A DNA stretch of 64,000 nucleotides, from contig CAVUVW010000021.1 of NCBI GenBank assembly GCA_963745035.1, forward strand, positions 128,001 to 192,000, read 5' to 3'. Both the position numbers and the translations under genes were made by a program. Under the pieces are notes generated by a model that was not told the origin of the DNA, did not search any database, and was given only the letters and a program-made list of their open reading frames with translations. Within the stretch, counting starts at the first letter, position 1, and each line of letters opens with the position of its first letter. Positions 1 through 64,000 of this stretch are shown piece after piece. This DNA is from an uncultured delta proteobacterium. GTDB taxonomy: Bacteria > Desulfobacterota > Binatia > UBA9968.

Positions 1-2
1 GC

Positions 3-326
3 GGTCTCGGCGGCAACGACGAAGGCTTGACGTTCGATGTCACCACCGCCGATGCAGAAGACGCGGGCAAAAGAATCCTGCGCTTCGATTGCTTCTACAA
101 GAACCCTCATTATCACGTCGGCGCCTCCGGCGGCGAGAGCGCTGCCTACAAAATGAAAGACGAAGGCATCGAAGACCCGGTCCGCTGGACACTGGAGCAG
201 CTCAAGACCAGGTTTCCCGCCATGGTCAAACAAGCCGGCTACGACGAAATCGCCGAAAAAATCGATCAGAGCGCCGTCGCCGATCAGCTCACGCGGCTAG
301 AACGGGAAATAATCGCTAAATATTAA
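3..326 (+). CDS. conserved hypothetical protein, 5' end beyond window
   Basis: Frame open from window edge (GLGGNDEGLTFDV...) to TAA 324-326; LRFDCF...PHYH motif. Confidence 0.7.
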   Translation, partial: GLGGNDEGLTFDVTTADAEDAGKRILRFDCFYKNPHYHVGASGGESAAYKMKDEGIEDPVRWTLEQLKTRFPAMVKQAGYDEIAEKIDQSAVADQLTRLEREIIAKY

Positions 327-380
327 TGTCCCTTTAGGGGGATGGCTGAAATCCGTCACCTTCTGGCGAAGTGCGAGTTT

Positions 381-462
381 GTCATGCCGGCGAACGCCGG
401 CATCCAGGTTCATTGGCGGCGCATAATCAAAGAGACTGGATTCCGGTTTGCACCGGAATGAC
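381..462. repeat. REP-like palindromic doublet
   Basis: GTCATGCCGGCGAACGCCGGCATCCAG ... CTGGATTCCGGTTTGCACCGGAATGAC; a related half-site at ~37669-37692. Confidence 0.75.
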
Positions 463-569
463 GGGAAACCGGAGTCGACTTCCAGTTGACAAATTCAGAA
501 CCCCACGGCTTAGAGCCGAGGTTGTTCGGTTTTTGCTGAGCGCGCGAATACGGGCAAGATACAAAAACA

Positions 570-890
570 ATGTTAACCGGTGAGTGTAATCAATGCGGCG
601 CCTGCTGTTTCACGAAATCCGGCGCAGTCTGTGAGAATCTCGAAATTTTAATTCGGCCAGGCTTGCCCAACGCGACTCGGTGCAGGGTCTACTCTGAGCG
701 ATACGACGGCTTGCCGATACGAATGATCGCCAAAGACGGAAGGATTTTAAGGGGCTATTACTGCGCGAAAAATTCCCCGGCCGAAGTGTCAGTGATTATC
801 GAGATGGGGATCAAGAAAGGCGTGTGTTCGCTGACGCGTGTTGACCATGCAGATTCTAAAGGCAATCGAGTGTCAAGATGTAAGACTTGA
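570..890 (+). CDS. small cysteine-cluster protein (YkgJ / CxxCxxCC-like)
   Basis: CNQCGACC...C...CRVYSER pattern. Confidence 0.65.
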   Translation: MLTGECNQCGACCFTKSGAVCENLEILIRPGLPNATRCRVYSERYDGLPIRMIAKDGRILRGYYCAKNSPAEVSVIIEMGIKKGVCSLTRVDHADSKGNRVSRCKT

Positions 891-932
891 CTCTACTGCT
901 CTCTGCGAACGGCGATTCGAACAGGTGGTAAC

Positions 933-1992
933 TTGTTGCTGTTGACCAACGACGACGTGGAACAGGTCTTAACGATGGCCGACTGCGTCGATGTGTTGCG
1001 CCGTTTCTTTGAAGAGGAAGGCAAAGGCCAGGTGTTGACGCGGCAGCGCACGGAAAGCTGGCTGCCCCACCTCACGACCGATACTTTTTATCAGTGCAAG
1101 ACGATGGAAGGGGGAGTTCCTTACATCGGCAAGTACGTCATTCGAATCGATTCCAACGTAACCAGGAAAAAGCAGCAGGGTCAGTCGAGCCGCGTCGAGC
1201 ATGTTCCCTTCGGCAACGGGAGCTGGATGGGCATGTTGCTTGTTTTCTCTACCGAGACGGGCGAGCTGCTTGGCTGGATGCCCGACGGCTATCTACAGCG
1301 CACCCGCGTGGGTGCGTTGTATGCGCTCGCCGCCGATTACCTGGCGCGCCCGGATGCCGAAGAAGTCGGGCTGATCGGCTCAGGCTGGCAGGCCGGCGGG
1401 CAAATTCTCGGATTGCGCTGCGTGCGGAACATCAAGAAGGTTCGGGTTTTTAGTTCCAATGCCGATCGCCGCAATCGATTCGCCGACGAGTTGCAGGCGA
1501 GCTTGGGCATCGAAGTGCGTCCTGTCGTTGCCGCGCGGGATGCGTTCGCCAAAGCGGACATCGTCGCACTGGCGACCAACGCCAACGAGAAGGTCATGGA
1601 GTCGCTTTGGGTCGAGCCCGGGCAGCACCTGAGCTCCGTGCGCTTTCTCGAGCTCGACCCTCGCTCGTACGCAAGACTGCGACCGCGTGGTGGTCAACCG
1701 CGCCGAGCCGTGGATTCAAAATTATCATCTCGGCGAACTCTGTCCGCAGGATATCCGGGATGCCAAGGTCCCGCCCGCGCCGCCGGGCGCGATCGAGGCC
1801 CGCGAATTTTTCCGCCAGCGGATCAAAAGGACCGGAGCGCGCGAGAAGACCTTGTTTCCCAACGAAGCGAGCAATTACCAACTCGGCGGGCAGTTCGCCG
1901 CGGTGGCCGGCTTCGTCCTCGATCGGGCACGCGAAAAAGGATTGGGCCGCGACTTACCTTCGGAATGGTTTGCTCAAACACTGCTGCCGTGA
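933..1992 (+). CDS. ornithine cyclodeaminase / mu-crystallin family protein (frameshift near 1670)
   Basis: LLLTNDDV start, RTRVGA, GLIGSGWQA Rossmann motif; C-terminus continues in ORF 1687..1992. Confidence 0.85.
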
Positions 1993-2169
1993 CGCGGAAG
2001 CGGCGATTAAGAAGGACGATTGAATTGTTCGACTTCAAGATCGATAGCCCTGAAAGTGTCGCCTTGTCAGTTCTGTGAGGTTGTCGGGAAGTGAAACTCT
2101 GACTCGGATTTCTTCCCCAAAGGCGGGTCAACATGCGTTGCTGCGAGCATACGGCCGCGATACTCTGCA

Positions 2170-3039
2170 TTGGCAGAAGGAGATCAGAAGTGCCCTATGG
2201 CTTCACTGGTGATAGATTTCGATAAACTTGCTGATATCGGGGTAAAAGGTGTGCGCCGGGCGGCGGTTTTCATGGGCCTTGGATTAAACGCAGCACATGA
2301 TCCCGCCTTCAAAAAATACGAGCTGAGCAGCATTCAAAATATTGAACCGAGCACGATCCACATGGAATTGATTCCTGCTAATGTAAACGAGGAAACCTTG
2401 AGCCATTTCAAACGTGAATTCGGGACATGGATAATAACAAACGGATTGAGGGAGATAATCGAGCGATTTGCAGTTTACCTAGATGGTGTTAACCATGCAT
2501 GCCAGTGGATTGCTATAAATAAGCAAAACCTTCAATCGGACGACGCGGAAAGGCTGGATAAAAGTTTTCGCTTTAAGGGCATCGTCGATAAGCTACGTGA
2601 TCTTGAAGTGCGATTTGGCATCAAACCAAATCATCCAGAATATCTCGCGAGCATAAATCAAATGCGTAACTGTTTAACGCATCGGCTAGGCAGGGTAGGC
2701 GTGGAGGACTGTAATGGATATCAGCAGTTTGAACTAAAGTGGCTCGCGATGGAGTTTCAGATCCAATTGGAATCTGGAAAGATCATTACAGCAACCGACG
2801 TCCTTGGGAAGGTGTTACCTGAGGCGGGGACACTTCAACTAAAATTTGTGGAGCGCTGCAAGCCCTTTCCTTTAGGGAGTTTTGCACGCCTTGAGATGAA
2901 CGAATTGGCGGAAATCTGTAACTTTATTCTCAACTCAATACGCGCTGTAACCACTTCGGCGATTGAGTACGCAAAGGGCCAAGGAGTTCAATTAGTGACT
3001 CAGTCGCAAGATATCCCTAGCGCTGGCCGAAAATCCTAG
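2170..3039 (+). CDS. hypothetical protein with HEPN-like Rx4H motif
   Basis: 289 aa, visibly more AT-rich than flanks; SINQMRNCLTHRLG. Confidence 0.6.
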   Translation: MAEGDQKCPMASLVIDFDKLADIGVKGVRRAAVFMGLGLNAAHDPAFKKYELSSIQNIEPSTIHMELIPANVNEETLSHFKREFGTWIITNGLREIIERFAVYLDGVNHACQWIAINKQNLQSDDAERLDKSFRFKGIVDKLRDLEVRFGIKPNHPEYLASINQMRNCLTHRLGRVGVEDCNGYQQFELKWLAMEFQIQLESGKIITATDVLGKVLPEAGTLQLKFVERCKPFPLGSFARLEMNELAEICNFILNSIRAVTTSAIEYAKGQGVQLVTQSQDIPSAGRKS

Positions 3040-4374
3040 CAGGCTGCTGAAAAACTGTTGTTTTGTAAATTTCTTCTACTTTGGAAAACTGCACATATGT
3101 TAGGATGGCGCCGAATATAACTTCGGAGGCGTGGATGCGGGGATTGCAAGACGGACAAACGGGCATGTGGGCTTTTGTTTCCATCGAGGAACGAATTCCG
3201 AGCGACCATCCGTTGCGGCGGATTAAGCAGATGGCCGATCAAGAGCTTAAGAAGCTCTCGGGGGTGTTTAACCGGATGTATTCCCAAGTCGGACGACCGT
3301 CGGTGGCGCCCGAGAGGATACTGAAGTCGCTGTTGTTGATCGCACTGTACTCGGTGAGGAGCGAGCGGCAATTCAGCGAGCAGTTGGGTTACAATTTGTT
3401 GTTTCGCTGGTTTTTGGACATGGAGCTTGAGGAACAGAGTTTTGACGCCACGGTGTTCAGCAAGAACCGCGATCGGTTGCTGGAGCATGAGGTGGGCCGA
3501 TTGTTTTTCGACGCGGTGGTGAGACAAGCCCGAGCGGGCGGGCTGATGAGCGATGATCATTTCACCGTGGACGGGACTTTGATTGAGGCCTGGGCGAGCC
3601 TTAAGAGTTTTCGGCCCAAGGGAGAAGATCGGTCGGGAGATAACGATCAAGGCGATGGAGGCAACCGCTGGGTGGACTTTCATGGCGAGAAGCGAAGTAA
3701 CGAGACCCATGAGTCCAAGACTGATCCCGAGAGTCTGCTGATACGCAAGGGGCCGGGAAAAGAAGCGAAGCTTTGTTACGGGGCGCATGCCTTGATGGAG
3801 AACCGAAACGGCTTGTTGATCGATCTGATGGTCAGTCAGGCCACGGGCAGCGCTGAGCGGGAAGCCGCCAAGGACATGATCGAGCGTCAGCGGCGCAAAG
3901 GGGTGAAGGTAAAAAGTCTGGGAGCCGACAAGGGGTATGACACCGAGGACTTTGTCGGGTTTTTGCGCGGGCGAAAGATCCTCCCGCATGTGGCGGCCAA
4001 AAAGCGCGGTTCTGCCATCGATGGCAGAACGACTCGGCATCGGAGCTATAGCATCAGTCAACGGATACGAAAGAGAATCGAAGAGATCTTCGGTTGGGTG
4101 AAGACGGTGGGAGGGTTTAGGAAAACGCGTTTTCGGGGAACCGAAAAAACGCAATTGGCGGCGTGGTGGGTGGGAGCGGCGTATAACCTGGTGCGTATGG
4201 CGAAGTTGGCGGCCTAGGCGGTCTGCCAAAGGGGCAAAATAGATGCAGCGAGAGCTGAAAATCGCCTCTGTAGAGCAATCGACACTCATGTTTTCACTCT
4301 CTGCACTACTACACCGAAAAATTCTCTCTCTACGACGAAATCTATTCTTTTAAAGTGCCTTTTTCAGCAACCTG
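3040..4374 (+). mobile_element. IS5-family insertion sequence, complete
   Basis: TIRs CAGGCTGCTGAAAAA / TTTTTCAGCAACCTG (14/15); CTAG duplicated at 3036-3039 and 4375-4378. Confidence 0.93.
3081..4217 (+). CDS. IS5-family DDE transposase (true start may be 3105 or 3135)
   Basis: GRPSVAPE, SERQ, VDGTLIEAWAS, GADKGYD, RKRIEEIFGWVK. Confidence 0.93.
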   Translation: MENCTYVRMAPNITSEAWMRGLQDGQTGMWAFVSIEERIPSDHPLRRIKQMADQELKKLSGVFNRMYSQVGRPSVAPERILKSLLLIALYSVRSERQFSEQLGYNLLFRWFLDMELEEQSFDATVFSKNRDRLLEHEVGRLFFDAVVRQARAGGLMSDDHFTVDGTLIEAWASLKSFRPKGEDRSGDNDQGDGGNRWVDFHGEKRSNETHESKTDPESLLIRKGPGKEAKLCYGAHALMENRNGLLIDLMVSQATGSAEREAAKDMIERQRRKGVKVKSLGADKGYDTEDFVGFLRGRKILPHVAAKKRGSAIDGRTTRHRSYSISQRIRKRIEEIFGWVKTVGGFRKTRFRGTEKTQLAAWWVGAAYNLVRMAKLAA

Positions 4375-4516
4375 CTAGGGAACTCGACGGATTCGATGGC
4401 AAGCAAGAAATCTTCTTCCAGGAGACTCCGCCTGCAAGCGGTGCTCGGAATTGAAGTACTGACCGACTTTTGCCGAGGCTACAAAAAATAAATGATATTG
4501 GTTGGCTCTGGTGACT

Positions 4517-4607
4517 CGCGAAGTAAGCGGCAGGCGAAAATTTACGGTGCCCGTCAAGGAATTGTCAATTGCGCTAGTGCTCGCATATCCAATATCACTG
4601 GTCTTGT
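4517..4607 (-). promoter_or_regulatory. decayed copy of the promoter-attI platform
   Basis: aaatttac..tgtcaattgcg..tgctcg.atat.caatatcactggtct shared with 11634-11722; minus-strand TTGACA-N18-TAAATT; GTT crossover core not retained. Confidence 0.6.
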
Positions 4608-4667
4608 GAGGACAAATCCAACATCCACTGGATTCAGGACTACGTTATCCAGGTGGGACAAAGCTCA

Positions 4668-4817
4668 ATCGATGAACGGCAAGAATGCCTCGGCGATACC
4701 GACGAGATCATCATCCTGCAGCGCAAGATCTGGGAGCGGGAGATCAAAGCGCTCACGGATGGCAAAACGCTAAAGCACTGGGAACGGTCGCCGAGGCTCG
4801 CGGAAATGAGCTCTTAG
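4668..4817 (+). pseudogene. C-terminal fragment of a Rieske oxygenase alpha subunit
   Basis: Translates IDERQECLGDTDEIIILQRKIWEREIKALTDGKTLKHW, resembling DREHLGEGDRGIIMFRKLL of 41181..42353. Confidence 0.5.
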
Positions 4818-4822
4818 GCTAG

Positions 4823-4960
4823 TTCGGTGCCGCGCCGCTGCCGACTGCTGTTCAGTTCCTTCAACCGATCCCTCTTCTGGCTCTACTCACTGCGGAGATC
4901 ACTGCGTAAAGAGCTCAAAGAAAAGAAAGTCGGCGTGTCGAGCATCGGCTCGGGACGGAG
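4823..4960 (+). pseudogene. decayed internal fragment homologous to the binding-protein gene at 11861..12826
   Basis: RLLFSSFNRSLFWLYS...KELK.KK.GVSSIGSG matches 12121-12258. Confidence 0.8.
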
Positions 4961-5036
4961 CCGTACCTCAGTATCAGTAGTGTCACTGAACGGGCCAGTC
5001 TGGGTAGTTGCCAGTCACATTCCAGTGGCATCCGCG

Positions 5037-6024
5037 TTAGTCTCGTGCTGAATACCAGTCCAACACTCGTAAGGCGCGCAGGGTGTTCCACCGGCTCGGT
5101 CGGCCCTCGCCCTCGTCTATCTCGACCGGCATCTTGCCCGGGTAACGGGTCTCGAGCTGCCACCTGCCATCGTCGTCGCGCTTCGACGCGACCAGGCCGA
5201 TCGCCTCGGCTACGCGGTCGTCGGGCGCAACGCCGGCGCGGCGCAGGTACTCGAGCCCCCGCAGCACGTCGTAATGCCACCACGTCGGGAAGGCGAAGCG
5301 CGTCCACGCGGCGTTGCTCTTGCGATCTCGCTCGATCACCTCGCCGGTCGATCTTCCGGCGGAAGAGGCGGCGCTCGATGAGGTACTCCTGCCCGCGGAG
5401 ACGGGCCCCGGTCACCGCTGGGCTGCCGCCGACGGCCCGTTCGTATTCGAGCAGGGCTTCGAGCACGCAGATCGTGGTGTTGAACGACGACCGCGTCGAG
5501 CCGTTGGCGGCCTCGCAGTTCCAGCCGCCGTCGGGCAGCTGCTCGATGAGCAGCCGGTCGACGATGCTCCGGACGTCCTGACCGAAGTAGGCGCCGACCG
5601 CTGCGACCTGCCCGTTGATGCAGGGCTCGACCTCGCCTTCAAAGAAGGCATTGCCGTCACATTCCTGCGGGCCACACCCTCGCCACGTCACTCGCTCGCG
5701 GACGAGGCCCACCGCGCGCCGTGCCGCGTCGCTCGCGGGATCGAGACCCATGTCCCGCAGCAGCATCAGCGCGTGCATCGTGGAGTTCCACCCGTGGTTC
5801 CACGCCGCGCCGCCCCATCGCCCGTCGGGCGCCTGGAGGGCGAGCAACCGCGCACCCGCACCCTCGGTGGCGACCCGCGTGCGCTCGGCCGCGACCTCGT
5901 CCGCGGGCGCACCTATCAGGTCCCGCATCACCTGCCAGCGGATCGAAGAGTCAGAATCAAGCAGCCAGCGTATGACCGATCTCTTTGACGTCGAGACTTG
6001 CCGTTTGGCTGGATTAGTCGGCAT
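5037..6024 (-). CDS. cassette gene: prenyltransferase / squalene-cyclase-like alpha-barrel protein (frameshift ~5350)
   Basis: QAPDGRWG and QLPDGGWNCE QW-like repeats, WHYDVLRGL; ORFs 4915..6024 and 5037..5339 join. Confidence 0.75.
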
Positions 6025-6039
6025 ATTACGCTGTTGGTG

Positions 6040-6092
6040 GCCTAACGCGAGCGCTCAGCCGCGCGGCGTCCGGCTGCAGCGCGTTGTTAGGC
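6040..6092 (-). other. attC site (53 bp)
   Basis: Minus: GCCTAAC-AACGC-GCTGCAGC-13nt-GCTGAGC-GCTCGC-GTTAGGC; canonical R''/L''/L'/R' spacing with an extrahelical base. Confidence 0.88.
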
Positions 6093-6217
6093 GCCCAGCC
6101 ATCGCCAGTCCACAACATTGCAACGACCTGCCGAGTGTCCACCGTGCATCGAGCCAAATCCTGAGGCTCGAGTAGTCCGTCACCAACGATAATCGTGAGT
6201 TGATTCATCGCCCGTGA

Positions 6218-7045
6218 TCAGCGTGAGTTCCCTCCGCGCCACAGTGCGAGCAGCAAATCGTTTAGAGGTCGTCCGGTGAACTGGACCTCGTGGCCCGCGC
6301 CGCCGGCCACCGCCCGCGACGCGCCGATGCGTTCAGCAAGGTCGTCGCATATCGCGTCGAACCCGGCGCTGTGTCCACCTGATACGACAAGTTTTGGGAA
6401 AGTAGCCGCCGCCAGCTCGGCCAGCGGGAGGTCGCCCTGCCAGATCGGTCGCCCATGGCGCAACACGGGCACCAGAGGCACGGCGGCTGTGATCAGCTCG
6501 GGGGGAAGCGCGTCGGGATCACTCCCCACCGCCTTCAAAAAGCGGATGACCCAATCTTCATCGGGGAGGTTCTGACCCCAGAGGCCGCGCACTTCGTCCA
6601 CAAGAGCCCGCGCGGCCGGATGGGCTTGGCCTAACGCGAATGCCCCTGGTTCCAGCAACGCTACGGATAGCGTCGCGTCCGGACGGCGGGCCGCGGCGAA
6701 GAGCACGCCGAGGCCCCCGTAAGAATGACCCACGAGGTGCGCACTATCGTCCATGAGCTCGGCGATGTCGTCGGCATCGCGTAAGAAATCCTCACCTTCC
6801 GCGACGGGGCTTTTCCCATAGCCACGCCGGTCTGGCACCAAGAGGCGAAAGCCCTCATCGGCGAGCGGTCGCTGCGCCTGCCACTCCTCGCCTCCCGTCG
6901 CGAGCGAGCCGTGCACGAGCACCACGCGCGTGCCGGTGCCCCAGGAATCTACGAAGAGGTCGCTCATTTGCGCGTGCCTGGCGTAGACGACCACAAGATA
7001 GGCAGAACGCTCGCCGGATGCATGGCGAGATTCATGCCGCCCCAT
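6218..7045 (-). CDS. cassette gene: alpha/beta fold hydrolase
   Basis: VLVHGS, DRRGYGKS, GHSYGG nucleophile elbow, GAGH; start may be at MSDLFV. Confidence 0.9.
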   Translation of the reverse strand: MGRHESRHASGERSAYLVVVYARHAQMSDLFVDSWGTGTRVVLVHGSLATGGEEWQAQRPLADEGFRLLVPDRRGYGKSPVAEGEDFLRDADDIAELMDDSAHLVGHSYGGLGVLFAAARRPDATLSVALLEPGAFALGQAHPAARALVDEVRGLWGQNLPDEDWVIRFLKAVGSDPDALPPELITAAVPLVPVLRHGRPIWQGDLPLAELAAATFPKLVVSGGHSAGFDAICDDLAERIGASRAVAGGAGHEVQFTGRPLNDLLLALWRGGNSR

Positions 7046-7096
7046 TCACGCGTCATGCACATGAGTTGCTCCACCAATCTAACTTTCTGTTTCGTT

Positions 7097-7189
7097 GACT
7101 AACGCCCTGCGGTTGAGCGGCCGGCCCCACGTCCTGCTCGGCCGTGACGAGCCGTTCGGCGGCCGGTTCGCTCCAATCGCGCGTTAGGC
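7097..7189 (-). other. attC site (93 bp)
   Basis: Minus: GCCTAAC-GCGCG-ATTGGAGC...GCTCAAC-CGCAGGGC-GTTAGTC with internal CGGCCG inverted stem. Confidence 0.82.
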
Positions 7190-7665
7190 CGCCAGCGAGT
7201 GTGCTCGCCGAGCGCCTGATCGAGGGCCTTCGTGAGGACACCGACATCGAACCTTCGCAGCGCGCGGCGAGAACGCTGCTGTGCTGCTCTGGATGGCCAC
7301 TTGGGCCCGAACAGCCGGACTGCGGTGTACATCAAAAATGCGCGCTCTTCAGATACGCCGTCGCAGAGCATCGCGTCGTAGAACATGCGATGGACTTCCT
7401 CGTGCGGCTTGGCTTTGTCCTGGCAGGCAACGTCATGCACGACGGTCGCGCGCCGATAATCACCAATATATGGCGTACCGACGATCTTGGACCACAGGAC
7501 CTCCGGAATACTTGCCCCGTTTATAATTCGGCCTGCAGGTGCATCCCACCGGACTCCTCGGGAGTCGATGAAAGCGAAATCGCTCAACAGCTGCATATCG
7601 CGATCCTCGTCTTCGTGGCGACGCCACTGTGTATCCACCTGCCCTTCGAATTGGGGAACGTTCAT
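7099..7665 (-). CDS. cassette gene: DUF1353-family protein (frame reads through attC)
   Basis: GASIP...YRRATVVHDVAC...MYTAVRLFG. Confidence 0.85.
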   Translation of the reverse strand: MNVPQFEGQVDTQWRRHEDEDRDMQLLSDFAFIDSRGVRWDAPAGRIINGASIPEVLWSKIVGTPYIGDYRRATVVHDVACQDKAKPHEEVHRMFYDAMLCDGVSEERAFLMYTAVRLFGPKWPSRAAQQRSRRALRRFDVGVLTKALDQALGEHTRWRPNARLERTGRRTARHGRAGRGAGRSTAGR

Positions 7666-7703
7666 ATTCGTCTCCTTTGGACCTGGGTGGTTGCCCTGTA
7701 GCG

Positions 7704-7804
7704 GACTATCGCCATGCCGCTCAGCCGCGAGCGGCGATCACTAAGACCCATGAGTCAGCCTGATACCAGCCGCGCCGCTCGTCGGCTGCAGCGGCGTGTT
7801 AGAC
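7704..7804 (-). other. attC site (101 bp), R' mutated to GATAGTC
   Basis: Minus: GTCTAAC-ACGCC-GCTGCAGC-CGACGAGCGGCG...CGCCGCTCGCG-GCTGAGC-GGCATGGC-GATAGTC. Confidence 0.82.
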
Positions 7805-8198
7805 CGCATGCGCAGCTGGTGCGGTAACCCACCTGCCACAGCGAGACAAACGTGCAGGCCAAGAATATCCCGTCAGCGGTCAGGTTGACCGCGCCTGAGA
7901 AATCAGAAAGGGCCAAGAGATAGATCATGGCGTAGACGATTCCACCACCCGCCACAAAGGCCAGGACGCTCCCGAGCCAGTGACGCCGAAACAGCAGAGT
8001 GGCCGCCAACAAGTAGAGAGGAATGAAGAACATATCTGGATAGATCAGCGACTCGTATGCGCCGGCCGGAAATGCGGCTGGTCGCTCCCAGGTTCCATTG
8101 AGCACCGAGAAGACTGCAAATCCCTGAAACAATCCCCAAGCGGCGAACCAACATATCGCGAACCATGCTCTTCCGATTTCAGTACGTTGATGTTGCAT
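7755..8198 (-). CDS. cassette gene: small 4-TM membrane protein
   Basis: Four hydrophobic segments; lies between the attI-like site at 8220 and attC at 7704. Confidence 0.7.
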   Translation of the reverse strand: MQHQRTEIGRAWFAICWFAAWGLFQGFAVFSVLNGTWERPAAFPAGAYESLIYPDMFFIPLYLLAATLLFRRHWLGSVLAFVAGGGIVYAMIYLLALSDFSGAVNLTADGIFLACTFVSLWQVGYRTSCACGLTRRCSRRAARLVSG

Positions 8199-8217
8199 CT
8201 TCCAAGTATCTCTGTCG

Positions 8218-8333
8218 GTCTAACTATTGAGTGAACTGATCACGTATATTGGATCTACAAAATTTACTATCGCGATGATTTACAACTTGTCAATGAAACA
8301 TTTCCGTTCGTATATCCAATATACGTGGTCAGT
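8218..8333 (-). promoter_or_regulatory. attI-like site plus upstream promoter (platform B)
   Basis: Crossover G|TTAGACCG complementary to CGGTCTAAC of the next attC; 30/32 nt identical to 11598-11629; minus-strand TTGACA at 8288-8293; 19/20 inverted repeat 8235-8254 / 8314-8333. Confidence 0.75.
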
Positions 8334-8375
8334 ATAGTACCAATGTACCTGACATAACTTAGCGGCAGGCTTCCT

Positions 8376-9932
8376 TCACGCAAACAGGTGCGCCAGGACT
8401 TCACGATGCTTGCTCGGTTTGAAGTGCGAAGCCTCGATCCATGTGAAGCGCTCCTGCCGGCCGGAGGCGATCGCCTCTTGCGCGGCAGCGCGATCGGTCA
8501 GACTGTCCGTCAGCGCCACGACGCGTACCTCGCGCGAGGCCTGCGCGAGCGTGGTGAGCTCGTAACGACAGCCGGCGTTGTGCGCCTGAAAGCCGCGCAG
8601 ATCCATCAGCACCACGTCGCTCTGGCGCATGAGCGCCGCCAGCGCGTCCTGCCACGTCGTGTCGTGACAATAACATTCGTTGACCCGATAACGACCATCC
8701 ATGTCAGCCGCCATGTCGAACGCGGCGATGCGCCGCGCGACATCCGCGGGACTGACAACAAAGCGCTCGGCCAGTCGCCGGTCGAGAAACTGGAAGATGT
8801 CGTCGGCGTCCAGTGTGCGATCGGCGAGATCGGTTCCGGCGATCATCACCGTGTTCCCGCTCAGACGCCAGCGTTCGATGACGTGGTCGAACAGGGACTG
8901 CACCTGCTTGTCCCGCTGGAAAACTCGCAAGACCAGGAGCGTCGGCGCTCGCCCGGATCGCCGCCCGCGACGAGCAACCAACATGACTGCGGGAATCCAT
9001 AGCAGCGGCAGGTACATTGCGAACGCTGCCGCGCCTGCGGTAGTGAAAAGTGTCAGTGCGCGGTCGGTCAGCGCGAAAGCCCATACACCGGTGAATACCA
9101 CCAACAAATCGGAGAGCCACTTGCGCGAGTATGCGCGCCCGAGCGCACGCCCCAACATCCGCACCGGCCACCACGCAATGATCGAAGACAGCAACACGAA
9201 GAGCGCGAACACGATCAAGACGCCACTCCACCCCGGCAATTCTTCCAGCGGCGCGATCAAAGACTTCAGCAAAGGCGACTCGCGCTGGGCCATGTACGTC
9301 AGTGCATCGAGACCCGCGAGCCCAGACGACACCAACACCGCGGCCGGCATGAGCAACCACGGTGCGATGGCGCGGGTGGCATTGCCCAGATAGACCAGCA
9401 ACACCAGCGGCAGCGACAGCCCGCATTCGCTGGCCATCAGCGCCAGCACCCACAGCGGCCGAGGCTCGATCGAACGCCACAAGGCAACGACGAAGGACGC
9501 GCCGCCCCACAGCAACAACGTTCCGAACAAGCGCCCCCAAGACCAGCGCCAGATGAGCGCCAACGCGGGAATCATCGGCCATACGTGCAACAGCGCCATG
9601 ACAGCCACCCGTCTCGGCAGCAGAGGCTCGCCGGGAAATTGAAGCGCATACCAGATCGAGGCGCTCGTTATTGCCATCAGGCATGACAGCGCGATCAGCA
9701 GCAGGATCAGCTGCATTCCGGCGCGCCGATTGTCGGCCAGCGAAACCGGCAGCGGCAGCGGAACGTCGGGCGCCGTCTCCGCGACAGGCGCGGCCGATTC
9801 TTCGGCGTGCGGCGCACGCATCAATTGCTGCATCCGGCGTCGATATAAGCGGGCGATGAGCCAAGCCGCGACACAGGAGAGCAGCACCGACACGATCAGC
9901 ACGGCATACAGCTTACCGGCATTTGGTGTCAT
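8376..9932 (-). CDS. cassette-borne multi-TM protein with C-terminal cytoplasmic alpha/beta domain
   Basis: About 9-10 hydrophobic helices then VLRVF..D, WQDAL..L...SDVVLMDLRGF...NAGCRYEL. Confidence 0.75.
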   Translation of the reverse strand: MTPNAGKLYAVLIVSVLLSCVAAWLIARLYRRRMQQLMRAPHAEESAAPVAETAPDVPLPLPVSLADNRRAGMQLILLLIALSCLMAITSASIWYALQFPGEPLLPRRVAVMALLHVWPMIPALALIWRWSWGRLFGTLLLWGGASFVVALWRSIEPRPLWVLALMASECGLSLPLVLLVYLGNATRAIAPWLLMPAAVLVSSGLAGLDALTYMAQRESPLLKSLIAPLEELPGWSGVLIVFALFVLLSSIIAWWPVRMLGRALGRAYSRKWLSDLLVVFTGVWAFALTDRALTLFTTAGAAAFAMYLPLLWIPAVMLVARRGRRSGRAPTLLVLRVFQRDKQVQSLFDHVIERWRLSGNTVMIAGTDLADRTLDADDIFQFLDRRLAERFVVSPADVARRIAAFDMAADMDGRYRVNECYCHDTTWQDALAALMRQSDVVLMDLRGFQAHNAGCRYELTTLAQASREVRVVALTDSLTDRAAAQEAIASGRQERFTWIEASHFKPSKHREVLAHLFA

Positions 9933-10027
9933 CGCGCTTTTAGTACAGGGAGTGGTTCTGGAGGCCGACTACGCCGATGCGCATCGATCCGGGGCACCAC
10001 GATATGGTCCCGGGCGCACTTCGCGGT

Positions 10028-10119
10028 GCTCAATGACCCAAGCTCAGCGACCCGCCCACGGGACGTGTGAATTGCAACCAGAGTGCGAGGGCCGGGTTCG
10101 CTGCCGCGCATGGTTGGGC
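10028..10119 (-). other. attC site (92 bp), R' degenerate (ATTGAGC)
   Basis: Minus: GCCCAAC-CATGC-GCGGCAGC-GAACCCGGCCC...GGGCGGGTC-GCTGAGC-TTGGGTC-ATTGAGC. Confidence 0.75.
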
Positions 10120-10159
10120 GGCTCGTAAATCAGACTCACCCGTGTGGGCCTTAACGTAG

Positions 10160-10753
10160 TCATACACCAGTTCCCATCTCGGAAAGCCGTCGGTTCGACT
10201 TAGAGTTCGTGGTGCTTGCGCGTCGAAACAGCAAAGCCGATCCGACAAACAGCATGGCGAAGAATGCATTGAGACCAAATACTCCCACTACGCCCGGTGG
10301 TTCCATGGTAATTTGAGGCTTCGCGGTAACGAGAGCAATCACAGGGACCAACATCTGAGCAATTGCCATCGTGAACAACGCGCGTGCCATTCCATGGGGT
10401 CGGAAGCGCGCGACGAGGGCACCAATGAATCCGACAGCGAGCACCCCGAAATACATCAAGTTGGGGCCTCCCGGTTTTCCGATGATGCCAACGGCAGCAT
10501 TCACCCAGACGAGGAGGAGACCTGACACAACTGCAATACCAACAGCGACTCGATACGTTGAGTTGTCCGACCTTCTCGCAACAAGCTCATACGTCAGACC
10601 AGCACCGAACAGGAGGACAAAGGCGAAAATAAAATCGTCCAGTTTCCAATTCCAACCTTGTCCATCTACTCCATCGCCTAATAGCGTCAATACCAAGGGT
10701 ATCAGCAGTAGGAGCCCTGTCCCAACCGCAATGCGCATAATGTTTTTTTGCAT
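10160..10753 (-). CDS. cassette gene: conserved multi-TM membrane protein
   Basis: WNWKLDDF, LLVWVNAAVGIIG, NLMYFGVLAVG, ARFRPHGMARAL; start uncertain (ORF open to 10876). Confidence 0.75.
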   Translation of the reverse strand: MQKNIMRIAVGTGLLLLIPLVLTLLGDGVDGQGWNWKLDDFIFAFVLLFGAGLTYELVARRSDNSTYRVAVGIAVVSGLLLVWVNAAVGIIGKPGGPNLMYFGVLAVGFIGALVARFRPHGMARALFTMAIAQMLVPVIALVTAKPQITMEPPGVVGVFGLNAFFAMLFVGSALLFRRASTTNSKSNRRLSEMGTGV

Positions 10754-10961
10754 AAATGATGTAGGTTCGACCAAAGTGCGAAGCCGAATTATCACTGAAG
10801 GTTTGCTCATTCCCTCGCAACGACGACGCCGTGAAGGGGATGGCCAATAGGCAACCCCCGCTGAAGCTCGGCGCAAAAGCGCTCCGCCTGTGCTGAGTCG
10901 CGGTAATACAAACCCGTTGGCAAAGCTGGACGGTCTGCAAGCGCGGTGCTCGTACGGAGAC

Positions 10962-11042
10962 GCCTAACCGCGCGCCTTCACCGGGCTATACCAGCCAGCA
11001 AATCGCCGCTGGTCAAGCGTCCGGTGCAAGGCGTGGTTAGGC
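10962..11042 (-). other. attC site (81 bp)
   Basis: Minus: GCCTAAC-CACGC-CTTGCACC-GG...CCAGC..GCTGG...CC-GGTGAAG-GCGCGCG-GTTAGGC, 8 bp after the cupin stop. Confidence 0.88.
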
Positions 11043-11050
11043 GGGCTGCC

Positions 11051-11521
11051 TCATTTCTTTCTCGGGTCGTCCGCGGGATTGACGTACGTAACAGCCCATG
11101 GACCGGTTCCATTAAGCTGCACCACGACTTCTTCCTTGGTCCAGGCAAAATGGTTTGTCTTTGGCTGGATGATCATCATGCTTCCCGGACTCAGGGCCAT
11201 CGGCTTCTTCATGTCCAGTTTGTCGCCCACGCCCATATAAAAGGTTCCGGAAATCACCGTCACTCGCTCCACGGCCGGATGCCAATGCGCGGGAATCTGA
11301 TAGTTTGCAGGGAACTTCAATCGGAACGTGAACGGAACGGCCTCGTTCAGCGGGCCTTCGATGACAGCGATCTTAGCGCCGGGCGGCAAAGACGGAATAT
11401 CGCTCCATTTCAGATCATTTGGCGAGATCATCTTGTGACCGCTCGACTGAGCCCAACCTGAAGGCATGCCAACAAGAAGGGACACAATCACTGCGAATGC
11501 GATGTAAAGCATGGATTTCAT
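11051..11521 (-). CDS. cassette gene: exported cupin-domain protein
   Basis: Signal peptide, PAHWHPAVERVTVISG and later H; RBS AGGAGG. Confidence 0.9.
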   Translation of the reverse strand: MKSMLYIAFAVIVSLLVGMPSGWAQSSGHKMISPNDLKWSDIPSLPPGAKIAVIEGPLNEAVPFTFRLKFPANYQIPAHWHPAVERVTVISGTFYMGVGDKLDMKKPMALSPGSMMIIQPKTNHFAWTKEEVVVQLNGTGPWAVTYVNPADDPRKK

Positions 11522-11595
11522 GGCGTCCTCCTTTTCAATTCAGTCAACAAGGGACCAATAGGATGATTGGGCGAGCATTGGTCCCGGTCATGCCC

Positions 11596-11722
11596 GCCTA
11601 ACTATTGATTGAACTGATCTCGTATATTGACTTGCAAAGAAGCACCAGCGGGAAATTTACGTTACCAAACAATGAGCTGTCAATTGCGTTCATGCTCGTA
11701 TATTCAATATCACTGGTCTCGT
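11596..11722 (-). promoter_or_regulatory. attI-like site plus Pc-like promoter (platform C)
   Basis: Crossover G|TTAGGCGGG complementary to CCCGCCTAAC of attC at 11036-11045; minus-strand TTGACA-N18-TAAATT at 11683..11654. Confidence 0.78.
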
Positions 11723-11860
11723 ATGCGAGCACCGCCGGATACGTGCCGCAGAGAGAAGCCAAATGTGTTTGACACAAAAGCCCATTCCGGGAGAGGACTT
11801 TGTGAAGATCAAGCTGAGCTGGCTAGCTTGCGAGTCAACGCTCTGTAAAAGGAAAAGATC

Positions 11861-12826
11861 ATGAAAGTTGTTCGCTGCGGCTTTTTACTGCTTTGTCTGA
11901 TGCTGCCGTCCACCGGATTCGCGACGACGGTGAACGTGGCGGTGCCGAGTTTCAGCATGTCTCTGGTCGCTTTCATGGCGGCGAAGGAGAAAGGCTACTA
12001 CCGGCAGGAGGGGCTCGACGTCAATTTTGTGCTGATGCCGGCGGCAATTGCGAGCAGGGCTTTGATCGCGGGGAATGTGGATTTTGCGACGGTGGGCGGA
12101 TCGGCTTTGACTGCGGCCCTCGGCGGCGCGCCGCTGCGGCTGCTGTTCAGCTCGTTCAATCGGTCGCTCTTCTGGCTTTATTCGCGGCCGGAGATCACCG
12201 ACGTGAAAGAGCTCAAGGGAAAGAAAATCGGCGTGTCGAGCATCGGCTCCGGACCGGACTCGATGGTGCGCGATCTGCTGCGAAGCCACGGTTTGCAAGG
12301 CGGAAAGGACGTCGCCATCCTGGCCGTCGGTGTGGACTCGAGCCGGTATGCGTCGCTGCTCAACAATCTGACCGACGCGGTGGTCTTGTCGACGCCGTAC
12401 AATTTCACCGCCCAGGACGCCGGATTCAAAGAACTGGTTTCCTTCGTGAAGCACGACTGGATCGAGCTCCAGGGCTGCATCGTCACGCGTGAAGCGATGC
12501 TGAAGAGCAACCCTGCTCTGGTCGAGAAGTATACCTTGGCAACGCTCAAGGGCCTGCTGAGCGCGCGCGGCAATCGCGCGGCGACCCTGCCGGTCGTCGC
12601 CAAGATGATGAAAGTGAAGCCCGAACTGGCGGCCCGCATCTACGATCTTTCGCTGCCCGCGATGACGAGTCACGGCGAATTGACCGAGGATGTGCAATCG
12701 AAGGCGATCGAGCACGTCGTGAAGCAGATGAACCTCAAAGAACCGCCGAGCTTGCAGCGGATCTACGACTTCGCGCCGCTCGAAAAGGCGCGCCGGCAAC
12801 TGGAGTCGCAGGGCTGGAAGCCGTGA
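11861..12826 (+). CDS. NitT/TauT (SsuA/THI5-like) substrate-binding protein
   Basis: Signal peptide, AKEKGYYRQEGLDV, LKGKKIGVSSIGS. Confidence 0.9.
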   Translation: MKVVRCGFLLLCLMLPSTGFATTVNVAVPSFSMSLVAFMAAKEKGYYRQEGLDVNFVLMPAAIASRALIAGNVDFATVGGSALTAALGGAPLRLLFSSFNRSLFWLYSRPEITDVKELKGKKIGVSSIGSGPDSMVRDLLRSHGLQGGKDVAILAVGVDSSRYASLLNNLTDAVVLSTPYNFTAQDAGFKELVSFVKHDWIELQGCIVTREAMLKSNPALVEKYTLATLKGLLSARGNRAATLPVVAKMMKVKPELAARIYDLSLPAMTSHGELTEDVQSKAIEHVVKQMNLKEPPSLQRIYDFAPLEKARRQLESQGWKP

Positions 12827-12880
12827 GCAGAGGGAGAATCGACGGATGTGCTTCATTTCACCACGAAGGGCACGAAGAGC

Positions 12881-14554
12881 CCAGCGCGGCCGAGCCGCAA
12901 CCAAAATGACAGATTGGTTTCATTGGTGTAAACGGTGCTCATGTCTACGATATACAATGCACCGACGAAAGAGGCTGCGCATGCCTTTGTACAGCGTCAC
13001 AAAAGCGATGTCATCGGAGTTTTGCACGGTTGGGATCGATTGCGACTGCAAGGCACGCTTCGAAGTCTCTATTACCAGCCGGTGATGGAAGAGTACCTGA
13101 GGCAAGCAGGAGTTTTGTGGAAAGATTTCAAAATCTTCGCCACCACACTGACGGCTCGTGTGCGCCAAGCGGCAGTGGATCTGGCAGCGAAGCATCAGCG
13201 GCCGATGCTTTATCTTAACTCCAGCCGCACACGCAAGGAGGACGAGGCTCGCAAGATCCAGCAGCGTGACCAGATTGAGTTGGGGCTGATTGCTGTGTTT
13301 AGTTGCGTGGAGCCGTGCCGTACGTGGTTTTTGCGCGGCAATCGTATTACCCGAAAGCTTGAGCTTAGGCTTGAATGGGGCAAGTGCATCCACCTGTACT
13401 TTTACTGGATGCATGAACAATTGGGATTTTTGCATCTTCGGTTGCAGACTTGGTTTCCTTTTCTGATTCAAATTTGTCTCAACGGACGAGGATGGCTGGC
13501 CCGGCAGATGGATCAGAAAAAGCTGCGCTATCGGCGAGAGGATAACTGTTTTCCGTGGATTGACGATGTCTCGCGCGCCCAAGCACTGATGGATCAGCAA
13601 CACCGCACCAATTGGCCCGTGCTTTTGCACCCACTGCTCAAAAAGTGCCACCCTTTGCACGCCGAGATTAGCCGTCCCATTGAGCGTGACTACTACTGGA
13701 CGGCGGCCGAGACCGAGTACGCCACCGATGTTATGTTTCGTGACCGGGCCGCGCTCGGACGCATTTATCCCGCCTTGGTGCATCACGCGGTGATGACGTT
13801 TGGCAGTGAACAAGTGCTGCGGTTTATGCACCGCTCGGGACAGGTGGGTCTCCAAGAGGTGCAAAGCGATCGGCGTCGCTGGCCTGACGGCGTCCGAGTC
13901 AAGCACTGGGTCAATAAGAACTCGCTTAAATGCTATGATAAGGGCAGTGTCTTGCGCGTTGAGGCAACGATCAATGAACCGAGAGATTTTCGCAGCTTTC
14001 GCGCCGCGGAGAAAAGTCCTGGCGGCCCTAAGCGCTGGCGCGAACTGCGCCGCAGCGTATCTGACTTTCACCGACGCTCTGAAGTGAGTCGGAAAGCCAC
14101 CGAGCGATACCTTACCGCTCTGGCTTGTGTCCATGTGCAAACCCGGCTCGCCGAGCAAACCGCGCAAGTCTGCCGGCCCGTACGGCGGTACGGACGCCGT
14201 TACCGAGCGCTTAATCCTCTGGGAGAAGGCGATGCTCAACTCATGACCATCGTCAACCGTGGAGAATTTTCGCTCAACGGGTTTCGCAACCGTGACCTGC
14301 GTTCCCATCTCTACCCTGCGATCAAGGACAAACAAAAGCAACACACAGAAATGGCGGCAGTGGGACGTCGCTTGCGGCTGTTGCGGGCGCATGGCTTGAT
14401 TGCAAAAGTGCCCAAAACGCACCGTTACATCGTTACTGAAAAAGGTCGCAACATCATCACGGCGTTGTTGGCCGCGCGTAACGCAAGCACTGAGAAACTC
14501 ACAGCTTTGGCCGCGTGATTTGCGCAGATGGAGAAAATTTTCAAGCATAGTAGT
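12881..14554 (+). mobile_element. unclassified single-gene mobile element inserted in a REP-like repeat
   Basis: Removing it restores TTCACCACGAAGGGCACGAAGAGC|ACGAAGG, matching the intact repeat at 16281-16310; no TIR or clear TSD; left-end hairpin GCGGC-CGA-GCCGC. Confidence 0.75.
12935..14518 (+). CDS. putative transposase / Rep-like protein with C-terminal winged helix
   Basis: 527 aa; NSLKCYDKGSVLRVEATIN motif; GFRNRDLR...RLRLLRAHGLIAKVPKTHRYIVTEKG. Confidence 0.7.
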   Translation: MLMSTIYNAPTKEAAHAFVQRHKSDVIGVLHGWDRLRLQGTLRSLYYQPVMEEYLRQAGVLWKDFKIFATTLTARVRQAAVDLAAKHQRPMLYLNSSRTRKEDEARKIQQRDQIELGLIAVFSCVEPCRTWFLRGNRITRKLELRLEWGKCIHLYFYWMHEQLGFLHLRLQTWFPFLIQICLNGRGWLARQMDQKKLRYRREDNCFPWIDDVSRAQALMDQQHRTNWPVLLHPLLKKCHPLHAEISRPIERDYYWTAAETEYATDVMFRDRAALGRIYPALVHHAVMTFGSEQVLRFMHRSGQVGLQEVQSDRRRWPDGVRVKHWVNKNSLKCYDKGSVLRVEATINEPRDFRSFRAAEKSPGGPKRWRELRRSVSDFHRRSEVSRKATERYLTALACVHVQTRLAEQTAQVCRPVRRYGRRYRALNPLGEGDAQLMTIVNRGEFSLNGFRNRDLRSHLYPAIKDKQKQHTEMAAVGRRLRLLRAHGLIAKVPKTHRYIVTEKGRNIITALLAARNASTEKLTALAA

Positions 14555-14570
14555 ACGAAGGTCGAAGGGG

Positions 14571-14653
14571 TTCACCGCGGAGGCGCGGAGTACGCGGAGA
14601 TTAGAGTTTTGATTAACCATTTCCAAGTCTGCGGACTCGGCGTCTCTGCGGTG
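14571..14653. repeat. REP-like inverted doublet
   Basis: CACCGCGGAGGCGCGGAGTACGCGGAG ... TCTGCGGACTCGGCGTCTCTGCGGTG. Confidence 0.8.
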
Positions 14654-14735
14654 CAATGTTCTTTGCCGCTGTGTCCCGCAAGTCCCAAAGGCGCTAAGAG
14701 GATCTAAGATTCATTTCACCACGAAGGACGCAAAG

Positions 14736-16223
14736 ATGGCGGAATCGAAATTCAATATTCTGGAAACGACGATCGAAGACATCCACCGCGGTTATGCCGC
14801 AGGAGAATTGACCTGCCGTCAGCTTGTCCAGGCATACCTGGACCGCATCGCGGCTTACGACAAGCAGGGCCCGGCGCTCAACACGATCATCACGCTCAAC
14901 GCGCAGGCGATCGAAGAGGCCGAGCGGCTCGATGCGCAATACAAAGCTTCCGGTTCGACGGGGCCGCTCCACGGCATTCCCGTCATCGTCAAAGATCAGG
15001 CGGATGTAAAAGGGATGCCGACGACCCTCGGGTCGGTTTTGTTCAAAGACTATTTTCCCGACCGCGATTCGTTCGTCGTCGAGCGGCTGAGGAAAGCCGG
15101 CGCGGTGATCCTGGGCAAATCCGCGCTCGGCGAAATGGCGGGCGGCGACACGCACGGCTCACTCTTCGGCTCGACCCGAAACCCGTACGACTTGGAGCGC
15201 ACGGTCGGCGGTTCGTCGGGCGGCTCTGCCGCCGCCGTAGCTGCGAATTTTTGCGCCGTGGCGATCGGGCAGGAGGGCTTGGCATCGATCCGCCGGCCGG
15301 CGGCGTGGAATTCGGTCGCCGGCATGCGCACCAGCGCCGGGCTGGTGAGCCGGGGCGGCGTGTACGGCGGCTGGCCGTCGCTCGCGGGATCGCTGGGGCC
15401 GATGACTCGAACGATCGCCGACTCGGCCGCGCTCCTGGACGTGATCGTCGGCTACGATCCCGAAGATCCGCAGACCGCCTACGGGGTCGGGCACGCGCCG
15501 GCGAGCTTCAAGAAATTTCTCGACAAAGACGGTCTCAAAGGCGCGAGGCTCGGTATTCTGCGCGAGCCCATGGGCATCGACTCGGAACCGGAGTCGGACG
15601 ACTTCCGCAAAGTGGACGAAGTGTTCGGCAAGGCGGTCAACGACCTCAAGGCCGCGGGCGCGGAGGTTATCGATCCGATCGTGATCCCGAAGCTGAAAGA
15701 GCTGCTCGCGAAGCGAGCGGCAGGGCCGGGGGAGGGCGAGCAGTCGTTCAAAAACTATTTTGGTCGAAGCAAGAACCCGCCGTTTCAGTCGATCGCTGAA
15801 GCCGTCGCATCACCCGAATTCGCCAAAGTTTCGCGCAACGCCCAGGTCCGCATGAAAGCGTCGCAGGACGCAAACAAACACTATCAGGCTCTGCTGGCGC
15901 GCGAAGAGCTGATGACCCATTTGCTGAAGACGATGGCGGATCATCGGCTCGATGCGATCGTGCATAAAGCCGTGGAGCATCAGCCGACGTTGATCAGCGA
16001 AGGGCTAAAACCGCCCTACGTGAACTACAAAGGCGCGCCGCACCTGAACACTTTCCTGGTTTTTGTTCCGTCGGTGGTCGTGCCTGCCGGCTTTACGCGC
16101 GACGATCTTCCGGCCGGCATCGTCTTTCTCGGGCGGCCCTACGACGACGGCAACATGCTCAAGTTCGCCTACGCGTATGAGCAGGCGACGAAGCACCGCC
16201 GGCCGCCGAGTTTTGGAGGATAA
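14736..16223 (+). CDS. amidase signature family protein
   Basis: GPLHGIPVIVKD, GGSSGGS, ASIRRPA. Confidence 0.93.
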   Translation: MAESKFNILETTIEDIHRGYAAGELTCRQLVQAYLDRIAAYDKQGPALNTIITLNAQAIEEAERLDAQYKASGSTGPLHGIPVIVKDQADVKGMPTTLGSVLFKDYFPDRDSFVVERLRKAGAVILGKSALGEMAGGDTHGSLFGSTRNPYDLERTVGGSSGGSAAAVAANFCAVAIGQEGLASIRRPAAWNSVAGMRTSAGLVSRGGVYGGWPSLAGSLGPMTRTIADSAALLDVIVGYDPEDPQTAYGVGHAPASFKKFLDKDGLKGARLGILREPMGIDSEPESDDFRKVDEVFGKAVNDLKAAGAEVIDPIVIPKLKELLAKRAAGPGEGEQSFKNYFGRSKNPPFQSIAEAVASPEFAKVSRNAQVRMKASQDANKHYQALLAREELMTHLLKTMADHRLDAIVHKAVEHQPTLISEGLKPPYVNYKGAPHLNTFLVFVPSVVVPAGFTRDDLPAGIVFLGRPYDDGNMLKFAYAYEQATKHRRPPSFGG

Positions 16224-16240
16224 GAGAGGGGATGGGAGAT

Positions 16241-16612
16241 TTCTCTCGCCAAGGCGCAAAGGCGCCAAGGGAATGAAAGATTCACCACGACGGCGCGAAG
16301 AGCACGAAGGTTTTAGAAACAAAGATCTCACCGCGGAGGCGCAGAGTACGCCGAGATGAACGTTTCATCATTTTTTCACTCTGCAAGCTCGGTGTCTCGG
16401 CGGTGCAATGTTCTTTCCCGACAAGGCGCAAACGCGCCAAGTGACAGTGAAGTTTCATCCCAACATGGGAGATCACCACGAACCCGCCAAGGGCACAAAG
16501 TTCAGTCAGAAAGAATTCACCGCGGAGGCGCAGAGTACGCCGAGGAAAAACTTTCTAACTCTGCGAGCTCAGCGTCTCTGTGGTGTAATGTTCTTTTCTC
16601 GCGCGCTTGGCG
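16241..16612. repeat. cluster of REP-like repeats
   Basis: Multiple CACCGCGGAGGCGCAGAGTACGCCGAG, CGCCAAGGCGCAAAGGCGCCAAG and CACCACGA arms with inverted partners. Confidence 0.8.
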
Positions 16613-16661
16613 CCAATTCTGTTATACTGCGGCCGAATAATCCCCCATCGGTTCATCGCAA

Positions 16662-17852
16662 ATGAATCGCATTTTCATCAGTTACCGAAGCTCTGACGGT
16701 TTCAAGGATGCCAGCCGACTCGCCGTAGACTTGAATCGAGTGTTTGGCAGCGACCAGGTCTTTTTCGACAAACAAGATTTGCGCGGCGGGTCTTCCTGGC
16801 GGGATGAAATCATGGGCGCGCTAGGATCGAAACCGATCGTGCTGGCGCTGATCACGCCGGATTACTTCGGCGCCGTCGAGGGCGGGGGCCGCCGCATAGA
16901 TCGCGCCGATGACCCGGTCGGTGAAGAGTTGCTCGCCGGGTTCGATGCCAACGCGAAGATCATCCCGTTGCTCAGTGAGTCGGTCAAGATGCCGCCTGCC
17001 GGGTCATTGCCCGAGCGCTTACAGCCGATCACCTCCCGCCATGCGCTCAGACTCCGCAGCGAAGACTGGAATAACGATCTGTTACGTTTGATCGAAGATT
17101 TGGTCGCGAACAAGGTCAAGGTTCAAGATAAGGACTGGCGGTTGACCTTCGGCGGCGCGCCGCAAGTGCGTGCGGGGCGGTGGGTCGCAGTCGGCGTGAC
17201 GGCATTTCTTATCCTTGTGGTTATCCAACTCGCCCTCATGAGCGACAAAACTTCGGATGACGAAGCTTATTTCGGCGCCGCAGGAATCGGGTTGATGCCG
17301 CTTGCGGCGGCTTGGTACGCCCTGCGTACGCTCAAAGGCAGCGCCCGCAAGTTGAGATACACAGCGCTCGCCATGTTCCTTCTAAGCTGCTGGCAGGTCG
17401 TGAGCTTAGTCGCGGGCGGCGTGCAATTGCAATCCGGAATGTTCTCGACGACGACCAATGCTCCTGCCCAGATCGATCTCGCCGGCGTGTGGGATGTCGA
17501 AATGCTGGGGAAGGGCCCGTTGCCCCCGTTTAATCTCGTGCAAAACGGCGTGAACGTAAAGATGGAGACGGAGTCGGTTCAGGTCGACAAGCATCCCAAT
17601 ATCGCGGCGATGAACAAGATCGGGAAAGCGAAGGGCGGGCTGGTTTTGACTTCGACTCGGCTAAAAGGGGCGGGAACGCTCACTGGACGTGAATTGAATG
17701 TATTGGTGAATTACGTCACGGGACCCGAAGATATCGCTTTCGCCACCGGCACCTTGACGGCCAAGATCGACGACGGCGACCGCGTGATACAGGGAACTCT
17801 CTTGTTTATCGGCGATAAGGATGGCCAACCGCTGAAACTGACGCGTAGATAG
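16662..17852 (+). CDS. TIR-domain membrane protein
   Basis: RIFISYRSSD, VFFDKQDLRGG..W, DDPVGEEL, IIPLL; three TM helices; beta-rich C-terminus. Confidence 0.85.
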   Translation: MNRIFISYRSSDGFKDASRLAVDLNRVFGSDQVFFDKQDLRGGSSWRDEIMGALGSKPIVLALITPDYFGAVEGGGRRIDRADDPVGEELLAGFDANAKIIPLLSESVKMPPAGSLPERLQPITSRHALRLRSEDWNNDLLRLIEDLVANKVKVQDKDWRLTFGGAPQVRAGRWVAVGVTAFLILVVIQLALMSDKTSDDEAYFGAAGIGLMPLAAAWYALRTLKGSARKLRYTALAMFLLSCWQVVSLVAGGVQLQSGMFSTTTNAPAQIDLAGVWDVEMLGKGPLPPFNLVQNGVNVKMETESVQVDKHPNIAAMNKIGKAKGGLVLTSTRLKGAGTLTGRELNVLVNYVTGPEDIAFATGTLTAKIDDGDRVIQGTLLFIGDKDGQPLKLTRR

Positions 17853-17979
17853 TTCCGGCTCCCTCAACTCATATCTCGGAATTGTTCTCGCAAAAGCCTG
17901 AAGGCACAACGCTAAAGATTGTTGATTGTACAACTCCGGACTTCGCGTCTTAGCGTCTTTGCGCGAGTTTTCCGAGCGG

Positions 17980-18132
17980 CTACTTTCGTGACTGCCTAAC
18001 TTTCGCGGCTTGCTTACCAAGCGCGGTGCGCGTCTTCTTCGGTAGTCGCTTCAGCGTTTGTTTGCGCTTTGCAGCTTTGGCGGCCTTCTTGATATTTCGT
18101 TGGGCTGCGCGCCTTTGTTTTTGACTGGCCAT
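17980..18132 (-). CDS. small basic Lys/Arg/Ala-rich protein (50 aa)
   Basis: MASQKQRRAAQRNIKKAA...RTALGKQAAK; RBS GGAGAAGGA. Confidence 0.7.
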   Translation of the reverse strand: MASQKQRRAAQRNIKKAAKAAKRKQTLKRLPKKTRTALGKQAAKVRQSRK

Positions 18133-18268
18133 TACTATTCCTTCTCCTTCCAGCTTCTGAAGCCACGCTCCTCCCCGTCCACCGTAGAGAACGGTCGCGC
18201 GAAGAGAAAAGCCAAACAATTTTACGAAGGAACGATGGCGGCTGACGACCGCCATCCTCCTGGCTATT

Positions 18269-18430
18269 TCACTGACAATTTGGATGCCCACACTGGCACT
18301 TGCCTGAAGCAGACGATCCAGCAGCATTGGCGCAATGATCACTGCAGTACGTGTTCGAACCTCTGGATACGCCTTTCCCTTGTTCGACTTTGCAGGTACA
18401 CCCACCATGTGAACAATTCTGGTCGGCCAT
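18269..18430 (-). CDS. bacterial metallothionein (SmtA/BmtA family)
   Basis: CSHGGCTCKV...YCSDHC...CQCGHPNC; RBS GGAGGTG. Confidence 0.88.
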   Translation of the reverse strand: MADQNCSHGGCTCKVEQGKGVSRGSNTYCSDHCANAAGSSASGKCQCGHPNCQ

Positions 18431-19114
18431 GCGAAACTCACCTCCCTTCGCTGCGATTGATTTCACCGCCGAGTTTGACTCGGCGGGATAGTCCGAAGTT
18501 ATCCGAGTAGCTATTCGCTGTTTTTCTTGCCTTCCGCCTCCGTTTTTTTAGGTCATCGTCCGACAGGATGCGAGTACCCGGGTCTGCCGCTTTTTCGTCT
18601 CAGTGCGCCGTGAATGCGACAGCGCGTTCATCTATTCAGGGCGCAAGCCATGTGCCACCGCCAGTGGGAGACTTTGACTCACAGGGAACACGCCGAATGC
18701 GACGGGCATCGGAGAAGGCCCCCGCATAAAGGCGACAGCTCATCGTCGGCGATGACGCAGCAATGGGACTCCGCGCACGCCATTCTTGGCTTAGCTCGTG
18801 CGTCTGTCAGCGCCTGCTCACCGCGGTACCGCAAGCCACGGAATAAATGACCCCGTTGGCGTCATCCGACACGAGTAGTGCGCCGGCGATTCACGCGCTG
18901 ATGTGCCATTTCTAGGAAAGACTCACGTGCGTTCAATAACATGGTTTCGAGCGCGCGATGGGATTCGGAGGCTGCGCTACGACACGACGAAGCTCTTTCA
19001 GCCAAGCGAGGGCGCAATTGTGATATAGGCGTTTTTCCGGAGGCCGCTGGAGGAGCACAACTGCGGTGCTATAATTTTTGTAGAACCATCCACGGAAAAG
19101 GAGGCAACGAGACT

Positions 19115-20269
19115 ATGAACAATCGATTCAAAATTCTTGGGGGCCTCGGTGTGGGCGCGTTGTTGATGTATATCCTCGATCCGCAAGGCGGGCGGCGTCG
19201 GCGCGCGCTGGCGCGCGATAAGCTCGATCGCATCGCTCACAAGGCGAGCGATGCGGCCGGCGTAACCGCGCGTGATCTGCAAAATCGCGTGCGCGGCTTG
19301 GCGGCCGAGGCCAAAGCTCTGATCGCCGAAAGGGAGATCAGCGACGAAGCCTTGGCGCAGCGTGTACGTTCCAAGCTCAGCGGCTGGATCAGCCATCCAC
19401 GCTCCATCGAGGTGACCGTCGACGGCGGAAAAGTAACGTTGAGCGGTCCGATACTCGCGAGCGAAGTTGATCGGCTCGTGAATCAGATTTCTTCCATGCG
19501 ACATGTAAGGGGAGTATTGAACCAGCTCGAGGTGCACGAGAGCGCGGAGTCGGTTCCAGGTCTTCAAGGCCAAGCGGCCCAGCGTCACAGCGGCCAAGTC
19601 CCCGACTTACTGCAAGCCGACTGGTCGCCCACAAGCCGCTTCATCGCCGGCACATTGGGCGGAAGCTTGGCTCTTTACGGCGCGCGCAAGCTCAGCGTTT
19701 TCGGCACGGCGGTAGCGAGTTTGGGCACGGCTGTCCTCACCCGCGCTTTGACCAACATGGAACTCAAACGTTTGATCGGCGTCGGCGCGGGCCGGCGCGC
19801 TATCGATTTTCAGAAGATCATAAATGTTGCGGCGCCGGTCGAGGAGGTTTTCTCATTTTGGAGCAACTATCAAAACTTTCCGCGATTCATGTCCAACGTG
19901 TGGGAAGTGCAGCAGACCGGCAAGGATACTTCCCACTGGCTGGTGGCCGGTCCAGCCGGAGTACCCGTCGGATGGAGCGCAGTCGTTACGAACTATGTGC
20001 CTAATCGCTCGATCGGTTGGAAAACAACGTCCGGCTCACCCATTGCGCATGCAGGGCTTGTGCGATTCGACAGCAATCCGGATGGGACGACGCGAATCGA
20101 TATCCGCCTTACTTACAATCCGGTTGCAGGAGGGCTGGGGCATTTGGTCGCTTCGCTCTTCGGCGCCGACCCAAAGAGCGAGATCGATGCCGATTTAGCG
20201 CGCATGAAGACGATGATCGAGGACCGCGTGACGCCGCACGATGCGGCGCAAAAACAAGCTGAGGCGTAA
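19115..20269 (+). CDS. BON + SRPBCC (START-like) domain protein
   Basis: MYILDPQGGRRRRA, BON segment, NFPRFMSNV...SHWLVAGPAG; RBS AAGGAGG. Confidence 0.88.
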   Translation: MNNRFKILGGLGVGALLMYILDPQGGRRRRALARDKLDRIAHKASDAAGVTARDLQNRVRGLAAEAKALIAEREISDEALAQRVRSKLSGWISHPRSIEVTVDGGKVTLSGPILASEVDRLVNQISSMRHVRGVLNQLEVHESAESVPGLQGQAAQRHSGQVPDLLQADWSPTSRFIAGTLGGSLALYGARKLSVFGTAVASLGTAVLTRALTNMELKRLIGVGAGRRAIDFQKIINVAAPVEEVFSFWSNYQNFPRFMSNVWEVQQTGKDTSHWLVAGPAGVPVGWSAVVTNYVPNRSIGWKTTSGSPIAHAGLVRFDSNPDGTTRIDIRLTYNPVAGGLGHLVASLFGADPKSEIDADLARMKTMIEDRVTPHDAAQKQAEA

Positions 20270-20298
20270 CGCAGGTCCGGCCGTACCTGCGCTCGCTG

Positions 20299-21577
20299 CT
20301 ATGAACATCCGGCAGTCCTGCCAAGCTTCGTCCACGGCTTGATCAGCAGCGAGGTGAGGGCTGTTGAAATGAGCAAGGCGACGGTGATGCCGGTGAAGAC
20401 GATCGCGTAGCTTTCGGTGCGGTCGTAGACGACGCCGGCGGCGTAGGGGCCGAGGATGGCGCCCCAGGTGTAGAAGAGATTCATGTTGCCGCGGATGGTG
20501 CCGAAGGATTTGCGGCCGAAGAAATCGCCGACGGACGCCCAGAAGACCGGGATCGAGGCATCGAGCACGGTGTAGAAGCAGGCAAAAAACCACAGCGCCC
20601 AGATCGAGTCGGTCCAGAGCATCGGGAGCACGGCGACGACGCCCAGAAGCAAGCAGATCGTTACGAGCTTCGGTTTGTTGACGAAGTCGGCGATCCAGCC
20701 GAGCAGGAAGTGGATGGGCAGATTGAAGATCGCGAAAGCCGCCAGCAGCACGGATGCTTCGGTCTGGCTCAAGCCTTTCCAGACCATCATCGGAATGAAG
20801 TGAGTGGTCACAGTGGTGAACGCGACCGAGCGGCAGGTCATCGAGCAAGATGAGATTCCAGAAGATCGGCGAGCGAAAGGCTTCGCGCGCGCTGGTTTCG
20901 GTTTCTTGTTTGGTCGATCCCTGTGTCGTTCGAGCCCGCCGTTTGAAGAGGCTCGCCGTCGGGTTGCATGCCGACGCTTTCCGGCGACCGCTTTACGCCC
21001 AGGCAAAGCGGCAATCCCAACACGAGAAACAATACGCCGGCGAGAAACGCCGCCCAGCGCCAGCCGAAATATTGCACGGCGATGGCGAGCAGCGGCGTGA
21101 TCAGCGCGCCGCCGACCGGCACCGCGGCGCTTACGACGGTCATGGCGCGGGCGCGCAGACGAATGAACCAACTGTTGGCGACCACTGTCGGCGCGTGCAC
21201 GAAGCCGGCGGTGAAGGCGAGCGAGATCACGCCGAGATAGACGATCAGAAAAGTCGTGTAGCTGTTCACGAAAGAAAAGAGAATGTAGCCGATGCCGGCG
21301 AGGAGCGCGGCGGTGAACATCATCGGCCTGGGGCCGTAGCGGTCGATCAAGTAGCCGACGACGGGCGATGCGAGCGATCCTTCGGCGCGCGCCAGAGAAA
21401 AAGCCAGCGACGTTGATGCGCGGGTGAGGCCGAGGTCCTGGGTGACGGGCAGAAAGAAGACCGTGAAGCCGTATTGATGGAGCCCGCCGCCGAGATGCGC
21501 AGCGCGGACACGAGGCCGATCATGCGCCAGCCGTAGTAGAGACCGGCGATGTGTTTGCGAAGCTTTTCTAGGCTCAC
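20299..21577 (-). CDS. MFS transporter (several frameshifts)
   Basis: YYGWRMIG, GYLIDRYGPR, GDFFGRKSFGTIRG split over three frames. Confidence 0.8.
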
Positions 21578-21848
21578 GTGATGTCGGAAGGATTTGCGTC
21601 GGCAGGTAAGCCGGATTAGAGATTAGACTCTCGCCAAGGCGCAAAGACGCTAAGCGACACGCCCGGCGTGATCGTTACCGAACAGAGGCGAGGGGTACCG
21701 AGAAAGAGTTTCATCTCTTCGTTCGAAATGACAAACGGGTGTCCTTTGCGTCTCTGCGGTGAGATATTCCGAAATTAGTTGCGGCTCTGCATGCGATCAG
21801 CTTTGCGAGTTCGGAAATTTTTCTCGCCAAGATTGAAAAACCCGGCTG

Positions 21849-21974
21849 CAGGCTGCTCAAAAAGATCTCAGAGGCGAGGCGCGCGAAAATCGGCGAGCGG
21901 AGGCGTACATCGGCAGTACGTTGACGCGAGACGATTGAGCGCAACGACGCATATGAGTCTTTTTCAGCAGCCTG
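21849..21974. mobile_element. MITE with IS5-like ends
   Basis: CAGGCTGCTCAAAAAGA ... TCTTTTTCAGCAGCCTG; ends match the TIRs of the IS at 3040-4374; 126 bp, no transposase. Confidence 0.8.
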
Positions 21975-21979
21975 CGCGG

Positions 21980-22372
21980 TCACTTGGCGCCGACCCAGCC
22001 GGCGTTGGAGACGTCGATGACCTGATCTTCGGGGCCGATGCACTTCACTTCGAAGTACGATTGCGGCTTCGACGGATCTGCGGGCGTGACTTCGTGGCGA
22101 TCGTTGAGCGATTTGCCGCCCAGGTTCTTGATGCGCGCCACCGCCGCGTCGACGTCGTCGACCTGGAAGCCGATGTGATCGACACCGAGCTTCATGGTCT
22201 CGCCCTCAACCACACCTCGGAAACTCAGGATCGCGATATTGAGGTGACCGTCGGTGAGATAAATGCCGCTCTGGCCGACGCCGACCTGTTCCAGGCCGAA
22301 GGCTTCCTTGTAGAACGCGGCGGTTTTCTCCACGTCATGGGTGCGGATGGCGATGTGCTTGATCTGAGCCAT
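21980..22372 (-). CDS. VOC / glyoxalase family protein
   Basis: IKHIAIRT.DVEKTAAFY, DHIGFQVDD. Confidence 0.9.
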   Translation of the reverse strand: MAQIKHIAIRTHDVEKTAAFYKEAFGLEQVGVGQSGIYLTDGHLNIAILSFRGVVEGETMKLGVDHIGFQVDDVDAAVARIKNLGGKSLNDRHEVTPADPSKPQSYFEVKCIGPEDQVIDVSNAGWVGAK

Positions 22373-22402
22373 GACTGTTCTCCTTTCTTCGAATCGGAAT
22401 TA

Positions 22403-22487
22403 CTCCCGCCAAGGCGCAAAGGCGCCAAGCTTTAAAAAGGGTTTAACTTCTAAACTCCGAACTTTGCGTCTTTGCGCCTTTGCGAGA
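22403..22487. repeat. REP-like inverted doublet
   Basis: CGCCAAGGCGCAAAGGCGCCAAG ... CTTTGCGTCTTTGCGCCTTTGCG. Confidence 0.75.
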
Positions 22488-22500
22488 GATACTCCTAGAT

Positions 22501-23571
22501 TTACTTCTGACCCAAGACTTCTTTCAGGAAGCGCCAGTCCATGATCTTGTCCTCGCTGATCTCTTCAGTGATTTTCATCTGCTCTCTAGCGAGACGAATT
22601 TCGGAATCCATGGTGGCCTTGGCGACGAGGCCGTCTACGTTCAGCGAGCGCATGGAAAAATCGTGGATCTTGAGCGCGCCTTCCGGGCTGACATGAAGAT
22701 AGTCGCGCATGATCGCCAGGGTCTCGGGCTTGTTGTCTCTGATGAAGCGCACGCCTTTCAGGCTGGCGCGGATGACGCGCACGATCTGGCTCGGGTTTTT
22801 GCGGATCTTGTCCATCGATACGCCGAAACCGCCGAGTCGGGTATGGACGACGTCGCCGAAATAGAGTAGGGGAACCAGCCCGAGCTTCTCCGCTTTTTCG
22901 ACGTAGGCGACGTCGAGCGGGGTGGCATCGACGGTTCCCGCCACGAGAGCGGCGAGGCGATCGCTCGAGCCGCCGACGGCGAGGGTGATGACGTCGCGGT
23001 CGGGATTCATGCCGGCCTGGCTCAATGCTTCGCGCAGGATGATGTGCGGCGCCGAGCCCAAACCGCTCACCCCCATTCTCCGACCCTTGAAATCGGTCAA
23101 CCGTTTAAAGCCCGGCCGCGCGATAAGAATGTGCAGCGGCCGGTCGAACCAGCCCATCACGCCTTTCACCGGCAAGCCCTGGATCGAGGCGCGCGCGATG
23201 TTGCCGCTGACGGTCGAGTAGTCGAGCTCGCCGGCCATGAGCGCCGCGACCTGGAGAGTCGTCCTGATCACGACTTTGCGAACGTCGAGGCCTTCCTCTT
23301 TGTAGAATCCTTTGCGCTGGGCGATCTCGGTAGGAATTTCGTAGAGGCCAGGGGTCGAGATGCCGATGTGGACGACTTCGCCGCGCGCCGGTGTGAAGGA
23401 TCCGAGCAGCGCAATGGCGAGAGTAGCGCATACGAAAATTTCACCGCGGAGGCGCAGAGCACGCAGAGGCAAGAATATTGCTTGTTTCCATTGCCGTCTC
23501 TCCGAACTCCGTGATCTCGGCGTCTCTGCGGTGCGCACTCTTCTCCGATCAGCCGCGATGAAGGCATCCAT
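22501..23571 (-). CDS. NitT/TauT substrate-binding protein (start uncertain; REP doublet at 5' end)
   Basis: AQRKGFYKEEGLDV, FKGRRMGVSGLGS. Confidence 0.85.
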   Translation of the reverse strand: MDAFIAADRRRVRTAETPRSRSSERRQWKQAIFLPLRALRLRGEIFVCATLAIALLGSFTPARGEVVHIGISTPGLYEIPTEIAQRKGFYKEEGLDVRKVVIRTTLQVAALMAGELDYSTVSGNIARASIQGLPVKGVMGWFDRPLHILIARPGFKRLTDFKGRRMGVSGLGSAPHIILREALSQAGMNPDRDVITLAVGGSSDRLAALVAGTVDATPLDVAYVEKAEKLGLVPLLYFGDVVHTRLGGFGVSMDKIRKNPSQIVRVIRASLKGVRFIRDNKPETLAIMRDYLHVSPEGALKIHDFSMRSLNVDGLVAKATMDSEIRLAREQMKITEEISEDKIMDWRFLKEVLGQK

Positions 23572-23582
23572 GAGAGTCTCCG

Positions 23583-24820
23583 TCAGGCCGGTTCTTCGAC
23601 CAGCGCCGGCGCGGCTTTGTTTTCCTCGCGGATCGCGAGAACGATCAAGTTCGCGATCAGCACCGTGCCGGCGAGGAAATAAAAGGCGGTGAGAATGCCC
23701 CAGCGGTCGGCGATGAATCCGCAGATGACCGGCGACAGCGAGCTCAAGAGCGACTGCGCGCCGGAGAAAAAACTCACCGTGCTGCCGCCCAGCTCTCTCG
23801 GGCTGAGATCGAGCACCCAGGCCCAGATCACCGGCCGGACGGCGTAGAGGAAAAAGCCGAGAAACGCGAGTCCGGTGATGAAAAACCAATTCAACTGAAA
23901 ATAGGCGAGCACGAACAGACCACGCTGGTGGAGAAAAGACCGGCGGTCAATACGCGCTTTCTGCCGCTGCGGTCGGAGATGCCGCCGGCGATCGGCGTGC
24001 CGATCATGCCCGCGGTCTGGGTCACCGAGAGATAGAGTCCGGCGATGGCGCTCGACAGGCCAAGCTCGTTGGTCAGATAGATCGGCAGAAAGACGTGCAG
24101 ACCCTGCTGGGTCATCGAGCGCATACCCGCCACCAGCACGAGCAGCAGAATGTTCGGGTTTTGCGCCAGTTGCTTCATGCCGGCCAAATACTCGCGGGGC
24201 GAAAGCCCCTTCTTTCTCTCGGCGGGGGAATCGAGCTTACCGAAAAGGTATTTCCAGAGAACCAAGGCGATGACGATGCCCGGAATCAGATTCAGGAACA
24301 GCACGGTGCGCCACGATAAAGACAGGAGCAGGATGCCGACCAGCAGCGGCGCGATGCTTTCGCCGATGTTGGGCCCCATGGCGTGGATAGCGATGGCGAA
24401 GCCGCGCTTGTCGGGATATTTTTCCGAGAGCGTCGATATCGCCGCGGGATGCCACAAATAGTTGCCGATGCCGACAAAGGCCATGAACAGCGCCACCCAG
24501 AAAAAGTTCTGGCTGATGCCGACGAGAAAGTAGGGAACACCCGTCGCGATCAAAGCCAAGGCCATGAGCAGCGCCTTGCGGCCGACGAGGTCGACCAGCA
24601 TGCCTGCCGGGATGTTGACGATCAGATTTGCCGCGGCGCGGACCGTTACCAGGAAACCGGCCTGGGCGTAGGTGAGCCCCATCTCTTTGACCAGAAAGGG
24701 CAGGAGCAGATAGAACGTCGCCGGACACCAGTGGGTAAAGGTGTGGCCCAGGGTGATGAGCCACATGAGCGAGTCGGTTTGGCGCAGTTGGCGAATTTGG
24801 CCGGTGAGTTTTTCAAGCAT
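23583..24820 (-). CDS. MFS transporter (frameshift ~23910)
   Basis: GMLVDLVGRK, WHPAAIS, GISDRSGRK; C-terminus in ORF 23583..23912. Confidence 0.85.
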
Positions 24821-24975
24821 GGACGTTGAGGCTCCTTGGCGGTCGCTGCACAAACTTCCTTCTCATAGAACGGCGCTCGAGCATTTACAAACGCGCGCCC
24901 GCCGTTGGGTAGCGGCCCGCATGAGTCCGAGGGTGTTCGGTTCGGCCTGTCGATCGTGCGGCAGGTGGTGTGCGG

Positions 24976-26025
24976 CTATTTTTTCTTTTTTCCCGGCACG
25001 TCGCCGCCCCAGAGCTCTTTTAGAAAGCCGCTCTTTTCGAGGTGCTCGGCGAAGCTGTTGTCATAGGTCTCGGCAGGCTTGCGGCGCACGTTGGCGCCGG
25101 CTTGACGCGCGCTTTCGATCGCCTCGGCCACGCGGGACGCTGGGATCGAGAGGCGGCGATTGACCAGTTGGCGCGCGTAGGCATCGTAGGCCGACTGCGC
25201 CGATTCCTGATCTTTCAAGGCGAGCACTCGAGCCACCGATGCTTTGGCTTTCTCGGGATTTTTCTCGACGAAATGAACCGCTTCGGCCATGGCGGCGACA
25301 AACTTCTGGGCGATCGCGGGGCGCTCTTTCAGCACCCTGTCGTTGGTGAAGACGCTGCTGTAGATGGCCGGCAGATTGAGATCGTCGAGTTGGTAGATCA
25401 CGTTGAAGCCGTCGCGCCGGGCGCGGGCGTCGAGCGGCGGCGTGACCATGGTTGCATGGCCCAGTCCGTGCTGGAGAGCATTATAGACTTCCGTTTGTCC
25501 GGCCCCGCCGATGTGCCGGATCGCCAAGTCATCCAAGGTGAAATGAAGCTTTTTCATCAACGTGCGAATCAGCGTGTCGGGCGTGCCGCCGGGCCGGGTC
25601 GCGATAAAAATCTTTCCTTTGAGATCTTCCACACGGCTCAGCTCTTTGCGCGCGATGATCACCCACGGGAGACCGACCAGCGGCGAGGCGATCATCTTGT
25701 TCTCCGCGCCGGCTGCGAGGCTCGGAATGATCGCGTCGGCGGTGCAGTAAAGAAACTGAAGCTCGTTGGACGTGAGCGCCGCCGCCGATACGCCGGCGCC
25801 GCGCACGAGCAGAAACTCGGGCCGGATGCCGTATTTGTCGAACAGGCGATGATCGAGCGCGGTGTAGAGATGAATAAAGCCGCCGCTGATGGCGCAGGCG
25901 GCGACACGGATCGGCACGACCGGGTCGCCGGATTTGGCCAGATAGGGGTTGGCGCGAGCGGTGGCGGGAGGCAATCCCAAAACGACGATGATGAACCAAC
26001 CGATCATTTGGCGCGTCGAAATCAT
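24976..26025 (-). CDS. NitT/TauT substrate-binding protein
   Basis: Signal peptide, FDKYGI, DLKGK; paralogue of 40046..41098. Confidence 0.88.
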   Translation of the reverse strand: MISTRQMIGWFIIVVLGLPPATARANPYLAKSGDPVVPIRVAACAISGGFIHLYTALDHRLFDKYGIRPEFLLVRGAGVSAAALTSNELQFLYCTADAIIPSLAAGAENKMIASPLVGLPWVIIARKELSRVEDLKGKIFIATRPGGTPDTLIRTLMKKLHFTLDDLAIRHIGGAGQTEVYNALQHGLGHATMVTPPLDARARRDGFNVIYQLDDLNLPAIYSSVFTNDRVLKERPAIAQKFVAAMAEAVHFVEKNPEKAKASVARVLALKDQESAQSAYDAYARQLVNRRLSIPASRVAEAIESARQAGANVRRKPAETYDNSFAEHLEKSGFLKELWGGDVPGKKKK

Positions 26026-26133
26026 AAAATCCTATCCGTCTTTGGAGAATACCACTGAAACGAAACTAGCCGGGAGCCGCTTTGGCGCGGCCGCTGATCT
26101 CTTGCCGCCGTGCCCGATGGAGCGCTGGCCGGT

Positions 26134-27117
26134 CTACTTGCCGAGCGTCGCCAATGCTTTTTTATAGAAACGGTCGTCGATGTATTTTTCCGGCTTGGGA
26201 ACCGGCGGCTTCATCAGCCCGGCGATTTCGCGGAGCTCGAGGACGGTGCGGATCCCCTCGGTGTCGATGCGGCTGCGCGGCGTGAGCCCCAAGGTCGGGC
26301 TCAGCGCTTGGCGGTACATCGCTTCGGCGCGCGCCTTGTTGTTCTTGGTCTCGCCGAGCAGGAGCTGGATCGCCTCTTCCTTGTTTTTTCCATCCTGCAG
26401 CCAATCGGTGGCGCGAATCATCGCGCGGCTGAAGCGCACGACCAACTCCTCGTTGGCGTTGGCCCAGTCCCGACGCGTCGCGCCGAGACCGCGCGCGTAG
26501 TGCTTCACGTAGTCCTGGGCCTGGGCGAGGACTTTGAAGCCGCGCTTTTGGATCTCGTCGTCCGGCAGGCTCATCATCGCGCCCGCCGCTTCGCCGCGGC
26601 TCATGGCGTTGGCGCGCGCGGTGGTGTTGCCGAAGGCCTTGAAGGTATAGTCGCGGTTCCACTCCAGTCCGTGCTTTTTCATGATGTAAACGCCGACGAT
26701 CGCATAGCCGGTGGTCGGCGCGTCGACGGCAAAAATTTTGCCTTTGAGATCGGCGTAGTCGTTGATGCCCGATGCGACCACGAGCTTTTGATCGACACCC
26801 TGGCTGCCGCCGAGAAAGATGATGAAGTCGTTTTTCTGCGGATCTTCGCCTTGGCCTTCGGCCCAGGCGATCACGTTATCGGCGTTATTCAGGATCAGAT
26901 CGTAGCGGCCGCTGATGAGATTGCGCAGCAAGGTCGGCGAGTCGGTCACGGTGTTGATCTCGAGCCGCAGGTTTTCTTGTTCGAGGAAGCCTTTCGCTTC
27001 GGCGACGATGATCGCCGCATCGCGATTGAAAAGACCGATCCGGATCGTGTCTTGAGCCATGACTTGAACGGGCAGCAAAGCCAGCGCTAGCGCCCATACC
27101 CCCTTTGTTGTTTTCAT
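26134..27117 (-). CDS. NitT/TauT substrate-binding protein
   Basis: AEAKGFLEQENL, DLKGKIFAVDAPTTGYA; RBS GGAGG. Confidence 0.88.
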   Translation of the reverse strand: MKTTKGVWALALALLPVQVMAQDTIRIGLFNRDAAIIVAEAKGFLEQENLRLEINTVTDSPTLLRNLISGRYDLILNNADNVIAWAEGQGEDPQKNDFIIFLGGSQGVDQKLVVASGINDYADLKGKIFAVDAPTTGYAIVGVYIMKKHGLEWNRDYTFKAFGNTTARANAMSRGEAAGAMMSLPDDEIQKRGFKVLAQAQDYVKHYARGLGATRRDWANANEELVVRFSRAMIRATDWLQDGKNKEEAIQLLLGETKNNKARAEAMYRQALSPTLGLTPRSRIDTEGIRTVLELREIAGLMKPPVPKPEKYIDDRFYKKALATLGK

Positions 27118-27230
27118 CGCGCACCTCCGCGCTATCGTGTGGAACATGTCACAGGTGTGAAGGGGGGCGCAAGTGCGAGGAGAGAAAATCACCAGCGGCG
27201 CGCTCCGAGAGCAAATGCAAACCGAGGCGA

Positions 27231-27560
27231 TCAATTCGGTTGCGCCGACTCGTCGCTGCGGGCGGCGCGCTCGGGCGCTTTTTCCGGCGCTGGCGGCACC
27301 GGATCGACGGTCGCCAGCAGCGCCTTGCGCAGCGTGACCGCGGATTTTTGGAGCTCGCCCTTGATGTCTTCGGCGGTGCGGAACGCCGCGTCTAAAATCT
27401 CCTGATCGTGCTGCTCCTTGATATCTGTGAGAATGCGCGTGCGCGCCGCACCGGCGCGCTCCTGCTTGTTGGCGCGCAGGCAGGACACAATGATGGAAAC
27501 GAGAATCCCGCCGGTGACGCCGGCGGAAAAGATCAGCAGGTCGGAAATCCAATCGCCCAT
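27231..27560 (-). CDS. small single-TM protein with helical C-terminus
   Basis: MGDWISDLLIFSAGVTGGILVSIIVSCL then charged helix. Confidence 0.6.
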   Translation of the reverse strand: MGDWISDLLIFSAGVTGGILVSIIVSCLRANKQERAGAARTRILTDIKEQHDQEILDAAFRTAEDIKGELQKSAVTLRKALLATVDPVPPAPEKAPERAARSDESAQPN

Positions 27561-27633
27561 GTTCGATTCCGGTGCGCTGCGCTGCGGATCGAGATCGATT
27601 GTATTACCGCGCCGGGGGAGCGCTCTTCGATCA

Positions 27634-28665
27634 TCAAAGCGACAGCTTGTCCCAATCCGAAGTCGTGGCGTCGCGGGCGATGGAGAGGCTGCCGTCCGAG
27701 CCGGCAAACGCCGGATCGGAAACCACCGTTGCGCGCCCGCCGCCCAAATCGGCCAGCGCTTTGGTGATCGCCTCCGGCAATCCGGCTATGAGCGACGTGC
27801 CGCCGGCGAGGATCACATTGTTGCGCACCTTGTCCTGATACTCGGGGTCGACTTTCGCCAACAAGTTCGTCATGGTCTCGCACACCGGCGGCAAAATGCT
27901 TTCGCAGGCGGTGCGCATCTCCTCGGTGATGTCGATTTCCGTCGCCCTTCCCTTGACCGGCACCGTGACCCGCACGCGGTCTTTGGGCTCGCCGACGAAG
28001 CTCTGCTTTTCCTTCCATTCCCGCAGCATGTGTATGGAAAATTGTGCGTCGGGGTGGCGCTCCCGAACCAGTTTCATCAACTGCTCGTCGATCGAGTCGC
28101 CGGCGTTGGGCAGCGTCTTCTGGTCTTCCTCGGTCGGGTAGCGGCCCTGCATGACGCAAAAATCCGCGGTGCCGGCGCCGATGTCGATGACGAGAGCGTG
28201 CAACAGCGCTTCGACACCGTAGGCGACCGCAAAAGGCTCCGAGACCATCATCACGCTGTCGGCGATTCCGTCGATGGTGCTGCGTAAGTTTTGCCGGCTC
28301 ACGCGAAAAGCCTCCGCGGGCACGCCGACGACGGCGCGGACCTTGGCTTTGGCTTTTCCCTTCTGCTTGATGCCGGCGAGCGAGATCAAATGGCGGACGA
28401 GCTCCTGCACCGCCTCATGATCCTTCTCCGATCCTTCTTTCATGATTCCGCGTTCGAGCGGCCGGCGCAAATCCAACATCGGGCGGTTATCCAGCGCGTC
28501 GCGGCCGACGAGCACGGGCTTTTTGACCAGCTTGCGCGCAACCATATCGACCGGCCATCCGACATAGCTATCGATGATGTGGCGTTCGCCGTTGGAAGCC
28601 GAAATCGAGCTGCGCGAGGTGCCGAGGTCGATTCCCACGCAAAGTGTTTCGTTGGTTTCTTCCAT
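27634..28665 (-). CDS. MamK-like actin family ATPase
   Basis: GIDLGTS, VGVPA, VSEPFAVAYG, IDIGAGTADFC, PTEEDQKTL..AGD, PEYQ.KV..NVILAGG resemble MamK more than MreB. Confidence 0.88.
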   Translation of the reverse strand: MEETNETLCVGIDLGTSRSSISASNGERHIIDSYVGWPVDMVARKLVKKPVLVGRDALDNRPMLDLRRPLERGIMKEGSEKDHEAVQELVRHLISLAGIKQKGKAKAKVRAVVGVPAEAFRVSRQNLRSTIDGIADSVMMVSEPFAVAYGVEALLHALVIDIGAGTADFCVMQGRYPTEEDQKTLPNAGDSIDEQLMKLVRERHPDAQFSIHMLREWKEKQSFVGEPKDRVRVTVPVKGRATEIDITEEMRTACESILPPVCETMTNLLAKVDPEYQDKVRNNVILAGGTSLIAGLPEAITKALADLGGGRATVVSDPAFAGSDGSLSIARDATTSDWDKLSL

Positions 28666-28668
28666 GAA

Positions 28669-29667
28669 TCAACTGCCTTTCGTGCCGGCGGCTTGGAGGC
28701 CGTTCGCATAGCGGCGAATGCCTCTCTCCAGAGCCACCGCGATATTTTCCCGATAATTTTCCTTTGTCAACAACGCGGCCTCGCGCTCGTTGGAGAGGCA
28801 GGCGATCTCGACCAAGATCGCGGGCATCTGGGTGCCGATCAATACGGCAAACGGCGCGGTTTTCACGCCGCGGTTCTCCAGCTCGGGATTTTCCGCGCGC
28901 AGCGTGCGGAACAGTTGGCTTTGGATCGTATGGGCGAGGGCGCGAGATTCGTCGCGGCGCGCATCGACGTAGATCTTTTCCAGAATTTTTTTATAGTCGG
29001 AGAGCGCATAGCGCGAGTCCTTGTTTTCCCGCTTGGCCAATTGGAGGATGGCCGGATCGTCGGTGGGGCCGACGTAATAGGTCTCCAATGCGCGAATCGT
29101 ATGCGGCTCCATCCAGTTCACATGAATGGACACGAACAAGTCGGCCTTGTTCTCGTTGGCGAAGGCTACCCGCTGGTCGAGCCCCAGCGACCGGTCGGTG
29201 TCGCGGGTCAACAGCACTTGGAACGGCGCGTCTTTCAAAAGACGGCGCAAGCGCAGGGCGACGTCCAGGGTGATTTCTTTTTCGGTCATCCCGGCCTCGG
29301 CCGTAGCGCCTGGCTCGCCGCCGTGGCCGGCATCGATCACGATGGTTTGGACGGAAAGCGGCAGCGCCGACTGGTCGATGGGACGGGGCGGTGGAAGCGG
29401 CTCTGATCGCAGCGGCGGATCGATATTCGGCGCGGGATCCCGTTGAGCCGGCGCGGCGCTCAGCGCTGGCGTGCCGCTCTGCTGCGCTGCCGGCAGGGTC
29501 ATCATCACGGCGACGATCGCCGCGGCTGCCAAACCGCCCCATCGCCACACCCGGCGCTCGCCTGGCTGGCGTTTGCGCCGCGGGACTTTCACGTTGCGCA
29601 GCACAGCGACGTTGTCCTGCACGACGCCGCGGAGCAGCTCGGCCTTGGTTTCGTCGATATTGGCCAT
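28669..29667 (-). CDS. membrane-anchored N-acetylmuramoyl-L-alanine amidase (Amidase_3)
   Basis: IVIDAGHGG, EKEITLDVA, FVSIHVN, PAILVEIA; N-terminal cytoplasmic segment plus TM helix. Confidence 0.92.
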   Translation of the reverse strand: MANIDETKAELLRGVVQDNVAVLRNVKVPRRKRQPGERRVWRWGGLAAAAIVAVMMTLPAAQQSGTPALSAAPAQRDPAPNIDPPLRSEPLPPPRPIDQSALPLSVQTIVIDAGHGGEPGATAEAGMTEKEITLDVALRLRRLLKDAPFQVLLTRDTDRSLGLDQRVAFANENKADLFVSIHVNWMEPHTIRALETYYVGPTDDPAILQLAKRENKDSRYALSDYKKILEKIYVDARRDESRALAHTIQSQLFRTLRAENPELENRGVKTAPFAVLIGTQMPAILVEIACLSNEREAALLTKENYRENIAVALERGIRRYANGLQAAGTKGS

Positions 29668-29978
29668 GGGAACGCTTTTCGGAACCGCTACAAATAACCT
29701 GCAAAACTGCCCGATTCAGCCTTGCGACAAAGAATAGCACGAGGCAAAAAGTAACGCGATGTTTTTTCGCGCCCCGCGGCCGGAGGCTCGGAACCGCGTC
29801 GCGGCCGGCGGGCTATCGCCGGGCATAAGCAAGAAATCGCCGTGCCATTTTCGCCGCGTAAATGGGTGCAATTCCAAATTTTGTTGATAAGGTCGGAGAT
29901 CAGCGGCTCCCTCGCGCAAAAGCGCGGGTTTGGAGCCCCGCAGAATGCGGGGAAGATTGCTGTTGCGAGGCTGTGAAA

Positions 29979-31349
29979 CTACTTGGCAAACTTGGGCAGG
30001 AAATCTTCCAGGCGGATCTTCTTCATCACTTCTTCCGGGACTCTGAGCTCCGGTGCGAAGCCGGCGAGGGGCTTGGTCGCGTCCAGTCCCATTTTGGCGT
30101 TGACCCCGCCGGGGCCAGCGGAGGGATCGAGCTCGCTACCCTGCGCGTTGGCGATCACCACCAGGCCGCGATCGGCCTGGAAGCGGTTCGAGACCGCCCA
30201 AAGCACCTGCTCTTCATCGTACACGTCGATATCCTCGTCGACGACAACGACGTGCTTGAGCAGCATGTCGGAGGCGAAGGCGGCGCAGATGGCGTTCTTT
30301 GCCTGGCCCGGCGTGCGCTTCGCGATCGAAATATAGGCGTGGAAGCGGCAGTTGCCGGATACCGGCATGCAGACGCTTTTCACGGTCGGCACGCTGAGGC
30401 GCACCGCTTTGATCAACGCCGCCTCGCGCGGCACGGCGCCCATCAATTTATGCTCGGTGTAGCCGGCATGGACGTCCTGGAAGATATAGTTCTTGCGGTG
30501 GGTGATCGCGGTCACTTCGATGACTTGCCGTTCGTCTTTGGAAACCGCGTGGCCGGTGAATTCGCCGAACGGGCCTTCCTCGCGGCGCACGTTGGGAAGA
30601 ATCTTTCCCTCGATCACCATTTCGGCGTCGGCGGGAACCAGAATGGGCATTGTCTTGGCTTTCACCACGCGCAGCGCTTCGCCCATCATGCCGCCGATCA
30701 CCGCGTATTCGTCCTCCGTGGACGGCGTGAAGGCTTGCGCCCCGAGAGAAAAGAGCGGATGCACGCCGACGACGACGGCGATCGGCAACGGCTCGTTGCG
30801 CCGCTCCATCTTGTTGTGCAGGGTCCAGAGATGCCGTCCGACGGCCATGAAAATGCGCAACTCGCGCTTGCGCGCCATCATCAGCCGGTTGTAGCTCGTG
30901 TTTCTGACGCCGGTGTCCGGGTCGGCGGCGACTACGATGCCCGCGGTGATGTAGGGCGCGGCGTTGACATCGTAGTGGGTGAGGAGCGGCACTTTGCCGA
31001 GATCGACGTCGTCGGCGCTCTGGACGACTTCGTGCACCGGCGCATCGTTGACTTCGACCGGCGCGATCGGCTTGCCCTGACGATCGCTAAACGTCTTCGC
31101 GAGATTTTCGGGTTTGCACTCCAGCGCCAGCGCCATCAGCTTGCGGCTCGCCTGGGCGTTAATGACCACCGGTGCCTCGCTGCCTTCGACGTTTTCGCAA
31201 AACAGCAAGGGAAAACGTTTTGCCTTTTCCAATTGTGTGAGCAGCGCGGTGATTTCATAGCGCGGGCCGATCGGCTTTGTTACGCGCGCTACTTCGTCGG
31301 GATGTTTGGACTCCAGCTCGGCGATGAAACTGCGCAGGTCTTTGGGCAT
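29979..31349 (-). CDS. UbiD-family decarboxylase
   Basis: AEMVIEG, EGPFGEFTG, VVVVDEDID, LDPS. Confidence 0.93.
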   Translation of the reverse strand: MPKDLRSFIAELESKHPDEVARVTKPIGPRYEITALLTQLEKAKRFPLLFCENVEGSEAPVVINAQASRKLMALALECKPENLAKTFSDRQGKPIAPVEVNDAPVHEVVQSADDVDLGKVPLLTHYDVNAAPYITAGIVVAADPDTGVRNTSYNRLMMARKRELRIFMAVGRHLWTLHNKMERRNEPLPIAVVVGVHPLFSLGAQAFTPSTEDEYAVIGGMMGEALRVVKAKTMPILVPADAEMVIEGKILPNVRREEGPFGEFTGHAVSKDERQVIEVTAITHRKNYIFQDVHAGYTEHKLMGAVPREAALIKAVRLSVPTVKSVCMPVSGNCRFHAYISIAKRTPGQAKNAICAAFASDMLLKHVVVVDEDIDVYDEEQVLWAVSNRFQADRGLVVIANAQGSELDPSAGPGGVNAKMGLDATKPLAGFAPELRVPEEVMKKIRLEDFLPKFAK

Positions 31350-31464
31350 GACAATCGTGATCGGTTCTAGCTCAGAGAGTGGCGCCGACCATGGAATAAC
31401 ACCGAAGGCATATCAAGTGCCACGACCATACAGTCGGTCTTCGATTGTCCGTGGCCTAGAAAAT

Positions 31465-32532
31465 TTATAGCCCATAGAGCCGGCGCGGGTTGTCGTCGAG
31501 GATTTTTTTCTTGATCGGGTCGGCGACCAGGTCCGTGGCGCGGAAGATGTCGATGGCGTCGACTTCGCTCGACGCGTCGGTGTGGCCATAGTCGGTGCCG
31601 ATCACCAGATTGTCTTCGCCGGCGTAGCGCAGCACGTACTCAAAATCGTCGTTGGTTTCCGTCGTGACGTAGATGTTGAATTCCTTGAACGGCAGCTTGG
31701 GAAAGCCTTTGGCACCGCTGCGGCGGATCGCTTCCTTGACGACCCAGGGCACCCACTGCGCCGAGGCTTCGACGAATGCCCAGCGCAACTGCGGAAACGT
31801 TTTCGGCACGTCGCTCATCATCAGCGATAGGCACGTGATGACCGTCGGAACGCGGAACTGGGCGAAGCCGCCCATGCGGTCGTAGCGCGGCTTGAATTGA
31901 TCGAGGAGCTGCGGGCTGCCGTTGGCGATGTGCACGGCTACGGCCAGATCGAGCCGCGTCGCTTCCTCGTAAATCGCATAAAAATACGGATCCACCAGAT
32001 GCTTGTCGTCTTCGAAGGGGCGAAGGCTGACCGCCACGGCGCCGTTTTCCTTGGCATAGCGCATCTGCTGCACGGCCTCCGGGAGCGTCATCGCGGGGAC
32101 GACGCAGGACCAGCGCAGCCGGTTATTGCCCTGCTTCCAAACCTCCGCCATCCAGCGGTTCCACGACTTGCACAGCGCGATCTCGGCGTCGGCCTTATCG
32201 GCGACCCGTGCGATCCACATCGTGTTGAAAAGGATCTGCACGTCGATGCCGAGCTTGTCCATGTGCTTCAGGCGCAGCTCGACGTCGCGCAGCTCGCGCG
32301 CCTCGGGCGCGGTCTTGAGCTCGCGGCCGGTTTCCTTCGAGAGCGCGATCAGTTCCTGCTCGGTCAAGGTCGGCGGGCGAAAGCCGACCGATTTTCCCTC
32401 GACGAACCAGTATTGCATGTTGGGATTGTCGTTGGAGCTGAAAAGCTGCGGGCGGAACTTTTTCTCGGCTGCGTCCAGGAAGTCCCACGTGTGCTCGGAT
32501 TCGACCACGTGGGCATCAGCGTCGACGATCAT
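31465..32532 (-). CDS. amidohydrolase (Amidohydro_2) family protein
   Basis: DADAHV, AVHIA, FVEASAQW, GTDYGH. Confidence 0.9.
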   Translation of the reverse strand: MIVDADAHVVESEHTWDFLDAAEKKFRPQLFSSNDNPNMQYWFVEGKSVGFRPPTLTEQELIALSKETGRELKTAPEARELRDVELRLKHMDKLGIDVQILFNTMWIARVADKADAEIALCKSWNRWMAEVWKQGNNRLRWSCVVPAMTLPEAVQQMRYAKENGAVAVSLRPFEDDKHLVDPYFYAIYEEATRLDLAVAVHIANGSPQLLDQFKPRYDRMGGFAQFRVPTVITCLSLMMSDVPKTFPQLRWAFVEASAQWVPWVVKEAIRRSGAKGFPKLPFKEFNIYVTTETNDDFEYVLRYAGEDNLVIGTDYGHTDASSEVDAIDIFRATDLVADPIKKKILDDNPRRLYGL

Positions 32533-32640
32533 GATGCACTCCTCTTTCCAGAATGATCACTCGGTGAAAGGCACGATTGATTGTACGCGAGCCAGTCGGC
32601 GGATCAAGCGCATAGGCCTCGGCTGCGTGCCTGGACGCTC

Positions 32641-33705
32641 TTAACGCGGCGGCAGCGGGCCATGCTCGGCGATCTTTTTATAAAGGCCGACGACTTCGGG
32701 GTCGCGCGGCAGTTGGCGGATCGACGCCTCGACTTCTTCTCCGGTCAGCGGCGTGGGCTCGCCGCCCATCAGTTTTTTAAATTCCTGAGGGAACCCCGGA
32801 TCCTTGAACGTTTTGTTCATCGCTTCGCGGAGCGTCTTGACGATCTCCGGCGGGGTTGCCGGCGGCAAAACGTAGGGCCAGCGCGGGTACATGAATTCGC
32901 GGAACAGGCTGATCAGTTGCCGTTCCTTGTCGTTTTTCGCCAGCGAGTCCGCGTCGGGCACGTTGGCGAAGCGCGGATGAAATTTGCCTTTGGGAATGGT
33001 CAGGGTCGCGTGAATGTTGAGCTCGCCCTTGGCAAGCGCCTCGCCGTTTCGGCGCACCACCGTATCGGCGCTGTTGGCGCGCGCGTCGATCTCGCCCCGA
33101 GCCAGCGCCGCGTCCATTTCCACACCGCCGAAGCCGACGATGATCTTGGGATCTTTGAGGCCCAAGAGATATGTGAAGATGCGCCCACTGACATAGACTG
33201 CGTGGCCGACGGTCTGCGCCGCGATCTTTACGCCGGAGGCGGCGCGCAGTTTTTCCAGGGTGTCGAAGCCCGCCCCTTTGCGGCTCAAGAATACGTACGG
33301 GTCGCCGTGCTCGGTGGAGCCGAGATAAATGAGCTTGTCGATATCGTATCGTGCCCCGGGCAGTCCGAGGATCGCACCCGAGGCGAGGCCCGATCCTACG
33401 GCTGTGATCGAGAGACCATCGGGTTTCGCCGTCGAGTAGATGTGATTCACCGCTTTCATGCCGGCGGCGCCGGGCATGTTCTCGATGATGATCGTCGGAT
33501 TGCCGGGAATGTATTTCCTCAAAAAGGGGATGAGCGCGCGCGCCTGCATATCTCCCGAGCCGCCGGGCTCGCCGCCGCGAACGATCGTGATCGTCTTGCC
33601 CTGATAATAGGGCGTCTGTGAAAACACCGCTTCCGGTGCGACCGCCGCGTGACTGAAGGCGAGCGCCAGTGTTGCTACCGCCATCGATTCAACTTTGAAT
33701 CGCAT
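32641..33705 (-). CDS. Bug/TctC tripartite tricarboxylate transporter binding protein
   Basis: YQGKTITIV, IPGNPTIIIENMPGAAG, AKPDGL. Confidence 0.9.
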   Translation of the reverse strand: MRFKVESMAVATLALAFSHAAVAPEAVFSQTPYYQGKTITIVRGGEPGGSGDMQARALIPFLRKYIPGNPTIIIENMPGAAGMKAVNHIYSTAKPDGLSITAVGSGLASGAILGLPGARYDIDKLIYLGSTEHGDPYVFLSRKGAGFDTLEKLRAASGVKIAAQTVGHAVYVSGRIFTYLLGLKDPKIIVGFGGVEMDAALARGEIDARANSADTVVRRNGEALAKGELNIHATLTIPKGKFHPRFANVPDADSLAKNDKERQLISLFREFMYPRWPYVLPPATPPEIVKTLREAMNKTFKDPGFPQEFKKLMGGEPTPLTGEEVEASIRQLPRDPEVVGLYKKIAEHGPLPPR

Positions 33706-33873
33706 AGATTCAACCTCCAGGTAGATTGTCGCGATGCACGATTCCGTTAAAAACCATCGGGCTGCTTGATTCCACCGGTCTATATATCAGTAATCATGGC
33801 GGAAGCTAAGCGACGAAGTCGTCGATTGGTGGTAGTGCGGCCGACAATATCGCTTGTGGCCGGCCATTTGCCA

Positions 33874-34933
33874 TCATAGCGGCGGAAGTGGGTCCGGTCC
33901 GGCAATCTTTTTATAGGTTTCCACGGTTTCCGGTTCGCGAGGAATTTCTCTGATCGCTCTTTCCTGTTCCTCCGGCATCAGCGGCGCCGCCGCGCCGCCG
34001 GTGAGCTTTTTCATATTGGCGTGGAACTCCGGATCGTTGAGACTTTTCGAAAAGCCGCTTTGAGGATATCCACCGCTTCCGGCGGACTGCCGGGCGGTAG
34101 AATATAGGGCACGCCGATGAGTCTGAAGTTCCGCGCCATGACGAGGATCTTTTTGCCTTGATCAGTTTTCGCAAAAGTATCCAGCGAAGGAATCTTACTG
34201 AAAGCCGGGTGCGGTACGCGATAGCCACGAGGGATCTCGAACAATGCCTGCCAATCGACCAGCCTCTTTTCCAACCATTCGCCGCGCCGCGTGATATCGT
34301 CCGGCACCGATGCGCGCGCATCGATCTCGCCTTGAAGCAAGGCGGCATCGAGGTCGGGTCCGGAGTATCCGGGAATGAATTTCGGCTGCTTCAGTTCCAT
34401 CAACCAAGCGAACAATCGCCCGAGAAAATATATGCTGTGGCCCACGGTCTGGCCGCCGACCTTGATGCCGGTTGCCGCGCGCAGTTTTTCGATAATTGTT
34501 CAAGCCGAGTTGGGCTCCTGGTGTAAAAAACGTAGTTGGTCTGGGAGCTGCCGGCGCCGAGATAGATGAATTTATCGACATCGTATTGTACGCCACTTTC
34601 GCCGAGGACGGCGCTCGACACAAAGCCTTCGCCGATATTGGCGATGGTCAAGCCGTCGGCGCGCGCGACACGGAACATGTGATTGGCCGCCTTGCGCCCG
34701 CCGCCGCCGTCCATGTACTCACTGATGATGGCGGGGTTGCCGGGAATATTTTTCTGCAGGATCGGCAGCAGCGCTCGCACCCGGATGTCTCCCTGTCCCC
34801 CGGGCGCCCGCCCCTGCACGATCGTGATCGTCTTGTCTTTGTAGAACGCGGACTGCGCGTTAGCCGATGCGCTGCACATGAGCGACAAGAGCGCGACTGC
34901 AATCGTTGTGGGAAACAGTTTCCAATGAGGCAT
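33874..34933 (-). CDS. Bug/TctC binding protein (multiple frameshifts)
   Basis: YKDKTITIVQG, IPGNPAII, ARADGLTI; ends YKKIAGPDPLPPL. Confidence 0.78.
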
Positions 34934-35040
34934 GTCAAATCTCCTTGGTGCAATTTGCTCCAAAAGTGAAACTTCTTTTCGGCCGCCACTCGCGAGATTC
35001 TTTGGCCAATAGGAAAATCGAAACAGACCTGCGGGTTCGA

Positions 35041-36048
35041 CTATTTGAGAATCTCCGATAATTTTGGAATCAATGCCTTGTCGAGGGCGAACAGCTCTTT
35101 GATGTTGCGCTCGAGGGTAACGCCGTCCAGCGGGTTCAAATCGAGTTTGGCCCTTTTGAGCTCGGCGCCGAATTCCTGATCTTTCATCGTATCCATGAAG
35201 GCTTTGCGCAGCATTTCAACGCGCGCCTTCGGAGTGCCGGGTGTGACAACATAAGGGCGCGCGGTCGCGCCGAAGTTGTTGATGACCCCTTGAACGAGCT
35301 TTTTCCCCATATCGGTTTTCGCATACTCGATCACCAGCGGTACGTTGGCCAACTCGGGATGGCGTTTGCCGGCCGCTTGCAGAAGAACTACGGCGTCGCC
35401 GTTTTGCAGCTCCTGCGGCCAAGTGGAGACCATCGACTCCCAGGCATTGGCGACGCCATCGACTTCGCCGCCGTTGAAGGCGAGGCGGATGACCGCACTG
35501 CCCTTATATCCGGACACCACTTGCAGCGGCAGGTTCAACGCTTCTTTGGCGATCTTGGGAATCGATTCGTTAGCCGAGCCGGGACCGGTGCTGCCGAACT
35601 TCACCGGCGTAGGATGCGCGAGCCATTGCTCGACCGTCCTGATGCCGGTGCGTTTATGAACGATCAGCAATTGCGTGTCCTGCGCCGGCGCGCCGATATA
35701 TTCGAATTTTCTGCCGTCGAACTCGATGCCCGGCTTGCCGATGAGCTGATCGACGAACATGGTGCCGATGGGCGTGCCGATGGTGAGGCCGTCCGGTTTG
35801 GCCGCTTTATAAACGTGATTGATGCCGATCAGCCCGCCGGCACCGGTCATGTTCTCGACGACGAAAACCGGATTGCCCGGAATGTATTTTCCCATGTGGC
35901 GACCCATCACGCGGGAGTAAATGTCGTAGCCTCCTCCAGCGGCGAAGGGCACGACAATGCGAATCGTTTTGCCCTTGAAGAATAAATCTTGGGCCCATGC
36001 CGCGTCGCTCAGGATCAGGATGAGCGCCAATGCCAACCGCCTAGCCAT
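35041..36048 (-). CDS. Bug/TctC binding protein
   Basis: FKGKTIRIVVPFAAGGGYD, VVENMTGAGG. Confidence 0.92.
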   Translation of the reverse strand: MARRLALALILILSDAAWAQDLFFKGKTIRIVVPFAAGGGYDIYSRVMGRHMGKYIPGNPVFVVENMTGAGGLIGINHVYKAAKPDGLTIGTPIGTMFVDQLIGKPGIEFDGRKFEYIGAPAQDTQLLIVHKRTGIRTVEQWLAHPTPVKFGSTGPGSANESIPKIAKEALNLPLQVVSGYKGSAVIRLAFNGGEVDGVANAWESMVSTWPQELQNGDAVVLLQAAGKRHPELANVPLVIEYAKTDMGKKLVQGVINNFGATARPYVVTPGTPKARVEMLRKAFMDTMKDQEFGAELKRAKLDLNPLDGVTLERNIKELFALDKALIPKLSEILK

Positions 36049-36168
36049 AATGGGATTCCTTTCGGGTGGCGAGATTACCCGAATCGCCGCCCATACGGCA
36101 ACCGTGACTTTTCCTGCGCACAAGGATTATGCTAGGCTTTGCGTCACCTGGACGAGTTAGGAGACGCT

Positions 36169-37635
36169 ATGTTCGACAGTTCACAAATCCAACCTCATAT
36201 CGCCTTCACCGATTTGCGCGAATGGATCGCCGAGGCGGAAAAGCTCGGCGAGGTCAAAACCGTTCTCGGCGCCTCGTGGCAGGAGGAGATCGGCTTGGCG
36301 AGCGACGTCGTGGTGCCGCCCGACGACGGACCGGCGGTGATCTTCGATGAAGTGCCGGGTTGTCCCAAAGGATTTCGCCTGCTGATCAATTGCTTCGCCG
36401 GCAAGCGGCGCGCGATGACGCTCGGTTTCCCGCAAGGCCTCACCAAGCAAGAGCTGAGCGATGCCTATTTCGCGCACTACCAGAAGGAACCCAAGCATAT
36501 TCCGCCGGTGATCGTCGATAGCGGGCCGGTTTTCGAGAACGTTCTCAACGGCGACGCCGTCGATATCATGAAATTTCCCACGCCGGTGTGGCACGTGAAC
36601 GACGGCGGGCGCTACATCGGCACCGGCTGCTATTCCGTGACCATGGATCCCGACGAAAAATGGATCAACGCCGGCTGCTACCGCGCCATGGTCCAGGATC
36701 AGAAAAGCGTGAGCCTGCTGATGGTGCCGGGCAAACACGGCTACATGCACCGGGAGAAGTACTTCAAGCGCGGCGAGAAAATGCCGCTGGCATTGGTCGT
36801 CGGCGGCGACCCGCTGTTTTTCTTCATGGCCGGCACCGAGCAGCCCTACGGCCTGTGCGAATACGACATCGTCGGCGGCATGCGCGGAAAACCGGTCGAG
36901 TGCGTGCGCGGCAAGATCACCGGCTTGCCTTTTCCCGCCAACGCCGAGATCGTCTTCGAAGGCTTCCTGAACAACGACAATCGAAAATTCGAAGGGCCAT
37001 TCGGCGAATGGACCGGCTACTACGCCTCGGACGAAAGCGCGCAGCCGGTACTGGAAATCGAAGCGGTCTATCATCGCAACGACCCGATCATTCTCGGCGT
37101 CCCGCCGATTGGCGGCGGCTCCGATGAAATGGCGCGTTATCGCGCGATCATGCGCTCCGCCATGCTCAAGCAGCAGCTTCAGAGCGCGGGTGTGCCGGAC
37201 GTGACCCAGGTGTGGTCGCACGAGATCGGCGCCTCGCGCATGCTGATCGCGCTCGCGATCAAGCAGCGCTATGCCGGCCACGCCAAACAGGTCGGCGTGC
37301 TCGCGGCGAGCTGCGGCGCGAGCGTCTATGGCTGCAAGATGGTGATCGTGGTCGACGACGACATCGACGCGTCGAATCTCGATCAGCTCATGTGGGCGAT
37401 GCTGTCGCGCTACGATCCGGCGACTTCAGTGGACATCCTGCGCCGCATGCGCAGTACGCCGGCCGACCCGCGCCTCACGCCCGAGCAGCGCAAGGTGCGC
37501 GACTTCACCAATTCGCGCATGGTCATCGACGCCACCCGGCCGTACGAATGGCGCGATAAGTTTCCCAAGGTCAACGCGCCGAGCCAGGAGGTCGCGCGCA
37601 AGGCGCGCGAGCAATTCGGCTACCTGCTGAAATAG
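36169..37635 (+). CDS. UbiD-family decarboxylase
   Basis: DGGRYIGTG, EGPFGEWTGYY, VIVVDDDID; RBS AGGAG. Confidence 0.93.
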   Translation: MFDSSQIQPHIAFTDLREWIAEAEKLGEVKTVLGASWQEEIGLASDVVVPPDDGPAVIFDEVPGCPKGFRLLINCFAGKRRAMTLGFPQGLTKQELSDAYFAHYQKEPKHIPPVIVDSGPVFENVLNGDAVDIMKFPTPVWHVNDGGRYIGTGCYSVTMDPDEKWINAGCYRAMVQDQKSVSLLMVPGKHGYMHREKYFKRGEKMPLALVVGGDPLFFFMAGTEQPYGLCEYDIVGGMRGKPVECVRGKITGLPFPANAEIVFEGFLNNDNRKFEGPFGEWTGYYASDESAQPVLEIEAVYHRNDPIILGVPPIGGGSDEMARYRAIMRSAMLKQQLQSAGVPDVTQVWSHEIGASRMLIALAIKQRYAGHAKQVGVLAASCGASVYGCKMVIVVDDDIDASNLDQLMWAMLSRYDPATSVDILRRMRSTPADPRLTPEQRKVRDFTNSRMVIDATRPYEWRDKFPKVNAPSQEVARKAREQFGYLLK

Positions 37636-37751
37636 CGGTTAAGTTTCGGTTTGAAGATCAAAGAGCTTGGATTCCCACGTGCGCGGGAATGATGGCTAAG
37701 AGTTGACTGCCAGTTTTTCGCAACCGGTTGGAAAGTGGATGCGTCGCTTTC

Positions 37752-38934
37752 TCAATCCAAGCGAAAGAAGTCCAGAGCGTTGCCGCAGACCATCTTGTGT
37801 TTTTCGTCGCCCGGCACTCCGGCGAAATTTTTCTCGATAATTTTCAGTGACTCGGGCCAGTCGGATTCCTGATGGGGGAAGTCGGACCCCCACATGAGGC
37901 GATCGACGTTGATCTTGTGGCGCAGCTCGACGCCGACGCGGTCGTATTGAAAGCCCCAGAGAAAATGCTCGCGAATATATTCGCTAGGCGGGCGCTTCAG
38001 CGGTTTGAGACCGAGCAGGCGCTCGGCCCAGCGGTGATGGCGGTCGTAGCGCACGTCGGCAGCCTGCAGAAAGAAGGGAATCCAGCCGATCTGATTTTCG
38101 GCGAAAAAGATCTTCAGATCGGGAAAGCGATCGAAGAGGGCGGATAGCACCCACTGCGCCGCGGCGACCGCGCCGTTCCCGCGCACCGGCCCGAAGCGGC
38201 TCACCTGATCGACGAGGTCATGGGTAAGCTTCTTCATGACGTCGTCGGGTTCTTGCGGATACTTGAAAAGCGGTCCCTTGCGCTCGCCGGTCCGGTCGAG
38301 GTCGACGTGGACGCTGATGGGCATTCCTATTTCCTGGCGCGCGCGACCAGAAATGATCGTCCTCATCCGATGGATGAGCTTTACTCGACGGAAAGCCTTG
38401 AAGTAGTACAGTTTTGAACCCTGCCGTGGCGCAATACTCAAGCTCTTCTAGAACATCATCGAGGGCGCATCCCAGCGGCAAGATGCCCACGCCGATCAAA
38501 CGCTCGGGAGCTGTGGCGCAGTATTCCTCTGCCAGCCAGCTGTTATAGGCGCGCACCACGGCCTTGTATGCCGCATTGTCGTCGATGCGCCGCCACAATT
38601 TCGGTCCGCCTTGCTGCGACGGAAAAAGCACCTCGGCGTCGATGCCGTCCTGGTCCTGTTCCGATACCCGCTGTTGCGCGCTGCCGGTGCCGGGAGTGCC
38701 TTCATATCTGCCGCTGAACGGGACGTATTGATCGCGGCCTTTGCCGCCGTAGAGATCGGCCGCGGCGGCGGGACGAACAATTTTGCCGGCGATCGCCCAA
38801 GCGTCGCCGCCGTCGGCTTGGCGCACGAGACGAGGCGCCAGCGCGCGATATTTTTCCGGCACGCGCTCGAGCCAGTGCTTGGAGTCAATTTCCAGGTGCG
38901 AGTCGGCGGAGATGTACCGATAAGGGCGTAGCAC
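37752..38934 (-). CDS. amidohydrolase family protein (frameshift ~38340)
   Basis: ISADSHLE, ISVHV, FAENQIGW, WGSDFPH. Confidence 0.85.
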
Positions 38935-39017
38935 TGAACAATCGCCTCCTATGACCAGGGTCACTGGGTCACGGTCCTCGCAACACTCCAGTACTCAATG
39001 CTCCATCACTCCAATTC

Positions 39018-40013
39018 TCAACGATACAGCGCATCGATATATCCCGCGCGGTCCAGCTCCTCGAGCAAACTGGTATCGATGAAATCTTTTGGATTGGCGT
39101 TCCGAGCCGCAGGTAAGCGGTCGCTTGCGTCTTGAATGATGGTCTTGAAGCCGTCGATGGATGGATACGGCTTGGGCTTGGCCATCTCGCGCAGCGTCTG
39201 GTAAGCGTCCTCGGTCTGCTTTTCGTCTTTGCTCTGGCGATATCTTGACAGCGCTCGCTTCGACAGCGCCGGATTGGTCCGCACGACGTGAATGGCTTCG
39301 ACGAAGGACTTCAATGTCCGTCTTGCGAGATCGCGGTTGCGCGCAATCAAGCGCTGGGTCGTGACCAGACCGGTGCCCTGATAGGGCACGTTCAAGTCGC
39401 GCAGGTTGAGCAGGATCTTCATGCCCCTGCGGGTTGCTTCGAAGTGGTCCGGCGGCGACAGCAGAGTCGCGTCGATGGAGCCGCCGTGCAGCGCGATCAA
39501 TCGTTCGGGCGTGTCGCCGACCTGTAGGAAAGTCACGTCCCGCTCGCCCATGCCATATCTCGGCAGCACGTTCAGCAGGCGCATGTGGGACGCCGACCCG
39601 AATCGAAAGACGCCGACCCGTTTGCCTTTGAGCTCTTCGACGGAATTGATATTGGGGCGGACGATCAAACGGTCGTTAAGAACATCCTGAACGCCGGCCA
39701 CCATCACGGGATCGGCGCCCTGCAGCCTGGCGGAAAACATCAACGCGCCCGTCATCTGTCCGAACTGGACCTCTCCCGCAACTAACGTTTCGATGGCGGC
39801 ACGCGTGTAAATGATTTCCGCGTTGATGCCGTTCTTGGTGAAAATCCCGCCCACGTCGGCGACCCACAACACGCCCTGAGTTGGAGAAACTGCGGAAAAG
39901 GCCACGCGGACCTTGTCGGCGGCGAGGCCATGCGTCTGGAAGAGAACAAGGAAGCCTATGGTGATGGCAATGAGCGAAGGCTTTTTTTGATCATGAGCTC
40001 TTACGAATTTCAT
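39018..40013 (-). CDS. NitT/TauT substrate-binding protein
   Basis: FTKNGI, LKGKRVGVFRFGS, KPYPS. Confidence 0.9.
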   Translation of the reverse strand: MKFVRAHDQKKPSLIAITIGFLVLFQTHGLAADKVRVAFSAVSPTQGVLWVADVGGIFTKNGINAEIIYTRAAIETLVAGEVQFGQMTGALMFSARLQGADPVMVAGVQDVLNDRLIVRPNINSVEELKGKRVGVFRFGSASHMRLLNVLPRYGMGERDVTFLQVGDTPERLIALHGGSIDATLLSPPDHFEATRRGMKILLNLRDLNVPYQGTGLVTTQRLIARNRDLARRTLKSFVEAIHVVRTNPALSKRALSRYRQSKDEKQTEDAYQTLREMAKPKPYPSIDGFKTIIQDASDRLPAARNANPKDFIDTSLLEELDRAGYIDALYR

Positions 40014-40045
40014 TCGCGTTGCCTACTTGTCAGGTTCTGCGTTGA

Positions 40046-41098
40046 TTATCGGATCTCTGCGCCCCACAGTTCCTTGAGAAAGCCGCTTTTCGATAATTGC
40101 TCGACGTAGCTGTTGTCGTAAAGCTCGGCAGGCGTCTTGCGCACGTTGGTGCCGTTCTCACGCGCGACTTCGATGGCATCGCCCAGCGCACCGGCGGGAA
40201 CGATCATCGAGCGATTGATGAGCGAAACGGCGTAGGCGTCGTACGCCGATTGAAGAATTTCCGAGTCGTTGATCTTGAGTACTTTGGCGAGCGAGGCTTT
40301 CGCCTTGTCGGGATTCTTTTCGGCGAAATGGAGGGACTCGGCGATGGCGGCGACGAAGCGCTGCACCAGTTGGGGTTTCTCTTTCATGGTTTTTGCATTG
40401 GTATGAACGGAGCTGTAAATGAATGGCAGGTTGAGCTCCTTGAGATTGTAAATGAGATTGAGCCCATCCTTCTTGCCGCGCGCATCCAGCGGCGGCGTCA
40501 CCGGTGCCGCTTGGATGATTCCTGCGATCATCGCGTTGTAGCGTTCAGGCTGGCTGCCGCCCATGGGCCTGATCGTGACATCGGCGCTTAGGTTGAATTT
40601 CTTGAGCATGGTTTTCATCAGCCGGTCATCCAGATCGCCGGCCCGGGACACGCCGATGTTCTTTCCTTTGAGATCCTCCATACGTTTCACGTCTTTTTGC
40701 GCGAGCAGAACGTAGGGGAGGCCGATGAGCGGCGAAGCGACGAGCTTGCCGTCGATGCCGGTCGCCAATCCAGGAATCGTGCCGTCGGCGGCGCAGTAAA
40801 GAAAGGAGATTTCATCGCCCGCCAGAGCCGTCAGGTTCATGGCGCTGCCGCTGATAAATTTATGGTCGACTTTAATGGCGTACTTATCGAAGATGCCGTT
40901 GTCCATGGCGGTGTAGAGGTGCACGAAACCTCCGGACACGGCACATGTGGCGACCCGGACGCTGGTGGGTGGTTCTCCGGCTTTGGGTAAGAATGGATTG
41001 GCGCGGCCGATTGCAGGCGCTAACAACGAGCACAACGCGAGGAATAACACTAAACGCACGACGAGCGAATCCACGAATGCTGTGGGCGGTGTTTTCAT
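40046..41098 (-). CDS. NitT/TauT substrate-binding protein
   Basis: DLKGKNIGVSRAG; RBS GGAGG; paralogue of 24976..26025. Confidence 0.88.
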   Translation of the reverse strand: MKTPPTAFVDSLVVRLVLFLALCSLLAPAIGRANPFLPKAGEPPTSVRVATCAVSGGFVHLYTAMDNGIFDKYAIKVDHKFISGSAMNLTALAGDEISFLYCAADGTIPGLATGIDGKLVASPLIGLPYVLLAQKDVKRMEDLKGKNIGVSRAGDLDDRLMKTMLKKFNLSADVTIRPMGGSQPERYNAMIAGIIQAAPVTPPLDARGKKDGLNLIYNLKELNLPFIYSSVHTNAKTMKEKPQLVQRFVAAIAESLHFAEKNPDKAKASLAKVLKINDSEILQSAYDAYAVSLINRSMIVPAGALGDAIEVARENGTNVRKTPAELYDNSYVEQLSKSGFLKELWGAEIR

Positions 41099-41180
41099 CG
41101 CGGCACCTCCGTCAAGCGAAGCCCTTATAGTCGAACAAAGGCTGTGGCCAAGGTAGCTCTTGGCATGCCAGCCGGCGATT

Positions 41181-42353
41181 TTATTCTTCGCGCTGCGCAG
41201 CGGCAAAAGAAAACGCGCTGTAACCTTCGTCAATGAGCTTGATGACTTCGTCGCGCCGCGGGTCGCGATTGATCCCGATGGGGTCGGCGCCGCTTTGCAC
41301 GGCGGCGATCTGTTCGCTCAGCAATTTTCTGAACATGATGATGCCGCGGTCGCCTTCGCCGAGATGTTCCCGGTCGCGGTTGGCCAGCGCACCCTGGGTC
41401 TCCCACGCCATATGGTCTTGGCTGGCGAAGTTGTCCAAGTGAAACTCACCCTCGGCGTTCTTGGTTCCTACGAACTCGATGGGCGGATCGCCGGGCTGCT
41501 CCGGAATACGTCCGTCCTTGGCGGGGCTGAAGCGGAATTGAAAGACCTGCGTGTTCAAATCGTCGATGGGCATGCGAAAGTGCATGGCGTAACCGGCGCG
41601 CACGGGGACGAAAAGGATGTTGGGGAAAATCAGAGGGTGGGGCGCCTCCGCTATTTCTTCTTCTCCGGCGAAGGTCCGGCGCTTTTGAATGCCCGCCCAG
41701 GTCGGTTCAATCACCAGCTCAAAATCGATTTTGCTGAGATGCTGATAATGAAACGGCACATAATCTTTGCTGCCTTTGAGCTTCAGGGTATGCGAGTGAA
41801 GGTAGTAGGTGTGGGTGGGGTCGACGGAGTTTTCCATCGCCTGTAGCCAGTTGCAGCACAGCACTTCGCAGATATCGATCTTTTTGATGCCGTCTTTTCT
41901 GACGAGCAAGTCCCACTTCGGCAGGATCGGCTTGCGGTCCGGCGGTCCCATGTACGCGAACAAAAGTCCGGCAAGTTTTTCCACCGGATAGGCGGGATGT
42001 TGTATCTTATCCTTGAAGCCTGCGGCGGGATTCTCGAAGGGCTGTTCGAGGCACCTGCCGCAGGCGTCATATTTCCAGCCGTGGTAGGGGCAGCGGATGC
42101 CGTCGTCTTCGACAAAGCCGTAGTAAAGCGATGCGCCGCGGTGCGAACAGTGTTCGCCGACCAGCCCGTAGCCGCCGCTGCGGTCGCGGTAAACCAGCAG
42201 ATCTTCGCCCAGTACCCGAACGCGCTTCTTCGGCTTGGTATCCGTTAGCTCGACGGCCGCCGCGATGGGTTGCCAGTAGCGCCTGAGAAGTTCGCCCGCC
42301 GGTGTACCCGGACCGACGGCGGTGAGCAACTGATTTTCTTCTTTACTGAGCAT
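41181..42353 (-). CDS. Rieske non-heme iron oxygenase alpha subunit (phthalate 4,5-dioxygenase / LigX-like)
   Basis: CSHRG...CPYHGW; ENSVDPTHTYYLH; QDHMAWETQG. Confidence 0.93.
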   Translation of the reverse strand: MLSKEENQLLTAVGPGTPAGELLRRYWQPIAAAVELTDTKPKKRVRVLGEDLLVYRDRSGGYGLVGEHCSHRGASLYYGFVEDDGIRCPYHGWKYDACGRCLEQPFENPAAGFKDKIQHPAYPVEKLAGLLFAYMGPPDRKPILPKWDLLVRKDGIKKIDICEVLCCNWLQAMENSVDPTHTYYLHSHTLKLKGSKDYVPFHYQHLSKIDFELVIEPTWAGIQKRRTFAGEEEIAEAPHPLIFPNILFVPVRAGYAMHFRMPIDDLNTQVFQFRFSPAKDGRIPEQPGDPPIEFVGTKNAEGEFHLDNFASQDHMAWETQGALANRDREHLGEGDRGIIMFRKLLSEQIAAVQSGADPIGINRDPRRDEVIKLIDEGYSAFSFAAAQREE

Positions 42354-42433
42354 GGCGCTCGACCCTCGCGGGAAGATGATTATTAGCGACGATATTCGAA
42401 GCGGCGGCGCACTGTCAAATTGTCGTCGGTGAG

Positions 42434-43258
42434 TTAAGAATGCTTCACGCTGTTCACGTGGCGAGCATAGACGTCGGTGCGGCGGTTTTTGAGCAGCGGC
42501 AATTTTTCGCGCGTTTCTTTAACTAAGCTCAAGTCGAGCTCGACAACTTCCAGTCCTTCCTTTTCACCGAGATCGATAAGCGCGCGGCCGAGTGGATCGA
42601 CGATCATGCTGTGGCCGATGTAAATGTTGCCGACTTGGTCGGGCGCGATCACGTAGGCGCCGTTTTCCAGCGCCCGCGCTTTGATCATCGTCTGCCAATG
42701 ATCGACTTTGAGATCGCCTTGCACCCAACCCGACGGGGCGACTAACACATTGGCGCCTTCGAGCGCGAGCATGCGCGCCATTTCCGGGAAGCGCAGGTCA
42801 TAGCAGATCATCATGCCGAATTGGCACTCGCCCGACTGGACCAGCGGCGCGATCGCGGTGCCGGGATGAAATTTATCCGATTCTTTAAAGCCGAAGGCGT
42901 CGTAGAGATGGAGCTTGCGATAGACCGCGGCGACGTTTCCCCCTTTATCGATCCAAACCGAAGTGTCAAACACTCGATTCGGAGTAGTGGATACTTCGTA
43001 AATTGTCGCGACGACCGCAATGGCTGCTGTTCTCGCCGCATCCCGAAGCGTGGAGATAAACGGCCCATCCACTGACTCGGCGATTCGCGCCAGCTCTTCA
43101 GCGCTCTGACTGGCAGGAGAGAAGGCCATCAAGAACTCCGGAAAAGCGATGAGCTCGGCGCCTGTGCGCTCGGCGTCATGAATCAAGCTGACTGCTTTAC
43201 GGAGATTCGCTTCCTTGTCCGTGGATGATTCGACTTGTGCGATTGCGACCCTATTCAT
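42434..43258 (-). CDS. carbon-nitrogen hydrolase (Nit1-like)
   Basis: FPEF, YRKLHLYD, ICYDLRFPE triad. Confidence 0.93.
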   Translation of the reverse strand: MNRVAIAQVESSTDKEANLRKAVSLIHDAERTGAELIAFPEFLMAFSPASQSAEELARIAESVDGPFISTLRDAARTAAIAVVATIYEVSTTPNRVFDTSVWIDKGGNVAAVYRKLHLYDAFGFKESDKFHPGTAIAPLVQSGECQFGMMICYDLRFPEMARMLALEGANVLVAPSGWVQGDLKVDHWQTMIKARALENGAYVIAPDQVGNIYIGHSMIVDPLGRALIDLGEKEGLEVVELDLSLVKETREKLPLLKNRRTDVYARHVNSVKHS

Positions 43259-43363
43259 GAGAGCTGGCTTTCCCGATCAACATCGGCGGCGCACTGACTG
43301 GAATAATTTTCATCGCCAAGCTATCCAAGTAAGGAAGCTCCGTCAATCCGTCCAGATCACCAG

Positions 43364-44791
43364 ATGCCGCAGCCCGCAATCACCCCAAGACTGCAACGCC
43401 TGGCGCTGCTCAACGTCTGTCTCGGCCAGTTCATGAGCGCGCTCGATTCCCGCTCAGTGAACGTGGCGTTGCCGACCTTGTCAGCCTACTTCGACGTGTC
43501 GATGGCCTACGTCCAATGGGTGCCGCTCGCTTATCAATTGACGCTCGTCGGGTTGGTCCTGAGCATGGCGCGGCTGGGCGACAAACTTGGCCGCAAGAAG
43601 ATCTACGCCCTCGGTTTTGTTCTTTTGGGCGCCGGCTCGGCCGCCTGCGGGCTGAGCCCGCAATTATGGCAGATCATCATGTTTCGCGTGGTCGAAGCGA
43701 TCGGCGGCGCGCTGGTGCTCGCGAACGGCCGCGCGATCGCCTCGGCCCTTTATGCCAAGGAAGGGAGAGGGCGCGCGCTCGGCATGATGTCGATGTCGTT
43801 TCATCTGGGCTACATCACCGGCCCGTCGCTGGGCGGTTTCCTGGTCGATACCATCGGCTGGCGCTGGATCTTTTTCATGAACATGCCGGTGGCGATCGCA
43901 GCCTCCGCGATGGCGTGGAAGATCCTGCCCGAGAGCGTGACGGAGAAGCGCGACTATTCGCTCGATCCGATCGGCATGATCACGCTGCTCTTGACAATCG
44001 TTTCGTTGATCGTCGGCTTGCAGCAAGTCGCACGGTCGGGTTTTAGCCTATTTTCGCTCGGCTTGTTTCTCGCGTCGGCAACTTTCCTTTTTCTGCTGCT
44101 GCATTTCGAGCGCAAGTCCGCGGCGCCTTTGCTCGACCTGTCGTTGTTTAAGATCAGGCTTCTCACCGCTGGAATTTTGAGCCACTTCTTTGTGTCGATC
44201 TCGCATACCTCGACTTTTTTTCTTTTGCCGTTTTATCTGCAAGGCATTCTGCGCTTTACCCCGACGCAGGTGGGCATCACGGTCATTTGTTTCTCTCTGG
44301 TCATCGTCGTGTTGGCTCCCATCGGTGGCTGGCTTGCGGACCGGCTTGGGTCGAGAATGTTGTGCACGGTAGGTTCGGTACTGACCGCGCTCGCCATGAT
44401 CGCCTTCGCGCGCCTCGGCGCGAACAGCACTCAGGTTGACATTATAATTCCGTTGATGCTGCTGGGACTGGGCTGGTCGTTGTTTCAATCGCCCAACCTG
44501 AGCGGCATGTTCAATGCCGTGGATTCGCGTTACGTTGGCGCCGTGAGCGGCTTGTCATTGACCTCGGCAAATATCGCCAACGCCATGGGCGTGGCCGTGG
44601 GCAGCGTGTTGTTCCTGCGCTGGCTGCGATTTCATGGCCTTACCGATTCGGTAGTTCCGCCTTACACGGAGTGGGGGAGGGCACCGCAAATTTTCGTCGA
44701 GTCGTTCCAAAGCTCGTGGACGGTGATCGCCGGGCTGGCGGCGATCGCGATCGTTACGTCGGCGATGCGAGGGAAGGATGAGAGGAAGTAA
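43364..44791 (+). CDS. MFS transporter, DHA2 (14-TM) family
   Basis: LDSRSVNVALPT, GPSLGGFL, WRWIFFMNMP. Confidence 0.92.
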   Translation: MPQPAITPRLQRLALLNVCLGQFMSALDSRSVNVALPTLSAYFDVSMAYVQWVPLAYQLTLVGLVLSMARLGDKLGRKKIYALGFVLLGAGSAACGLSPQLWQIIMFRVVEAIGGALVLANGRAIASALYAKEGRGRALGMMSMSFHLGYITGPSLGGFLVDTIGWRWIFFMNMPVAIAASAMAWKILPESVTEKRDYSLDPIGMITLLLTIVSLIVGLQQVARSGFSLFSLGLFLASATFLFLLLHFERKSAAPLLDLSLFKIRLLTAGILSHFFVSISHTSTFFLLPFYLQGILRFTPTQVGITVICFSLVIVVLAPIGGWLADRLGSRMLCTVGSVLTALAMIAFARLGANSTQVDIIIPLMLLGLGWSLFQSPNLSGMFNAVDSRYVGAVSGLSLTSANIANAMGVAVGSVLFLRWLRFHGLTDSVVPPYTEWGRAPQIFVESFQSSWTVIAGLAAIAIVTSAMRGKDERK

Positions 44792-44871
44792 AAGGAGTAA
44801 AAGGAGTGTTGAGCATTGAACAGGCAGATAAAGCGAATGTACGACTAATCGGTCCACACACTCCAGTATCT

Positions 44872-45927
44872 TCAGTAGTTGAGTTGCTGGCCGGCTTTTT
44901 TCTTCTGGACGTTGTCGAGAACCTTGGCGCCAAGCGCGACGTCGGCGACGCCTTGGCCGGCGTTGTTTTTGTAGAAGGTGATCTGATCGGCCTTGGTGCG
45001 GCCTTCCTTTTTGCCGGCGAGGATCTCGCCGATCTCGATCAACTGTTCCCATCGGATGACGCCGCGCTCCACCGGGTCGAAGATATCGGCCTGCTCGTCC
45101 TGCCGCGCTTGCTCGACGGAGACGATGCCGTGCACGTCGCTTCGCGCCAGAGTGGCATCGTCGATCTCGCGCCGCTTGGCGGCGGCAAAGCCGTTTTTCA
45201 CCAGGCCGACATTGCTGCCGACGATGGTGGTGACGTGCTGGCCGGGTTTGAGCCAGTTGCCGTCGAACACCGGCACGCTGGAATTGGTCGCGGTCAAAAT
45301 AATATCGACGCCGCGCACGGCCTCTTCGGCCGATGCCACCGGCTCGATATCGAGCTGGGTGAGCGGCGCCATTTCCTCGGCGAATTTTTTCCGGTTGTCC
45401 GGATTGCGGCTGTAGACTTTGACCTTCTTCAGTTTTCGCACCTGCATCAGTGCCAGCAGATGGTTCTTGGCCTGGCCGGCGGCGCCGAACAGGCCGAGGC
45501 TCGTGGCGTCGGGCCGCGCCAAGAGATCGGTGCCGACGGCGCTGGTCGCGGCCGTGCGCAGGCCGGTGACGGCGATATTGTCGGGCAGCTCGGCGCAGGT
45601 GATCTCGCCGACGATGATGCCTTTGAGCTCGCCTTCGGCGGAATCGTAGAGCACGATCACCGGATGATTGAGGCGCGGGTAGACCTGCTCGGAGGCCATC
45701 GGCTTTACCCATTCGCAGTGCGTCATCAAGCCGGTGGCCTTGGCCGCCGGCACGCCGCCCTGGTGCACGCTCACGCGCACGCCGGTGGGAATGTGGATCC
45801 GGCGGCGCGGCGCGTTGAGAAGCGCATTCTCGCCCCACTCGCGAAATCCGAGGCGCACCGCTTCGACGGCCTCCGACATGCTGACGATGCCGCGGATTTC
45901 TTGTGGGCTCACAAGCAAAGGTTGCAT
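44872..45927 (-). CDS. ornithine cyclodeaminase / mu-crystallin family protein
   Basis: TGLRTAATSAVG, TATNS, ITFYKNNAGQGVADVA. Confidence 0.92.
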   Translation of the reverse strand: MQPLLVSPQEIRGIVSMSEAVEAVRLGFREWGENALLNAPRRRIHIPTGVRVSVHQGGVPAAKATGLMTHCEWVKPMASEQVYPRLNHPVIVLYDSAEGELKGIIVGEITCAELPDNIAVTGLRTAATSAVGTDLLARPDATSLGLFGAAGQAKNHLLALMQVRKLKKVKVYSRNPDNRKKFAEEMAPLTQLDIEPVASAEEAVRGVDIILTATNSSVPVFDGNWLKPGQHVTTIVGSNVGLVKNGFAAAKRREIDDATLARSDVHGIVSVEQARQDEQADIFDPVERGVIRWEQLIEIGEILAGKKEGRTKADQITFYKNNAGQGVADVALGAKVLDNVQKKKAGQQLNY

Positions 45928-45940
45928 GCGAACGTCTCTT

Positions 45941-46501
45941 TCAGATGGTCGGCGCGACCCGCGGCCGCGCGATCAGGTCTTCGCCCCAGCGCTTGAGATT
46001 GGGATAGCGATCGTCGATGGTCACTTCGTAGCGCTCGCGACGCGTGTAAAACGGAATGAAGCTCACGTCCGCGAGCGAGTACTCGCCGACCAGATATTTC
46101 TTGCCGGACATTTCTTTATCCAACGCGGCAAGATGTTGCTCCATGCGCTGCTGCGCTTTCTCGGGCTCGCGCTTGTGCGTGATGTCGGACGCCGCGGCGT
46201 GGAGCCGGGTGCTCATGTAATCGACCCAGATGCGCGCCTTGGCGCGAAGCAGGAGATCGGCGGGCATCAGCCGGACCTGAGGAAACTTCTCGTCCAAATA
46301 TTCGTCGATGATCGCCGACTCATAAATCACGCCCTCGCCGTCGACCAAAACGGGAACTTTGCCGTAAGGATTGCGCTGCACGAGGTCGGAAGGCTTGTTC
46401 TTCAAATCCACTTCGATGAGCTCGTAGGGAAGTTGCTTTTCCGCCAGGACAATCCTTGTCCTGTGGGCGTAGGGTCAGGTGTGGCTGGAATAAAGCTTCA
46501 T
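45941..46501 (-). CDS. glutathione S-transferase, putative selenoprotein (UGA codon 9)
   Basis: MKLYSSHT*PYAHRTRIVLAEK in frame with NPYGKVPVL..ESAII; TGA at 46477-46475; RBS AAGGAGG; downstream hairpin. Confidence 0.88.
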
Positions 46502-46533
46502 GGCGTGCCCTCCTTCTCGGTTTGAATATCAAC

Positions 46534-46650
46534 TGGGTTCAAATCGTTCAAGTCGTTCAAATAGTTCAAATCGTCAGATGAAGAAGGCGAACGCGTCTTT
46601 TCTTCTTACACGGCTTGAACGTTTTGAACGGCTTGAACTACTTGAACCCA
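46534..46650. repeat. inverted pair of 4 x 9-nt tandem arrays
   Basis: (GTTCAARTM)x4 at 46537-46572 and (NNYTTGAAC)x4 at 46612-46647. Confidence 0.85.
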
Positions 46651-46652
46651 CT

Positions 46653-47460
46653 CTATCGAGTGCGTGCGGTTAGTCGTTCCTGCAGCGTGTCGCCGACGAT
46701 ATTCAAGGCCAAAACGGTAAACATCAAAGCGAGTCCGGGATAGGTCGTGAGATGCGGCGCGACGAGCAAGAATTGCCGGCCATCGTTCAACATGGAGCCC
46801 CACGACGGCGCCGGCGGCTCCACGCCGAGGCCGAGAAAGCTCAGGCTGCCTTCGGCGACGATGGCCGCCGCCAAGCCGAACGTCGCTTGAATCAGCAACG
46901 GCGCGAGCAGATTGGGGATCAGATGGCGGATGATGATTCGCCTCGGTGAACAGCCGAGGCCGCGTGCCGCCTGCACGAACTCGCGCTCGCGGAGCGACAA
47001 GATTTCGCCGCGGACCAGGCGCGCGTAGCCGGTCCAGCCGATCAGGCAGAGCGCCAGGATCACATGATCGAGTCCGGGACCGAGCACGGCCGTCAGCGCT
47101 ATGGCGAGCAGGATGCCGGGAAACGCCATCAAAATATCGACCAGGCGCATGAGCAGGAGATCGAGCCAGCCGCCGAAATAGCCGGACAATGAGCCGGCGG
47201 CGACCCCGAGCGAGAGCGAAATGAGCACGGTGGCGATTCCCGTGAGCAGCGAAATCCGCCCGCCATAGATTGTCCGGCTCAAGACGTCGCGGCCCGAGTT
47301 TATCAGTGCCGAGCGGATGATCGGCGGAATAGGCGAGCAGATCTTTGTCGAGATCTTGGCGGAGCGGATCGTGGGGCGCGATCAGCGGCGCGAACAGCGC
47401 GGCAACGGCGAGCGCAAGCAGGACCGCCAGGCCGGCGTAGAACCACACTCTATTCGCCAA
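46653..47460 (-). CDS. peptide/nickel ABC transporter permease, DppC-like (frameshift ~47292)
   Basis: HPLGTDKLG, YGGRISL, EFVQAAR, SLSFLGLG..PP..SWG. Confidence 0.9.
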
Positions 47461-48373
47461 AGCGCACCCGCGGATCGACCAGCTTGTAGAGCAGGTCGGT
47501 GAAAAAATTGATCAACACGTAGGACGCGGCGATCACCAGCACGCAGCCCTGGACGAGCGGATAGTCGCGCGTCTGGATCGCCTGGATGGTCAGCCGGCCG
47601 ATGCCCGGCCAGCTAAAAATCGTCTCGGTGATCAACGAGCCGGCGAGCAGACCGCCGAATTGCAAGCTCATGATCGTGACCACGGAAAGCAGGGCGTTGC
47701 GCAGCACGTGCTTCACCCACACTTTGGCTTCGCGCAAGCCCTTGGCACGGGCGGTCTGGACAAATTCCTGATGCGCGGCCTCGATCAGGCTCGCGCGCAG
47801 GATGCGCACGAGGATGGCCGCCATGCCGAGCCCGAGTGTGACGGCCGGCAGAAACAGATGGCCGAGACCGCCGCGTCCGGACACCGGCGTCCAGCCGAGC
47901 TGGATCGAAAAGACGATCATCAGGAGCGGGCCGAGCCAGAAGTTGGGCAGCGAGAGCCCGAGCAAGGAAAACGCCAGCGCCGCGCGATCGATCCAACCGC
48001 CACGGTGGAATGCCGCCAGCGCGCCGAGCGGAAACGAAATCAAGATCGCCGCGATCATGGCACAGAGCGCGAGCTGGAAGGTGGCGGGGAAGCGCGCGCC
48101 GATAATTTGCGTCACTCCTGCCGGCTCGTAGAGAGAACGGCCGAGGTCGCCGGCGGCGAGATTCACGAGAAATGACCGGTATTGGGTCAGGAGCGGGCGG
48201 TCAAATCCCAAACTTCGACGCAACGATTCCTTGTCGGCCGCGGTCGCGGTTTCGCCGAGCATGACTTCCACGGGATCGCCGGGGATCAGATGGATCAGCA
48301 GAAATACCAGCGAGACCGCGCCGAGCAGGGTGGGCAGCAACAGTAACAAGCGCCGGATCAAAAATCGCTTCAC
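47450..48373 (-). CDS. peptide/nickel ABC transporter permease, DppB-like
   Basis: IPGDP, TARAKGL, ETIFSWPGIG, RDYPLVQG. Confidence 0.93.
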   Translation of the reverse strand: MKRFLIRRLLLLLPTLLGAVSLVFLLIHLIPGDPVEVMLGETATAADKESLRRSLGFDRPLLTQYRSFLVNLAAGDLGRSLYEPAGVTQIIGARFPATFQLALCAMIAAILISFPLGALAAFHRGGWIDRAALAFSLLGLSLPNFWLGPLLMIVFSIQLGWTPVSGRGGLGHLFLPAVTLGLGMAAILVRILRASLIEAAHQEFVQTARAKGLREAKVWVKHVLRNALLSVVTIMSLQFGGLLAGSLITETIFSWPGIGRLTIQAIQTRDYPLVQGCVLVIAASYVLINFFTDLLYKLVDPRVRFGE

Positions 48374-48383
48374 GGGCGCGCCG

Positions 48384-49982
48384 CTAGCCGAATGCGGCCT
48401 TCTTGAAGGAAATCAGCTCGCCGTCGGGATAGGGGACGAAACCGCGTAGGTTGGGTTTTTTCACGATCACGTTCTTCCACCACCAGAGCGGCACGTAGGG
48501 CAGATCTTCGGCGAGGAGCCTTTGCACCTGCGCGTAAATTTCTCGGCGCTCTTGCCGATCGACTGTCGCACGCCCCTGGTCGAGCAGGCGGTCGACTTCG
48601 AGATTGCGATAGCGGCCGCGGTTGTCGCCGTTGGGCGGCGTGCTGGAGGAGTGAAAAATCTGATGGTAGATGTCCGGATCTTCGATGCCGACCCATGCGA
48701 GCGAATAGAGATGGAAGTTGCCGCTCTTCACGTCGCTAAAAAAAGTGCCCCATTCGTAGGTGCGCAGCTCGAGCTCGATGCCGACCTGTGATAGCTGCTC
48801 TTTGAGCGCTTCGGCGATGCGCCGGCGGAGGTCGATGTTGGTGGTCTTGAAGGAAAGACGAAAACGCGGGCGCGGTCCGTCGCCGTCGGGATCGATAAAG
48901 CCCGCCTCGTCGAGCAGTTGTTTGGCGCGCGCCCGATCGTAGGGCCAGCGCCGCGCGTTGCCCTCGTAGGCCCAGCTGTGCGGCGAAAGCAGGCCGCTGG
49001 CTTCCGTGGCGATGTTCTTGAGCAGATGGCGGATGATGCTGTCACGATCGATAGCGCAGGCGAGGGCCTGGCGGACTTTCCGGTGGCGCAAGATCGGATG
49101 CGTCAAATTGAATCCGATGTACTGAAACGTCGTGCCGTTTGCCGTCTCCACCCGGGCGCTGGTGTTTTTCTCGAGCCAGGGGAGCATCTCCGGCTCCAGA
49201 TCATTTTGCATGAAGTCGACGGCCCCCTGCTTGAACTCGAGCACCCGCACCAGCGCATCGGGAACAATTTTGAAAACCACACCTGGCAGCGGAGGGCGCC
49301 CCTCCCAGTACTCCGGGTTGGCTTGCAGCGTGACCTTCTCTCCCGATTCCAGCGCTTTTAAACGAAACGGTCCCGAGCCCGGCGGCGGGCGCGGGTTGGA
49401 ATTGCCAGCCTTCGGCGCGCCCGCGGGCACGATGCCGAGAGTGAATTGCTCGATGAAAGGCGCGTGCGGCGCACGCAAGCGAAAGCGCAGTTGGTGAGCG
49501 CCGGTCTGCTCGATGCTCTCGAGCGGCAACAGCGGGCCGCGTTTGGGCGAGAGAGCGGCGGGATCTAAAATCGATTCGTAGGTGTACTTCACATCGGCGG
49601 CGGTGAGGCGCGCGCCGTTGTGAAAAACCGCATCGGCGCGCAGATCGAAATGATAGGTGCGGTCGTCGAGCATGCGCCAATCTACCGCTAGCTCGCGCCG
49701 CAGTTGCGATCGTTCGTCGTAGCGCAGCAGCGAATTGTAGATCAGATTACCGATGCGCACGGAGTTGGCGTCGGTCGAGTAGCGCGGATCAAGCTGGAGC
49801 GGGTTGCTCTCGATGCCGGCGACCAGATAGCCGGGCGGGCGCCCGTCGGACGAGCGGCAACCGGAACAAGCGGCGAGCAATAGGGCGACGGAATACAATC
49901 GCAGAGATCGGTGGCGGCGCAACGACAAAAACTCTCGCGCGAAAATTTTCCTGAAAATAGCCGGTTTGCTGGACTCGGTCAA
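48384..49982 (-). CDS. ABC family-5 peptide-binding lipoprotein, DppA-like (start uncertain)
   Basis: LLLAAC lipobox, LDPR, FHNG..LTAADV, GSGPF, VRQALACAIDR. Confidence 0.9.
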   Translation of the reverse strand: MTESSKPAIFRKIFAREFLSLRRHRSLRLYSVALLLAACSGCRSSDGRPPGYLVAGIESNPLQLDPRYSTDANSVRIGNLIYNSLLRYDERSQLRRELAVDWRMLDDRTYHFDLRADAVFHNGARLTAADVKYTYESILDPAALSPKRGPLLPLESIEQTGAHQLRFRLRAPHAPFIEQFTLGIVPAGAPKAGNSNPRPPPGSGPFRLKALESGEKVTLQANPEYWEGRPPLPGVVFKIVPDALVRVLEFKQGAVDFMQNDLEPEMLPWLEKNTSARVETANGTTFQYIGFNLTHPILRHRKVRQALACAIDRDSIIRHLLKNIATEASGLLSPHSWAYEGNARRWPYDRARAKQLLDEAGFIDPDGDGPRPRFRLSFKTTNIDLRRRIAEALKEQLSQVGIELELRTYEWGTFFSDVKSGNFHLYSLAWVGIEDPDIYHQIFHSSSTPPNGDNRGRYRNLEVDRLLDQGRATVDRQERREIYAQVQRLLAEDLPYVPLWWWKNVIVKKPNLRGFVPYPDGELISFKKAAFG

Positions 49983-50006
49983 TTTTTTTCATTACCTTGG
50001 GAAGCA

Positions 50007-51212
50007 ATGCTCCGCTTGGCTCGATCGCTGCCGCCGGCACTCGCGCTCGCATTGTCCCTTCTGGTTACGCCGGCGCTCTGCGCGCAATCGCGTCCGTTTC
50101 CCATGCCGGCCGGCTTGGAGGGCGCGGTGGAATTCTGGAAGCGGATCTTTACGCGCTACAGTTTCGCTGAAGTCGTGCTCTTCGATCCGATGGACCCCGC
50201 CACGATCTACAGCGTGGTGCGCGCGCCCGACACCGAAGAGGGACGGGCGCTGGTGGAAAGGGAGCGCGCACGCGTCGCCGCCGAGTACGATCTGGCCGAC
50301 GCGGAGAACCGGCTCCGCAGCCAGCGCGGCGCCAAGGAGCACTTTGCCGAAGGGCTCAGAATTTCCGGGCGTTATATCTCCGAGATGAAAAAAATCTTCC
50401 GCGCCGAAGGCGTGCCCGAGGAGCTGACGTATTTGCCGCTGGTCGAGTCGTCTTTCAACATCCGGGCGCGCTCGTCGGCGGGCGCGGTGGGCATGTGGCA
50501 ATTCATGCCTGACACCGGAAAGAAGTTCCTGCGCATCGACGCGACGGTCGACGAGCGGCGCGATCCCTTCACCTCGACGCGGGCCGCGGCGCGGCTGCTG
50601 AAACAAAACTATCGCCTGTTCGAGAGCTGGCCGTTGGCGATCACCGCGTACAATCACGGCACGGAAGGGATTTTCCGGGGCATGAAGGCGGTGGAGTCCG
50701 ACGATCTGGTGGAATTGATCAAACGCTACCAGTCGCCGACCTTCGGCTTCGCTTCGAAAAACTTTTACGCGGAGTTTCTCGCGGTGGTGGATATCGCCTC
50801 GCGGCAGGAAGTTTACTTTCCGTTTTTGCGTGCCCATCGGCCCGTGGCGCTGCGCGAAGTCGAAGTCAAACGGCAGACGCCGCTGCTCGCGGTGCTGAAG
50901 CCGGCGGCGATTGCGCACGACGATTTTTTCGAATGGAACCCGGCCCTCGAGCGCGACTTAAAGGCGCTGCCGGTGGGCTACCGGATCAAGCTGCCACCGC
51001 AAAAAGTCGACGCCTTCTCGCTGGCCGAGCGCCGCGCCTGGGACGTCGTTTCGAAGAAACCCAGGACTGTAAAAGCGAGCGGCGGCGGACCCAAAAGCGC
51101 TGGCGCCGCCGCTCCAACGCCGGCGCGGTCATCGAGAAAGAGCGTTGCCGCTTCCGCCGCCAAGGCTTCCGCTCCCGCCGTCCGTCGTACGCCCACCAAG
51201 GCCGGTCTGTGA
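50007..51212 (+). CDS. lytic transglycosylase (MltD-like SLT domain)
   Basis: LPLVESSF, AGAVGMWQFM, AITAYNHG. Confidence 0.9.
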   Translation: MLRLARSLPPALALALSLLVTPALCAQSRPFPMPAGLEGAVEFWKRIFTRYSFAEVVLFDPMDPATIYSVVRAPDTEEGRALVERERARVAAEYDLADAENRLRSQRGAKEHFAEGLRISGRYISEMKKIFRAEGVPEELTYLPLVESSFNIRARSSAGAVGMWQFMPDTGKKFLRIDATVDERRDPFTSTRAAARLLKQNYRLFESWPLAITAYNHGTEGIFRGMKAVESDDLVELIKRYQSPTFGFASKNFYAEFLAVVDIASRQEVYFPFLRAHRPVALREVEVKRQTPLLAVLKPAAIAHDDFFEWNPALERDLKALPVGYRIKLPPQKVDAFSLAERRAWDVVSKKPRTVKASGGGPKSAGAAAPTPARSSRKSVAASAAKASAPAVRRTPTKAGL

Positions 51213-51403
51213 CGAAAGATTGGCAAGCATTCTTCAGAGCTAGGTTCGTGGCGACGCTCTTAACTTCGTTTTGAATCTCATTGGAATCAAATTCCCGCAG
51301 TTTGCTGCGTCGCCTACAATAACCTGCGGAGGATTGCGCCGATTCTAGCGGGGTTTGCGTTGGCTTGAAGGCGGGTTGCGTTGTCATATAATGACCGTGC
51401 TTT

Positions 51404-52222
51404 ATGGACGCGGTGTTATTCACGCTCACGGCGGTCGCGTATCTAGTTGCCGCCGGGAGTTTTTTCCTCTATCTGTTCCGCGGCGAGACCGCCGCGCGTC
51501 TGCCGACGGCGCTGTTGTTCGCCGGCTTTCTGGTTCATTCGTGCGCCTTGCTCAGCCGTTTTCTCCAGGACGGTTTCGCCGCGGTGGCGGTGATGGGCTA
51601 TGCGCTGCTGTTTTACGGCTGGCTGATGGTCGGCATCTATTTGCTCGTCCAACTCAGATACCGCCTCGCCATCCTCGGCGGCATCATCGCGCCCTTGGCG
51701 TTTCTCATGACGCTGTCGCCGTTGGTCGTCGGCCGCGGCGCGGGCGAAATTCCCCCGGCGCTGCAAACCTACTGGCTGCCGGTGCACGTGACGCTCGCGT
51801 TTCTCGGCAACGCCGTGCTCGCGCTGGCGTTCGGCGTAAGCCTGATCTATGTGCTGCAAGAGCGCCATCTCAAGAATAAGAAAATGACCGCGTTAATGAA
51901 GCGCTTTCCGCCGCTGGAGTCCTTGGATCGGCTCAACTACGTGCTCCTGGTCTGGGGCTTTCCTTTGATGACCTTGGGAATTCTCACCGGCAGCCTGTGG
52001 GCGGGCATTCACTGGGGCAATTACTGGTCGTGGGATCCGCGGCAGATTTCCTCGGCCGCCGCGTGGCTGCTCTACGGCGCGCTCCTGCACGCGCGCCTCA
52101 CCGCGGGCTTGCGCGGCAAGAAGGCGGCGCTCCTCACCATGTTCGGCTTCTGCGTCGTGCTCGGTTATTTTCTTTGGGGAGAGGCGCTCTTTCCCAGCCG
52201 GCATGGGGGCCGGTTCGAATAG
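51404..52222 (+). CDS. ccsA: cytochrome c assembly protein CcsA-like
   Basis: WLPVHV, TGSLWAGIHWGNYWSWDPR; upstream of hemA. Confidence 0.85.
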   Translation: MDAVLFTLTAVAYLVAAGSFFLYLFRGETAARLPTALLFAGFLVHSCALLSRFLQDGFAAVAVMGYALLFYGWLMVGIYLLVQLRYRLAILGGIIAPLAFLMTLSPLVVGRGAGEIPPALQTYWLPVHVTLAFLGNAVLALAFGVSLIYVLQERHLKNKKMTALMKRFPPLESLDRLNYVLLVWGFPLMTLGILTGSLWAGIHWGNYWSWDPRQISSAAAWLLYGALLHARLTAGLRGKKAALLTMFGFCVVLGYFLWGEALFPSRHGGRFE

Positions 52223-52224
52223 GC

Positions 52225-53511
52225 GTGCGCAAGGACATCGTCATCGTCGGGCTGAACCACCGCAGCGCGCCCATCGATGTGCGCGAAGGCGTCGCATTCG
52301 AGCATTCCTACGTTCGCACTGCGCTCACGCGCCTGCGCCAGTATCCGGCCATGGAAGAAGGCGTCATTCTATCGACGTGCAACCGGGTGGAAGTGGTTGC
52401 GGCGTCGGGCGACTGCCGGGCGGCTGGCGATGCGATCGGCGCCTTTCTTGACGGCCAGCGAGCCGAGCGCCACGGCGCGGCGCTCGACGGTCATATTTAT
52501 CGCCATCAAGGAAGCGAAGCGGTGCGCCATTTGTTTCGCGTCGCCGCCAGCCTCGACTCCATGGTCGTCGGCGAGCCGCAGATCCTCGGCCAGCTCAAGC
52601 AATACTATGACGCGGCGCAGGAGGCGGGCACAGTGGGGACGATTCTCCACCGGCTGTTTCATCGCGCATTCTCGGTCGCCAAACGGGTGCGCACCGAAAC
52701 CGGCATCGGCGCCGGCGCGGTATCGGTCAGCTCGGTGGCGGTCGATCTCGCCAAGCGCATCTTCGACCGCTTCGACGACAAGACCGTGATGCTGATCGGT
52801 GCCGGCAAGATGGGCGACCTGATGGCGCGCTACCTGCGGGGCAGCGGCGTGCAGAGCATGATGGTCACCAACCGCACCTTCGAAAGCGCGGTCGAGCTGG
52901 CGGAAAAAATTCAAGGCAGCCCGATTCGCTTCGAAGACTTCCCACGCTATCTCAAGATGGCCGATCTGGTCATCGGCTGTGCCGGAGCGCCGGACGCGGT
53001 GATCGACGCGCCGACGGTGGAGCGGGTGCTGCGCGAGCGCAAGCAGAAGGCGATGTTTTTCATCGATATCGGTGACCGGCGTAACTTCGACGCCAAGATC
53101 AACGATCTCGACAACGTCTATCTCTACAACATCGACGACTTGAAGAGCGTCGCCGAGGACAACCGGCAGGGACGCGCGAGCGAAGCGGAGAAGGCCGAAG
53201 AGATCGTCCAGGATGAAGTGCAGAGTTTTCTGCGCTGGATGGGGTCGCTGGATCAGGCGCCGACGATCGCCGCTTTGCGCGGTCGCTTCGAAGAGATTCG
53301 CCGCCAGGAAATCGAAAGATCGCTGGGCCGCGGCCTGAAAGACCTGTCGGCGGAGCAGCGCGCCGCGCTCGACGATCTCACCACCGCGATGATCAACAAG
53401 CTGCTGCACGGTCCGATCTCCCAGCTCAAGAAGAGTTCGCCGGACGAGGACGGGGACACGACGCTTTACGTCGCCGCGCTCAAGCGGCTCTTCGATCTGG
53501 AGGGCAAGTGA
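52225..53511 (+). CDS. hemA: glutamyl-tRNA reductase
   Basis: GLNHRSAP, LSTCNRVE, LDSMVVGEPQILGQ, IGAGKMG. Confidence 0.96.
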   Translation: MRKDIVIVGLNHRSAPIDVREGVAFEHSYVRTALTRLRQYPAMEEGVILSTCNRVEVVAASGDCRAAGDAIGAFLDGQRAERHGAALDGHIYRHQGSEAVRHLFRVAASLDSMVVGEPQILGQLKQYYDAAQEAGTVGTILHRLFHRAFSVAKRVRTETGIGAGAVSVSSVAVDLAKRIFDRFDDKTVMLIGAGKMGDLMARYLRGSGVQSMMVTNRTFESAVELAEKIQGSPIRFEDFPRYLKMADLVIGCAGAPDAVIDAPTVERVLRERKQKAMFFIDIGDRRNFDAKINDLDNVYLYNIDDLKSVAEDNRQGRASEAEKAEEIVQDEVQSFLRWMGSLDQAPTIAALRGRFEEIRRQEIERSLGRGLKDLSAEQRAALDDLTTAMINKLLHGPISQLKKSSPDEDGDTTLYVAALKRLFDLEGK

Positions 53512-54419
53512 CGCGCCTGCGCATCGGTACGCGCGGCAGCGCCCTGGCGCTGGCGCAGGCAAACTGGGTGAGGGCGCAGCTTATGGAAAACCAGCCGGAG
53601 CTCGAAATCGAGCTCCGCATCATCAAGACCAGCGGCGACCGGTCGCTGGACACGCCGATTGCGGAGCTCGGCGGCAAGGGAGTCTTCACCAAAGAAATCG
53701 AGGAGGCGTTGCTCGCCGATGAAATCGATCTGGCGGTGCACTCGATGAAGGATTTGCCGCCGAAACTGCCGGACGGGCTGGTGATCGCCGCCGCGCCCAA
53801 AAGAGAAGATCCGCGCGACGTGCTGGTGACGCGGGGAAAGAGCGCTCTTGATGATCTTTGCGCCGGGACAAAGATCGGCACGGGCAGCCTACGCCGCCGC
53901 GCGCAACTGCTGCACGCCCGTCCCGATCTCGCCATCGTGCCGATCCGCGGCAACATCGATACCCGGCTGAAAAAGCTCGACGGAGGCCAAGTCGAGGGTC
54001 TGGTGATGGCGGCGGCGGGCTTGAAGCGCATCGGCCGTGAGGATCGCATCGGTGAATATCTCGCGGATGAGATTTGCGTAAGCGCAGCGGCGCAAGGCGC
54101 CCTCGGCATCGAGACCCGGGAGCAAAGTCCGGCGCGCGCTTATCTGGGGTTTTTGCATGACGAGGAGACATGGTCTGAAGTTGCCGCGGAGCGGGCCTTG
54201 CTCGATTGTCTCGGCGGCGGTTGTCATGTGCCGATCGGCGCACGCGCCCGGCGCAGCGCGGATAAGCTCAGCCTCGTCGGCATCGTCGCAAGCGCTGACG
54301 GGCGGCGTCTTTGCCGGAGCGAGCTCGCCGGCGCTGCCGGCGCGGCGGTGGAGCTGGGCCGCCGCGTGGCCGAGGAATTATTGCAGCAAGGAGCGGCGGA
54401 GCTGGTTGCCGCCGGGTGA
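53508..54419 (+). CDS. hemC: hydroxymethylbilane synthase
   Basis: IGTRGSALALAQ, GKGVFTKEIE, AVHSMKD, LGGGCHVPIG. Confidence 0.96.
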   Translation: MTRLRIGTRGSALALAQANWVRAQLMENQPELEIELRIIKTSGDRSLDTPIAELGGKGVFTKEIEEALLADEIDLAVHSMKDLPPKLPDGLVIAAAPKREDPRDVLVTRGKSALDDLCAGTKIGTGSLRRRAQLLHARPDLAIVPIRGNIDTRLKKLDGGQVEGLVMAAAGLKRIGREDRIGEYLADEICVSAAAQGALGIETREQSPARAYLGFLHDEETWSEVAAERALLDCLGGGCHVPIGARARRSADKLSLVGIVASADGRRLCRSELAGAAGAAVELGRRVAEELLQQGAAELVAAG

Positions 54420-54435
54420 TTTTTTGAGCGGATCG

Positions 54436-55270
54436 GTGGAGCAAGACAACAGAACGGCGGGCGAAGACGCGCCGGAAAAACCGCTGGCGGGCGTGCGCAT
54501 CGTCATCACCCGGGCCGGAGCACAGGCCTCCGGGCTGGCGCGGCAGATCGAGAGCGCCGGCGGCGCGGTCATCGAGTTTCCGACCATCGAGATCCAGCCG
54601 CCCGAAGATTTTGCCGCTTTCGATGCCGCGATCGAGAATATCGAGCAATACGACTGGCTGATTTTTACCAGCGTCAACAGCGTCGCGCCGTTCCTTGCGC
54701 GCCTGCGCCGCGCGGGAAAAGTCGTCGGCGCGCTCGCTTCGCTTCACGTCGGCGCCATCGGTCCGGAAACCGCGCAGCGGCTGTCGTCGGCCGGCATCAC
54801 GGTTTCGCTGGTGCCCGAGCGCTATCAAGCCGAAGGTATCCTCGACGCCGTCAAACCCGAGCTGATGAAAGGCAAGCGCGTTTTGATTCCCCGCGCCGCC
54901 GAAGCGCGGGAAGTCCTGCCGGAAACGCTGCGCTCCTGGGGCGCCGCGGTCGAGGTCGTGGTCGCGTATCGCACCGCGCTTGCGCGAGTGGACGTCGCGC
55001 CGCTGGCCGATTTGCTGCGCGGGCGCGCAATCGACGCCATCACGTTCACGAGCTCGAGCACGGTGAAAAACTTTGTTCGTCTTTTCGACGGCAAGAGTTT
55101 GGCGGAGATTGCTGCGGCGGAGCGCGATCGCCTGCATCGGGCCGATCACCGCGCGCACCGTGGAAGAGGCCGGCGGGCGGCCGGCGATCGTCGCCGAAGA
55201 ATTTACCATCGCGGGGCTCACCCGCGCGATCGTCGCGCATTTTCGATCGGGAACGGTGCGCCGGACATGA
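54436..55270 (+). CDS. hemD: uroporphyrinogen-III synthase (frameshift ~55118)
   Basis: [29 protein letters not shown], then IACIGPITA in the next frame. Confidence 0.9.
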
Positions 55271-55304
55271 GCCCGCGCGCGGAATTGACAGGCTGGAGCG
55301 CTCT

Positions 55305-56288
55305 ATGAATTTTCCGATCTATCGGCCGAGACGCTTACGCCGCAACGAGAAGCTGAGAAACCTGATCCGCGAAACGACCTTGGAGCCGCGGAATTTTATC
55401 TACCCGCTGTTCGTCGGTCCGGGCAAGGACAAAGCGCAGCCGGTTTCTTCGATGCCCGGAATCGCGCAGCTCACCGTGGATCGCGTCGTGGGCGAATGCC
55501 GCGAAGTCAGCGCGCTCGGCATTCCGGCGGTGATCTTGTTCGGCATCCCGGAGCGCAAAGATGCGGCGGGGAGCGAAGCCTACGACGATCGCGGCATCGT
55601 GCAGCAGGCGATTCGCGCCATCAAAGAAACGGTCCCCGAATTGCTCGTCGTCACCGACGTTTGTCTGTGCGAGTACACCGATCACGGCCACTGCGGCGTG
55701 GTCCGAAACGGCGACGTCGATAACGACGCGACCTTGGAGCTGCTGGCGCGGGAGGCGCTGTCGCACGCGCGCGCCGGCGCCGATATCGTGGCGCCGTCCG
55801 ACATGATGGACGGGCGCGTTGCCGCGATCCGCAAGATCCTCGATGAGAATGATTTTGCCGGGACGCCGATCATGGCCTACGCGGCAAAATACGCCTCGGG
55901 TTTTTACGGTCCGTTTCGCGAAGCCGCCGAGTCCACGCCGCAATTCGGCGATCGCCGCTCCTATCAGATGGATCCCGCCAACGCCGAAGAAGCCCTGCGC
56001 GAAGTCGAGCTCGATATCCGCGAAGGAGCCGACATCGTCATGGTCAAGCCCGCGCTCGCGTATCTCGACGTGATCTACCGCGTGAAGCAGAAATTCGGCT
56101 ATCCGCTCGCCGCCTACAACGTGAGCGGCGAGTACTCGATGATCAAGGCGGCGGGTCAAAACGGCTGGATCGACGAGCCGCGCATCATGATGGAAGTTCT
56201 CTACGCCATCCGGCGCGCCGGCGCGGATATGGTGATCAGCTATTTCGCCAAGGAAGCCGCGCGGCTGATTGCGGACGGTCGAGGATAG
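55305..56288 (+). CDS. hemB: porphobilinogen synthase
   Basis: [35 protein letters not shown]. Confidence 0.97.
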
Positions 56289-56343
56289 AAGATGGAGGAT
56301 GGAAGATAGCCCGCGATCCTCTATTCTCGATCCTCCATCCTCG
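56281..56343. repeat. inverted pair of 7-nt tandem arrays
   Basis: (GARGATR)x4 then CGATCCT-CTATTCT-CGATCCT-CCATCCT; overlaps hemB stop. Confidence 0.8.
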
Positions 56344-56360
56344 ACCCATTCCGAGCAGGG

Positions 56361-56621
56361 CTAAATCAGGTTCCACAGATCTTTGATCTTGCGCTGAAGG
56401 GTGCGCTCACATTCCGCCTCACGGCCGTCGCCGTGGACCTGGGAAGCGGACAGGCGGAAGATCAGCACGCGTGGCTCTTTCACCAAACGCACGATGTAGG
56501 TGTTTGAATCGGTCTCGAACTCCACGGTGACGCCGATGGCCGGATCGACGCGTTGCGCGATCTCCTGGGCCCACGACTGGAGTTCCGGAGACGCCGCGTC
56601 GCCGCGTTGCGCGCTCAACAT
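56361..56621 (-). CDS. hypothetical protein
   Basis: 86-aa ORF fitting the intergenic gap with typical codon usage. Confidence 0.6.
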   Translation of the reverse strand: MLSAQRGDAASPELQSWAQEIAQRVDPAIGVTVEFETDSNTYIVRLVKEPRVLIFRLSASQVHGDGREAECERTLQRKIKDLWNLI

Positions 56622-56641
56622 CGATGGTTCGGCGCGTGCGG

Positions 56642-57640
56642 TTATTTCTTTTTGTAGAGCCCGTCGATAAAGCCGCTTTGATCGAGCTCTCGGATGAAGC
56701 TTGCGTCGATGAACTGCTCGGGCTTGGCGGTCTTGGCTCGCGGGTCGCGCTCGGCGATATCTTCGAGCACGGTCTTGAGCCCCTCGACGCTGGGGTATTG
56801 CTTTTTCGGATACATGGTCTCGGTCATGACGTTCTCGTAGCTTTTCTCCAGAGTCTCGCGATCGAGCCCGCTGCCCATGTACCGGCTCAATGCCTTGATC
56901 GTAATCTCTTTATCCGTCCACATTCTGTGCACGGCTTCGACATGCGAGCGCACGTAGCGCCGGACGATGTCCGGATGTTCTTTGATATATTTGCGCGTGG
57001 TGGCGGCGCCGGTATGCTGGAAAACCAGCCCCATTTTTGCCACATCGGCAATAGTCGCCAGCCCCTTCTTTTCGGCAATGAAGCTTGACGGTGGGTTAAT
57101 GACGGAGGCGCTCACTCGGCCGGTCAAGGCGGCGCTGAGCCTCTCGGGGCCGCTGCCGACTTGCACCAGGGTCACGTCTTTTCCCGGGGTCAAACCGATT
57201 CTTCGCAGCGCGAACCGGGCGATGGAATCGGTCGCCGACCCGAAGCGGCTGATCGCCACCGTGCCGCCTTTGAGCTGTTCAGCGGATTTGATTCCGGGCT
57301 TGCCCATCAAAACGTAGTTTAGCGAAATTATCCCCGCCGCGACAAAGACCGTATCGGAGCCGGCGAAGGCGCTGTTCACCAGGCCGGGTCCGGAAACCTG
57401 GGTGATCGGCACATCGCCGGAAACCAGCGCCAAAATCGCCGTGGTTCCGCCGGTGAAGAAAATCAATTGCGGATCGAGGCCGTTCTTGGCGAATATGCCG
57501 GACTCCTTGGCGACCCACGCGGGCAATTGATCCGCGCTCGCGGCGCTGTAGCCGACGTTGATCCGGGTTGTCTGGGCGTTAGCGGAGGCGCACACTGCGA
57601 GAAGCGCAATTCCGGAGCATAAGGAAACTATTTTCTTCAT
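56642..57640 (-). CDS. NitT/TauT substrate-binding protein
   Basis: AKESGIFAKNGLD, LKGGTVAISRFGS, YPSVEG. Confidence 0.92.
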   Translation of the reverse strand: MKKIVSLCSGIALLAVCASANAQTTRINVGYSAASADQLPAWVAKESGIFAKNGLDPQLIFFTGGTTAILALVSGDVPITQVSGPGLVNSAFAGSDTVFVAAGIISLNYVLMGKPGIKSAEQLKGGTVAISRFGSATDSIARFALRRIGLTPGKDVTLVQVGSGPERLSAALTGRVSASVINPPSSFIAEKKGLATIADVAKMGLVFQHTGAATTRKYIKEHPDIVRRYVRSHVEAVHRMWTDKEITIKALSRYMGSGLDRETLEKSYENVMTETMYPKKQYPSVEGLKTVLEDIAERDPRAKTAKPEQFIDASFIRELDQSGFIDGLYKKK

Positions 57641-57701
57641 GTTTATTCCCTGGGACGACTCTGATTTCATAAAAGATACTACAGGAGGGGCAGGGCACAG
57701 A

Positions 57702-57737
57702 CAAGAAAGCCCCAGCCGATGGGCCGGGGCTTTCTTG
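57702..57737 (-). terminator. rho-independent terminator-like hairpin
   Basis: CAAGAAAGCCCC...GGGGCTTTCTTG just downstream of the cytochrome stop. Confidence 0.65.
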
Positions 57738-57763
57738 AACACGACATTTCTCGTTCGAAGAAT

Positions 57764-58214
57764 TTACTCAGAATACTTATCGGCACGAAATGCTTTATGG
57801 CAAGAATTGCAGGTCTCGCCGAGTGCTTTGACCTTCGTGCCCACGTCGGCGTCGTTGCCGGCTTTCGCCGCCGCCGCGAGCTCACTTGCGTTCTTGCTCA
57901 GAGTCTTTGGCTTGCTTAACAAATTCTTCGTTCTTTTCCCAAATTTCGTCTTTAGCTTTGGTTTTGCCCGTGGTACTGCCTTTCGGGAATGCACTCGGAA
58001 TCTGATCCGCCGTGCCCATGATGTCTTTGGCTTTGGCTTCCACAGTGGCGTAGTTTTTCGATTCAACGGCCGCCTTAATTTCTTTCGCTGCGGCGCTTTG
58101 CGCTTTCATCAGCTTCTGCCGCTTCTCGATGGCGTCCGCCTGGGCAAACGCTTGAGTTGAAAACGCCAGAGCCGCAGCGCCAAACAGCGCTCCCGTCAAA
58201 AGTTTTCGCACCAT
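57764..58214 (-). CDS. cytochrome c' / c556 (class II), frameshift ~57900
   Basis: Signal peptide, IEKRQKLMK, FPKGS, EIWEK; C-terminal TCNSCHKAFR. Confidence 0.88.
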
Positions 58215-58252
58215 CGAAGAATTTCTCCTTTCCTGTTTGCTGCCCCGATTTT

Positions 58253-58811
58253 TTAGCTGCCCTTGTTGACTTTCTTCACTTCGTTCAAAAGTGCTTCGTT
58301 GAAAGCAGATCCTTTTCGCTATTGCTCGGCCGGATGTCCAAAAAGCGCACGATGCCTTCCTTGTCGATGATTACATAGGAACGCTTGGCGATGCGCCGCG
58401 GCTCATCGTATACACCGAATGCCTGCATCATTTTGGACTACGTGCGTCGCGGTCGCTCCAAAAGCGGATAGTTGATCTTGGCAAAGTCGGCAAAGGCTTT
58501 TTGCGAAAACAGCGCGTTGGCGCTGATGCCCAAAACTTCGGTATTCTCCGCTTGGAACTAGGGATAATTGTCTCGAACCGGACATCTGCAAATCCTTGAT
58601 TCATGTGGGGCTGAAATCGAGCTCGTAGAAGTTAATCAAGACGTTTTTGCCCTTGAGACTGCTGAGTTTCAATTTGCCGCCCTTGGAGCTTTCCAGCTCG
58701 AAGTCCGGCGCCTTTTCACCCACCTGAAGCGCATTGGCCAGTCCCGCCGACGGCAAAGACCAGCGAAAAGGCCATCGCAAGTACTGATAACTTTTTCCTG
58801 TTTGGCGTCAT
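58253..58811 (-). CDS. exported peroxiredoxin-like (AhpC/TSA) protein, putative selenoprotein; several sequence errors
   Basis: LQVGEKAPDFELE...INFYELDFSPT*IKD, EVLGISAN, INYPLL, RSYVIIDKEGIVR; TGA at 58603-58601; RBS AAGGAG. Confidence 0.78.
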
Positions 58812-58892
58812 GGCGCTCTCCTTTTATTGGACGTGTATGGCTGGAATATATTCTACAAAGTGGATGCTTTATCTCGTACAAACCCAACAGTG

Positions 58893-59597
58893 TCAATCCC
58901 CCAATTTGGAGCTGTCCTTGTCCGCCCCATTTGGGGCAAGATCGAGTCCCTCGCGTACCGCGAGCACGGCGGCTTCGGTGCGGTTCTTGACGTCGAGCTT
59001 GCGAAAAAGCGTTTTCAGATGTCCTTTGACGGTCTCCTGGGCGATGCCGGTGAGATCGCTGATCTCCTCGTTGCTCAGCCCTTCGGTCATCAAACGGAGG
59101 ATTTTTACCTCCAAATCCGTCAATCCGAGGCGGGTAGCGGAGGTCGTCGCATGCGACGGCTTGTCGGTTGGGCTGAAAGGCTCGAACCCCTGTAATGACA
59201 GTTGCGCCAAATAGGGAGAGACTTGCGCCTTGCCCGCGTAAGTTTGCCGGATGATATCGATAAATTCGTCGCGATCGGCGTCTTTCAAAACATAGCCGAC
59301 CGCGCCGGCGCGAATCGCCGATCTGATCTTGTCGTCTTCGTGGTGTACGGACAGCATCAGCATTCTGGTTCGTGGCGAGATCGCGCGGATCAGCCGGATC
59401 GCCTTGATCCCGTCCATGCGCGGCATGTCCACGTCGAGAATCGCCAGATCCGGTTCGGTGTCGCGCGCGAGCGCGACCGCCTCCTGGCCGTTGGCGGCTT
59501 CCGCTACGACTTGAATGTCGGTGCCGGTTTCGAGCAGAATTTTGAGGCTCTGGCGAAACAGCCGTTCATCGTCGGCGATGAGGAGTCGGATCGGCAT
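58893..59597 (-). CDS. NarL/LuxR-family response regulator
   Basis: IADD, ILDVDMP, GYVLK, LT..E..IL...GLSNEEI HTH. Confidence 0.93.
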   Translation of the reverse strand: MPIRLLIADDERLFRQSLKILLETGTDIQVVAEAANGQEAVALARDTEPDLAILDVDMPRMDGIKAIRLIRAISPRTRMLMLSVHHEDDKIRSAIRAGAVGYVLKDADRDEFIDIIRQTYAGKAQVSPYLAQLSLQGFEPFSPTDKPSHATTSATRLGLTDLEVKILRLMTEGLSNEEISDLTGIAQETVKGHLKTLFRKLDVKNRTEAAVLAVREGLDLAPNGADKDSSKLGD

Positions 59598-59623
59598 AGG
59601 ACGCAAGCCCGAGCGAGTTGTTA

Positions 59624-62063
59624 TTATAAAGCCGCGCCCGGTTCAAGAACCAAATCGCCGCCGTGCTCCGCGCCGGTCTCCGCGGCCGTCAGGCTGATTG
59701 TTTTCCCTTCCGTCCACAGCCGGGTCTGATCCGCATAGTGAGTGGACCAGGGATGACCCGACTGCCCCGAGGGCAGGACAAAGTCGGAGCTTTGGCGAGC
59801 GCCCATCTCCGCGATGAAGCGCATCGAAGCGCCGACCGTTTGCGTGTAGGGGTTGGAATGGCGATAGAAGCCCAAGTTGACGGTCATGCCGTCGCCCGGC
59901 GCCGGCAGCGGGCCGATGGCCAGCAGGTTCTTGAGCACGGGAACGCGACCGAGCGAATGATTCAAATACAAGCTGTGAACCTTGCCCCAACGCCATCGTC
60001 CGAATATCTTCGCCCAACGCCTGCGCCAGCTCGGCGCACGCTTCGCGCAGCGCGAGCCTGACCAATGCGGCGCGCGAACGTTTGGCAAACCAGGGAGAGT
60101 CCGGGTCGGCCAGGATCCGATCGGTCGGCGCGATGCACTGATTCAAAATCTCGACGTAAGCGGGAAAAAGCTCTTCGCCCAAATCGGGAACGAGGAGATT
60201 AAAGAGCAGACGATGATGGAACACGTGAAAGATCGCCGCGGGTACGCTTGCCGTAGAGCAGCGCCCGTCCCAGGAAAGCAGAGCGTCCGCCGCATCGGCC
60301 AGCGCGGGAAGCTCGGCGCCGATTTGGGTCAGCTCGGCCTTGAGCGCGGCGATCAGCTCGCGGGCGTGGAGCGAGAGATCGTCGAGCTGCATGGCGCCGA
60401 GATCCTCGACCGTATGTTGCTCGCGCGACTGCAACAACTCGCCGATGCGGCGAAAGCGGTAGGGCGGTTCGAAGAAGTGAGAGAGATAATGCGGATAAGC
60501 GCCGTCGGCGATGCGGTTGTTGGCGGTGGCGATCCATCCCTCCGGCGGATTGTAAATGCGCGGCAGCTCGTCGAAGGAAATATAGCCGCGCCACTCGTTT
60601 TCTTCGCTCCATCCCGCCAGCGGCCGCAAAGTCGGAACGTGGGCGCGGCGCGGAATTTTTCCCGCCAGCGCATAGCCTATGTTGCCGGCGTGGTCGGCGT
60701 AGACGAAGTTCAAGCTCGGCGCGCCGTGGTGGCGCAGGCTTTCGCGAAACTCGCGCCAATCGGATGCGCGGTTGACGCCGTAAAGACCGCGCATCTCCTC
60801 GCCGGGCTCGTGCGCCGTCCAGCGCACGGACAAGACTTCTTCGCCGCGCCGCGGCATTTCGCTGAAGTCGCTGATCACTGGTCCGTGGCGCGTGCGGCGG
60901 ACGAGCCGCTCGATCGGCGCCGACCTCCTCACGGCGATCACTTCTCGGGTTATTTCGAATCTGCGCCACTCGCTGCCGACCAAGTAGCGGTCGGAGTCGA
61001 CGCGGTGCAGGCGCTCGCGGTAAATCTCGACGTCGTCGCAGACCGCGGCGGTGATGCCCCAGGCGATAGCGCGATTGCGGCCGATCTGAATCAGCGGGCA
61101 GCCGGCGATCGATGCGCCGCAGACTTCGTAGCCGTCCGCCGCGCCTGAGCGCTCCGCGCTTTTGAGATGCATCAAGTACCAGATCGACGGCAGGGTCATG
61201 CGTAGATGCGGATCGTTGCACAAGATCGCGCCGCCGCTTCGAGAGCGGCCTGGGGCAATTGCCCAGCTATTGCTGCCGCCGCCCGCGGGATGCCAATCTC
61301 CCGCCAGCCGCCATGCCGGTTGAGAAACGCCACACGGCTTGCGCTTGATCCCACAGTGGCGCGGGCGATAACCGGCGCGCCGGCCGGATAGCCGGGAAAC
61401 AGCGCTTGAAGCTTTGCCGGTTGGTCGCCGAGCTTCTCGGCGACGGCAAAAAAATTCAGGCGGCTGTAAAGTGCGGTCGAAAGCAGCAGCGCCAGACCCT
61501 TGCCGATGGTCAGCGTATCCTCAGCGCGCCAGGGCTCGGGTTGGTGGCGCAGCAGGCGAAACTCCCAGGGGAGCTTTTTGCCGCATTGCTCGATATAGCG
61601 GTTGACGCCGGCGCAGTAGGCGTCGAGCCGGGCGCGGAGATCTTCGCGAAAGAAGCGCGAGCGAACCCTGCGCGGCGACACGGATGCCGAGGAGCCGCAT
61701 GAAATAATCGAGGTCGGCGGAAGTGCGGCGGCGAAACTGCACCGATAGATCCTGCCAGGGCAACGGCAAGTCGCCGAAAATCTCCGCCATGCGCCCGCCG
61801 AGAAAGCGGCGGCTCAGCTCCATTTGCCAGAGCCGCTCCCGGGCGTGCAAAAATCCCTGGACAAAAAAAAGATCGGCTTCGTTGGCGGCCGACACCCGCG
61901 GGATGGCGAAGCGATCAAAGCGCACGGTCGCCGTCTGCTTGAGTCCCCGTAGGACGAGCTTGCCGCGATAAGTCGGCAGGGCCGGTTTGTCGAGACGGCG
62001 AAGATACGGGCGAAGGAGCGCCGCGCAGAGGGATGCGAAAAACCCGCTCCTGGGCAACTCCAT
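59624..62063 (-). CDS. penicillin acylase (Ntn hydrolase) family protein, several frameshifts
   Basis: QGFLHARERLWQME, GSNSWA, NDPHL, ATANN, SGQSGHPWS.HY.DQ across ORF pieces. Confidence 0.87.
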
Positions 62064-62095
62064 CGCCGGAAAATTCGTCTGGTAAAAAACTTCGC

Positions 62096-62698
62096 TCAGA
62101 GCACGGCTTTGACGGAGGGGCGCGCTTTCATTCTTTCCATATATTTGCCGAGACGGGGCAGCGACGGGTCGGGCAGAACGCCGAAGCCTTCCAGCCGGGT
62201 GAAGCGCGGCAGCAAGTCGGCGTCGACCAGCGAAAACTCGCCGGTGAGGTAGGGGTTGTCGCCGATCTCGGATTCGAACCGCTGCAGCAGCTTTTTGATC
62301 TCGCCTTTGGCGCCGTCGATCACCTGCTGGTTTTGCTCCTTTGCGTCTTTCATGAGCTCCATGCGAAGTTTTTGATACGGGCCGTCGAAGTGCGCCATGC
62401 CGTAGTCGACCAGGATGCGCGCGTTGGCTTTTTTCGCGGGCTCCTTCGGCAGCAGCGGCGGGTTGGGATACTTTTCCTCGAGGTATTCATTGATAATACA
62501 GGACTCGTAGAGCACGGTGTCGTCATCGGTCAACACCGGGACCTTGCCGTACGGATTGAGTTTCAGGTAGTCCGGCGTCTTTTGTTCGTGCGCGCGCAAG
62601 TCCACCGGAACGATTTCGTACTGCAGGTTTTTTTCCGCGAGAACTATTTTGACCCGCTGGCAGTTGGGCGACGATTTGAAATCATAAAGCTTGATCAT
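62096..62698 (-). CDS. glutathione S-transferase
   Basis: SPNCQRVKIVLAEK, NPYGKVPVL, YESCII. Confidence 0.93.
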   Translation of the reverse strand: MIKLYDFKSSPNCQRVKIVLAEKNLQYEIVPVDLRAHEQKTPDYLKLNPYGKVPVLTDDDTVLYESCIINEYLEEKYPNPPLLPKEPAKKANARILVDYGMAHFDGPYQKLRMELMKDAKEQNQQVIDGAKGEIKKLLQRFESEIGDNPYLTGEFSLVDADLLPRFTRLEGFGVLPDPSLPRLGKYMERMKARPSVKAVL

Positions 62699-62837
62699 GA
62701 TCCTTCTCCTTGCGCGTATTTTTCTGCCGCACTTATACTAAGATTTCATGCAAAGGAAAAGCGCACCAAAGCGTGCGATTTGCCTTGATCTGCCGGTGGA
62801 TTGATGTTAAGCGGATAGCACTGTTTTTCCTCGGCGG

Positions 62838-63365
62838 TTGTCCTTGAATTCCACTGAAGCGGCGCACGCTATTGTCGGCGCGCTGCGCGGCGCCGGCATC
62901 GATCTCGTCGCCACGCTGCCCGACATCAATCTCGCGGAGCTCTTGCGCGCGGTCGAAGAGTCGCGCGGGCTGACGCACGTGCCGGTCTGCCGCGAAGAAG
63001 AGGGCATCGGCATTTGCGCGGGCGCCTATCTCGTCGGTAAGAAGTGCGCGGCGATCATGCAGAACGGCGGCTTTTTCAACAGCAACAATGCAATCGTCAG
63101 CACCTTGCTGCAATACCAGATTCCGTTGCTGCTGTTGATTTACTATGCCGGCGACGTCGGCGACCGCACTTTCAGCACCACCGGGAGCTTGACCGAGCCG
63201 GTGCTGCAAGCTTTGGGAATCCGTTATTACGTCGCGCGCGAAACCGAAGACGCAGTGGAATTGATTCGCCGCGCGCAAGTCTTGACCGAGGACGCGAAGC
63301 GCCCGGTCGCGTTGCTCTTGACCAAGGAGTTCCTCGGCCGCCGTTCAGCGCTCAAGGGGCTGTAG
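62838..63365 (+). CDS. sulfopyruvate / phosphonopyruvate decarboxylase alpha-like subunit
   Basis: TLPD, CREEEGIGICAGAYL, MQNGGF. Confidence 0.85.
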   Translation: MSLNSTEAAHAIVGALRGAGIDLVATLPDINLAELLRAVEESRGLTHVPVCREEEGIGICAGAYLVGKKCAAIMQNGGFFNSNNAIVSTLLQYQIPLLLLIYYAGDVGDRTFSTTGSLTEPVLQALGIRYYVARETEDAVELIRRAQVLTEDAKRPVALLLTKEFLGRRSALKGL

Positions 63366-63402
63366 CGAAGGAGAATTTTTTCCGCCTGGATTCGTCGGAG
63401 CC

Positions 63403-64000
63403 ATGCAGAGATTTGAATGTCTGAAAATCCTTGCCCCGTTGTCCGGCGATGCGCTCGCCGTGAGCTCGGCCGGGGCGGTGACCCTCGAATGGCATGCGCT
63501 GCGGCCGGGGGACGGCAACTTTCGGGTGCGCACCCTCGGGCTCTGCTCCTCGATCGCTCTCGGCATGGCGCTCGGCTTGGCGGAGCGCAGGGTCATCGCG
63601 CTCGACGGCGACGGCTCGCTGCTGATGAATCTGTGCTCGCTCCCGACCATCGCGCGCATGAAGCCGAAAAATCTGCTGCACGTGGTTTTCGACAACGAAG
63701 TCTATGAAGCTTCGGGGAGCAAAAAGACCGCCACCGGCGCGGGCGCGGATCTGGTCGGGCTGGCGCGCGCCGCCGGCATCGAAAATGCCCATTGGGCAAA
63801 CTCGCTCGAAGCGTTTGCGCGCGCCGCAGAGCGAGCCCTCGTGAGCGATGGGCCGTCTTTCATCGGCGTCAAGGTCGGCGTCGAGCGCGCCGCGGTCGCG
63901 CCCTATCCGATCGACGAAGTGGAAAACAAGTATCGCTTCATCCGCTACGTCGAAAAGAGCGCCAAGATCGATATTCTCAAAACCAGCTTGCCGGCGAGCT
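63403..64000 (+). CDS. TPP-binding decarboxylase beta-like subunit, 3' end beyond window
   Basis: MQRFECLKIL...LDGDGSLLMNL...VFDNEVYEASG; no stop before the edge. Confidence 0.85.
   Translation, partial: MQRFECLKILAPLSGDALAVSSAGAVTLEWHALRPGDGNFRVRTLGLCSSIALGMALGLAERRVIALDGDGSLLMNLCSLPTIARMKPKNLLHVVFDNEVYEASGSKKTATGAGADLVGLARAAGIENAHWANSLEAFARAAERALVSDGPSFIGVKVGVERAAVAPYPIDEVENKYRFIRYVEKSAKIDILKTSLPAS

Follow-up and report, generated by a model that had tools for sequence, protein, structure and literature searches.

Clusters of gene cassettes without an integrase are commoner than complete integrons. Whether these clusters are dead remnants or still function within a larger system has been unclear, mainly since their insertion sites could not be recognised. 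The attI site of an integron adjoins intI at the head of the array, has a fixed G|TT crossover, does not form the folded palindrome of an attC site, and is bound and recombined by the integron integrase; genomic attG sites are minimal, degenerate sequences. The term CALIN denotes attC sites that cluster without an integron integrase, and such clusters are described as possibly served by an integrase encoded elsewhere or born of intI loss (Cury et al. 2016, PMC4889954). According to the same study, attI sites were not searchable in that analysis, and the Pc promoter cannot promote expression of CALIN cassettes after a split from the integron. A case described in 2023 is an integrase-less array headed by the same attI as a complete integron on the same replicon (PMC9892861). 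Unusual cassettes of the ΔattI type are described in class 1 and class 2 mobile integrons (Partridge 2009 as cited; Gonzales Machuca et al. 2026, PMC12901181); those presented there mostly carry 8-18 nt of attI, with one of 244 nt and one with a full 65-bp attI1 (PMC12901181). Treponema has co-oriented ("reverse") chromosomal integrons, in which intI reads in the direction of attI and the cassettes (PMC3607928), and archaeal integrons are described with attI immediately downstream of intI (10.1101/2022.02.06.479319). Cassettes are also reported to be inserted by the integrase at attG sites away from intI (10.1101/2022.09.11.507474).

We analysed a stretch of 64,000 nucleotides (the window) on a 450-kb contig (C21) of a 7.43-Mb genome (G000). 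Positions 4490-11740 of the window are a chromosomal integron cassette array without an integrase, i.e., a CALIN, as it contains five attC sites and intI is absent from C21. The lack of a tyrosine recombinase in the window, pointed out in the preliminary description, extends to the whole contig, on which none of the 20 PF00589 matches and none of the 12 TIGR02249 matches of the genome are located. In the complete integrons of this genus, intI adjoins attI and the cassettes; in the window, this position is filled by the NMT1/SsuA-type binding-protein gene beyond platform copy A on the opposite strand, which is the transporter gene that had been noticed in place of intI. Seven co-oriented minus-strand genes had been counted, and the list of open reading frames gives seven to eight (Table 1). 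The far end of the array is marked by the internal fragment of a binding-protein gene, and the gap between the insertion sequence and the truncated platform copy C is about 110 nt.

Table 1. Features in and around the integrase-less cassette array (positions in the window)
Feature	Position	Strand	Remarks
Insertion sequence	3035..4379	+	20-nt terminal inverted repeats (I4, 95% complementary)
Transposase ORF of insertion sequence	3081-4217		Pfam DUF772 + DDE_Tnp_1
Platform copy C, truncated	4490..4607	-	predicted promoter and two repeats kept, attI core absent; 77% identical to 11640-11722; promoter-like TTGACA-18-TAAATT, 4568->4539, 10/12
Binding-protein gene, internal fragment	4842..4956	+	paralogous to 12137-12254; direct repeats D2, D3, 81-92% identity
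Cassette gene 7	4915..6024	-	no Pfam family; weak terpene-cyclase-like repeat (TIGR03463 E 0.0097 only)
Possible attC remnant after last cassette gene	4984..5044	-	R''-like GACTAAC; fold z -0.48; unconvincing
60-aa ORF	6026-6208		within alpha/beta hydrolase cassette
attC, canonical but short	6040..6092	-	R'' GCCTAAC, R' GTTAGGC; fold z -1.8
Alpha/beta hydrolase cassette gene	6218..7045	-	Pfam Abhydrolase_1, E 1.9e-17
attC	7097..7189	-	R'' GCCTAAC, R' GTTAGTC; fold z -3.7
DUF1353 cassette gene	7099..7665	-	Pfam DUF1353, E 9.7e-19; ORF extends into attC
attC, first cassette behind platform B	7705..7804	-	R'' GTCTAAC complementary to cassette start; R' degenerate GATAGTC; fold z -4.9
147-aa cassette gene	7755..8198	-	no known family
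Platform copy B	8220..8350	-	attI core 8220-8236, crossover 8224/8223; repeat motifs; promoter-like TTGACA-16-GATAGT, 8293->8266, 10/12; internal, directly after gene 8376-9932
518-aa ORF	8376..9932	-	no known family
attC, weak	10028..10119	-	R'' GCCCAAC, R' ATTGAGC; about z -0.8 (-0.84) for 10036-10119, pairing in centroid fold only
Hydrophobic-protein cassette gene	10160..10876	-	no known family
attC, first cassette behind platform A	10962..11042	-	R'' CCCGCCTAAC, 9/9 complementary to cassette start; fold z -6.1
Cupin-fold cassette gene, signal-like N-terminus	11051..11521	-	Pfam Cupin_2, E 7.9e-06 (below curated cut-off)
Platform copy A	11598..11740	-	attI core 11598-11614, crossover 11602/11601; repeat motifs; promoter-like TTGACA-18-TAAATT, 11683->11654, 10/12; heads array
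NMT1/SsuA-type substrate-binding protein gene	11861..12826	+	Pfam NMT1, E 9.4e-24; divergent from array

The array contains a 32-base site that had been described as occurring twice, and its pattern indeed matches exactly at 8220-8251 and 11598-11629 only. The pattern has no match in 100 shuffles of the window, and a 27-mer version with up to 3 mismatches matches only at these two places in the whole of G000. The two copies are 30/32 identical when read directly, and on the minus strand both end in ...CAATAG|TTAG. The complementarity of the bases after the G to R'' of the next attC, also part of the preliminary description, was confirmed over 9 nt: copy A matches at 9/9 positions, its junction TTAGGCGGG pairing with the R'' end CCCGCCTAA at 11034-11042, and copy B at 8/9 (8/8 across the stretch quoted originally). 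We note that the truncated third copy at 4490-4607 was absent from that description.

Comparisons within the genus identify the repeated 32-base site as a genuine attI, the insertion site of an integron. It is part of a ~150-nt unit, composed of the core, three repeats, and a TTGACA promoter-like sequence facing the cassettes, and 18 copies of this unit were found in 12 genomes of the same genus. It had been allowed that the 32-mer might be the attI of no intI in the lineage, or might not be followed by variable cassettes elsewhere. Instead, the unit lies 8 nt 3' of an intact and co-oriented intI at G006:C138 and G014:C15 (TIGR02249 471 and 466 bits, with a cut-off of 265 bits for intI), and the bases after G|TT differ among the copies: conservation stops at G|TT in 18/18 aligned copies, with seven different continuations beyond. 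The unit at G003:C32 adjoins an intI fragment next to lexA, and two further copies retain ~105 nt of the intI 3' end. The genome's own intI is located at C6:42038-43168 (445 bits); its first cassette junction carries the same 17-nt core (16/17), and the start of its first cassette is 9/9 complementary to its own attC. Adjacency to intI is thus seen for unit copies of relatives and for the core at C6, not for the copies in the window. Among the sites of G000, conservation ends exactly at AATAG|TTAG in 14/17. At 4/15 junctions of this genome, an exact complement of the 9 nt that follow the G occurs in the 2 kb downstream, compared with 1/208 decoy pairings; with at most one mismatch, the counts are 9/15 and 39/208. 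The corresponding values for the 18-copy set are 3/18 against 7/304 decoys and 11/18 against 57/304. The site is not an attC: copy A forms no hairpin (z +0.78), and the hairpin of copy B, a 27-nt inverted repeat (z -3.45), is peculiar to that copy.

The intI genes of this genus point toward their cassettes, and ~150 nt separate the intI stop codon from the first cassette. This stretch contains, in order, three CTCGTATAT-type repeats, a TTGACA-18-TAAATT promoter-like sequence directed at the cassettes, and the core ...GTTCACTCAATAG|TT, at which cassettes are inserted. The arrangement is of the Pc type, with conserved sigma-70-like -35/-10 boxes upstream of attI and directed into the cassettes: TTGACA is present in 17/19 aligned copies and TAnnnT at 18 nt in 14/19, and a second platform family has TTGACA-17-GATATT. 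Between 4300 and 12000 of the window, only three sigma-70 matches of 10/12 were found, one in each of copies A, B, and C and all directed into the array; these calls are consensus matches only, and the whole scan gave 4 sites compared with 2.6 +/- 1.8 in shuffles. If the predicted promoters fire, transcription of the cassettes that follow would start from each platform copy, and the re-starting of transcription within the array, as proposed initially, would have its basis in these conserved sigma-70-like promoters. Copy A heads the array, and copy B lies inside it in place of the attC of the 518-aa gene, forming an attC-ORF-attI unit. The three repeats may bind a protein, either the integrase or a regulator.

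The count of five attC sites in the preliminary description stands, with three strong hairpins, one canonical but short site, and one weak site. The R' box is damaged in 2/5 of them, with GAT for GTT at 7711-7705 and ATT at 10034-10028, where the assignment of R' rests on homology to the attC at C14:611650-611730. The attC at 10028-10119 is probably inactive, with its crossover G replaced by A. In addition, cassette gene 7 is apparently frameshifted, judging from two overlapping ORFs, and its C-terminal part seems to run on in the 5037-5339 frame. With two damaged R' boxes, one weak fold, and this gene, parts of the array look fossilised.

The dispersed solo platforms of the preliminary description were found across the genome: G000 has about 17 core-bearing sites and one intI above the cut-off. 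These sites are of at least three sequence types, most are without intI, and at least four arrays have a second, internal site. The internal platforms are in the same orientation as the first ones (copy A to copy B in the window; C6 41879->35555; C22 3244->2317; C14 1057867->1048247). Across the genus, an intI match above the cut-off was found in only 9/31 genomes and is uninterrupted and near full length in 7, and matches to the second platform type were found in 24/30 congeners. The C6 intI, the sole one in G000, may be impaired, as its last ~14 conserved residues after ...IYTHVL are replaced by 31 unrelated residues and the model match ends at 301/315. With one integrase gene for ~17 sites, many of these docking sites appear to be served in common by an integrase whose gene lies elsewhere.

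Two pairs of orthologous loci are informative about cassette turnover. At G003:C34 and G014:C14, the platform, an identically truncated intI stump, and the genes alongside correspond to each other (38-47 identical per 50 columns), whereas their cassette sides are at random level (12-25 per 50). The platform and flank of G000:C14:612935 and G018:C15 agree at 97.7% of positions over 1706 nt; their homology stops at GTTAGGC, and the 6 kb downstream are unrelated. Behind the crossover, the former has one cassette with an attC, and the latter has at least three attC-like sites. These two loci argue for exchange of cassettes at integrase-less sites, either through an integrase encoded elsewhere or before intI was lost. 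The difference in the second pair, of at least 6 kb, could also be a larger rearrangement with one breakpoint at attI and not a simple swap. The initial proposal that the platforms are loaded in trans is thus supported at orthologous integrase-less loci (G003/G014 and G000/G018). No orthologue of the window locus was found among 30 congeners, and the turnover evidence therefore comes from loci other than those of copies A and B.

Sequence comparison shows that the site is an attI, the junctions obey the cassette rule, the modules far outnumber intI, and orthologous integrase-less sites carry unrelated cassettes. Our preferred explanation, to which we assign a probability of about 0.72, is that the locus is a CALIN in which the attI-promoter module of this lineage is present twice in full and once truncated, and that the integrase acts from elsewhere. 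This integrase may be the C6 enzyme, or an earlier or incoming one, and copies A and B would have been loaded in trans rather than before intI loss. A reading of the 32-mer as the conserved 3' half of some unusual attC is very improbable. The core does resemble the L'-R' half of some attCs of the lineage (e.g., ...CTCAACCCAATAGTTAG at C19:201648), and copy B carries a folding inverted repeat, but this repeat is limited to copy B, no complementary R''-L'' half was found upstream of the 32-mer, and in complete integrons the unit forms the first junction behind intI. Equally improbable is an assembly or duplication artefact, because copies A and B share only ~40 nt at high identity and differ in their flanks. 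The solo platforms could also be relics only, i.e., complete integrons minus intI with cassettes that predate the loss, no recombination at present, and at most the promoter being of importance. The intI stumps adjoining platforms at G003:C32, G003:C34, and G014:C14 are in line with this, as is the platform at C6:35555: the HTH gene and GTTCAA repeats, which in G006 are found beside intI, are ~130 nt away from it, and the ~1-kb intI is cleanly absent. Likewise, C22:3244 retains a collinear 27/30-nt match to the intI 3' end, several-platform genomes such as G029 (99% complete) and G004 (92%) have no intI match at E<=1e-30, and the window array has the damaged R' boxes and the apparent frameshift described above. 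The stumps and the missing intI at C6:35555 show clearly that several solo platforms arose by intI loss, so that a relic origin is true for at least some of them. However, orthologous sites with the same intI truncation carry unrelated first cassettes, the two loci whose flanks are 97.7% identical have nothing in common beyond the crossover, and independent deletions would not be expected to give such uniform distal ends beside unrelated genes. We consider it unlikely that the platforms are relics and nothing else.

Somewhat less doubtful is the idea that the unit itself is mobile, either as an attI-ended cassette moved by the integrase or as a small non-autonomous element bounded by a 75-nt palindrome. 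The unit would then bring its promoter with it and insert at or next to cassette boundaries, and the copies in the window would be insertions rather than array heads. Consistent with this, copy B replaces the attC of its upstream gene, and a related copy in G008 with the same distal end follows a different gene. This palindrome is conserved and lies at equal distance beyond the platform in five window-type copies and in full-length copies of the second type, and in G000 it flanks a platform with 1-2 cassettes on both sides at C10, C11, C13, C14, and C26. IntI1 is also reported to excise and insert attC-ORF-ΔattI units in assays (PMC12901181). However, the palindrome adjoins neither copy in the window (0/35 matches on C21), some solo copies demonstrably come from intI loss in place, and no target duplication or empty site was identified. 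Mobility of the unit is compatible with the preferred reading, an integrase acting from elsewhere, rather than opposed to it. A broader picture, which we put forward tentatively, is a distributed integron in which the attI-promoter module, uncoupled from intI, would have multiplied in the chromosome to about 15 or more copies in each genome, with some lying inside arrays. One single resident or visiting integrase would serve these many promoter-bearing docking sites, and new arrays would be seeded by a spread of the module, in the form of either an attI-ended cassette or a unit bracketed by the 75-nt palindrome.

From the sequence, the insertion site and promoter of this lineage can be identified and counted (17 in one genome), and relatives can be compared for them. 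Together with the unrelated cassettes at two orthologous loci, this opens the question of whether cassettes are loaded and expressed away from the integrase to direct tests in which both the sites and the integrases are defined. The internal promoter-bearing sites suggest one way in which cassettes deep in arrays may be expressed.

Like the CALINs described previously, the window array combines two or more attC sites and co-oriented cassettes with the absence of a nearby intI; it differs from that description in that the arrays here keep an identifiable attI and their own predicted promoter, and in that the module is multiplied to 17 sites in a single genome (PMC4889954). The CALIN reported in 2023 is likewise a cassette array without an integrase headed by attI; it is presented as a single case with one extra attI, whereas here several attI-promoter families are found in many copies per genome across the genus, with internal copies and evidence of turnover (PMC9892861). 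The 518-aa ORF at 8376-9932, with the attC at 10028-10119 upstream, whose R' box is damaged, and platform B at 8220-8350 downstream, has the attC-ORF-(Δ)attI order of ΔattI-type cassettes inside an array; those described are in plasmid or transposon integrons with intI, whereas here a whole ~130-150-nt module with a predicted promoter is located in a chromosomal array without an integrase (PMC12901181). In the complete integrons at G006, G014, and C6, intI points toward attI and the cassettes and attI lies just past the intI stop codon, as in Treponema and archaea, for which the descriptions cited give a single attI per integron and make no mention of dispersed copies lacking an integrase (PMC3607928, 10.1101/2022.02.06.479319). 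As with attG, cassettes are found at chromosomal sites away from intI (10.1101/2022.09.11.507474). Unlike attG, the sites here are a conserved module of ~150-240 nt with a predicted promoter, homologous to true attI regions. The novelty of the locus had been estimated too highly at the outset, as internal attI-derived sites in arrays (PMC12901181) and a CALIN with its own attI (PMC9892861) are already in print. What is new here is the copy number of the platforms and the evidence of turnover.

The two 32-bp sites, described earlier as followed by bases complementary to the next attC in an array lacking a tyrosine recombinase, were recovered exactly. A pattern search of the window with the 32-mer returns exactly 2 matches and 0 in 100 shuffles, and a 27-mer version allowing up to 3 mismatches finds only the same two places in the 7.43-Mb genome. 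Read on the minus strand, copies A and B both end in ...CAATAG|TTAG, and the sequence beyond the G complements the R'' end of the following attC (copy A, 9/9 positions; copy B, 8/9). No tyrosine recombinase was found on the 450-kb contig C21, of which the window is positions 128001-192000 (0/12 TIGR02249 and 0/20 PF00589 matches fall there). The array contains five attC sites, two with a damaged R' box and one weakly folding, and 7 or 8 co-oriented minus-strand ORFs between them. Their products include an alpha/beta hydrolase, a DUF1353 protein and a cupin, several have no family, and one ORF is apparently frameshifted. A third, truncated platform, copy C, has no core, and the array is decayed in parts. 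Its far end is a patchwork in which the C-terminal fragment of a gene (54 aa) precedes 115 nt from the interior of a binding-protein gene. An Rfam search of window positions 1-16000 gave no match, and in three other loci the sole match was a group II intron domain.

The genome contains a single integron integrase above the family cut-off (445 bits; cut-off 265), which lies on contig C6 and is oriented toward its cassettes. On the plus strand the junction with its first cassette is CTAACTATTAAGTGAAC, identical at 16/17 positions to the window core (the 17-nt stretch of the 32-mer that spans the crossover G|TT), and the cassette start behind it is complementary to its attC at 9/9 positions. When 60 relatives were searched with window positions 11590-11740, the unit was present in 11/30 other genomes of the genus and 0/30 outside it. 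Eighteen core-bearing copies from 12 genomes, the one under study included, can be aligned over ~150 nt. In 18/18 the conserved stretch runs up to ...TCAAT(A/G)G|TT, the junctions continue as GTTAG, GTTAA, GTTCT, GTTGG, GTTGC, GTTAT or GTTCG, and the sequence beyond is unrelated. In two other genomes the unit lies 8 nt past the stop codon of an integron integrase gene that is intact and in the same orientation (G006:C138, 471 bits; G014:C15, 466 bits). The copy in G003:C32 adjoins an intI fragment that is itself beside lexA, two further copies keep ~105 nt of the intI 3' end, and the remaining copies abut unrelated genes (glutathione transferase, binding proteins, a molybdenum oxidoreductase subunit and an IS91 transposase). 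Because the unit adjoins intact co-oriented intI in G006 and G014 and intI remnants elsewhere, it is the attI region of an integron type of this genus, as the preliminary description had read the 32-mer, and the window has two integrase-less copies of it. The alternative that the platform is an attC, or carries a hidden R'' half, was ruled out by sequence reading and folding: copy A does not fold into a hairpin (z +0.78) and the 27-nt inverted repeat of copy B is its own, so the unit is not an attC.

In cassette orientation, the order within the unit is a CTCGTATAT-type motif repeated directly three times at fixed positions, a promoter and the core. All three motifs were found in 10/19 copies, a -35 TTGACA in 17/19, and a TAnnnT -10 at 18 nt in 14/19. 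Sigma-70 sites matching at 10/12 positions occur only three times in window positions 4300-12000, in copies A, B and C and all directed into the array; these calls are consensus matches, and the whole scan gave 4 sites compared with 2.6 +/- 1.8 in shuffles. Promoter activity at the platforms and integrase binding are predictions. In two genomes the gene directly upstream of intI is lexA. The C6 lexA ORF is LexA-like for ~75 residues and then apparently out of frame, with a TACTG-N10-CAGTA palindrome upstream. The idea that the CTCGTATAT repeats are LexA boxes, which came from this neighborhood, was set aside on reading the sequence, as that palindrome differs from them.

Solo platforms, which have no adjoining intI, were counted across the genome. 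The 17-nt core occurs 13 times at up to 2 mismatches, one occurrence being probably spurious. A second platform family, ~236 nt long, is marked by the core ...GGCTCACTTAATAG|TT, with TTGACA-17-GATATT as its promoter, and a profile built from six full copies matches 13 places at E below 1e-10. The two families combined give 17 core-bearing sites, 14 of them with the exact AATAG|TTAG end, against one intI above the cut-off, which bears out the earlier claim of dispersed solo platforms. One of the 17 adjoins the intact intI, the site at C22:3244 matches the intI 3' end collinearly (27/30 nt), and intI is absent from the others. On C22, a search at the protein level gave no intI remnant, leaving the 27/30-nt DNA match. 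The platform at C6:35555 lies ~130 nt from the HTH gene and the GTTCAA repeat run that flank intI in G006, and the ~1-kb intI is absent. Since intI is missing there between retained flanks, in-place loss is one origin of solo platforms. Internal platforms are oriented like the array head in four cases (window A to B, C6 41879 to 35555, C22 3244 to 2317, and C14 1057867 to 1048247). Our own attC detector (AAC...GTT ends plus fold) returned 1798 candidates on one strand of the whole genome and was too unspecific for array mapping; limited to TAAC/GTTA ends it left 11, and it was used locally only, together with inspection by eye.

The second family was matched in 24/30 congeners, 6/6 other genera of the family, 4/5 genomes of a second taxonomic family and 0/19 of a third, a tally that includes partial matches and the unpublished G035, with at most 12 candidates scored per genome. 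Its platforms abut broken intI genes in G021:C75 and G007:C165. An intI match above the cut-off is present in only 9/31 genomes of the genus (the one under study and the unpublished G005 included), and is uninterrupted and near full length in seven.

Over 338 residues the C6 and G006 integrases share 68% identity. In the C6 integrase the conserved tail after ...IYTHVL is replaced by 31 unrelated residues, and its ORF continues into a stretch homologous to the second platform type's distal end. This altered tail, which may impair the enzyme, and the decayed parts of the window array count against the earlier reading. An exact reverse complement of the 9 nt after the G lies within 2 kb downstream at 4/15 junctions in the genome, compared with 1/208 decoy pairings, and at up to 1 mismatch the counts are 9/15 and 39/208. 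For the 18 window-type copies they are 3/18 versus 7/304 (exact) and 11/18 versus 57/304 (up to 1 mismatch). The 9-mer criterion is strict: C14:612935 fails it, though its canonical attC matches by the 7-nt R''.

Exchange at integrase-less platforms was compared at two orthologous pairs. Between G003:C34 and G014:C14, 38-47 of every 50 aligned columns are identical across the platform, the intI stump (truncated alike in both) and two genes beyond it; the drop, to 12-25 per 50 on the cassette side, falls exactly on the crossover. The integrase there was lost before the lineages split, yet the cassettes differ. The platform and flank at C14:612935 are 97.7% identical to G018:C15 over 1706 nt; homology stops at GTTAGGC, with 6 kb of unrelated sequence beyond it, where the genome under study has one cassette with a canonical attC and G018 has at least three attC-like sites. 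This second difference could be a larger rearrangement, though the attI crossover is one of its breakpoints. In a synteny search of 30 congeners with window positions 11800-14800, no orthologue of the window locus was found, so the comparison covers other loci and not copies A and B; the search instead revealed positions 12855-14561 as a repeat. The earlier inference of loading in trans is supported at the two orthologous pairs.

Two further repeats were noticed. A highly conserved ~75-nt palindromic repeat (AGGATTGAACTGAA...TTCAGTTCAATCC) has 35 matches in the genome (22-mer, up to 4 mismatches). It occurs in co-oriented arrays at a spacing of 1.3-2.7 kb, often directly after a canonical attC R' box, and on both sides of the second platform type with 1-2 cassettes; in other genomes it follows five platforms of the window type. 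Candidate identities are an array boundary, a tiny non-autonomous element and a second class of attC. A 1.7-kb repeat in the window, probably an unclassified insertion sequence, has three 100%-identical copies in the genome (C21, C19 and C6), and two congeners have versions of it at 68-72% identity. No Pfam or NCBIfam family was matched by its long ORFs. Just left of the insertion sequence at 3035-4379 lies an AT-rich ORF of 289 aa, without a family, that may be foreign DNA.

Locations of the platforms and neighboring features. Positions without a contig prefix are window positions; C, contigs of the genome under study; L, locus coordinates.
Feature	Location	Remark
Platform copy A	11598-11740	minus; 32-mer at 11598-11629
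Platform copy B	8220-8350	minus; 32-mer at 8220-8251
Platform copy C	4490-4607	minus; truncated
518-aa ORF	8376-9932	
attC upstream of the 518-aa ORF	10028-10119	
Patchwork at far array end	4653-4956	115-nt fragment 81-92% identical to 12137-12254
AT-rich ORF	2170-3039	
1.7-kb repeat	12855-14561	ORFs 12935-14518 (+), 12920-14656 (-)
Integron integrase	C6:42038-43168	L015 (C6 locus) 12039-13169
lexA upstream of intI	L015 13292-13975; L023 267-875	L023, G003:C32
Small HTH gene and GTTCAA repeats (9-nt period)	L021 2804-3125; C6:35884-36154	L021 (G006:C138), upstream of intI; C6, beside intI-less platform
Group II intron domain (RF02005, 62 bits)	L018 1620-1761	L018, C13:1117500-1126500; within array of palindromic repeat and platform copy
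Palindromic repeat	C11:128604-149403; C13:1118852-1124576; C14:130761-135780 and 611585/613171; C2:62225-64976; C10:16613/18658	

Taken together, these results support the earlier reading of the array, and for integron biology such docking sites are now recognizable, countable and testable. In the literature searched, we found no description of multiplied integrase-less attI-promoter modules, nor a paper pairing an integron with Binatia. Clusters of attC sites without an integrase (CALINs) are already in print (PMC4889954), as is a single CALIN that has its own attI, located in a Shewanella prophage (PMC9892861). Co-oriented integrons are described for Treponema (PMC3607928) and archaea (10.1101/2022.02.06.479319). 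At copy B, the 518-aa ORF has an attC upstream and platform B downstream in place of its own attC, and a copy in G008 related to copy B shares its variant distal end and follows another gene. This attC-ORF-attI layout is the one described for ΔattI-type cassettes in mobile integrons of classes 1 and 2, which are excised and inserted by IntI1 (PMC12901181).

Follow-up and report, generated by a model that had tools for sequence, protein, structure and literature searches.

A segment of 1,674 bp with a single open reading frame (ORF), at positions 12881–14554 of the analysed stretch of DNA (the window, 64,000 nucleotides in all), interrupts a REP-like tandem repeat, which raises the question of what kind of unit this is and how it came to lie there. 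The best explanation, to which we give a probability of roughly two in three, is that it is a previously unclassified insertion sequence (IS) whose single protein is a transposase combining a Rep_trans-like, TBP-fold nuclease core with a C-terminal winged helix, and whose mode of working we infer below. Coordinates are those of the window, and all features of the element and its target lie on the forward strand; residue numbers count from the GTG at 12935, the start used in the ORF list (527 amino acids).

The segment is a discrete mobile element with exact borders that is inserted without target-site duplication. Three genomic copies, all in ordinary chromosomal contigs, align over positions 1–1674 without gaps (100%, 99.76% and 99.76%, blastn) and carry no gene besides the single ORF of the element. 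Apart from ...CACGAAGnnC at the left border and ACGAAG at the right, which all three have, their surroundings are unrelated. The empty site is also represented in public data: the first-pass annotation held that deletion of 12881–14554 would rejoin the target, and contigs with exactly that deletion, joining 12880 to 14555 and skipping exactly 1,674 nucleotides, occur in two of four metagenome runs, from two studies. One of these contigs, of 188 nt, consists of 151 nt from the right side and 37 nt from the left side, which together make up its full length, and therefore nothing lies between the two sides of the joint; the other, of 98 nt, consists of 79 and 19 nt. This empty site may be the ancestral state rather than an excision product. 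When 30 further genomes of the genus were searched for an orthologous locus lacking the element, only partial matches (66–76%) to the upstream gene and many matches to the repeat appeared, none of which gave a usable orthologue of the site.

Insertion is site- and orientation-specific. The left target half (12857–12880) reads TTCACCACGAAGGGCACGAAGAGC and comprises TTCAC, CACGAAGGG, CACGAAGAG and C, a REP-like tandem of 9-nt units whose final C directly precedes the insertion bond; CCAGCGCGGCCGAGCCGC comes next. At the other border the element terminates in ...CATAGTAGT at 14554 and is followed by the right target half, ACGAAGG (14555–14561), which completes the interrupted 9-nt unit. All three copies split the CACGAAGnn tandem repeat at one and the same bond, …nnC^ACGAAG. 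Intact two-unit CACGAAGnnCACGAAG sites number 48 in the genome on both strands, compared with 0.06 expected from base composition, and account for only 3.2e-6 per strand position of the genome; three insertions out of three at one bond are therefore not a matter of chance. An uninterrupted repeat of the same type at 16281–16310 (ATTCACCACGACGGCGCGAAGAGCACGAAGG), previously called nearly identical to the rejoined site, is indeed similar, but on reading the two differ by one 1-nt indel and two mismatches.

Most related insertions follow the same rule, their flanks rebuilding the repeat unit, in keeping with the earlier suggestion of a repeat-targeting element whose homologues would also be flanked by split repeats. 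Remains of the target unit are found at most readable junctions: the left flank is a C[AG]C[AG][AG]AGnnC unit in 14 of 20 cases, with the unit one base closer in two more, and of 19 right flanks, 16 open with the remainder of the unit. A C precedes the junction in all 21 elements, and RC follows it in 19/19. The two halves of the flank covary across relatives, pairing CACGAAG with ACGAAG, CACAAAG with ACAAAG and CGCAAAG with GCAAAG.

The non-coding ends of the element comprise 60 nt ahead of the ATG at 12941 and 36 nt past the stop codon, and a by-eye comparison of the two reveals no terminal inverted repeats, in agreement with the first-pass annotation. The left end (12881–12912) consists of CCAGC, a hairpin, AACCAAAA (12899–12906) and TGACAG. 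The small hairpin reported there earlier is confirmed as GCGGC-CGA-GCCGC at 12886–12898, with stem arms GCGGC (12886–12890) and GCCGC (12894–12898) around a loop at 12891–12893. Folding of the left end on its own gives a z of −1.8, and the hairpin is supported by conservation across relatives: in 18 of 21 related elements a fully paired stem encloses a variable loop and precedes AAYC, and in the other three the stem has one mismatch. The stem variants are GCGGCC/GGCCGC, GCGGGC/GCCCGC and CCGG/CCGG, and the hairpin plus AACCAAA arrangement persists, with stems that have changed and loops that vary freely, in relatives whose proteins are as little as 29% identical. The right end (14519–14554) reads TTTGCGCAGATGGAGAAAATTTTCAAGCATAGTAGT and contains the motifs TTTGCGC and ATAGTAGT, both conserved in a by-eye alignment of 18 related right ends; no hairpin stands out there (z −1.0 and −0.6). 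A sigma-70 consensus scan of 12800–14700 detects no promoter and lends no support to TGACAG...TAAAC of the left end, a promoter candidate picked out by eye. The sole Rfam match, to mir-5729 (E 0.038), falls on a flanking palindrome outside the element and is attributed to chance.

The candidate transposase gene (12941–14518) encodes 525 amino acids from the ATG at 12941 to the TGA at 14516–14518. This start is more likely than the GTG at 12935 because homologues at 90–93% identity are 525 amino acids long. The original description of a single ORF filling the element stands, and its length of 527 amino acids is probably two too many. A 578-amino-acid antisense frame (12920–14656) runs past the end of the element and is therefore taken to be a mechanical ORF. 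Contigs from the RNA library of one run cover parts of the gene (13436–13700, 14136–14339 and 14460–14564), and these may represent DNA carry-over. No Pfam or NCBIfam family covers the protein, and no transposase or recombinase profile in either collection matches it at E ≤ 1 or 45 members of its family at E ≤ 10. In the protein searches (E ≤ 1), the absent profiles include Y1_Tnp, Y2_Tnp, Zn_Tnp_IS91, DEDD_Tnp_IS110 and Transposase_20, and the HUH motif is likewise absent. These searches bear out the view, formed from the sequence alone, that the protein has no DDE, HUH, serine or tyrosine recombinase signature and that the element falls outside the standard IS families. PDB sequence searches with the protein and with a profile return weak winged-helix matches alone, and an ESM Atlas search with the core gives no usable match.

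Structure prediction is more informative. The AlphaFold model of the whole protein has a pLDDT of 90.7, and that of the core domain a pLDDT of 95.3 and a pTM of 0.91. The candidate catalytic core (residues 14–400; 12974–14134) is modelled as a TBP-like double domain with long curved β-strands. When compared with 48,161 chains using VIA-align, the full-length matches listed are five TBPs (Z 8.2–6.5, with values of 8.4–7.2 also given for TBPs on the core model) and two Rep_trans structures, 4cwc_A (Z 6.8, 173 aligned residues, rmsd 4.5) and 4cij_A (Z 6.7, 191 aligned residues, rmsd 4.8), all spanning residues 13–387 of the core model; these scores are middling, a best Z of 7–8 being typical of models that lack a clear match, and TBP, which is not an enzyme, outscores Rep_trans. 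Rows below these are half-domain matches (Z ≤ 6.1). Foldseek places 4cij chains at ranks 2–5 (E 1.8e-3 to 8e-3) and gives 4cwe_A a probability of 0.82, while matches in BFVD are giant-virus TBPs and Inoviridae Rep models (E 1e-4 to 1e-3) and A0A345MNV4 (E 2e-2, probability 0.91), the last of which is named as a PF02486 inovirus initiator in PMC13107129. The C-terminal winged helix-turn-helix domain (residues 403–527; 14141–14515) matches MarR, ArsR, HxlR and TubR-type winged helices (VIA-align, Z 9.3–7.6) and has weak HTH_45 and HVO_A0261_N profile matches; the winged helix placed after KCYDK..LRVE in the first reading is thus confirmed by structure, at a Z of about 9.

The likeness of KCYDK..LRVE to the Rep_trans tyrosine motif, from which the rolling-circle idea started, gains backing from the predicted fold (4cwc_A, 4cij_A and inovirus Rep) and from two further motifs. 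Invariant or nearly invariant in 92 representatives, the family motifs lie on separate strands in the order F-D34-x5-G40, E261xA263xD265, K332xY334xK336 and R341xE343. Tyr334, the proposed nucleophile (codon 13934–13936), is set within K332-C-Y334-D-K336 on the strand formed by residues 329–336, and R341-V-E343 lies on the strand after it in the model; Y334, R341 and E343 are present in 92/92 representatives, K332 in 91 and K336 in 85. For Rep_trans, PMC4797284 and PMC5714925 describe an N' Asp (D46), RxD142xAxD146, R189xY191xK193 with the tyrosine on a β-strand, and R212xE214. The RepC counterpart of the FD34 motif is F45-D46-x5-G52. Invariant and on separate strands, D34, E261/D265 and E343 follow the order of the Rep_trans metal ligands, and the motif I Arg is Gln/Glu in this family; these putative residue equivalences are drawn from motif pattern and strand order. 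Nothing in the family clearly corresponds to motif II of Rep_trans (T/SxY/ExG), the neighbouring strand reading G319xR321xK323, and an extra invariant cluster in the first half of the fold (E126, Y155, Y157, R169 and Q171) receives no explanation from the Rep_trans model. The PF02486 profile matches neither the protein (E ≤ 1) nor 45 family members (E ≤ 10). Alignment of the family with two RepC-type alignments by hhalign is not significant (probability 0.14% and 0.4%) with narrow templates (Neff 1.3–1.9), one of 10 sequences at 81–93% identity and one of 8 sequences including three at about 35%; the sole local match, also not significant, sets KNSLKCYDK on RepC NRFIRIYNK. The comparison with Rep_trans that had been suggested is positive for structure, at middling scores, and not significant for sequence profiles.

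The same residues admit another reading, in which the element is an IS and the ORF its transposase, with the chemistry being metal-dependent hydrolysis or transesterification by D34, E126, E261, D265 and E343, as in DDE or DEDD enzymes on a different fold, and the tyrosines being structural or DNA-binding. Five invariant or near-invariant acidic residues on the sheet would suit such an enzyme, the Rep_trans link is structural and of middling score, and TBP itself has no catalytic function. However, [KR]xYxK...RxE with an invariant tyrosine on the strand defines the Rep_trans active site, and no RNase H-like or other nuclease fold is among the matches listed by Foldseek and VIA-align. The lack of target duplication, moreover, is more readily reconciled with strand exchange at a single bond than with staggered cuts of the DDE type. 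We regard this version of the chemistry as unlikely.

Homologues of the protein form a very large family, with 6,380 clusters at 50% identity, unannotated; in source records they are labelled 'hypothetical protein' or, for a 29% relative in NZ_CP014580.1, 'ArsR family transcriptional regulator'. From relatives at 95% identity down to those at 29%, the ends of the element are retained along with the protein. The distribution is patchy: among other genomes, 4 of 24 in the genus and 16 of 300 in the phylum have members, many of the matches being fragments or containing stops, and this patchy and often broken distribution joins the three near-identical copies and the precise empty site in supporting the initial reading of the segment as mobile. 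One composite has its right junction, though not its left flank, in common, an arrangement that recalls read-through.

Such elements might alternatively be tiny integrated rolling-circle replicons, plasmid- or satellite-like, whose Rep occasionally integrates them at origin-like sites, so that the copies in chromosomes would arise incidentally, through strand transfer coupled to replication, and not from a dedicated transposition cycle. Known Rep_trans relatives all initiate replication or conjugative transfer, and the left-end hairpin resembles a double-strand origin. Many homologue-bearing metagenome contigs are about element-sized (1.7–2.5 kb), but assemblers yield such contigs for any multicopy repeat, and those examined terminate in chromosomal flanks rather than forming a closed circle. 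Head-to-tail arrangements also occur; against a replicating circle, no junction of ...CATAGTAGT directly followed by CCAGCGCGGC... is present in the assembled contigs of four runs, although assemblies drop rare forms. The family is found in none of 50,697 phage records and in only 6 of 72,556 plasmid records, all six within large plasmids, and the three copies described here lie in chromosomal contigs. An integrated replicon is thus quite improbable. That the ORF is instead a DNA-binding regulator or passenger in a unit moved by an enzyme encoded elsewhere, as its ArsR-, MarR- and HxlR-like winged helix and the NZ_CP014580.1 annotation might suggest, is very improbable given that the ORF fills an element with no other gene, that ends and protein are co-conserved and that 14 residues of the 390-residue core are invariant, none of them connected with the winged helix.

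Under the preferred reading, of an IS with a Rep_trans-like transposase, the element probably moves by single-strand cleavage and joining, as the modelled fold and motifs suggest for a tyrosine nuclease of this kind. The protein would recognise the left-end hairpin and AACCAAA, probably on one strand, and Tyr334, assisted by a divalent metal for which D34, E261/D265 and E343 serve as ligands, would cut the top strand at both borders (C^CCAGC... and ...AGTAGT^AC), leaving the protein attached to the 5' phosphates. The 3'-OH groups set free would then attack the protein links to give a single-stranded circle with the right end joined to the left, and the donor would be resealed or re-replicated. 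By the reverse reaction, the circle would enter a C[AG]C[AG][AG]AGnn repeat at C^RC, always in the same orientation and with no target duplication. In this scheme we infer the covalent link through tyrosine, the passage through a single-stranded form and the fate of the donor, be it excision or copying.

The closest known systems are compared here. Rep_trans proteins (PF02486), which include RepC/RepD of pT181/pC221, RepSTK1, NicK of ICEBs1 and the inovirus initiators, probably share the TBP-like curved-sheet fold, the [KR]xYxK strand tyrosine, the RxE of the next strand, the N-terminal FDx5G and an acidic xAxD strand. In both, DNA binding is also assigned to a distinct C-terminal domain, and the DNA acted on contains a hairpin. 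The present family differs in a core of about 390 residues rather than about 200–250, in the absence of motif II, in its extra invariant cluster and in the lack of a profile match, and it is found as a multicopy chromosomal insertion with two defined ends, not as a plasmid, phage or conjugative element. RepC and RepD nick in the hairpin loop, whereas here the border of the element is located 5 nt upstream of the hairpin stem. Rep-Arvir (DUF7845) of archaeal viruses and plasmids, as presented in PMC13107129, similarly joins a TBP-fold catalytic domain to a winged helix, is related to Rep_trans visibly by structure only and has a like Foldseek pattern (giant-virus TBPs, inovirus Rep and A0A345MNV4), but it is archaeal, serves viral or plasmid replication and has its tyrosine in a KHYYM context, whereas the family described here is bacterial and resides in an IS. 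The DUF7845 profile matches neither the protein nor 45 family members.

Established IS groups resemble the element in outline and differ in their enzymes. IS608, of the IS200/IS605 group (HUH Y1), has no inverted repeats or target duplication, carries a subterminal hairpin and enters its target, always in the same orientation, on the 3' side of a short fixed sequence; the present element is alike in these respects and in its precise empty site, but its protein is 525 amino acids rather than about 150, has another fold, lacks HUH/Y1_Tnp and is accompanied by no evident right-end hairpin. IS91 has a single ORF, no inverted repeats or duplications and a Rep-like tyrosine nuclease, and together with ISCR and Helitrons (HUH Y2) it inserts beside a short specific sequence, all of which have parallels here, the nuclease putatively so; the fold here is instead TBP-like, without Y2_Tnp, Zn_Tnp_IS91 or HUH. 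The IS110-family elements ISPpu9 and ISPpu10, and RAYT/REPIN, insert into or act on repetitive extragenic palindromes, as this element does with its repeat. Here, by contrast with IS110, there is no DEDD/Transposase_20 profile and no Rfam family, and the 60- and 36-nt ends leave too little room for a bridge or seeker RNA; RAYTs, for their part, are HUH Y1 proteins. In the literature searched, a scope that leaves ISfinder and subscription journals outside, no IS with a Rep_trans/TBP-like transposase is described, nor do searches with the repeat and end sequences turn up an account of these repeats.

To our knowledge, the Rep_trans/TBP-fold tyrosine nuclease superfamily has so far been linked exclusively to conjugative transfer and to the replication of plasmids and phages, and transposases are assigned to DDE, DEDD, HUH, tyrosine and serine recombinase, and Cas1 classes. 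A widespread Rep_trans/TBP-fold IS family would add a class to these and mean that 'Rep-like' transposases arose independently a third time, beside HUH Y1 and Y2, and the question of whether non-HUH rolling-circle initiators can serve as transposases becomes testable. Insertion at one bond, in one orientation and with no footprint, would make this a compact single-protein system for sequence-specific insertion and a possible tool. If the assignment is true, a function would be available for thousands of 'hypothetical' or misnamed 'ArsR regulator' genes in soil and groundwater bacteria, and the family would help to explain why metagenome assemblies break at element-sized contigs. We see about an even chance that this element is the first representative of a new transposon class in prokaryotes, with a transposase drawn from the Rep_trans/TBP-fold tyrosine nucleases, and that members of its family, or ORF-less derivatives retaining the hairpin and AACCAAA, may spread or shape the abundant 9-nt-periodic REP-like repeats of soil bacteria, in a manner akin to that of RAYTs for REPINs.

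The element occupies 12881-14554 of the forward strand (1,674 bp), beginning CCAGCGCGGCCGAGCCGCAACCAAAATGACAG and ending TTTGCGCAGATGGAGAAAATTTTCAAGCATAGTAGT with one long ORF between the ends, and lies between two target halves, TTCACCACGAAGGGCACGAAGAGC at 12857-12880 on the left and ACGAAGG at 14555-14561 on the right. Its protein is encoded at three places in the same genome with 99-100% identity (six-frame search; 7.43 Mb, 28 contigs), and blastn with 12881-14554 against this genome gave three gap-free matches over 1-1674 (100%, 99.76% and 99.76%) and no partial copies. On ungapped comparison, identity among the three loci begins at CCAGCGCGG and ends after CATAGTAGT, and the flanks are unrelated except for TTCACCACGAAGnnCACGAAGnnC before and ACGAAG after every copy. 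Intact CACGAAGnnCACGAAG sites number 48 on both strands of the genome (0.06 expected from base composition); at this frequency of 3.2e-6 per strand position, chance is ruled out as the reason why 3/3 insertions split such a site at the same bond. The element is almost certainly a mobile insertion sequence (IS) with these borders and this target.

Contigs assembled from four public runs were placed on 12700-14750, and in each of two runs from different studies (X9 and X5) one contig joins 12880 straight to 14555, skipping 1,674 bases and matching exactly the borders proposed by the first-pass annotation. The X9 record is 188 nt long (151 nt on 14555-14705, 37 nt on the left side) and the X5 record 98 nt (79 + 19); both have zero bases between the sides and a joint free of positional ambiguity. 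C12880 is thus a target base, target duplication is absent and natural populations are polymorphic for the insertion. A third contig, from X5, represents a more divergent strain with a different repeat arrangement and no element. The element also forms its own contig in runs X1 (12880-14560) and X5 (12857-14560), where its summed depth exceeds that of the flanks, which fits a multicopy repeat, depth not being equal to copy number. Contigs from a rhizosphere metatranscriptome (X15) cover parts of the ORF (13436-13700, 14136-14339 and 14460-14564) at 95-100% likeness, possibly as DNA carry-over, and one X15 contig connects a solo left-end-like hairpin with an inverted right end.

Other REP-like variants of the same 9-nt period (TTCACCGCGGAGG-CGCGGAGTA-CGCGGAG, TTCACCACGAAGGACGCAAAG) crowd the intergenic regions (14572-14660, 14706-14735, 16328-16360 and beyond); one overlaps the start of an amidase-like gene at 14736, and a weak Rfam mir-5729 match falls on one variant. 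An antisense frame of 578 aa (12920-14656, minus strand) spans the element and extends 100 nt past its right end; we interpret this frame as arising mechanically from the high G+C content of the coding strand.

Related elements at 19 loci were taken from species-representative genomes, with MAG labels Acidobacteriota, Verrucomicrobia, Binatia/'Deltaproteobacteria' and Gallionella. Among the elements compared, the left end reads YYAG(C)-stem-loop-stem-AACCAAA, the stem being perfect in 18 of 21 elements and carrying one mismatch in 3. Stem variants keep their pairing (GCGGC/GCCGC, GCGGCC/GGCCGC, GCGGGC/GCCCGC and CCGG/CCGG), and the loop varies freely (cga, aga, aca, aaa, gaa, tcc, tct, taa, ttaac, acgag and acaag). 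The hairpin plus AACCAAA signature is present also at a 29%-identical Paraburkholderia plasmid gene. At the right end, TTTGCGC lies directly past the stop codon and the tip reads ATAG(T/C)A(G/A/T)(T/C). The base preceding the junction is C in 21/21 elements and the right flank starts RC in 19/19. On the left side, 14/20 flanks form a C[AG]C[AG][AG]AGnnC unit (≤1 mismatch), with the unit one base closer in 2 more, and the rest of the unit opens the right flank in 16/19, the exceptions being L020 and L021, which adjoin another family member, and L023, with two additional bases. The flank halves covary (CACGAAG with ACGAAG, CACAAAG with ACAAAG, CGCAAAG with GCAAAG); flanks of homologues thus rebuild repeats, as the first-pass annotation proposed to test.

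Solo hairpin plus AACCAAA modules lacking the ORF occur on three contigs of the element's own genome, C13 (214369, minus strand), C14 (836336, plus) and C17 (207842, plus), and, 40-100 nt upstream of the element, at L013, L014, L019 and L023. They often stand 20-30 nt ahead of a TTCACC(A/G)C... repeat, some having a short ATAGC-like stretch, similar to the right end, after them, and may be remnants or miniature ORF-less derivatives. In two MAGs, a second, distant family member with KMYDK..LRVE and its own hairpins directly follows the element (L020:3082-3397, L021:1814-3313); the right junction and 316 nt beyond are identical except for one base and the left flanks differ. This may reflect joint movement of the pair or read-through by one element past its end. 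The whole 1,821-nt contig L045 has right-end-like sequence before the left-end hairpin and a left-end-like hairpin after the right end, reflecting either a head-to-tail arrangement of diverged copies or the assembled product of tandem or circular forms.

The protein family is large. A word-indexed search (8,000 candidates scored) found 6,547 proteins at E ≤ 1e-3; the 120 matches listed contain no Pfam domains, are named only 'hypothetical protein' and mostly lie on 1.7-2.5 kb contigs. Exhaustive search of 1.84 billion representatives gave 6,380 clusters at E ≤ 1e-3, 3,263 at 1e-10 and 812 at 1e-30. Family matches occur in 4/24 other genomes of the genus (several split or with stops), 0/16 genomes of the two other families of the order and 16/300 other genomes of the phylum (many being fragments at contig ends). 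Among 72,556 plasmid records, 6 have a distant relative, of which the best bears the annotation 'ArsR family transcriptional regulator'; 50,697 phage records gave no match. Proteins 92-95% identical to that of the window occur at four loci (L013-L016) in bins labelled as different phyla (Candidatus Angelobacter, Binatia, 'Deltaproteobacteria' and unclassified bacterium), as would arise from recent lateral transfer or if short repeat contigs were mis-binned.

Pfam/NCBIfam profiles were negative for every named IS family and, at E ≤ 1, matched no family except for weak winged-helix matches at residues 474-511 (numbered from GTG 12935). No catalytic-core family was detected in 45 diverse members at E ≤ 10, nor did PDB sequence searches match the core (residues 14-400). 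Alignment of the 45 members (29-52% identity) has 14 invariant columns: D34, R35, G117, E126, Y155, Y157, G164, P175, N183, L188, E261, Y334, R341 and E343. Among 92 representatives of 470-580 aa, out of 150 listed, Y334, R341, E343, E261 and Y157 are kept in 92/92, D265, K332 and Y155 in 91/92, E126 in 90/92, K336 in 85/92 and D34 in 88/88 aligned.

AlphaFold2 with the family alignment gave pLDDT 90.7 for the whole protein and 95.3 (pTM 0.91) for the core alone, modelled as a pseudo-twofold sheet-plus-helices domain, with residues 403-527 as a winged helix (Z 9.3-7.6 to MarR, ArsR, HxlR and TubR proteins). The best seven of 48,161 PDB representatives against the core are five TBPs (Z 8.2, 7.9, 7.3, 7.2 and 6.5; 173-178 residues aligned) and the only two structures of Rep_trans rolling-circle initiators, RepDE (4cwc_A; Z 6.8, 173 aligned, rmsd 4.5) and RepSTK1 (4cij_A; Z 6.7, 191 aligned, rmsd 4.8). 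Each of these seven extends over the entire core, and lower-ranked structures (Z ≤ 6.1) cover half only, with which re-alignment agrees. Foldseek found no core match in the PDB at E ≤ 1e-3; 4cij chains rank second to fifth (E 1.8e-3 to 8e-3) and 4cwe_A has probability 0.82. In BFVD, six models reach E ≤ 1e-3 (probability 0.72-0.99), including a giant-virus TBP and 'GST REP [Inoviridae sp.]', and A0A345MNV4 follows at E 2e-2 (probability 0.91). Passages of a 2026 Rep-Arvir paper (PMC13107129) describe the TBP fold as adopted by Rep_trans enzymes, and like matches for the archaeal Rep-Arvir family, to giant-virus TBPs and A0A345MNV4, a PF02486 inovirus initiator. These core scores are middling, Z 7-8 being common; the argument for a Rep_trans-like fold draws on whole-domain coverage, the exclusive list and the motifs.

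In Rep_trans, according to passages of Carr et al. 2016 (PMC4797284) and a 2017 review (PMC5714925), the beta-strand motif R189-x-Y191-x-K193 carries the nucleophile, Y191, the acidic metal ligands D46, D142 and E214 lie on three separate strands, and the motif contexts are N' Asp, RxD(xAxD), T/SxY/ExG, YxKxxE and W/LxRxE. Our RepC alignment reads F45-D46-x5-G52, R140-L-D142-L-A144-F-D146, R189-I-Y191-N-K193 and R212-V-E214. These elements recur in the IS family in unchanged order, with a separate predicted strand for each: F/W33-D34-x5-G40 (strand 26-41), E261-x-A263-x-D265 (254-268), K332-x-Y334-x-K336 (329-336) and R341-x-E343 (339-346). The sole hhalign local alignment between the two (E 0.15, not significant) sets KNSLKCYDK on NRFIRIYNK, and so Y334 on Y191. 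Motif II has no counterpart in the IS family, and the motif I Arg is Gln or Glu. We infer spatial equivalence of the two residue sets from motif pattern and strand order only. An extra invariant cluster in the first half of the TBP-like fold, E126 (codon 13310-13312), Y155/Y157 (13397-13405) and R169/Q171 (13439-13447), has no Rep_trans motif counterpart and may either contribute to the same pocket or form a second active site that has its own tyrosine. The protein fails the Rep_trans family profile but shows the fold and motif III/IV features, and we put the probability that the transposase is a Rep_trans-like tyrosine nuclease at roughly 0.7.

The element has a single gene, fixed borders, a conserved left-end hairpin and strict choice of site and orientation, without target duplication or inverted repeats. 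These are the properties of IS200/IS605 and IS91, elements whose movement relies on a tyrosine nuclease that cleaves and rejoins single strands, and not of DDE elements. Together with the Rep_trans-like core, they make the following cycle the most likely. Winged helix and core would bind the hairpin/AACCAAA end, and Tyr334 with metal would cut the top strand at C^CCAGC and AGTAGT^AC, forming 5'-phosphotyrosine links. Strand exchange would then give a single-stranded circle (right end to left end), an intermediate to which we give even odds, and a sealed or re-replicated donor, with the reverse reaction at C^RC within a repeat unit. This cycle would require two active sites, supplied perhaps by a dimer as in RepD or by a second tyrosine (Y155 or Y157, say).

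The element would work like IS200/IS605 and IS91, but belongs to neither, since it lacks a HUH motif and differs in fold; its only resemblance to REP-targeting IS110 members is in target choice. Passages of the Rep-Arvir paper name plasmids, filamentous phages and conjugative transposons as Rep_trans hosts (PMC13107129), and searches of openly available full texts yielded no IS with such a transposase. The element is probably an IS that leaves no footprint and uses a tyrosine nuclease from an enzyme superfamily new to transposition.

Follow-up and report, generated by a model that had tools for sequence, protein, structure and literature searches.

The locus lies on the minus strand of the window, the term used here for the whole 64,000-nucleotide stretch of DNA that was analysed, and has the following layout:

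29668..29978, minus strand: presumed promoter region between a UbiD-family gene and the amidase gene, 311 nt
28669..29667, minus strand: gene for a peptidoglycan amidase predicted to be bitopic, 332 aa, first gene of the module, stop codon TGA
27634..28665, minus strand: gene for a MamK-like actin, 343 aa, second gene of the module, start codon ATG
27231..27560, minus strand: gene for a small single-TM protein, 109 aa, a lineage-restricted accessory gene

The original prediction had placed the amidase stop and the actin start 3 bp apart, and the sequence indeed reads TGA, ttc, ATG, a gap of 3 nt; the two genes of the amidase-actin module are probably translationally coupled. Upstream of the amidase, 29668..29978 contains no long open reading frame on the minus strand. 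Scanning positions 26900-30100 for the sigma-70 consensus returned 0 sites, and the 4 terminator-like sites in the same interval were no excess over the shuffle mean of 4.4, so these signals leave the ends of the operon undefined. Contigs from soil and rhizosphere RNA libraries cover both gene junctions, which we treat as weak evidence because a single transcript is not provable from them and such libraries may contain DNA. Single RNA runs leave parts of the stretch uncovered, which says nothing either way. The DNA runs that contain the stretch are labelled as soil, rhizosphere and winery metagenomes.

To establish how widely the gene pair is conserved, we compared the best 80 of at least 573 related stretches. 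In 78 of these 80 loci the gene immediately upstream of the actin encodes an amidase; in the other two the actin sits at a contig end, so that all 78 assessable loci are paired. The actins of the 80 loci are 60-86% identical and come from MAGs titled Binatia, Deltaproteobacteria, Rokubacteria/Methylomirabilota and Acidobacteriota, and every carrier whose title was seen is a MAG. Two more distant actins (51-54% identity, one from a genome of 33% GC) are likewise preceded by an Amidase_3 gene carrying the same N-terminal motif (2/2). Adjacency of amidase and actin is far beyond chance, and the pairing anticipated from the single locus thus holds over several phyla. The spacing is mostly -8 to +8 nt; it was taken from tblastn coordinates because a GC3-based gene caller fused amidase and actin, some of its open frames spanning both genes, and missed the small TM gene, which lay under the over-extended ORF of the next gene. 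No further neighbour is common across phyla. Downstream genes at other loci were considered as members and rejected, encoding as they do an unrelated alpha/beta hydrolase, a chorismate mutase-prephenate dehydrogenase, a DNA ligase, a metallo-beta-lactamase fold and a TPR protein.

Within the genus, 20 of 24 genomes contain the actin. In one of the four genomes without an actin match, a contig end runs through the pair; two others, near-complete at 99% and 92%, lack the pair and retain only an AmiC-like amidase, meaning that both module genes are missing together. The conserved unit is therefore amidase plus actin, two genes. The module that had been proposed stands in so far as this pair is conserved, but the small TM gene was found only in Binatia-type loci: it follows the actin in 15 of 19 loci of the genus versus 3 of the 80 wider loci (the best 80 of at least 573). 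The product of the small gene begins with a TM helix, continues into a charged, helical C-terminal part and matches no Pfam or NCBIfam family. That such a gene follows the actin was correctly seen in the original prediction, but the start of the ORF had been placed too far upstream: the frame 27231-27707 is over-extended and overlaps the actin. The most likely start is the ATG at 27560, 73 nt past the actin stop, which gives 109 aa, because the 48 homologues, 101-146 aa long, are mostly of 105-119 aa. These homologues are hypothetical proteins wherever named and come from Binatia wherever titled.

Given that the actin had been described as MamK-like, we scored it against families of bacterial actins. 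Pfam assigned it to MreB_Mbl/Actin. It scored 377.2 bits against NCBIfam MamK (NF040964), short of the cut-off of 400, in a match that covers model positions 1-331 of 335 and starts at actin residue 8; two other clade members scored 367 and 378 bits. MreB is much further away, with only 70.5 bits against a cut-off of 293 (NF010539) and 58.7 against 365.75 (TIGR00904), neither of which was reached. A second, weaker match to the MamK model in the genome (67.7 bits, contig C14) was taken as MreB. Of the solved structures, MamK 5LJW is the closest relative (E 6.3e-74). A residue-by-residue alignment to 5LJW placed D13, G15, E143, D161, G163, G288 and G289, all invariant in 37 sequences, at positions that we take to be nucleotide-binding and catalytic residues, the equivalents of E143 and D161 presumably acting in ATP hydrolysis. 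MamK (NF040964; 5LJW, 5JYG, 5LJV) is thus the closest characterised family by sequence, with the same length, the actin fold and, in the window clade, invariant residues at the positions of MamK E143 and D161. It differs in that the window actin falls below the family cut-off, sits beside an amidase and not beside mamAB genes, belongs to a separate clade and has its own invariant cleft residues.

Phylogenetic analysis recovered the amidase-linked actins as a monophyletic group (SH-aLRT 100), apart from the best-scoring MamK representatives, from BeeR-like proteins and from MreB, which answers the question of descent that the original prediction had raised. These actins are abundant in soil metagenomes and occur in 25 of 301 sampled Acidobacteriota genomes, where several of the matches are on contigs longer than 1 Mb. 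The position of the clade bears on whether the protein is a true MamK whose magnetosome cluster lies elsewhere or on the missing part of the assembly. No NCBIfam family or PDB entry matches better than MamK, two distant amidase-linked actins (L111 and L112) even exceed the MamK cut-off at 424 and 441 bits, and in a 92.6%-complete genome a cluster could be unassembled. But in that genome MamI had no match, MamP only partial matches of about 80 residues (at most 37 bits; cut-off 300) and MamQ only weak matches (at most 83 bits; cut-off 250), which we assume to be LemA-related. This profile search covered three mam families, MamI, MamP and MamQ, and found none over its cut-off. Two further accessions near that of MamK, NF040962 and NF040967, proved to be unrelated families (near_HgcAB and cytc_ExtN) and were uninformative. 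Moreover, none of the 6 + 56 window ORFs scanned with Pfam was recognised as a mam, mreC/D or partition gene, as had been claimed; mam genes adjoin the actin neither in the window nor in the 80 related loci (best 80 of at least 573), and the partner is an amidase in every assessable one. Together with the separate clade, these results make a true MamK scarcely credible.

We then examined the architecture of the amidase, in which four parts can be distinguished:

29593..29658, minus strand: residues 4-25, conserved N-terminal helix predicted to be cytoplasmic, putative actin-binding motif
29500..29556, minus strand: residues 38-56, predicted transmembrane helix, with an Arg/Lys-rich stretch just before it
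29353..29499, minus strand: residues 57-105, variable Pro/Ala-rich linker, predicted to be periplasmic, no secondary structure
28672..29352, minus strand: residues 106-332, AmiA/B/C-type Amidase_3 catalytic domain, with an insert at about 198-257

An AlphaFold2 model comprises a helix at residues 2-23, a hydrophobic helix at 38-56, then a linker modelled at low confidence and, from about residue 106 on, the catalytic domain. Residues 38-56 are hydrophobic in 37 of 37 aligned amidases. Under the positive-inside rule, a basic stretch before a TM helix places the N-terminus inside the cell, and applying the rule to the Arg/Lys-rich stretch gives the amidase an N-in orientation. The model and this stretch fit a protein with a cytoplasmic N-terminus and one TM helix, and the cytoplasmic segment that had been proposed ahead of the TM helix is upheld as a prediction. 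The N-terminal motif approximates the consensus RLKRxLLRxAVxENVxxIxG; R13 and N19 never vary across phyla and K8 is kept in at least 90% of sequences, a count drawn solely from the 37-sequence alignment. A strict regular expression for the motif matches 45 sequences, the window's own included; we did not count by this expression because most of the full-length misses listed show a deviating motif by eye. Other misses include several sequences cut by a contig end and an open frame (L102) that is mostly actin.

The catalytic domain matches Pfam Amidase_3 (PF01520) with 166.3 bits (threshold 27; 8.7e-49) over residues 109-318, covering model positions 1-173 of 174. H115, E129, H182 and E287 are invariant in 37 amidase sequences and, from what is known of the Amidase_3 family, are presumably the zinc ligands and the catalytic glutamate. 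Also conserved in the domain is an insert of some 50 residues (about 198-257), within which E214 and N215 are invariant (37 sequences) and through which the sequence alignment with AmiB 3NE8 passes. By fold, the domain is closest to E. coli AmiA 8C2O (TM 0.85 on target), AmiB 3NE8 and AmiC 4BIN. AmiA, AmiB and AmiC (8C2O, 3NE8, 4BIN, 8C0J) thus provide the best fold and sequence matches to the catalytic domain, insert included, and the NCBIfam AmiA, AmiB and AmiC models score only 81-90 bits on the window amidase against cut-offs of 400-700. Division amidases are exported, soluble proteins with a signal peptide, and AmiB and AmiC have an AMIN targeting domain. The window amidase, by contrast, had no Pfam match to AMIN and lacks a cleavable signal; in their place are a conserved helix predicted to be cytoplasmic, a TM anchor and a long linker. 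A second Amidase_3 with signal peptide and AMIN domain is encoded in the same genome (contig C6), and three other carrier genomes have 2-3 Amidase_3 genes each. The filament-linked amidase would therefore work beside the canonical AMIN-domain amidase and not replace it.

The surroundings of the pair and the type of its amidase also bear on whether a segregation actin and an endolysin form a cassette that stems from a prophage or a mobile element. Many endolysins have the Amidase_3 fold, and the weaker structural matches include phage enzymes; actin-like proteins are reported from plasmids and prophages; and the actin tree mixes phyla, placing for example Rokubacteria with Holophagales. The flanks, however, are metabolic or housekeeping genes that vary with lineage, in the window NMT1-type binding proteins, UbiD, amidohydrolases, MFS transporters and haem genes (Pfam), and no integrase, capsid or partition genes are among them. 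In addition, the locus is syntenic within the genus, base composition is flat across it, and the amidase, with its regulatory insert, belongs to the AmiA/B/C type and not to the short type found in phages. Such an origin is extremely unlikely.

To examine whether the two proteins could make contact, as co-folding had been suggested to reveal, we co-folded the actin with amidase residues 1-44 at 1:1, alongside 3 controls. The runs gave ipSAE values of 0.86, 0.86 and 0.87, and the best of the 3 controls gave 0.00. At least 84% of contacts were common to the runs, with a partner pLDDT of at least 62. The 0.86 mark is reached by 116 of 157 solved complexes and by 2 of 215 mismatched pairs, a calibration that applies roughly here because the co-fold used our own alignments. 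The amidase helix was placed in the cleft between actin subdomains IA and IIA, with amidase residues 4, 7-8, 10-20, 22-23 and 25 in the interface. On the actin side, the predicted interface includes R121, R128, L155, R175, A333 and D337, which are invariant or nearly so in 37 clade actins and differ in 13 MamK-clade, 5 BeeR-like and 46 other representatives. Positions 121 and 128 are basic in 2 of 2 distant amidase-linked actins and in 0 of 3 unlinked ones, a weak comparison given the small sample; the other clade-specific interface residues are absent from the two distant amidase-linked actins. Solved complexes of actin and of ParM show helices in the equivalent cleft, so part of the co-fold score could reflect likeness to these complexes. 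With this in mind, the amidase N-terminal tail is predicted to dock onto the actin.

These results can be set against the reading that the two proteins are co-expressed neighbours without contact, the N-terminal helix serving an export chaperone or a cleaved Tat/Sec signal. E. coli AmiA and AmiC are Tat substrates, the window amidase has RR immediately ahead of its hydrophobic stretch, and binding is a prediction. Across the 37 sequences, however, neither a twin-arginine directly ahead of the hydrophobic stretch nor an A-x-A site is conserved, and the hydrophobic helix is 19 residues long. The co-fold score against controls, an interface on clade-specific invariant actin residues and loss of both genes together in two near-complete genomes also argue against this reading, which we consider very unlikely.

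We therefore favour, as a probable though by no means assured reading, a two-gene module, analogous to bactofilin-LmdC, that physically couples a MamK-like actin in the cytoplasm to a peptidoglycan amidase anchored in the membrane. Because the nucleotide-binding and catalytic residues of MamK are kept, the actin would most likely polymerise with ATP under the inner membrane. The amidase would be a type-II membrane protein whose first ~25 residues form a conserved amphipathic helix in the cytoplasm. Basic residues and the TM helix would come next, then a flexible linker in the periplasm and finally an AmiA/B/C-type catalytic domain whose active site is intact. The N-terminal helix is predicted to dock in the hydrophobic cleft between subdomains IA and IIA, and such docking would allow the filament to gather, place or move the amidase, thereby deciding where stem peptides leave glycan strands. 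That the filament positions the amidase is what we infer from the docking. In actin-family filaments the IA/IIA cleft is close to the longitudinal contact, and the helix might consequently be limited to monomers or to one end of the filament, and the mechanism would then be a different one. In the Binatia-type lineage, the 109-aa single-TM protein may be a third, accessory member. The cytoskeleton-guided wall-remodelling module proposed from the locus draws support from the conserved pairing, the separate clade, the absence of MamI, MamP and MamQ matches and the co-fold.

The presence of the regulatory insert suggests that the amidase would probably still need release from auto-inhibition, as the insert of AmiA, AmiB and AmiC blocks the active site until a LytM-type activator binds, and FtsEX-EnvC acts on AmiA and AmiB. 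The actin could accordingly control activity and not place, its assembly on the tail being signalled through the TM helix to release the insert in an FtsEX-EnvC-like manner. Alignment of the insert with the regulatory region of AmiB 3NE8, the AmiA-like fold (8C2O), the invariant E214 and N215 and the predicted tail-actin binding are consistent with this idea. But a linker of ~50 residues that varies in length and sequence among aligned amidases and has a pLDDT of 43-67 would be a poor conduit for a conformational signal, and the module encodes no LytM-type activator. We regard activity control as quite unlikely.

The roles of the two proteins could also be reversed, the amidase-fold protein mainly anchoring the filament to membrane or wall and the filament placing something else, for instance a cytoplasmic cargo or, in Binatia, whatever the small TM protein binds. 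The alignment shows no membrane-binding segment in the actin itself, which would make the bitopic partner its sole tether; the actin is much better conserved than the amidase (60-88% versus 38-69% identity); and one lineage has a third membrane protein. Against this, conservation across phyla is complete or strong for the insert and for each of the four residues presumed to bind metal or act in catalysis, pointing to a working, regulated enzyme, and the neighbourhood offers no further conserved gene as cargo. Reversal of roles is unlikely on this evidence.

In the module that we favour, individual elements resemble known systems. RodZ is a bitopic protein whose cytoplasmic N-terminus binds MreB; this resembles the predicted contact of the amidase, but RodZ is not an enzyme and binds another MreB face. 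In ParM-ParR, a short ParR helix sits in the IA/IIA cleft of ParM, as predicted here, but ParR links DNA. In Bacillus subtilis the actin homologue MreBH is reported to govern the wall hydrolase LytE, a likeness to the arrangement proposed here; unlike the window amidase, LytE is an NlpC/P60 endopeptidase that is secreted and has no membrane anchor.

Closest in working principle is BacA-LmdC (eLife 2024, PMC10945521): the gene for a cytoskeletal polymer, a bactofilin, is adjacent to or overlaps that for a bitopic M23 endopeptidase, the short N-terminal cytoplasmic tail of LmdC binds BacA, and the pairing is conserved across phyla. Adjacent polymer and bitopic hydrolase genes and cross-phylum pairing are common to both systems, but tail binding was measured for LmdC and is predicted here. 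BacA-LmdC combines a nucleotide-independent bactofilin, an M23 endopeptidase and a beta-hairpin tail, whereas the window encodes an actin-family protein that would be an ATPase, an Amidase_3 and a predicted helix. Two MamK-related clades from non-magnetotactic bacteria, BeeR (PNAS 2025, PMC11929497) and Bbp (Microbiol Spectr 2023, PMC10580974; found with a Kelch-domain gene in large bacteria), likewise show that MamK-like actins have other jobs, and the passages found on them make no mention of an amidase partner. The window actin differs from BeeR in scoring 213.8 bits against a cut-off of 530 (NF053558) and in lacking the disordered N-terminal extension of 30-50 residues described for BeeR. 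In the literature we found no paper describing a MamK-like actin paired with an amidase.

We also put forward, tentatively and as a rather doubtful extension, that a treadmilling or growing filament driven by ATP might serve as motor or track, carrying or depositing the amidase through its tail in the barbed-end cleft and so writing a pattern of peptide-free glycan that would set cell shape, separation or growth zones. The amidase-linked form would then perhaps be an ancestral, widespread job of the MamK lineage, with magnetosome positioning derived later.

MamK-like actins outside magnetotactic bacteria, such as BeeR and Bbp, have had no known function or partner; the large clade described here has a defined partner and a testable interface. 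Because amidase-linked actins can pass the NCBIfam MamK model, as the two at 424 and 441 bits do, a MamK annotation alone is no evidence of magnetosomes in surveys. If the favoured reading is true, this would be the first actin-family filament directly bound to a peptidoglycan amidase and, after bactofilin-LmdC, a second, independent case in which a polymer holds a bitopic wall hydrolase by its tail. Such a finding would also be relevant to the spatial restraint of amidases, and would imply that these soil bacteria steer wall cutting from inside the cell.

The MamK-like actin gene lies directly downstream of a gene for a peptidoglycan amidase, and reading of the open reading frames placed the actin ATG three bases (ttc) past the amidase TGA, the spacing given in the original prediction. 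The genes at this locus are:

28669-29667, minus strand: Amidase_3 gene, 332 aa, TGA stop; Pfam Amidase_3 over residues 109-318 (8.7e-49)
27634-28665, minus strand: actin gene, 343 aa; Pfam MreB_Mbl/Actin
27231-27560, minus strand: small TM gene, 109 aa, hydrophobic N-terminal helix; most likely start ATG at 27560, 73 nt beyond the actin stop

The third, small single-TM gene is present as first described, but not with the extent of 27231-27707 originally assigned, which was over-extended and overlapped the actin. The encoded protein matches no Pfam family; its 48 homologues (101-146 aa, mostly 105-119 aa) are all hypothetical and come from Binatia wherever titled. Base composition is even over the module locus, and Pfam scans found no mam, mreC/D or partition genes elsewhere in the window, as had been noted. 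Six soil or rhizosphere RNA-library runs matched 9-17% of the sampled words, and contigs from the four that were mapped cover portions of all three genes; one 151-nt contig (28556-28706, 3 differences) spans the amidase-actin junction and two span the actin stop and small-gene start. Such contigs cannot show a single transcript and the libraries may contain DNA, so they lend weak support to expression.

The remaining window genes encode binding proteins, UbiD-family enzymes, amidohydrolases, transporters and haem genes by Pfam. Two UbiD-family decarboxylase and Amidohydro_2 gene sets (29979-32532 and 36139-38441) stand among at least six NMT1-type and TctC-type binding-protein genes, in what looks like a paralogue-rich aromatic-acid catabolic region. 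An SLT-domain lytic transglycosylase (49911-51209) sits about 20 kb from the module beside hemA, hemC and hemB; its proximity to the amidase-actin pair is not conserved in other loci. An IS-type transposase (DUF772 and DDE_Tnp_1, 3081-4214) falls within a stretch of lower G+C (0.51 at 2001-4000, about 0.60 elsewhere). A 396-aa protein with an N-terminal TIR_2 domain (16662-17849, 5e-11), preceded by an 85-aa ORF, may be of defence type. Penicil_amidase matches at 59646-62063 are divided between 180-aa and 526-aa ORFs about 300 nt apart, either a broken gene or parts encoded separately.

Of 24 other genomes in the genus, 20 carry the actin; none of the 16 genomes from the order's two other families does. 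The amidase adjoins it in 19 of 19 same-genus loci (one cut by the locus end, one diverged and frame-shifted), and the small TM gene was found in 15 of the 19; one locus, L020, belongs to a genome flagged unpublished, and no result rests on it. Among the genus genomes lacking an actin match, one has a contig that breaks off after the amidase and the opening 32 codons of the actin, and another is only 60% complete. The other two are near-complete (99% and 92%), and their sole amidase is AmiC-like (37-40% identity) and does not match at the N-terminus, so that both module genes are absent together. Two loci preserve the module in decayed form: in L106 (genome G007) an intact amidase adjoins an actin truncated after residue 132 (matching residues 1-132 only), and in L022 (G018) the actin has three TGA stops and frame changes and the amidase is also broken over several frames, although the breakage in L022 could alternatively reflect assembly indel errors.

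A scan across species, using an alignment of 20 diverse MamK-like proteins as query, yielded at least 573 related stretches, of which the best 80 share 60-86% identity with the window actin. By their titles, these 80 belong to MAGs of Candidatus Binatia, Deltaproteobacteria, Rokubacteria/Methylomirabilota and, for the most part, Acidobacteriota (Thermoanaerobaculia, Holophagae and one Vicinamibacterales). In 78 of the 80 loci the gene immediately upstream is an amidase homologue; in the other two the actin begins at a contig end. Amidase stop and actin start are mostly separated by -8 to +8 nt. No other neighbour is common across phyla, the downstream genes being unrelated housekeeping genes. 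In an even sample of 300 genomes from the window's phylum, 10 further genomes had weaker actin matches (42-54% identity). Five of these loci were compared: two, at 51-54% identity and one of them in a 33% GC genome, carry an upstream Amidase_3 that overlaps the actin and shares the N-terminal motif described below, and the three at 42-43% lack such a gene. A sample of 301 genomes from the phylum to which an acidobacterial carrier belongs included 25 with an actin match at E <=1e-100. These results show that the pair is a conserved, tightly spaced unit in at least three phyla.

On NCBIfam models the window actin scores 377.2 bits for MamK, just below the cut-off of 400, 213.8 for BeeR and 70.5 for MreB; its best solved relative is MamK (5LJW, E 6.3e-74), ahead of 8R2N (E 2.4e-42) and MreB (E 5e-08). 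The window's genome (7.43 Mb, 28 contigs, 92.6% complete) has one MamK-like gene and one weaker match, taken to be MreB. Searched for magnetosome genes with three NCBIfam models, it gave no match above cut-off: none for MamI (cut-off 80 bits), partial matches of about 80 residues at up to 37 bits for MamP (cut-off 300) and weak matches at up to 83 bits for MamQ (cut-off 250). Judged on these three mam families, we read the window actin as other than a magnetosome gene.

We built a tree of 78 rows, comprising 66 full-length or C-terminal-domain representatives, the window actin, 10 other amidase-linked actins and, as outgroup, the MreB of the window's own genome; fragments shorter than 320 aa were excluded and fusions trimmed to the final 345 residues. 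All 11 amidase-linked actins group with two representatives in a 13-row clade (SH-aLRT 100), apart both from a BeeR-like clade (SH-aLRT 100) and from the clade with the MamK representatives that score best (508 and 472 bits); the tree does not settle the deep branching order.

Other MamK-like actins occur in different settings. Small genomes (2.3-2.7 Mb) of the window's phylum carry an amidase-free partner set (L113:6748-10088 and L115:40-2892), in which a 117-aa gene and a 495-663-aa gene, both without Pfam families and the larger with only a weak SMC-like match, precede an actin over the MamK cut-off (scoring 435 bits in L113). At L114:3227-9990, also in this phylum, an actin with 481 bits on the MamK model follows a FeoB gene among family-less ORFs and may mark a genuine magnetosome cluster. 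A further clade (P0136, P0137, P0140, P0145, P0147-P0150, P0152, P0156, P0157, P0170, P0176; SH-aLRT 99) consists of proteins of 523-1232 aa with a C-terminal MamK-like domain, two of which, when scanned, scored 409 and 414 bits on the MamK model.

Alignment of 37 amidase orthologues from three phyla revealed a conserved N-terminal segment, about RLKRxLLRxAVxENVxxIxG (R13 and N19 invariant, K8 at least 90%), followed by a basic stretch, a hydrophobic helix, a Pro/Ala-rich stretch of varying length and a catalytic domain with invariant H115, E129, H182 and E287. The AlphaFold2 model (mean pLDDT 81) shows helices at 2-23 and 38-56, then a linker modelled at low confidence up to about residue 105, and a domain modelled with confidence, consistent with the cytoplasmic segment originally proposed ahead of the TM helix. 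Because a twin-arginine immediately before the hydrophobic stretch is not conserved, we read the helix as a signal anchor rather than a cleaved signal; the amidase is apparently bitopic and active, with a conserved cytoplasmic tail. In fold it is closest to E. coli AmiA (8C2O), Bartonella AmiB (3NE8) and AmiC (4BIN), and sequence alignment with 3NE8 continues through an insert of about 50 residues, including invariant E214 and N215. In AmiA/AmiB/AmiC enzymes this insert keeps the active site closed off until an activator is bound. The actin-linked amidase has no AMIN domain. As contig C6 of the same genome encodes a second Amidase_3, which has AMIN and a signal peptide, and each of three other carriers has 2-3 Amidase_3 genes, the actin-linked enzyme is an extra, specialised amidase.

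Co-folding of the actin with amidase residues 1-44, each from a 37-row alignment, predicted that the tail binds the actin (ipSAE 0.86, 0.86 and 0.87; best of three controls 0.00). Of 157 solved complexes 116 attained this mark, as did 2 of 215 mismatched pairs; these counts are only roughly valid since our own alignments were used. Between runs, at least 84% of contacts agree (partner pLDDT at least 62), with amidase 4-25 against actin 121-128, 139-155, 174-176 and 329-341. By comparison with actin, we take this site to be the hydrophobic cleft between subdomains IA and IIA. ParR on ParM and many actin-binding helices occupy that cleft, and resemblance to solved complexes may therefore raise the score. 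Independently of the structural model, R121, R128, L155, R175, A333 and D337 are invariant or nearly so in 37 clade members and differ in the 64 MamK-like representatives outside it. At 121 and 128, basic residues are also present in the two distant amidase-linked actins and absent in three unlinked ones; equivalents of L155, R175, A333 and D337 do not recur in the distant pair.

The module had been called undescribed, and full-text searches, with most subscription journals and supplements outside coverage, found no description of it. The one paper that brought together MamK, amidase and actin-like proteins was unrelated. Among the matches listed, MamK was not linked to Acidobacteria, Rokubacteria, Binat* or Thermoanaerobaculia, nor was Amidase_3 named in work on bacterial actins. 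BeeR (PMC11929497) and Bbp (PMC10580974) are non-magnetosome MamK relatives of unassigned function, and the main texts of those papers lack the word "amidase". The nearest working principle is BacA-LmdC (PMC10945521), a bactofilin and bitopic M23 peptidase paired in 226 species, whose genes overlap and in which the cytoplasmic N-terminal tail of LmdC binds the polymer (KD about 15 uM). By analogy, the module may be filed with cytoskeletal polymers tethered to a bitopic wall hydrolase.

The module is thus real, well conserved and apparently undescribed. We propose that the actin would polymerise and that the polymer would thereby place, gather or move the amidase, which probably still requires release of auto-inhibition; stem-peptide cutting would as a result be patterned from the cytoplasm. 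For the MamK family, the cut-off fails to separate functions: amidase-linked actins fall both below it, as in the window, and above it, as in the two distant examples (424 and 441 bits), and a MamK score alone does not tell them from magnetosome actins.
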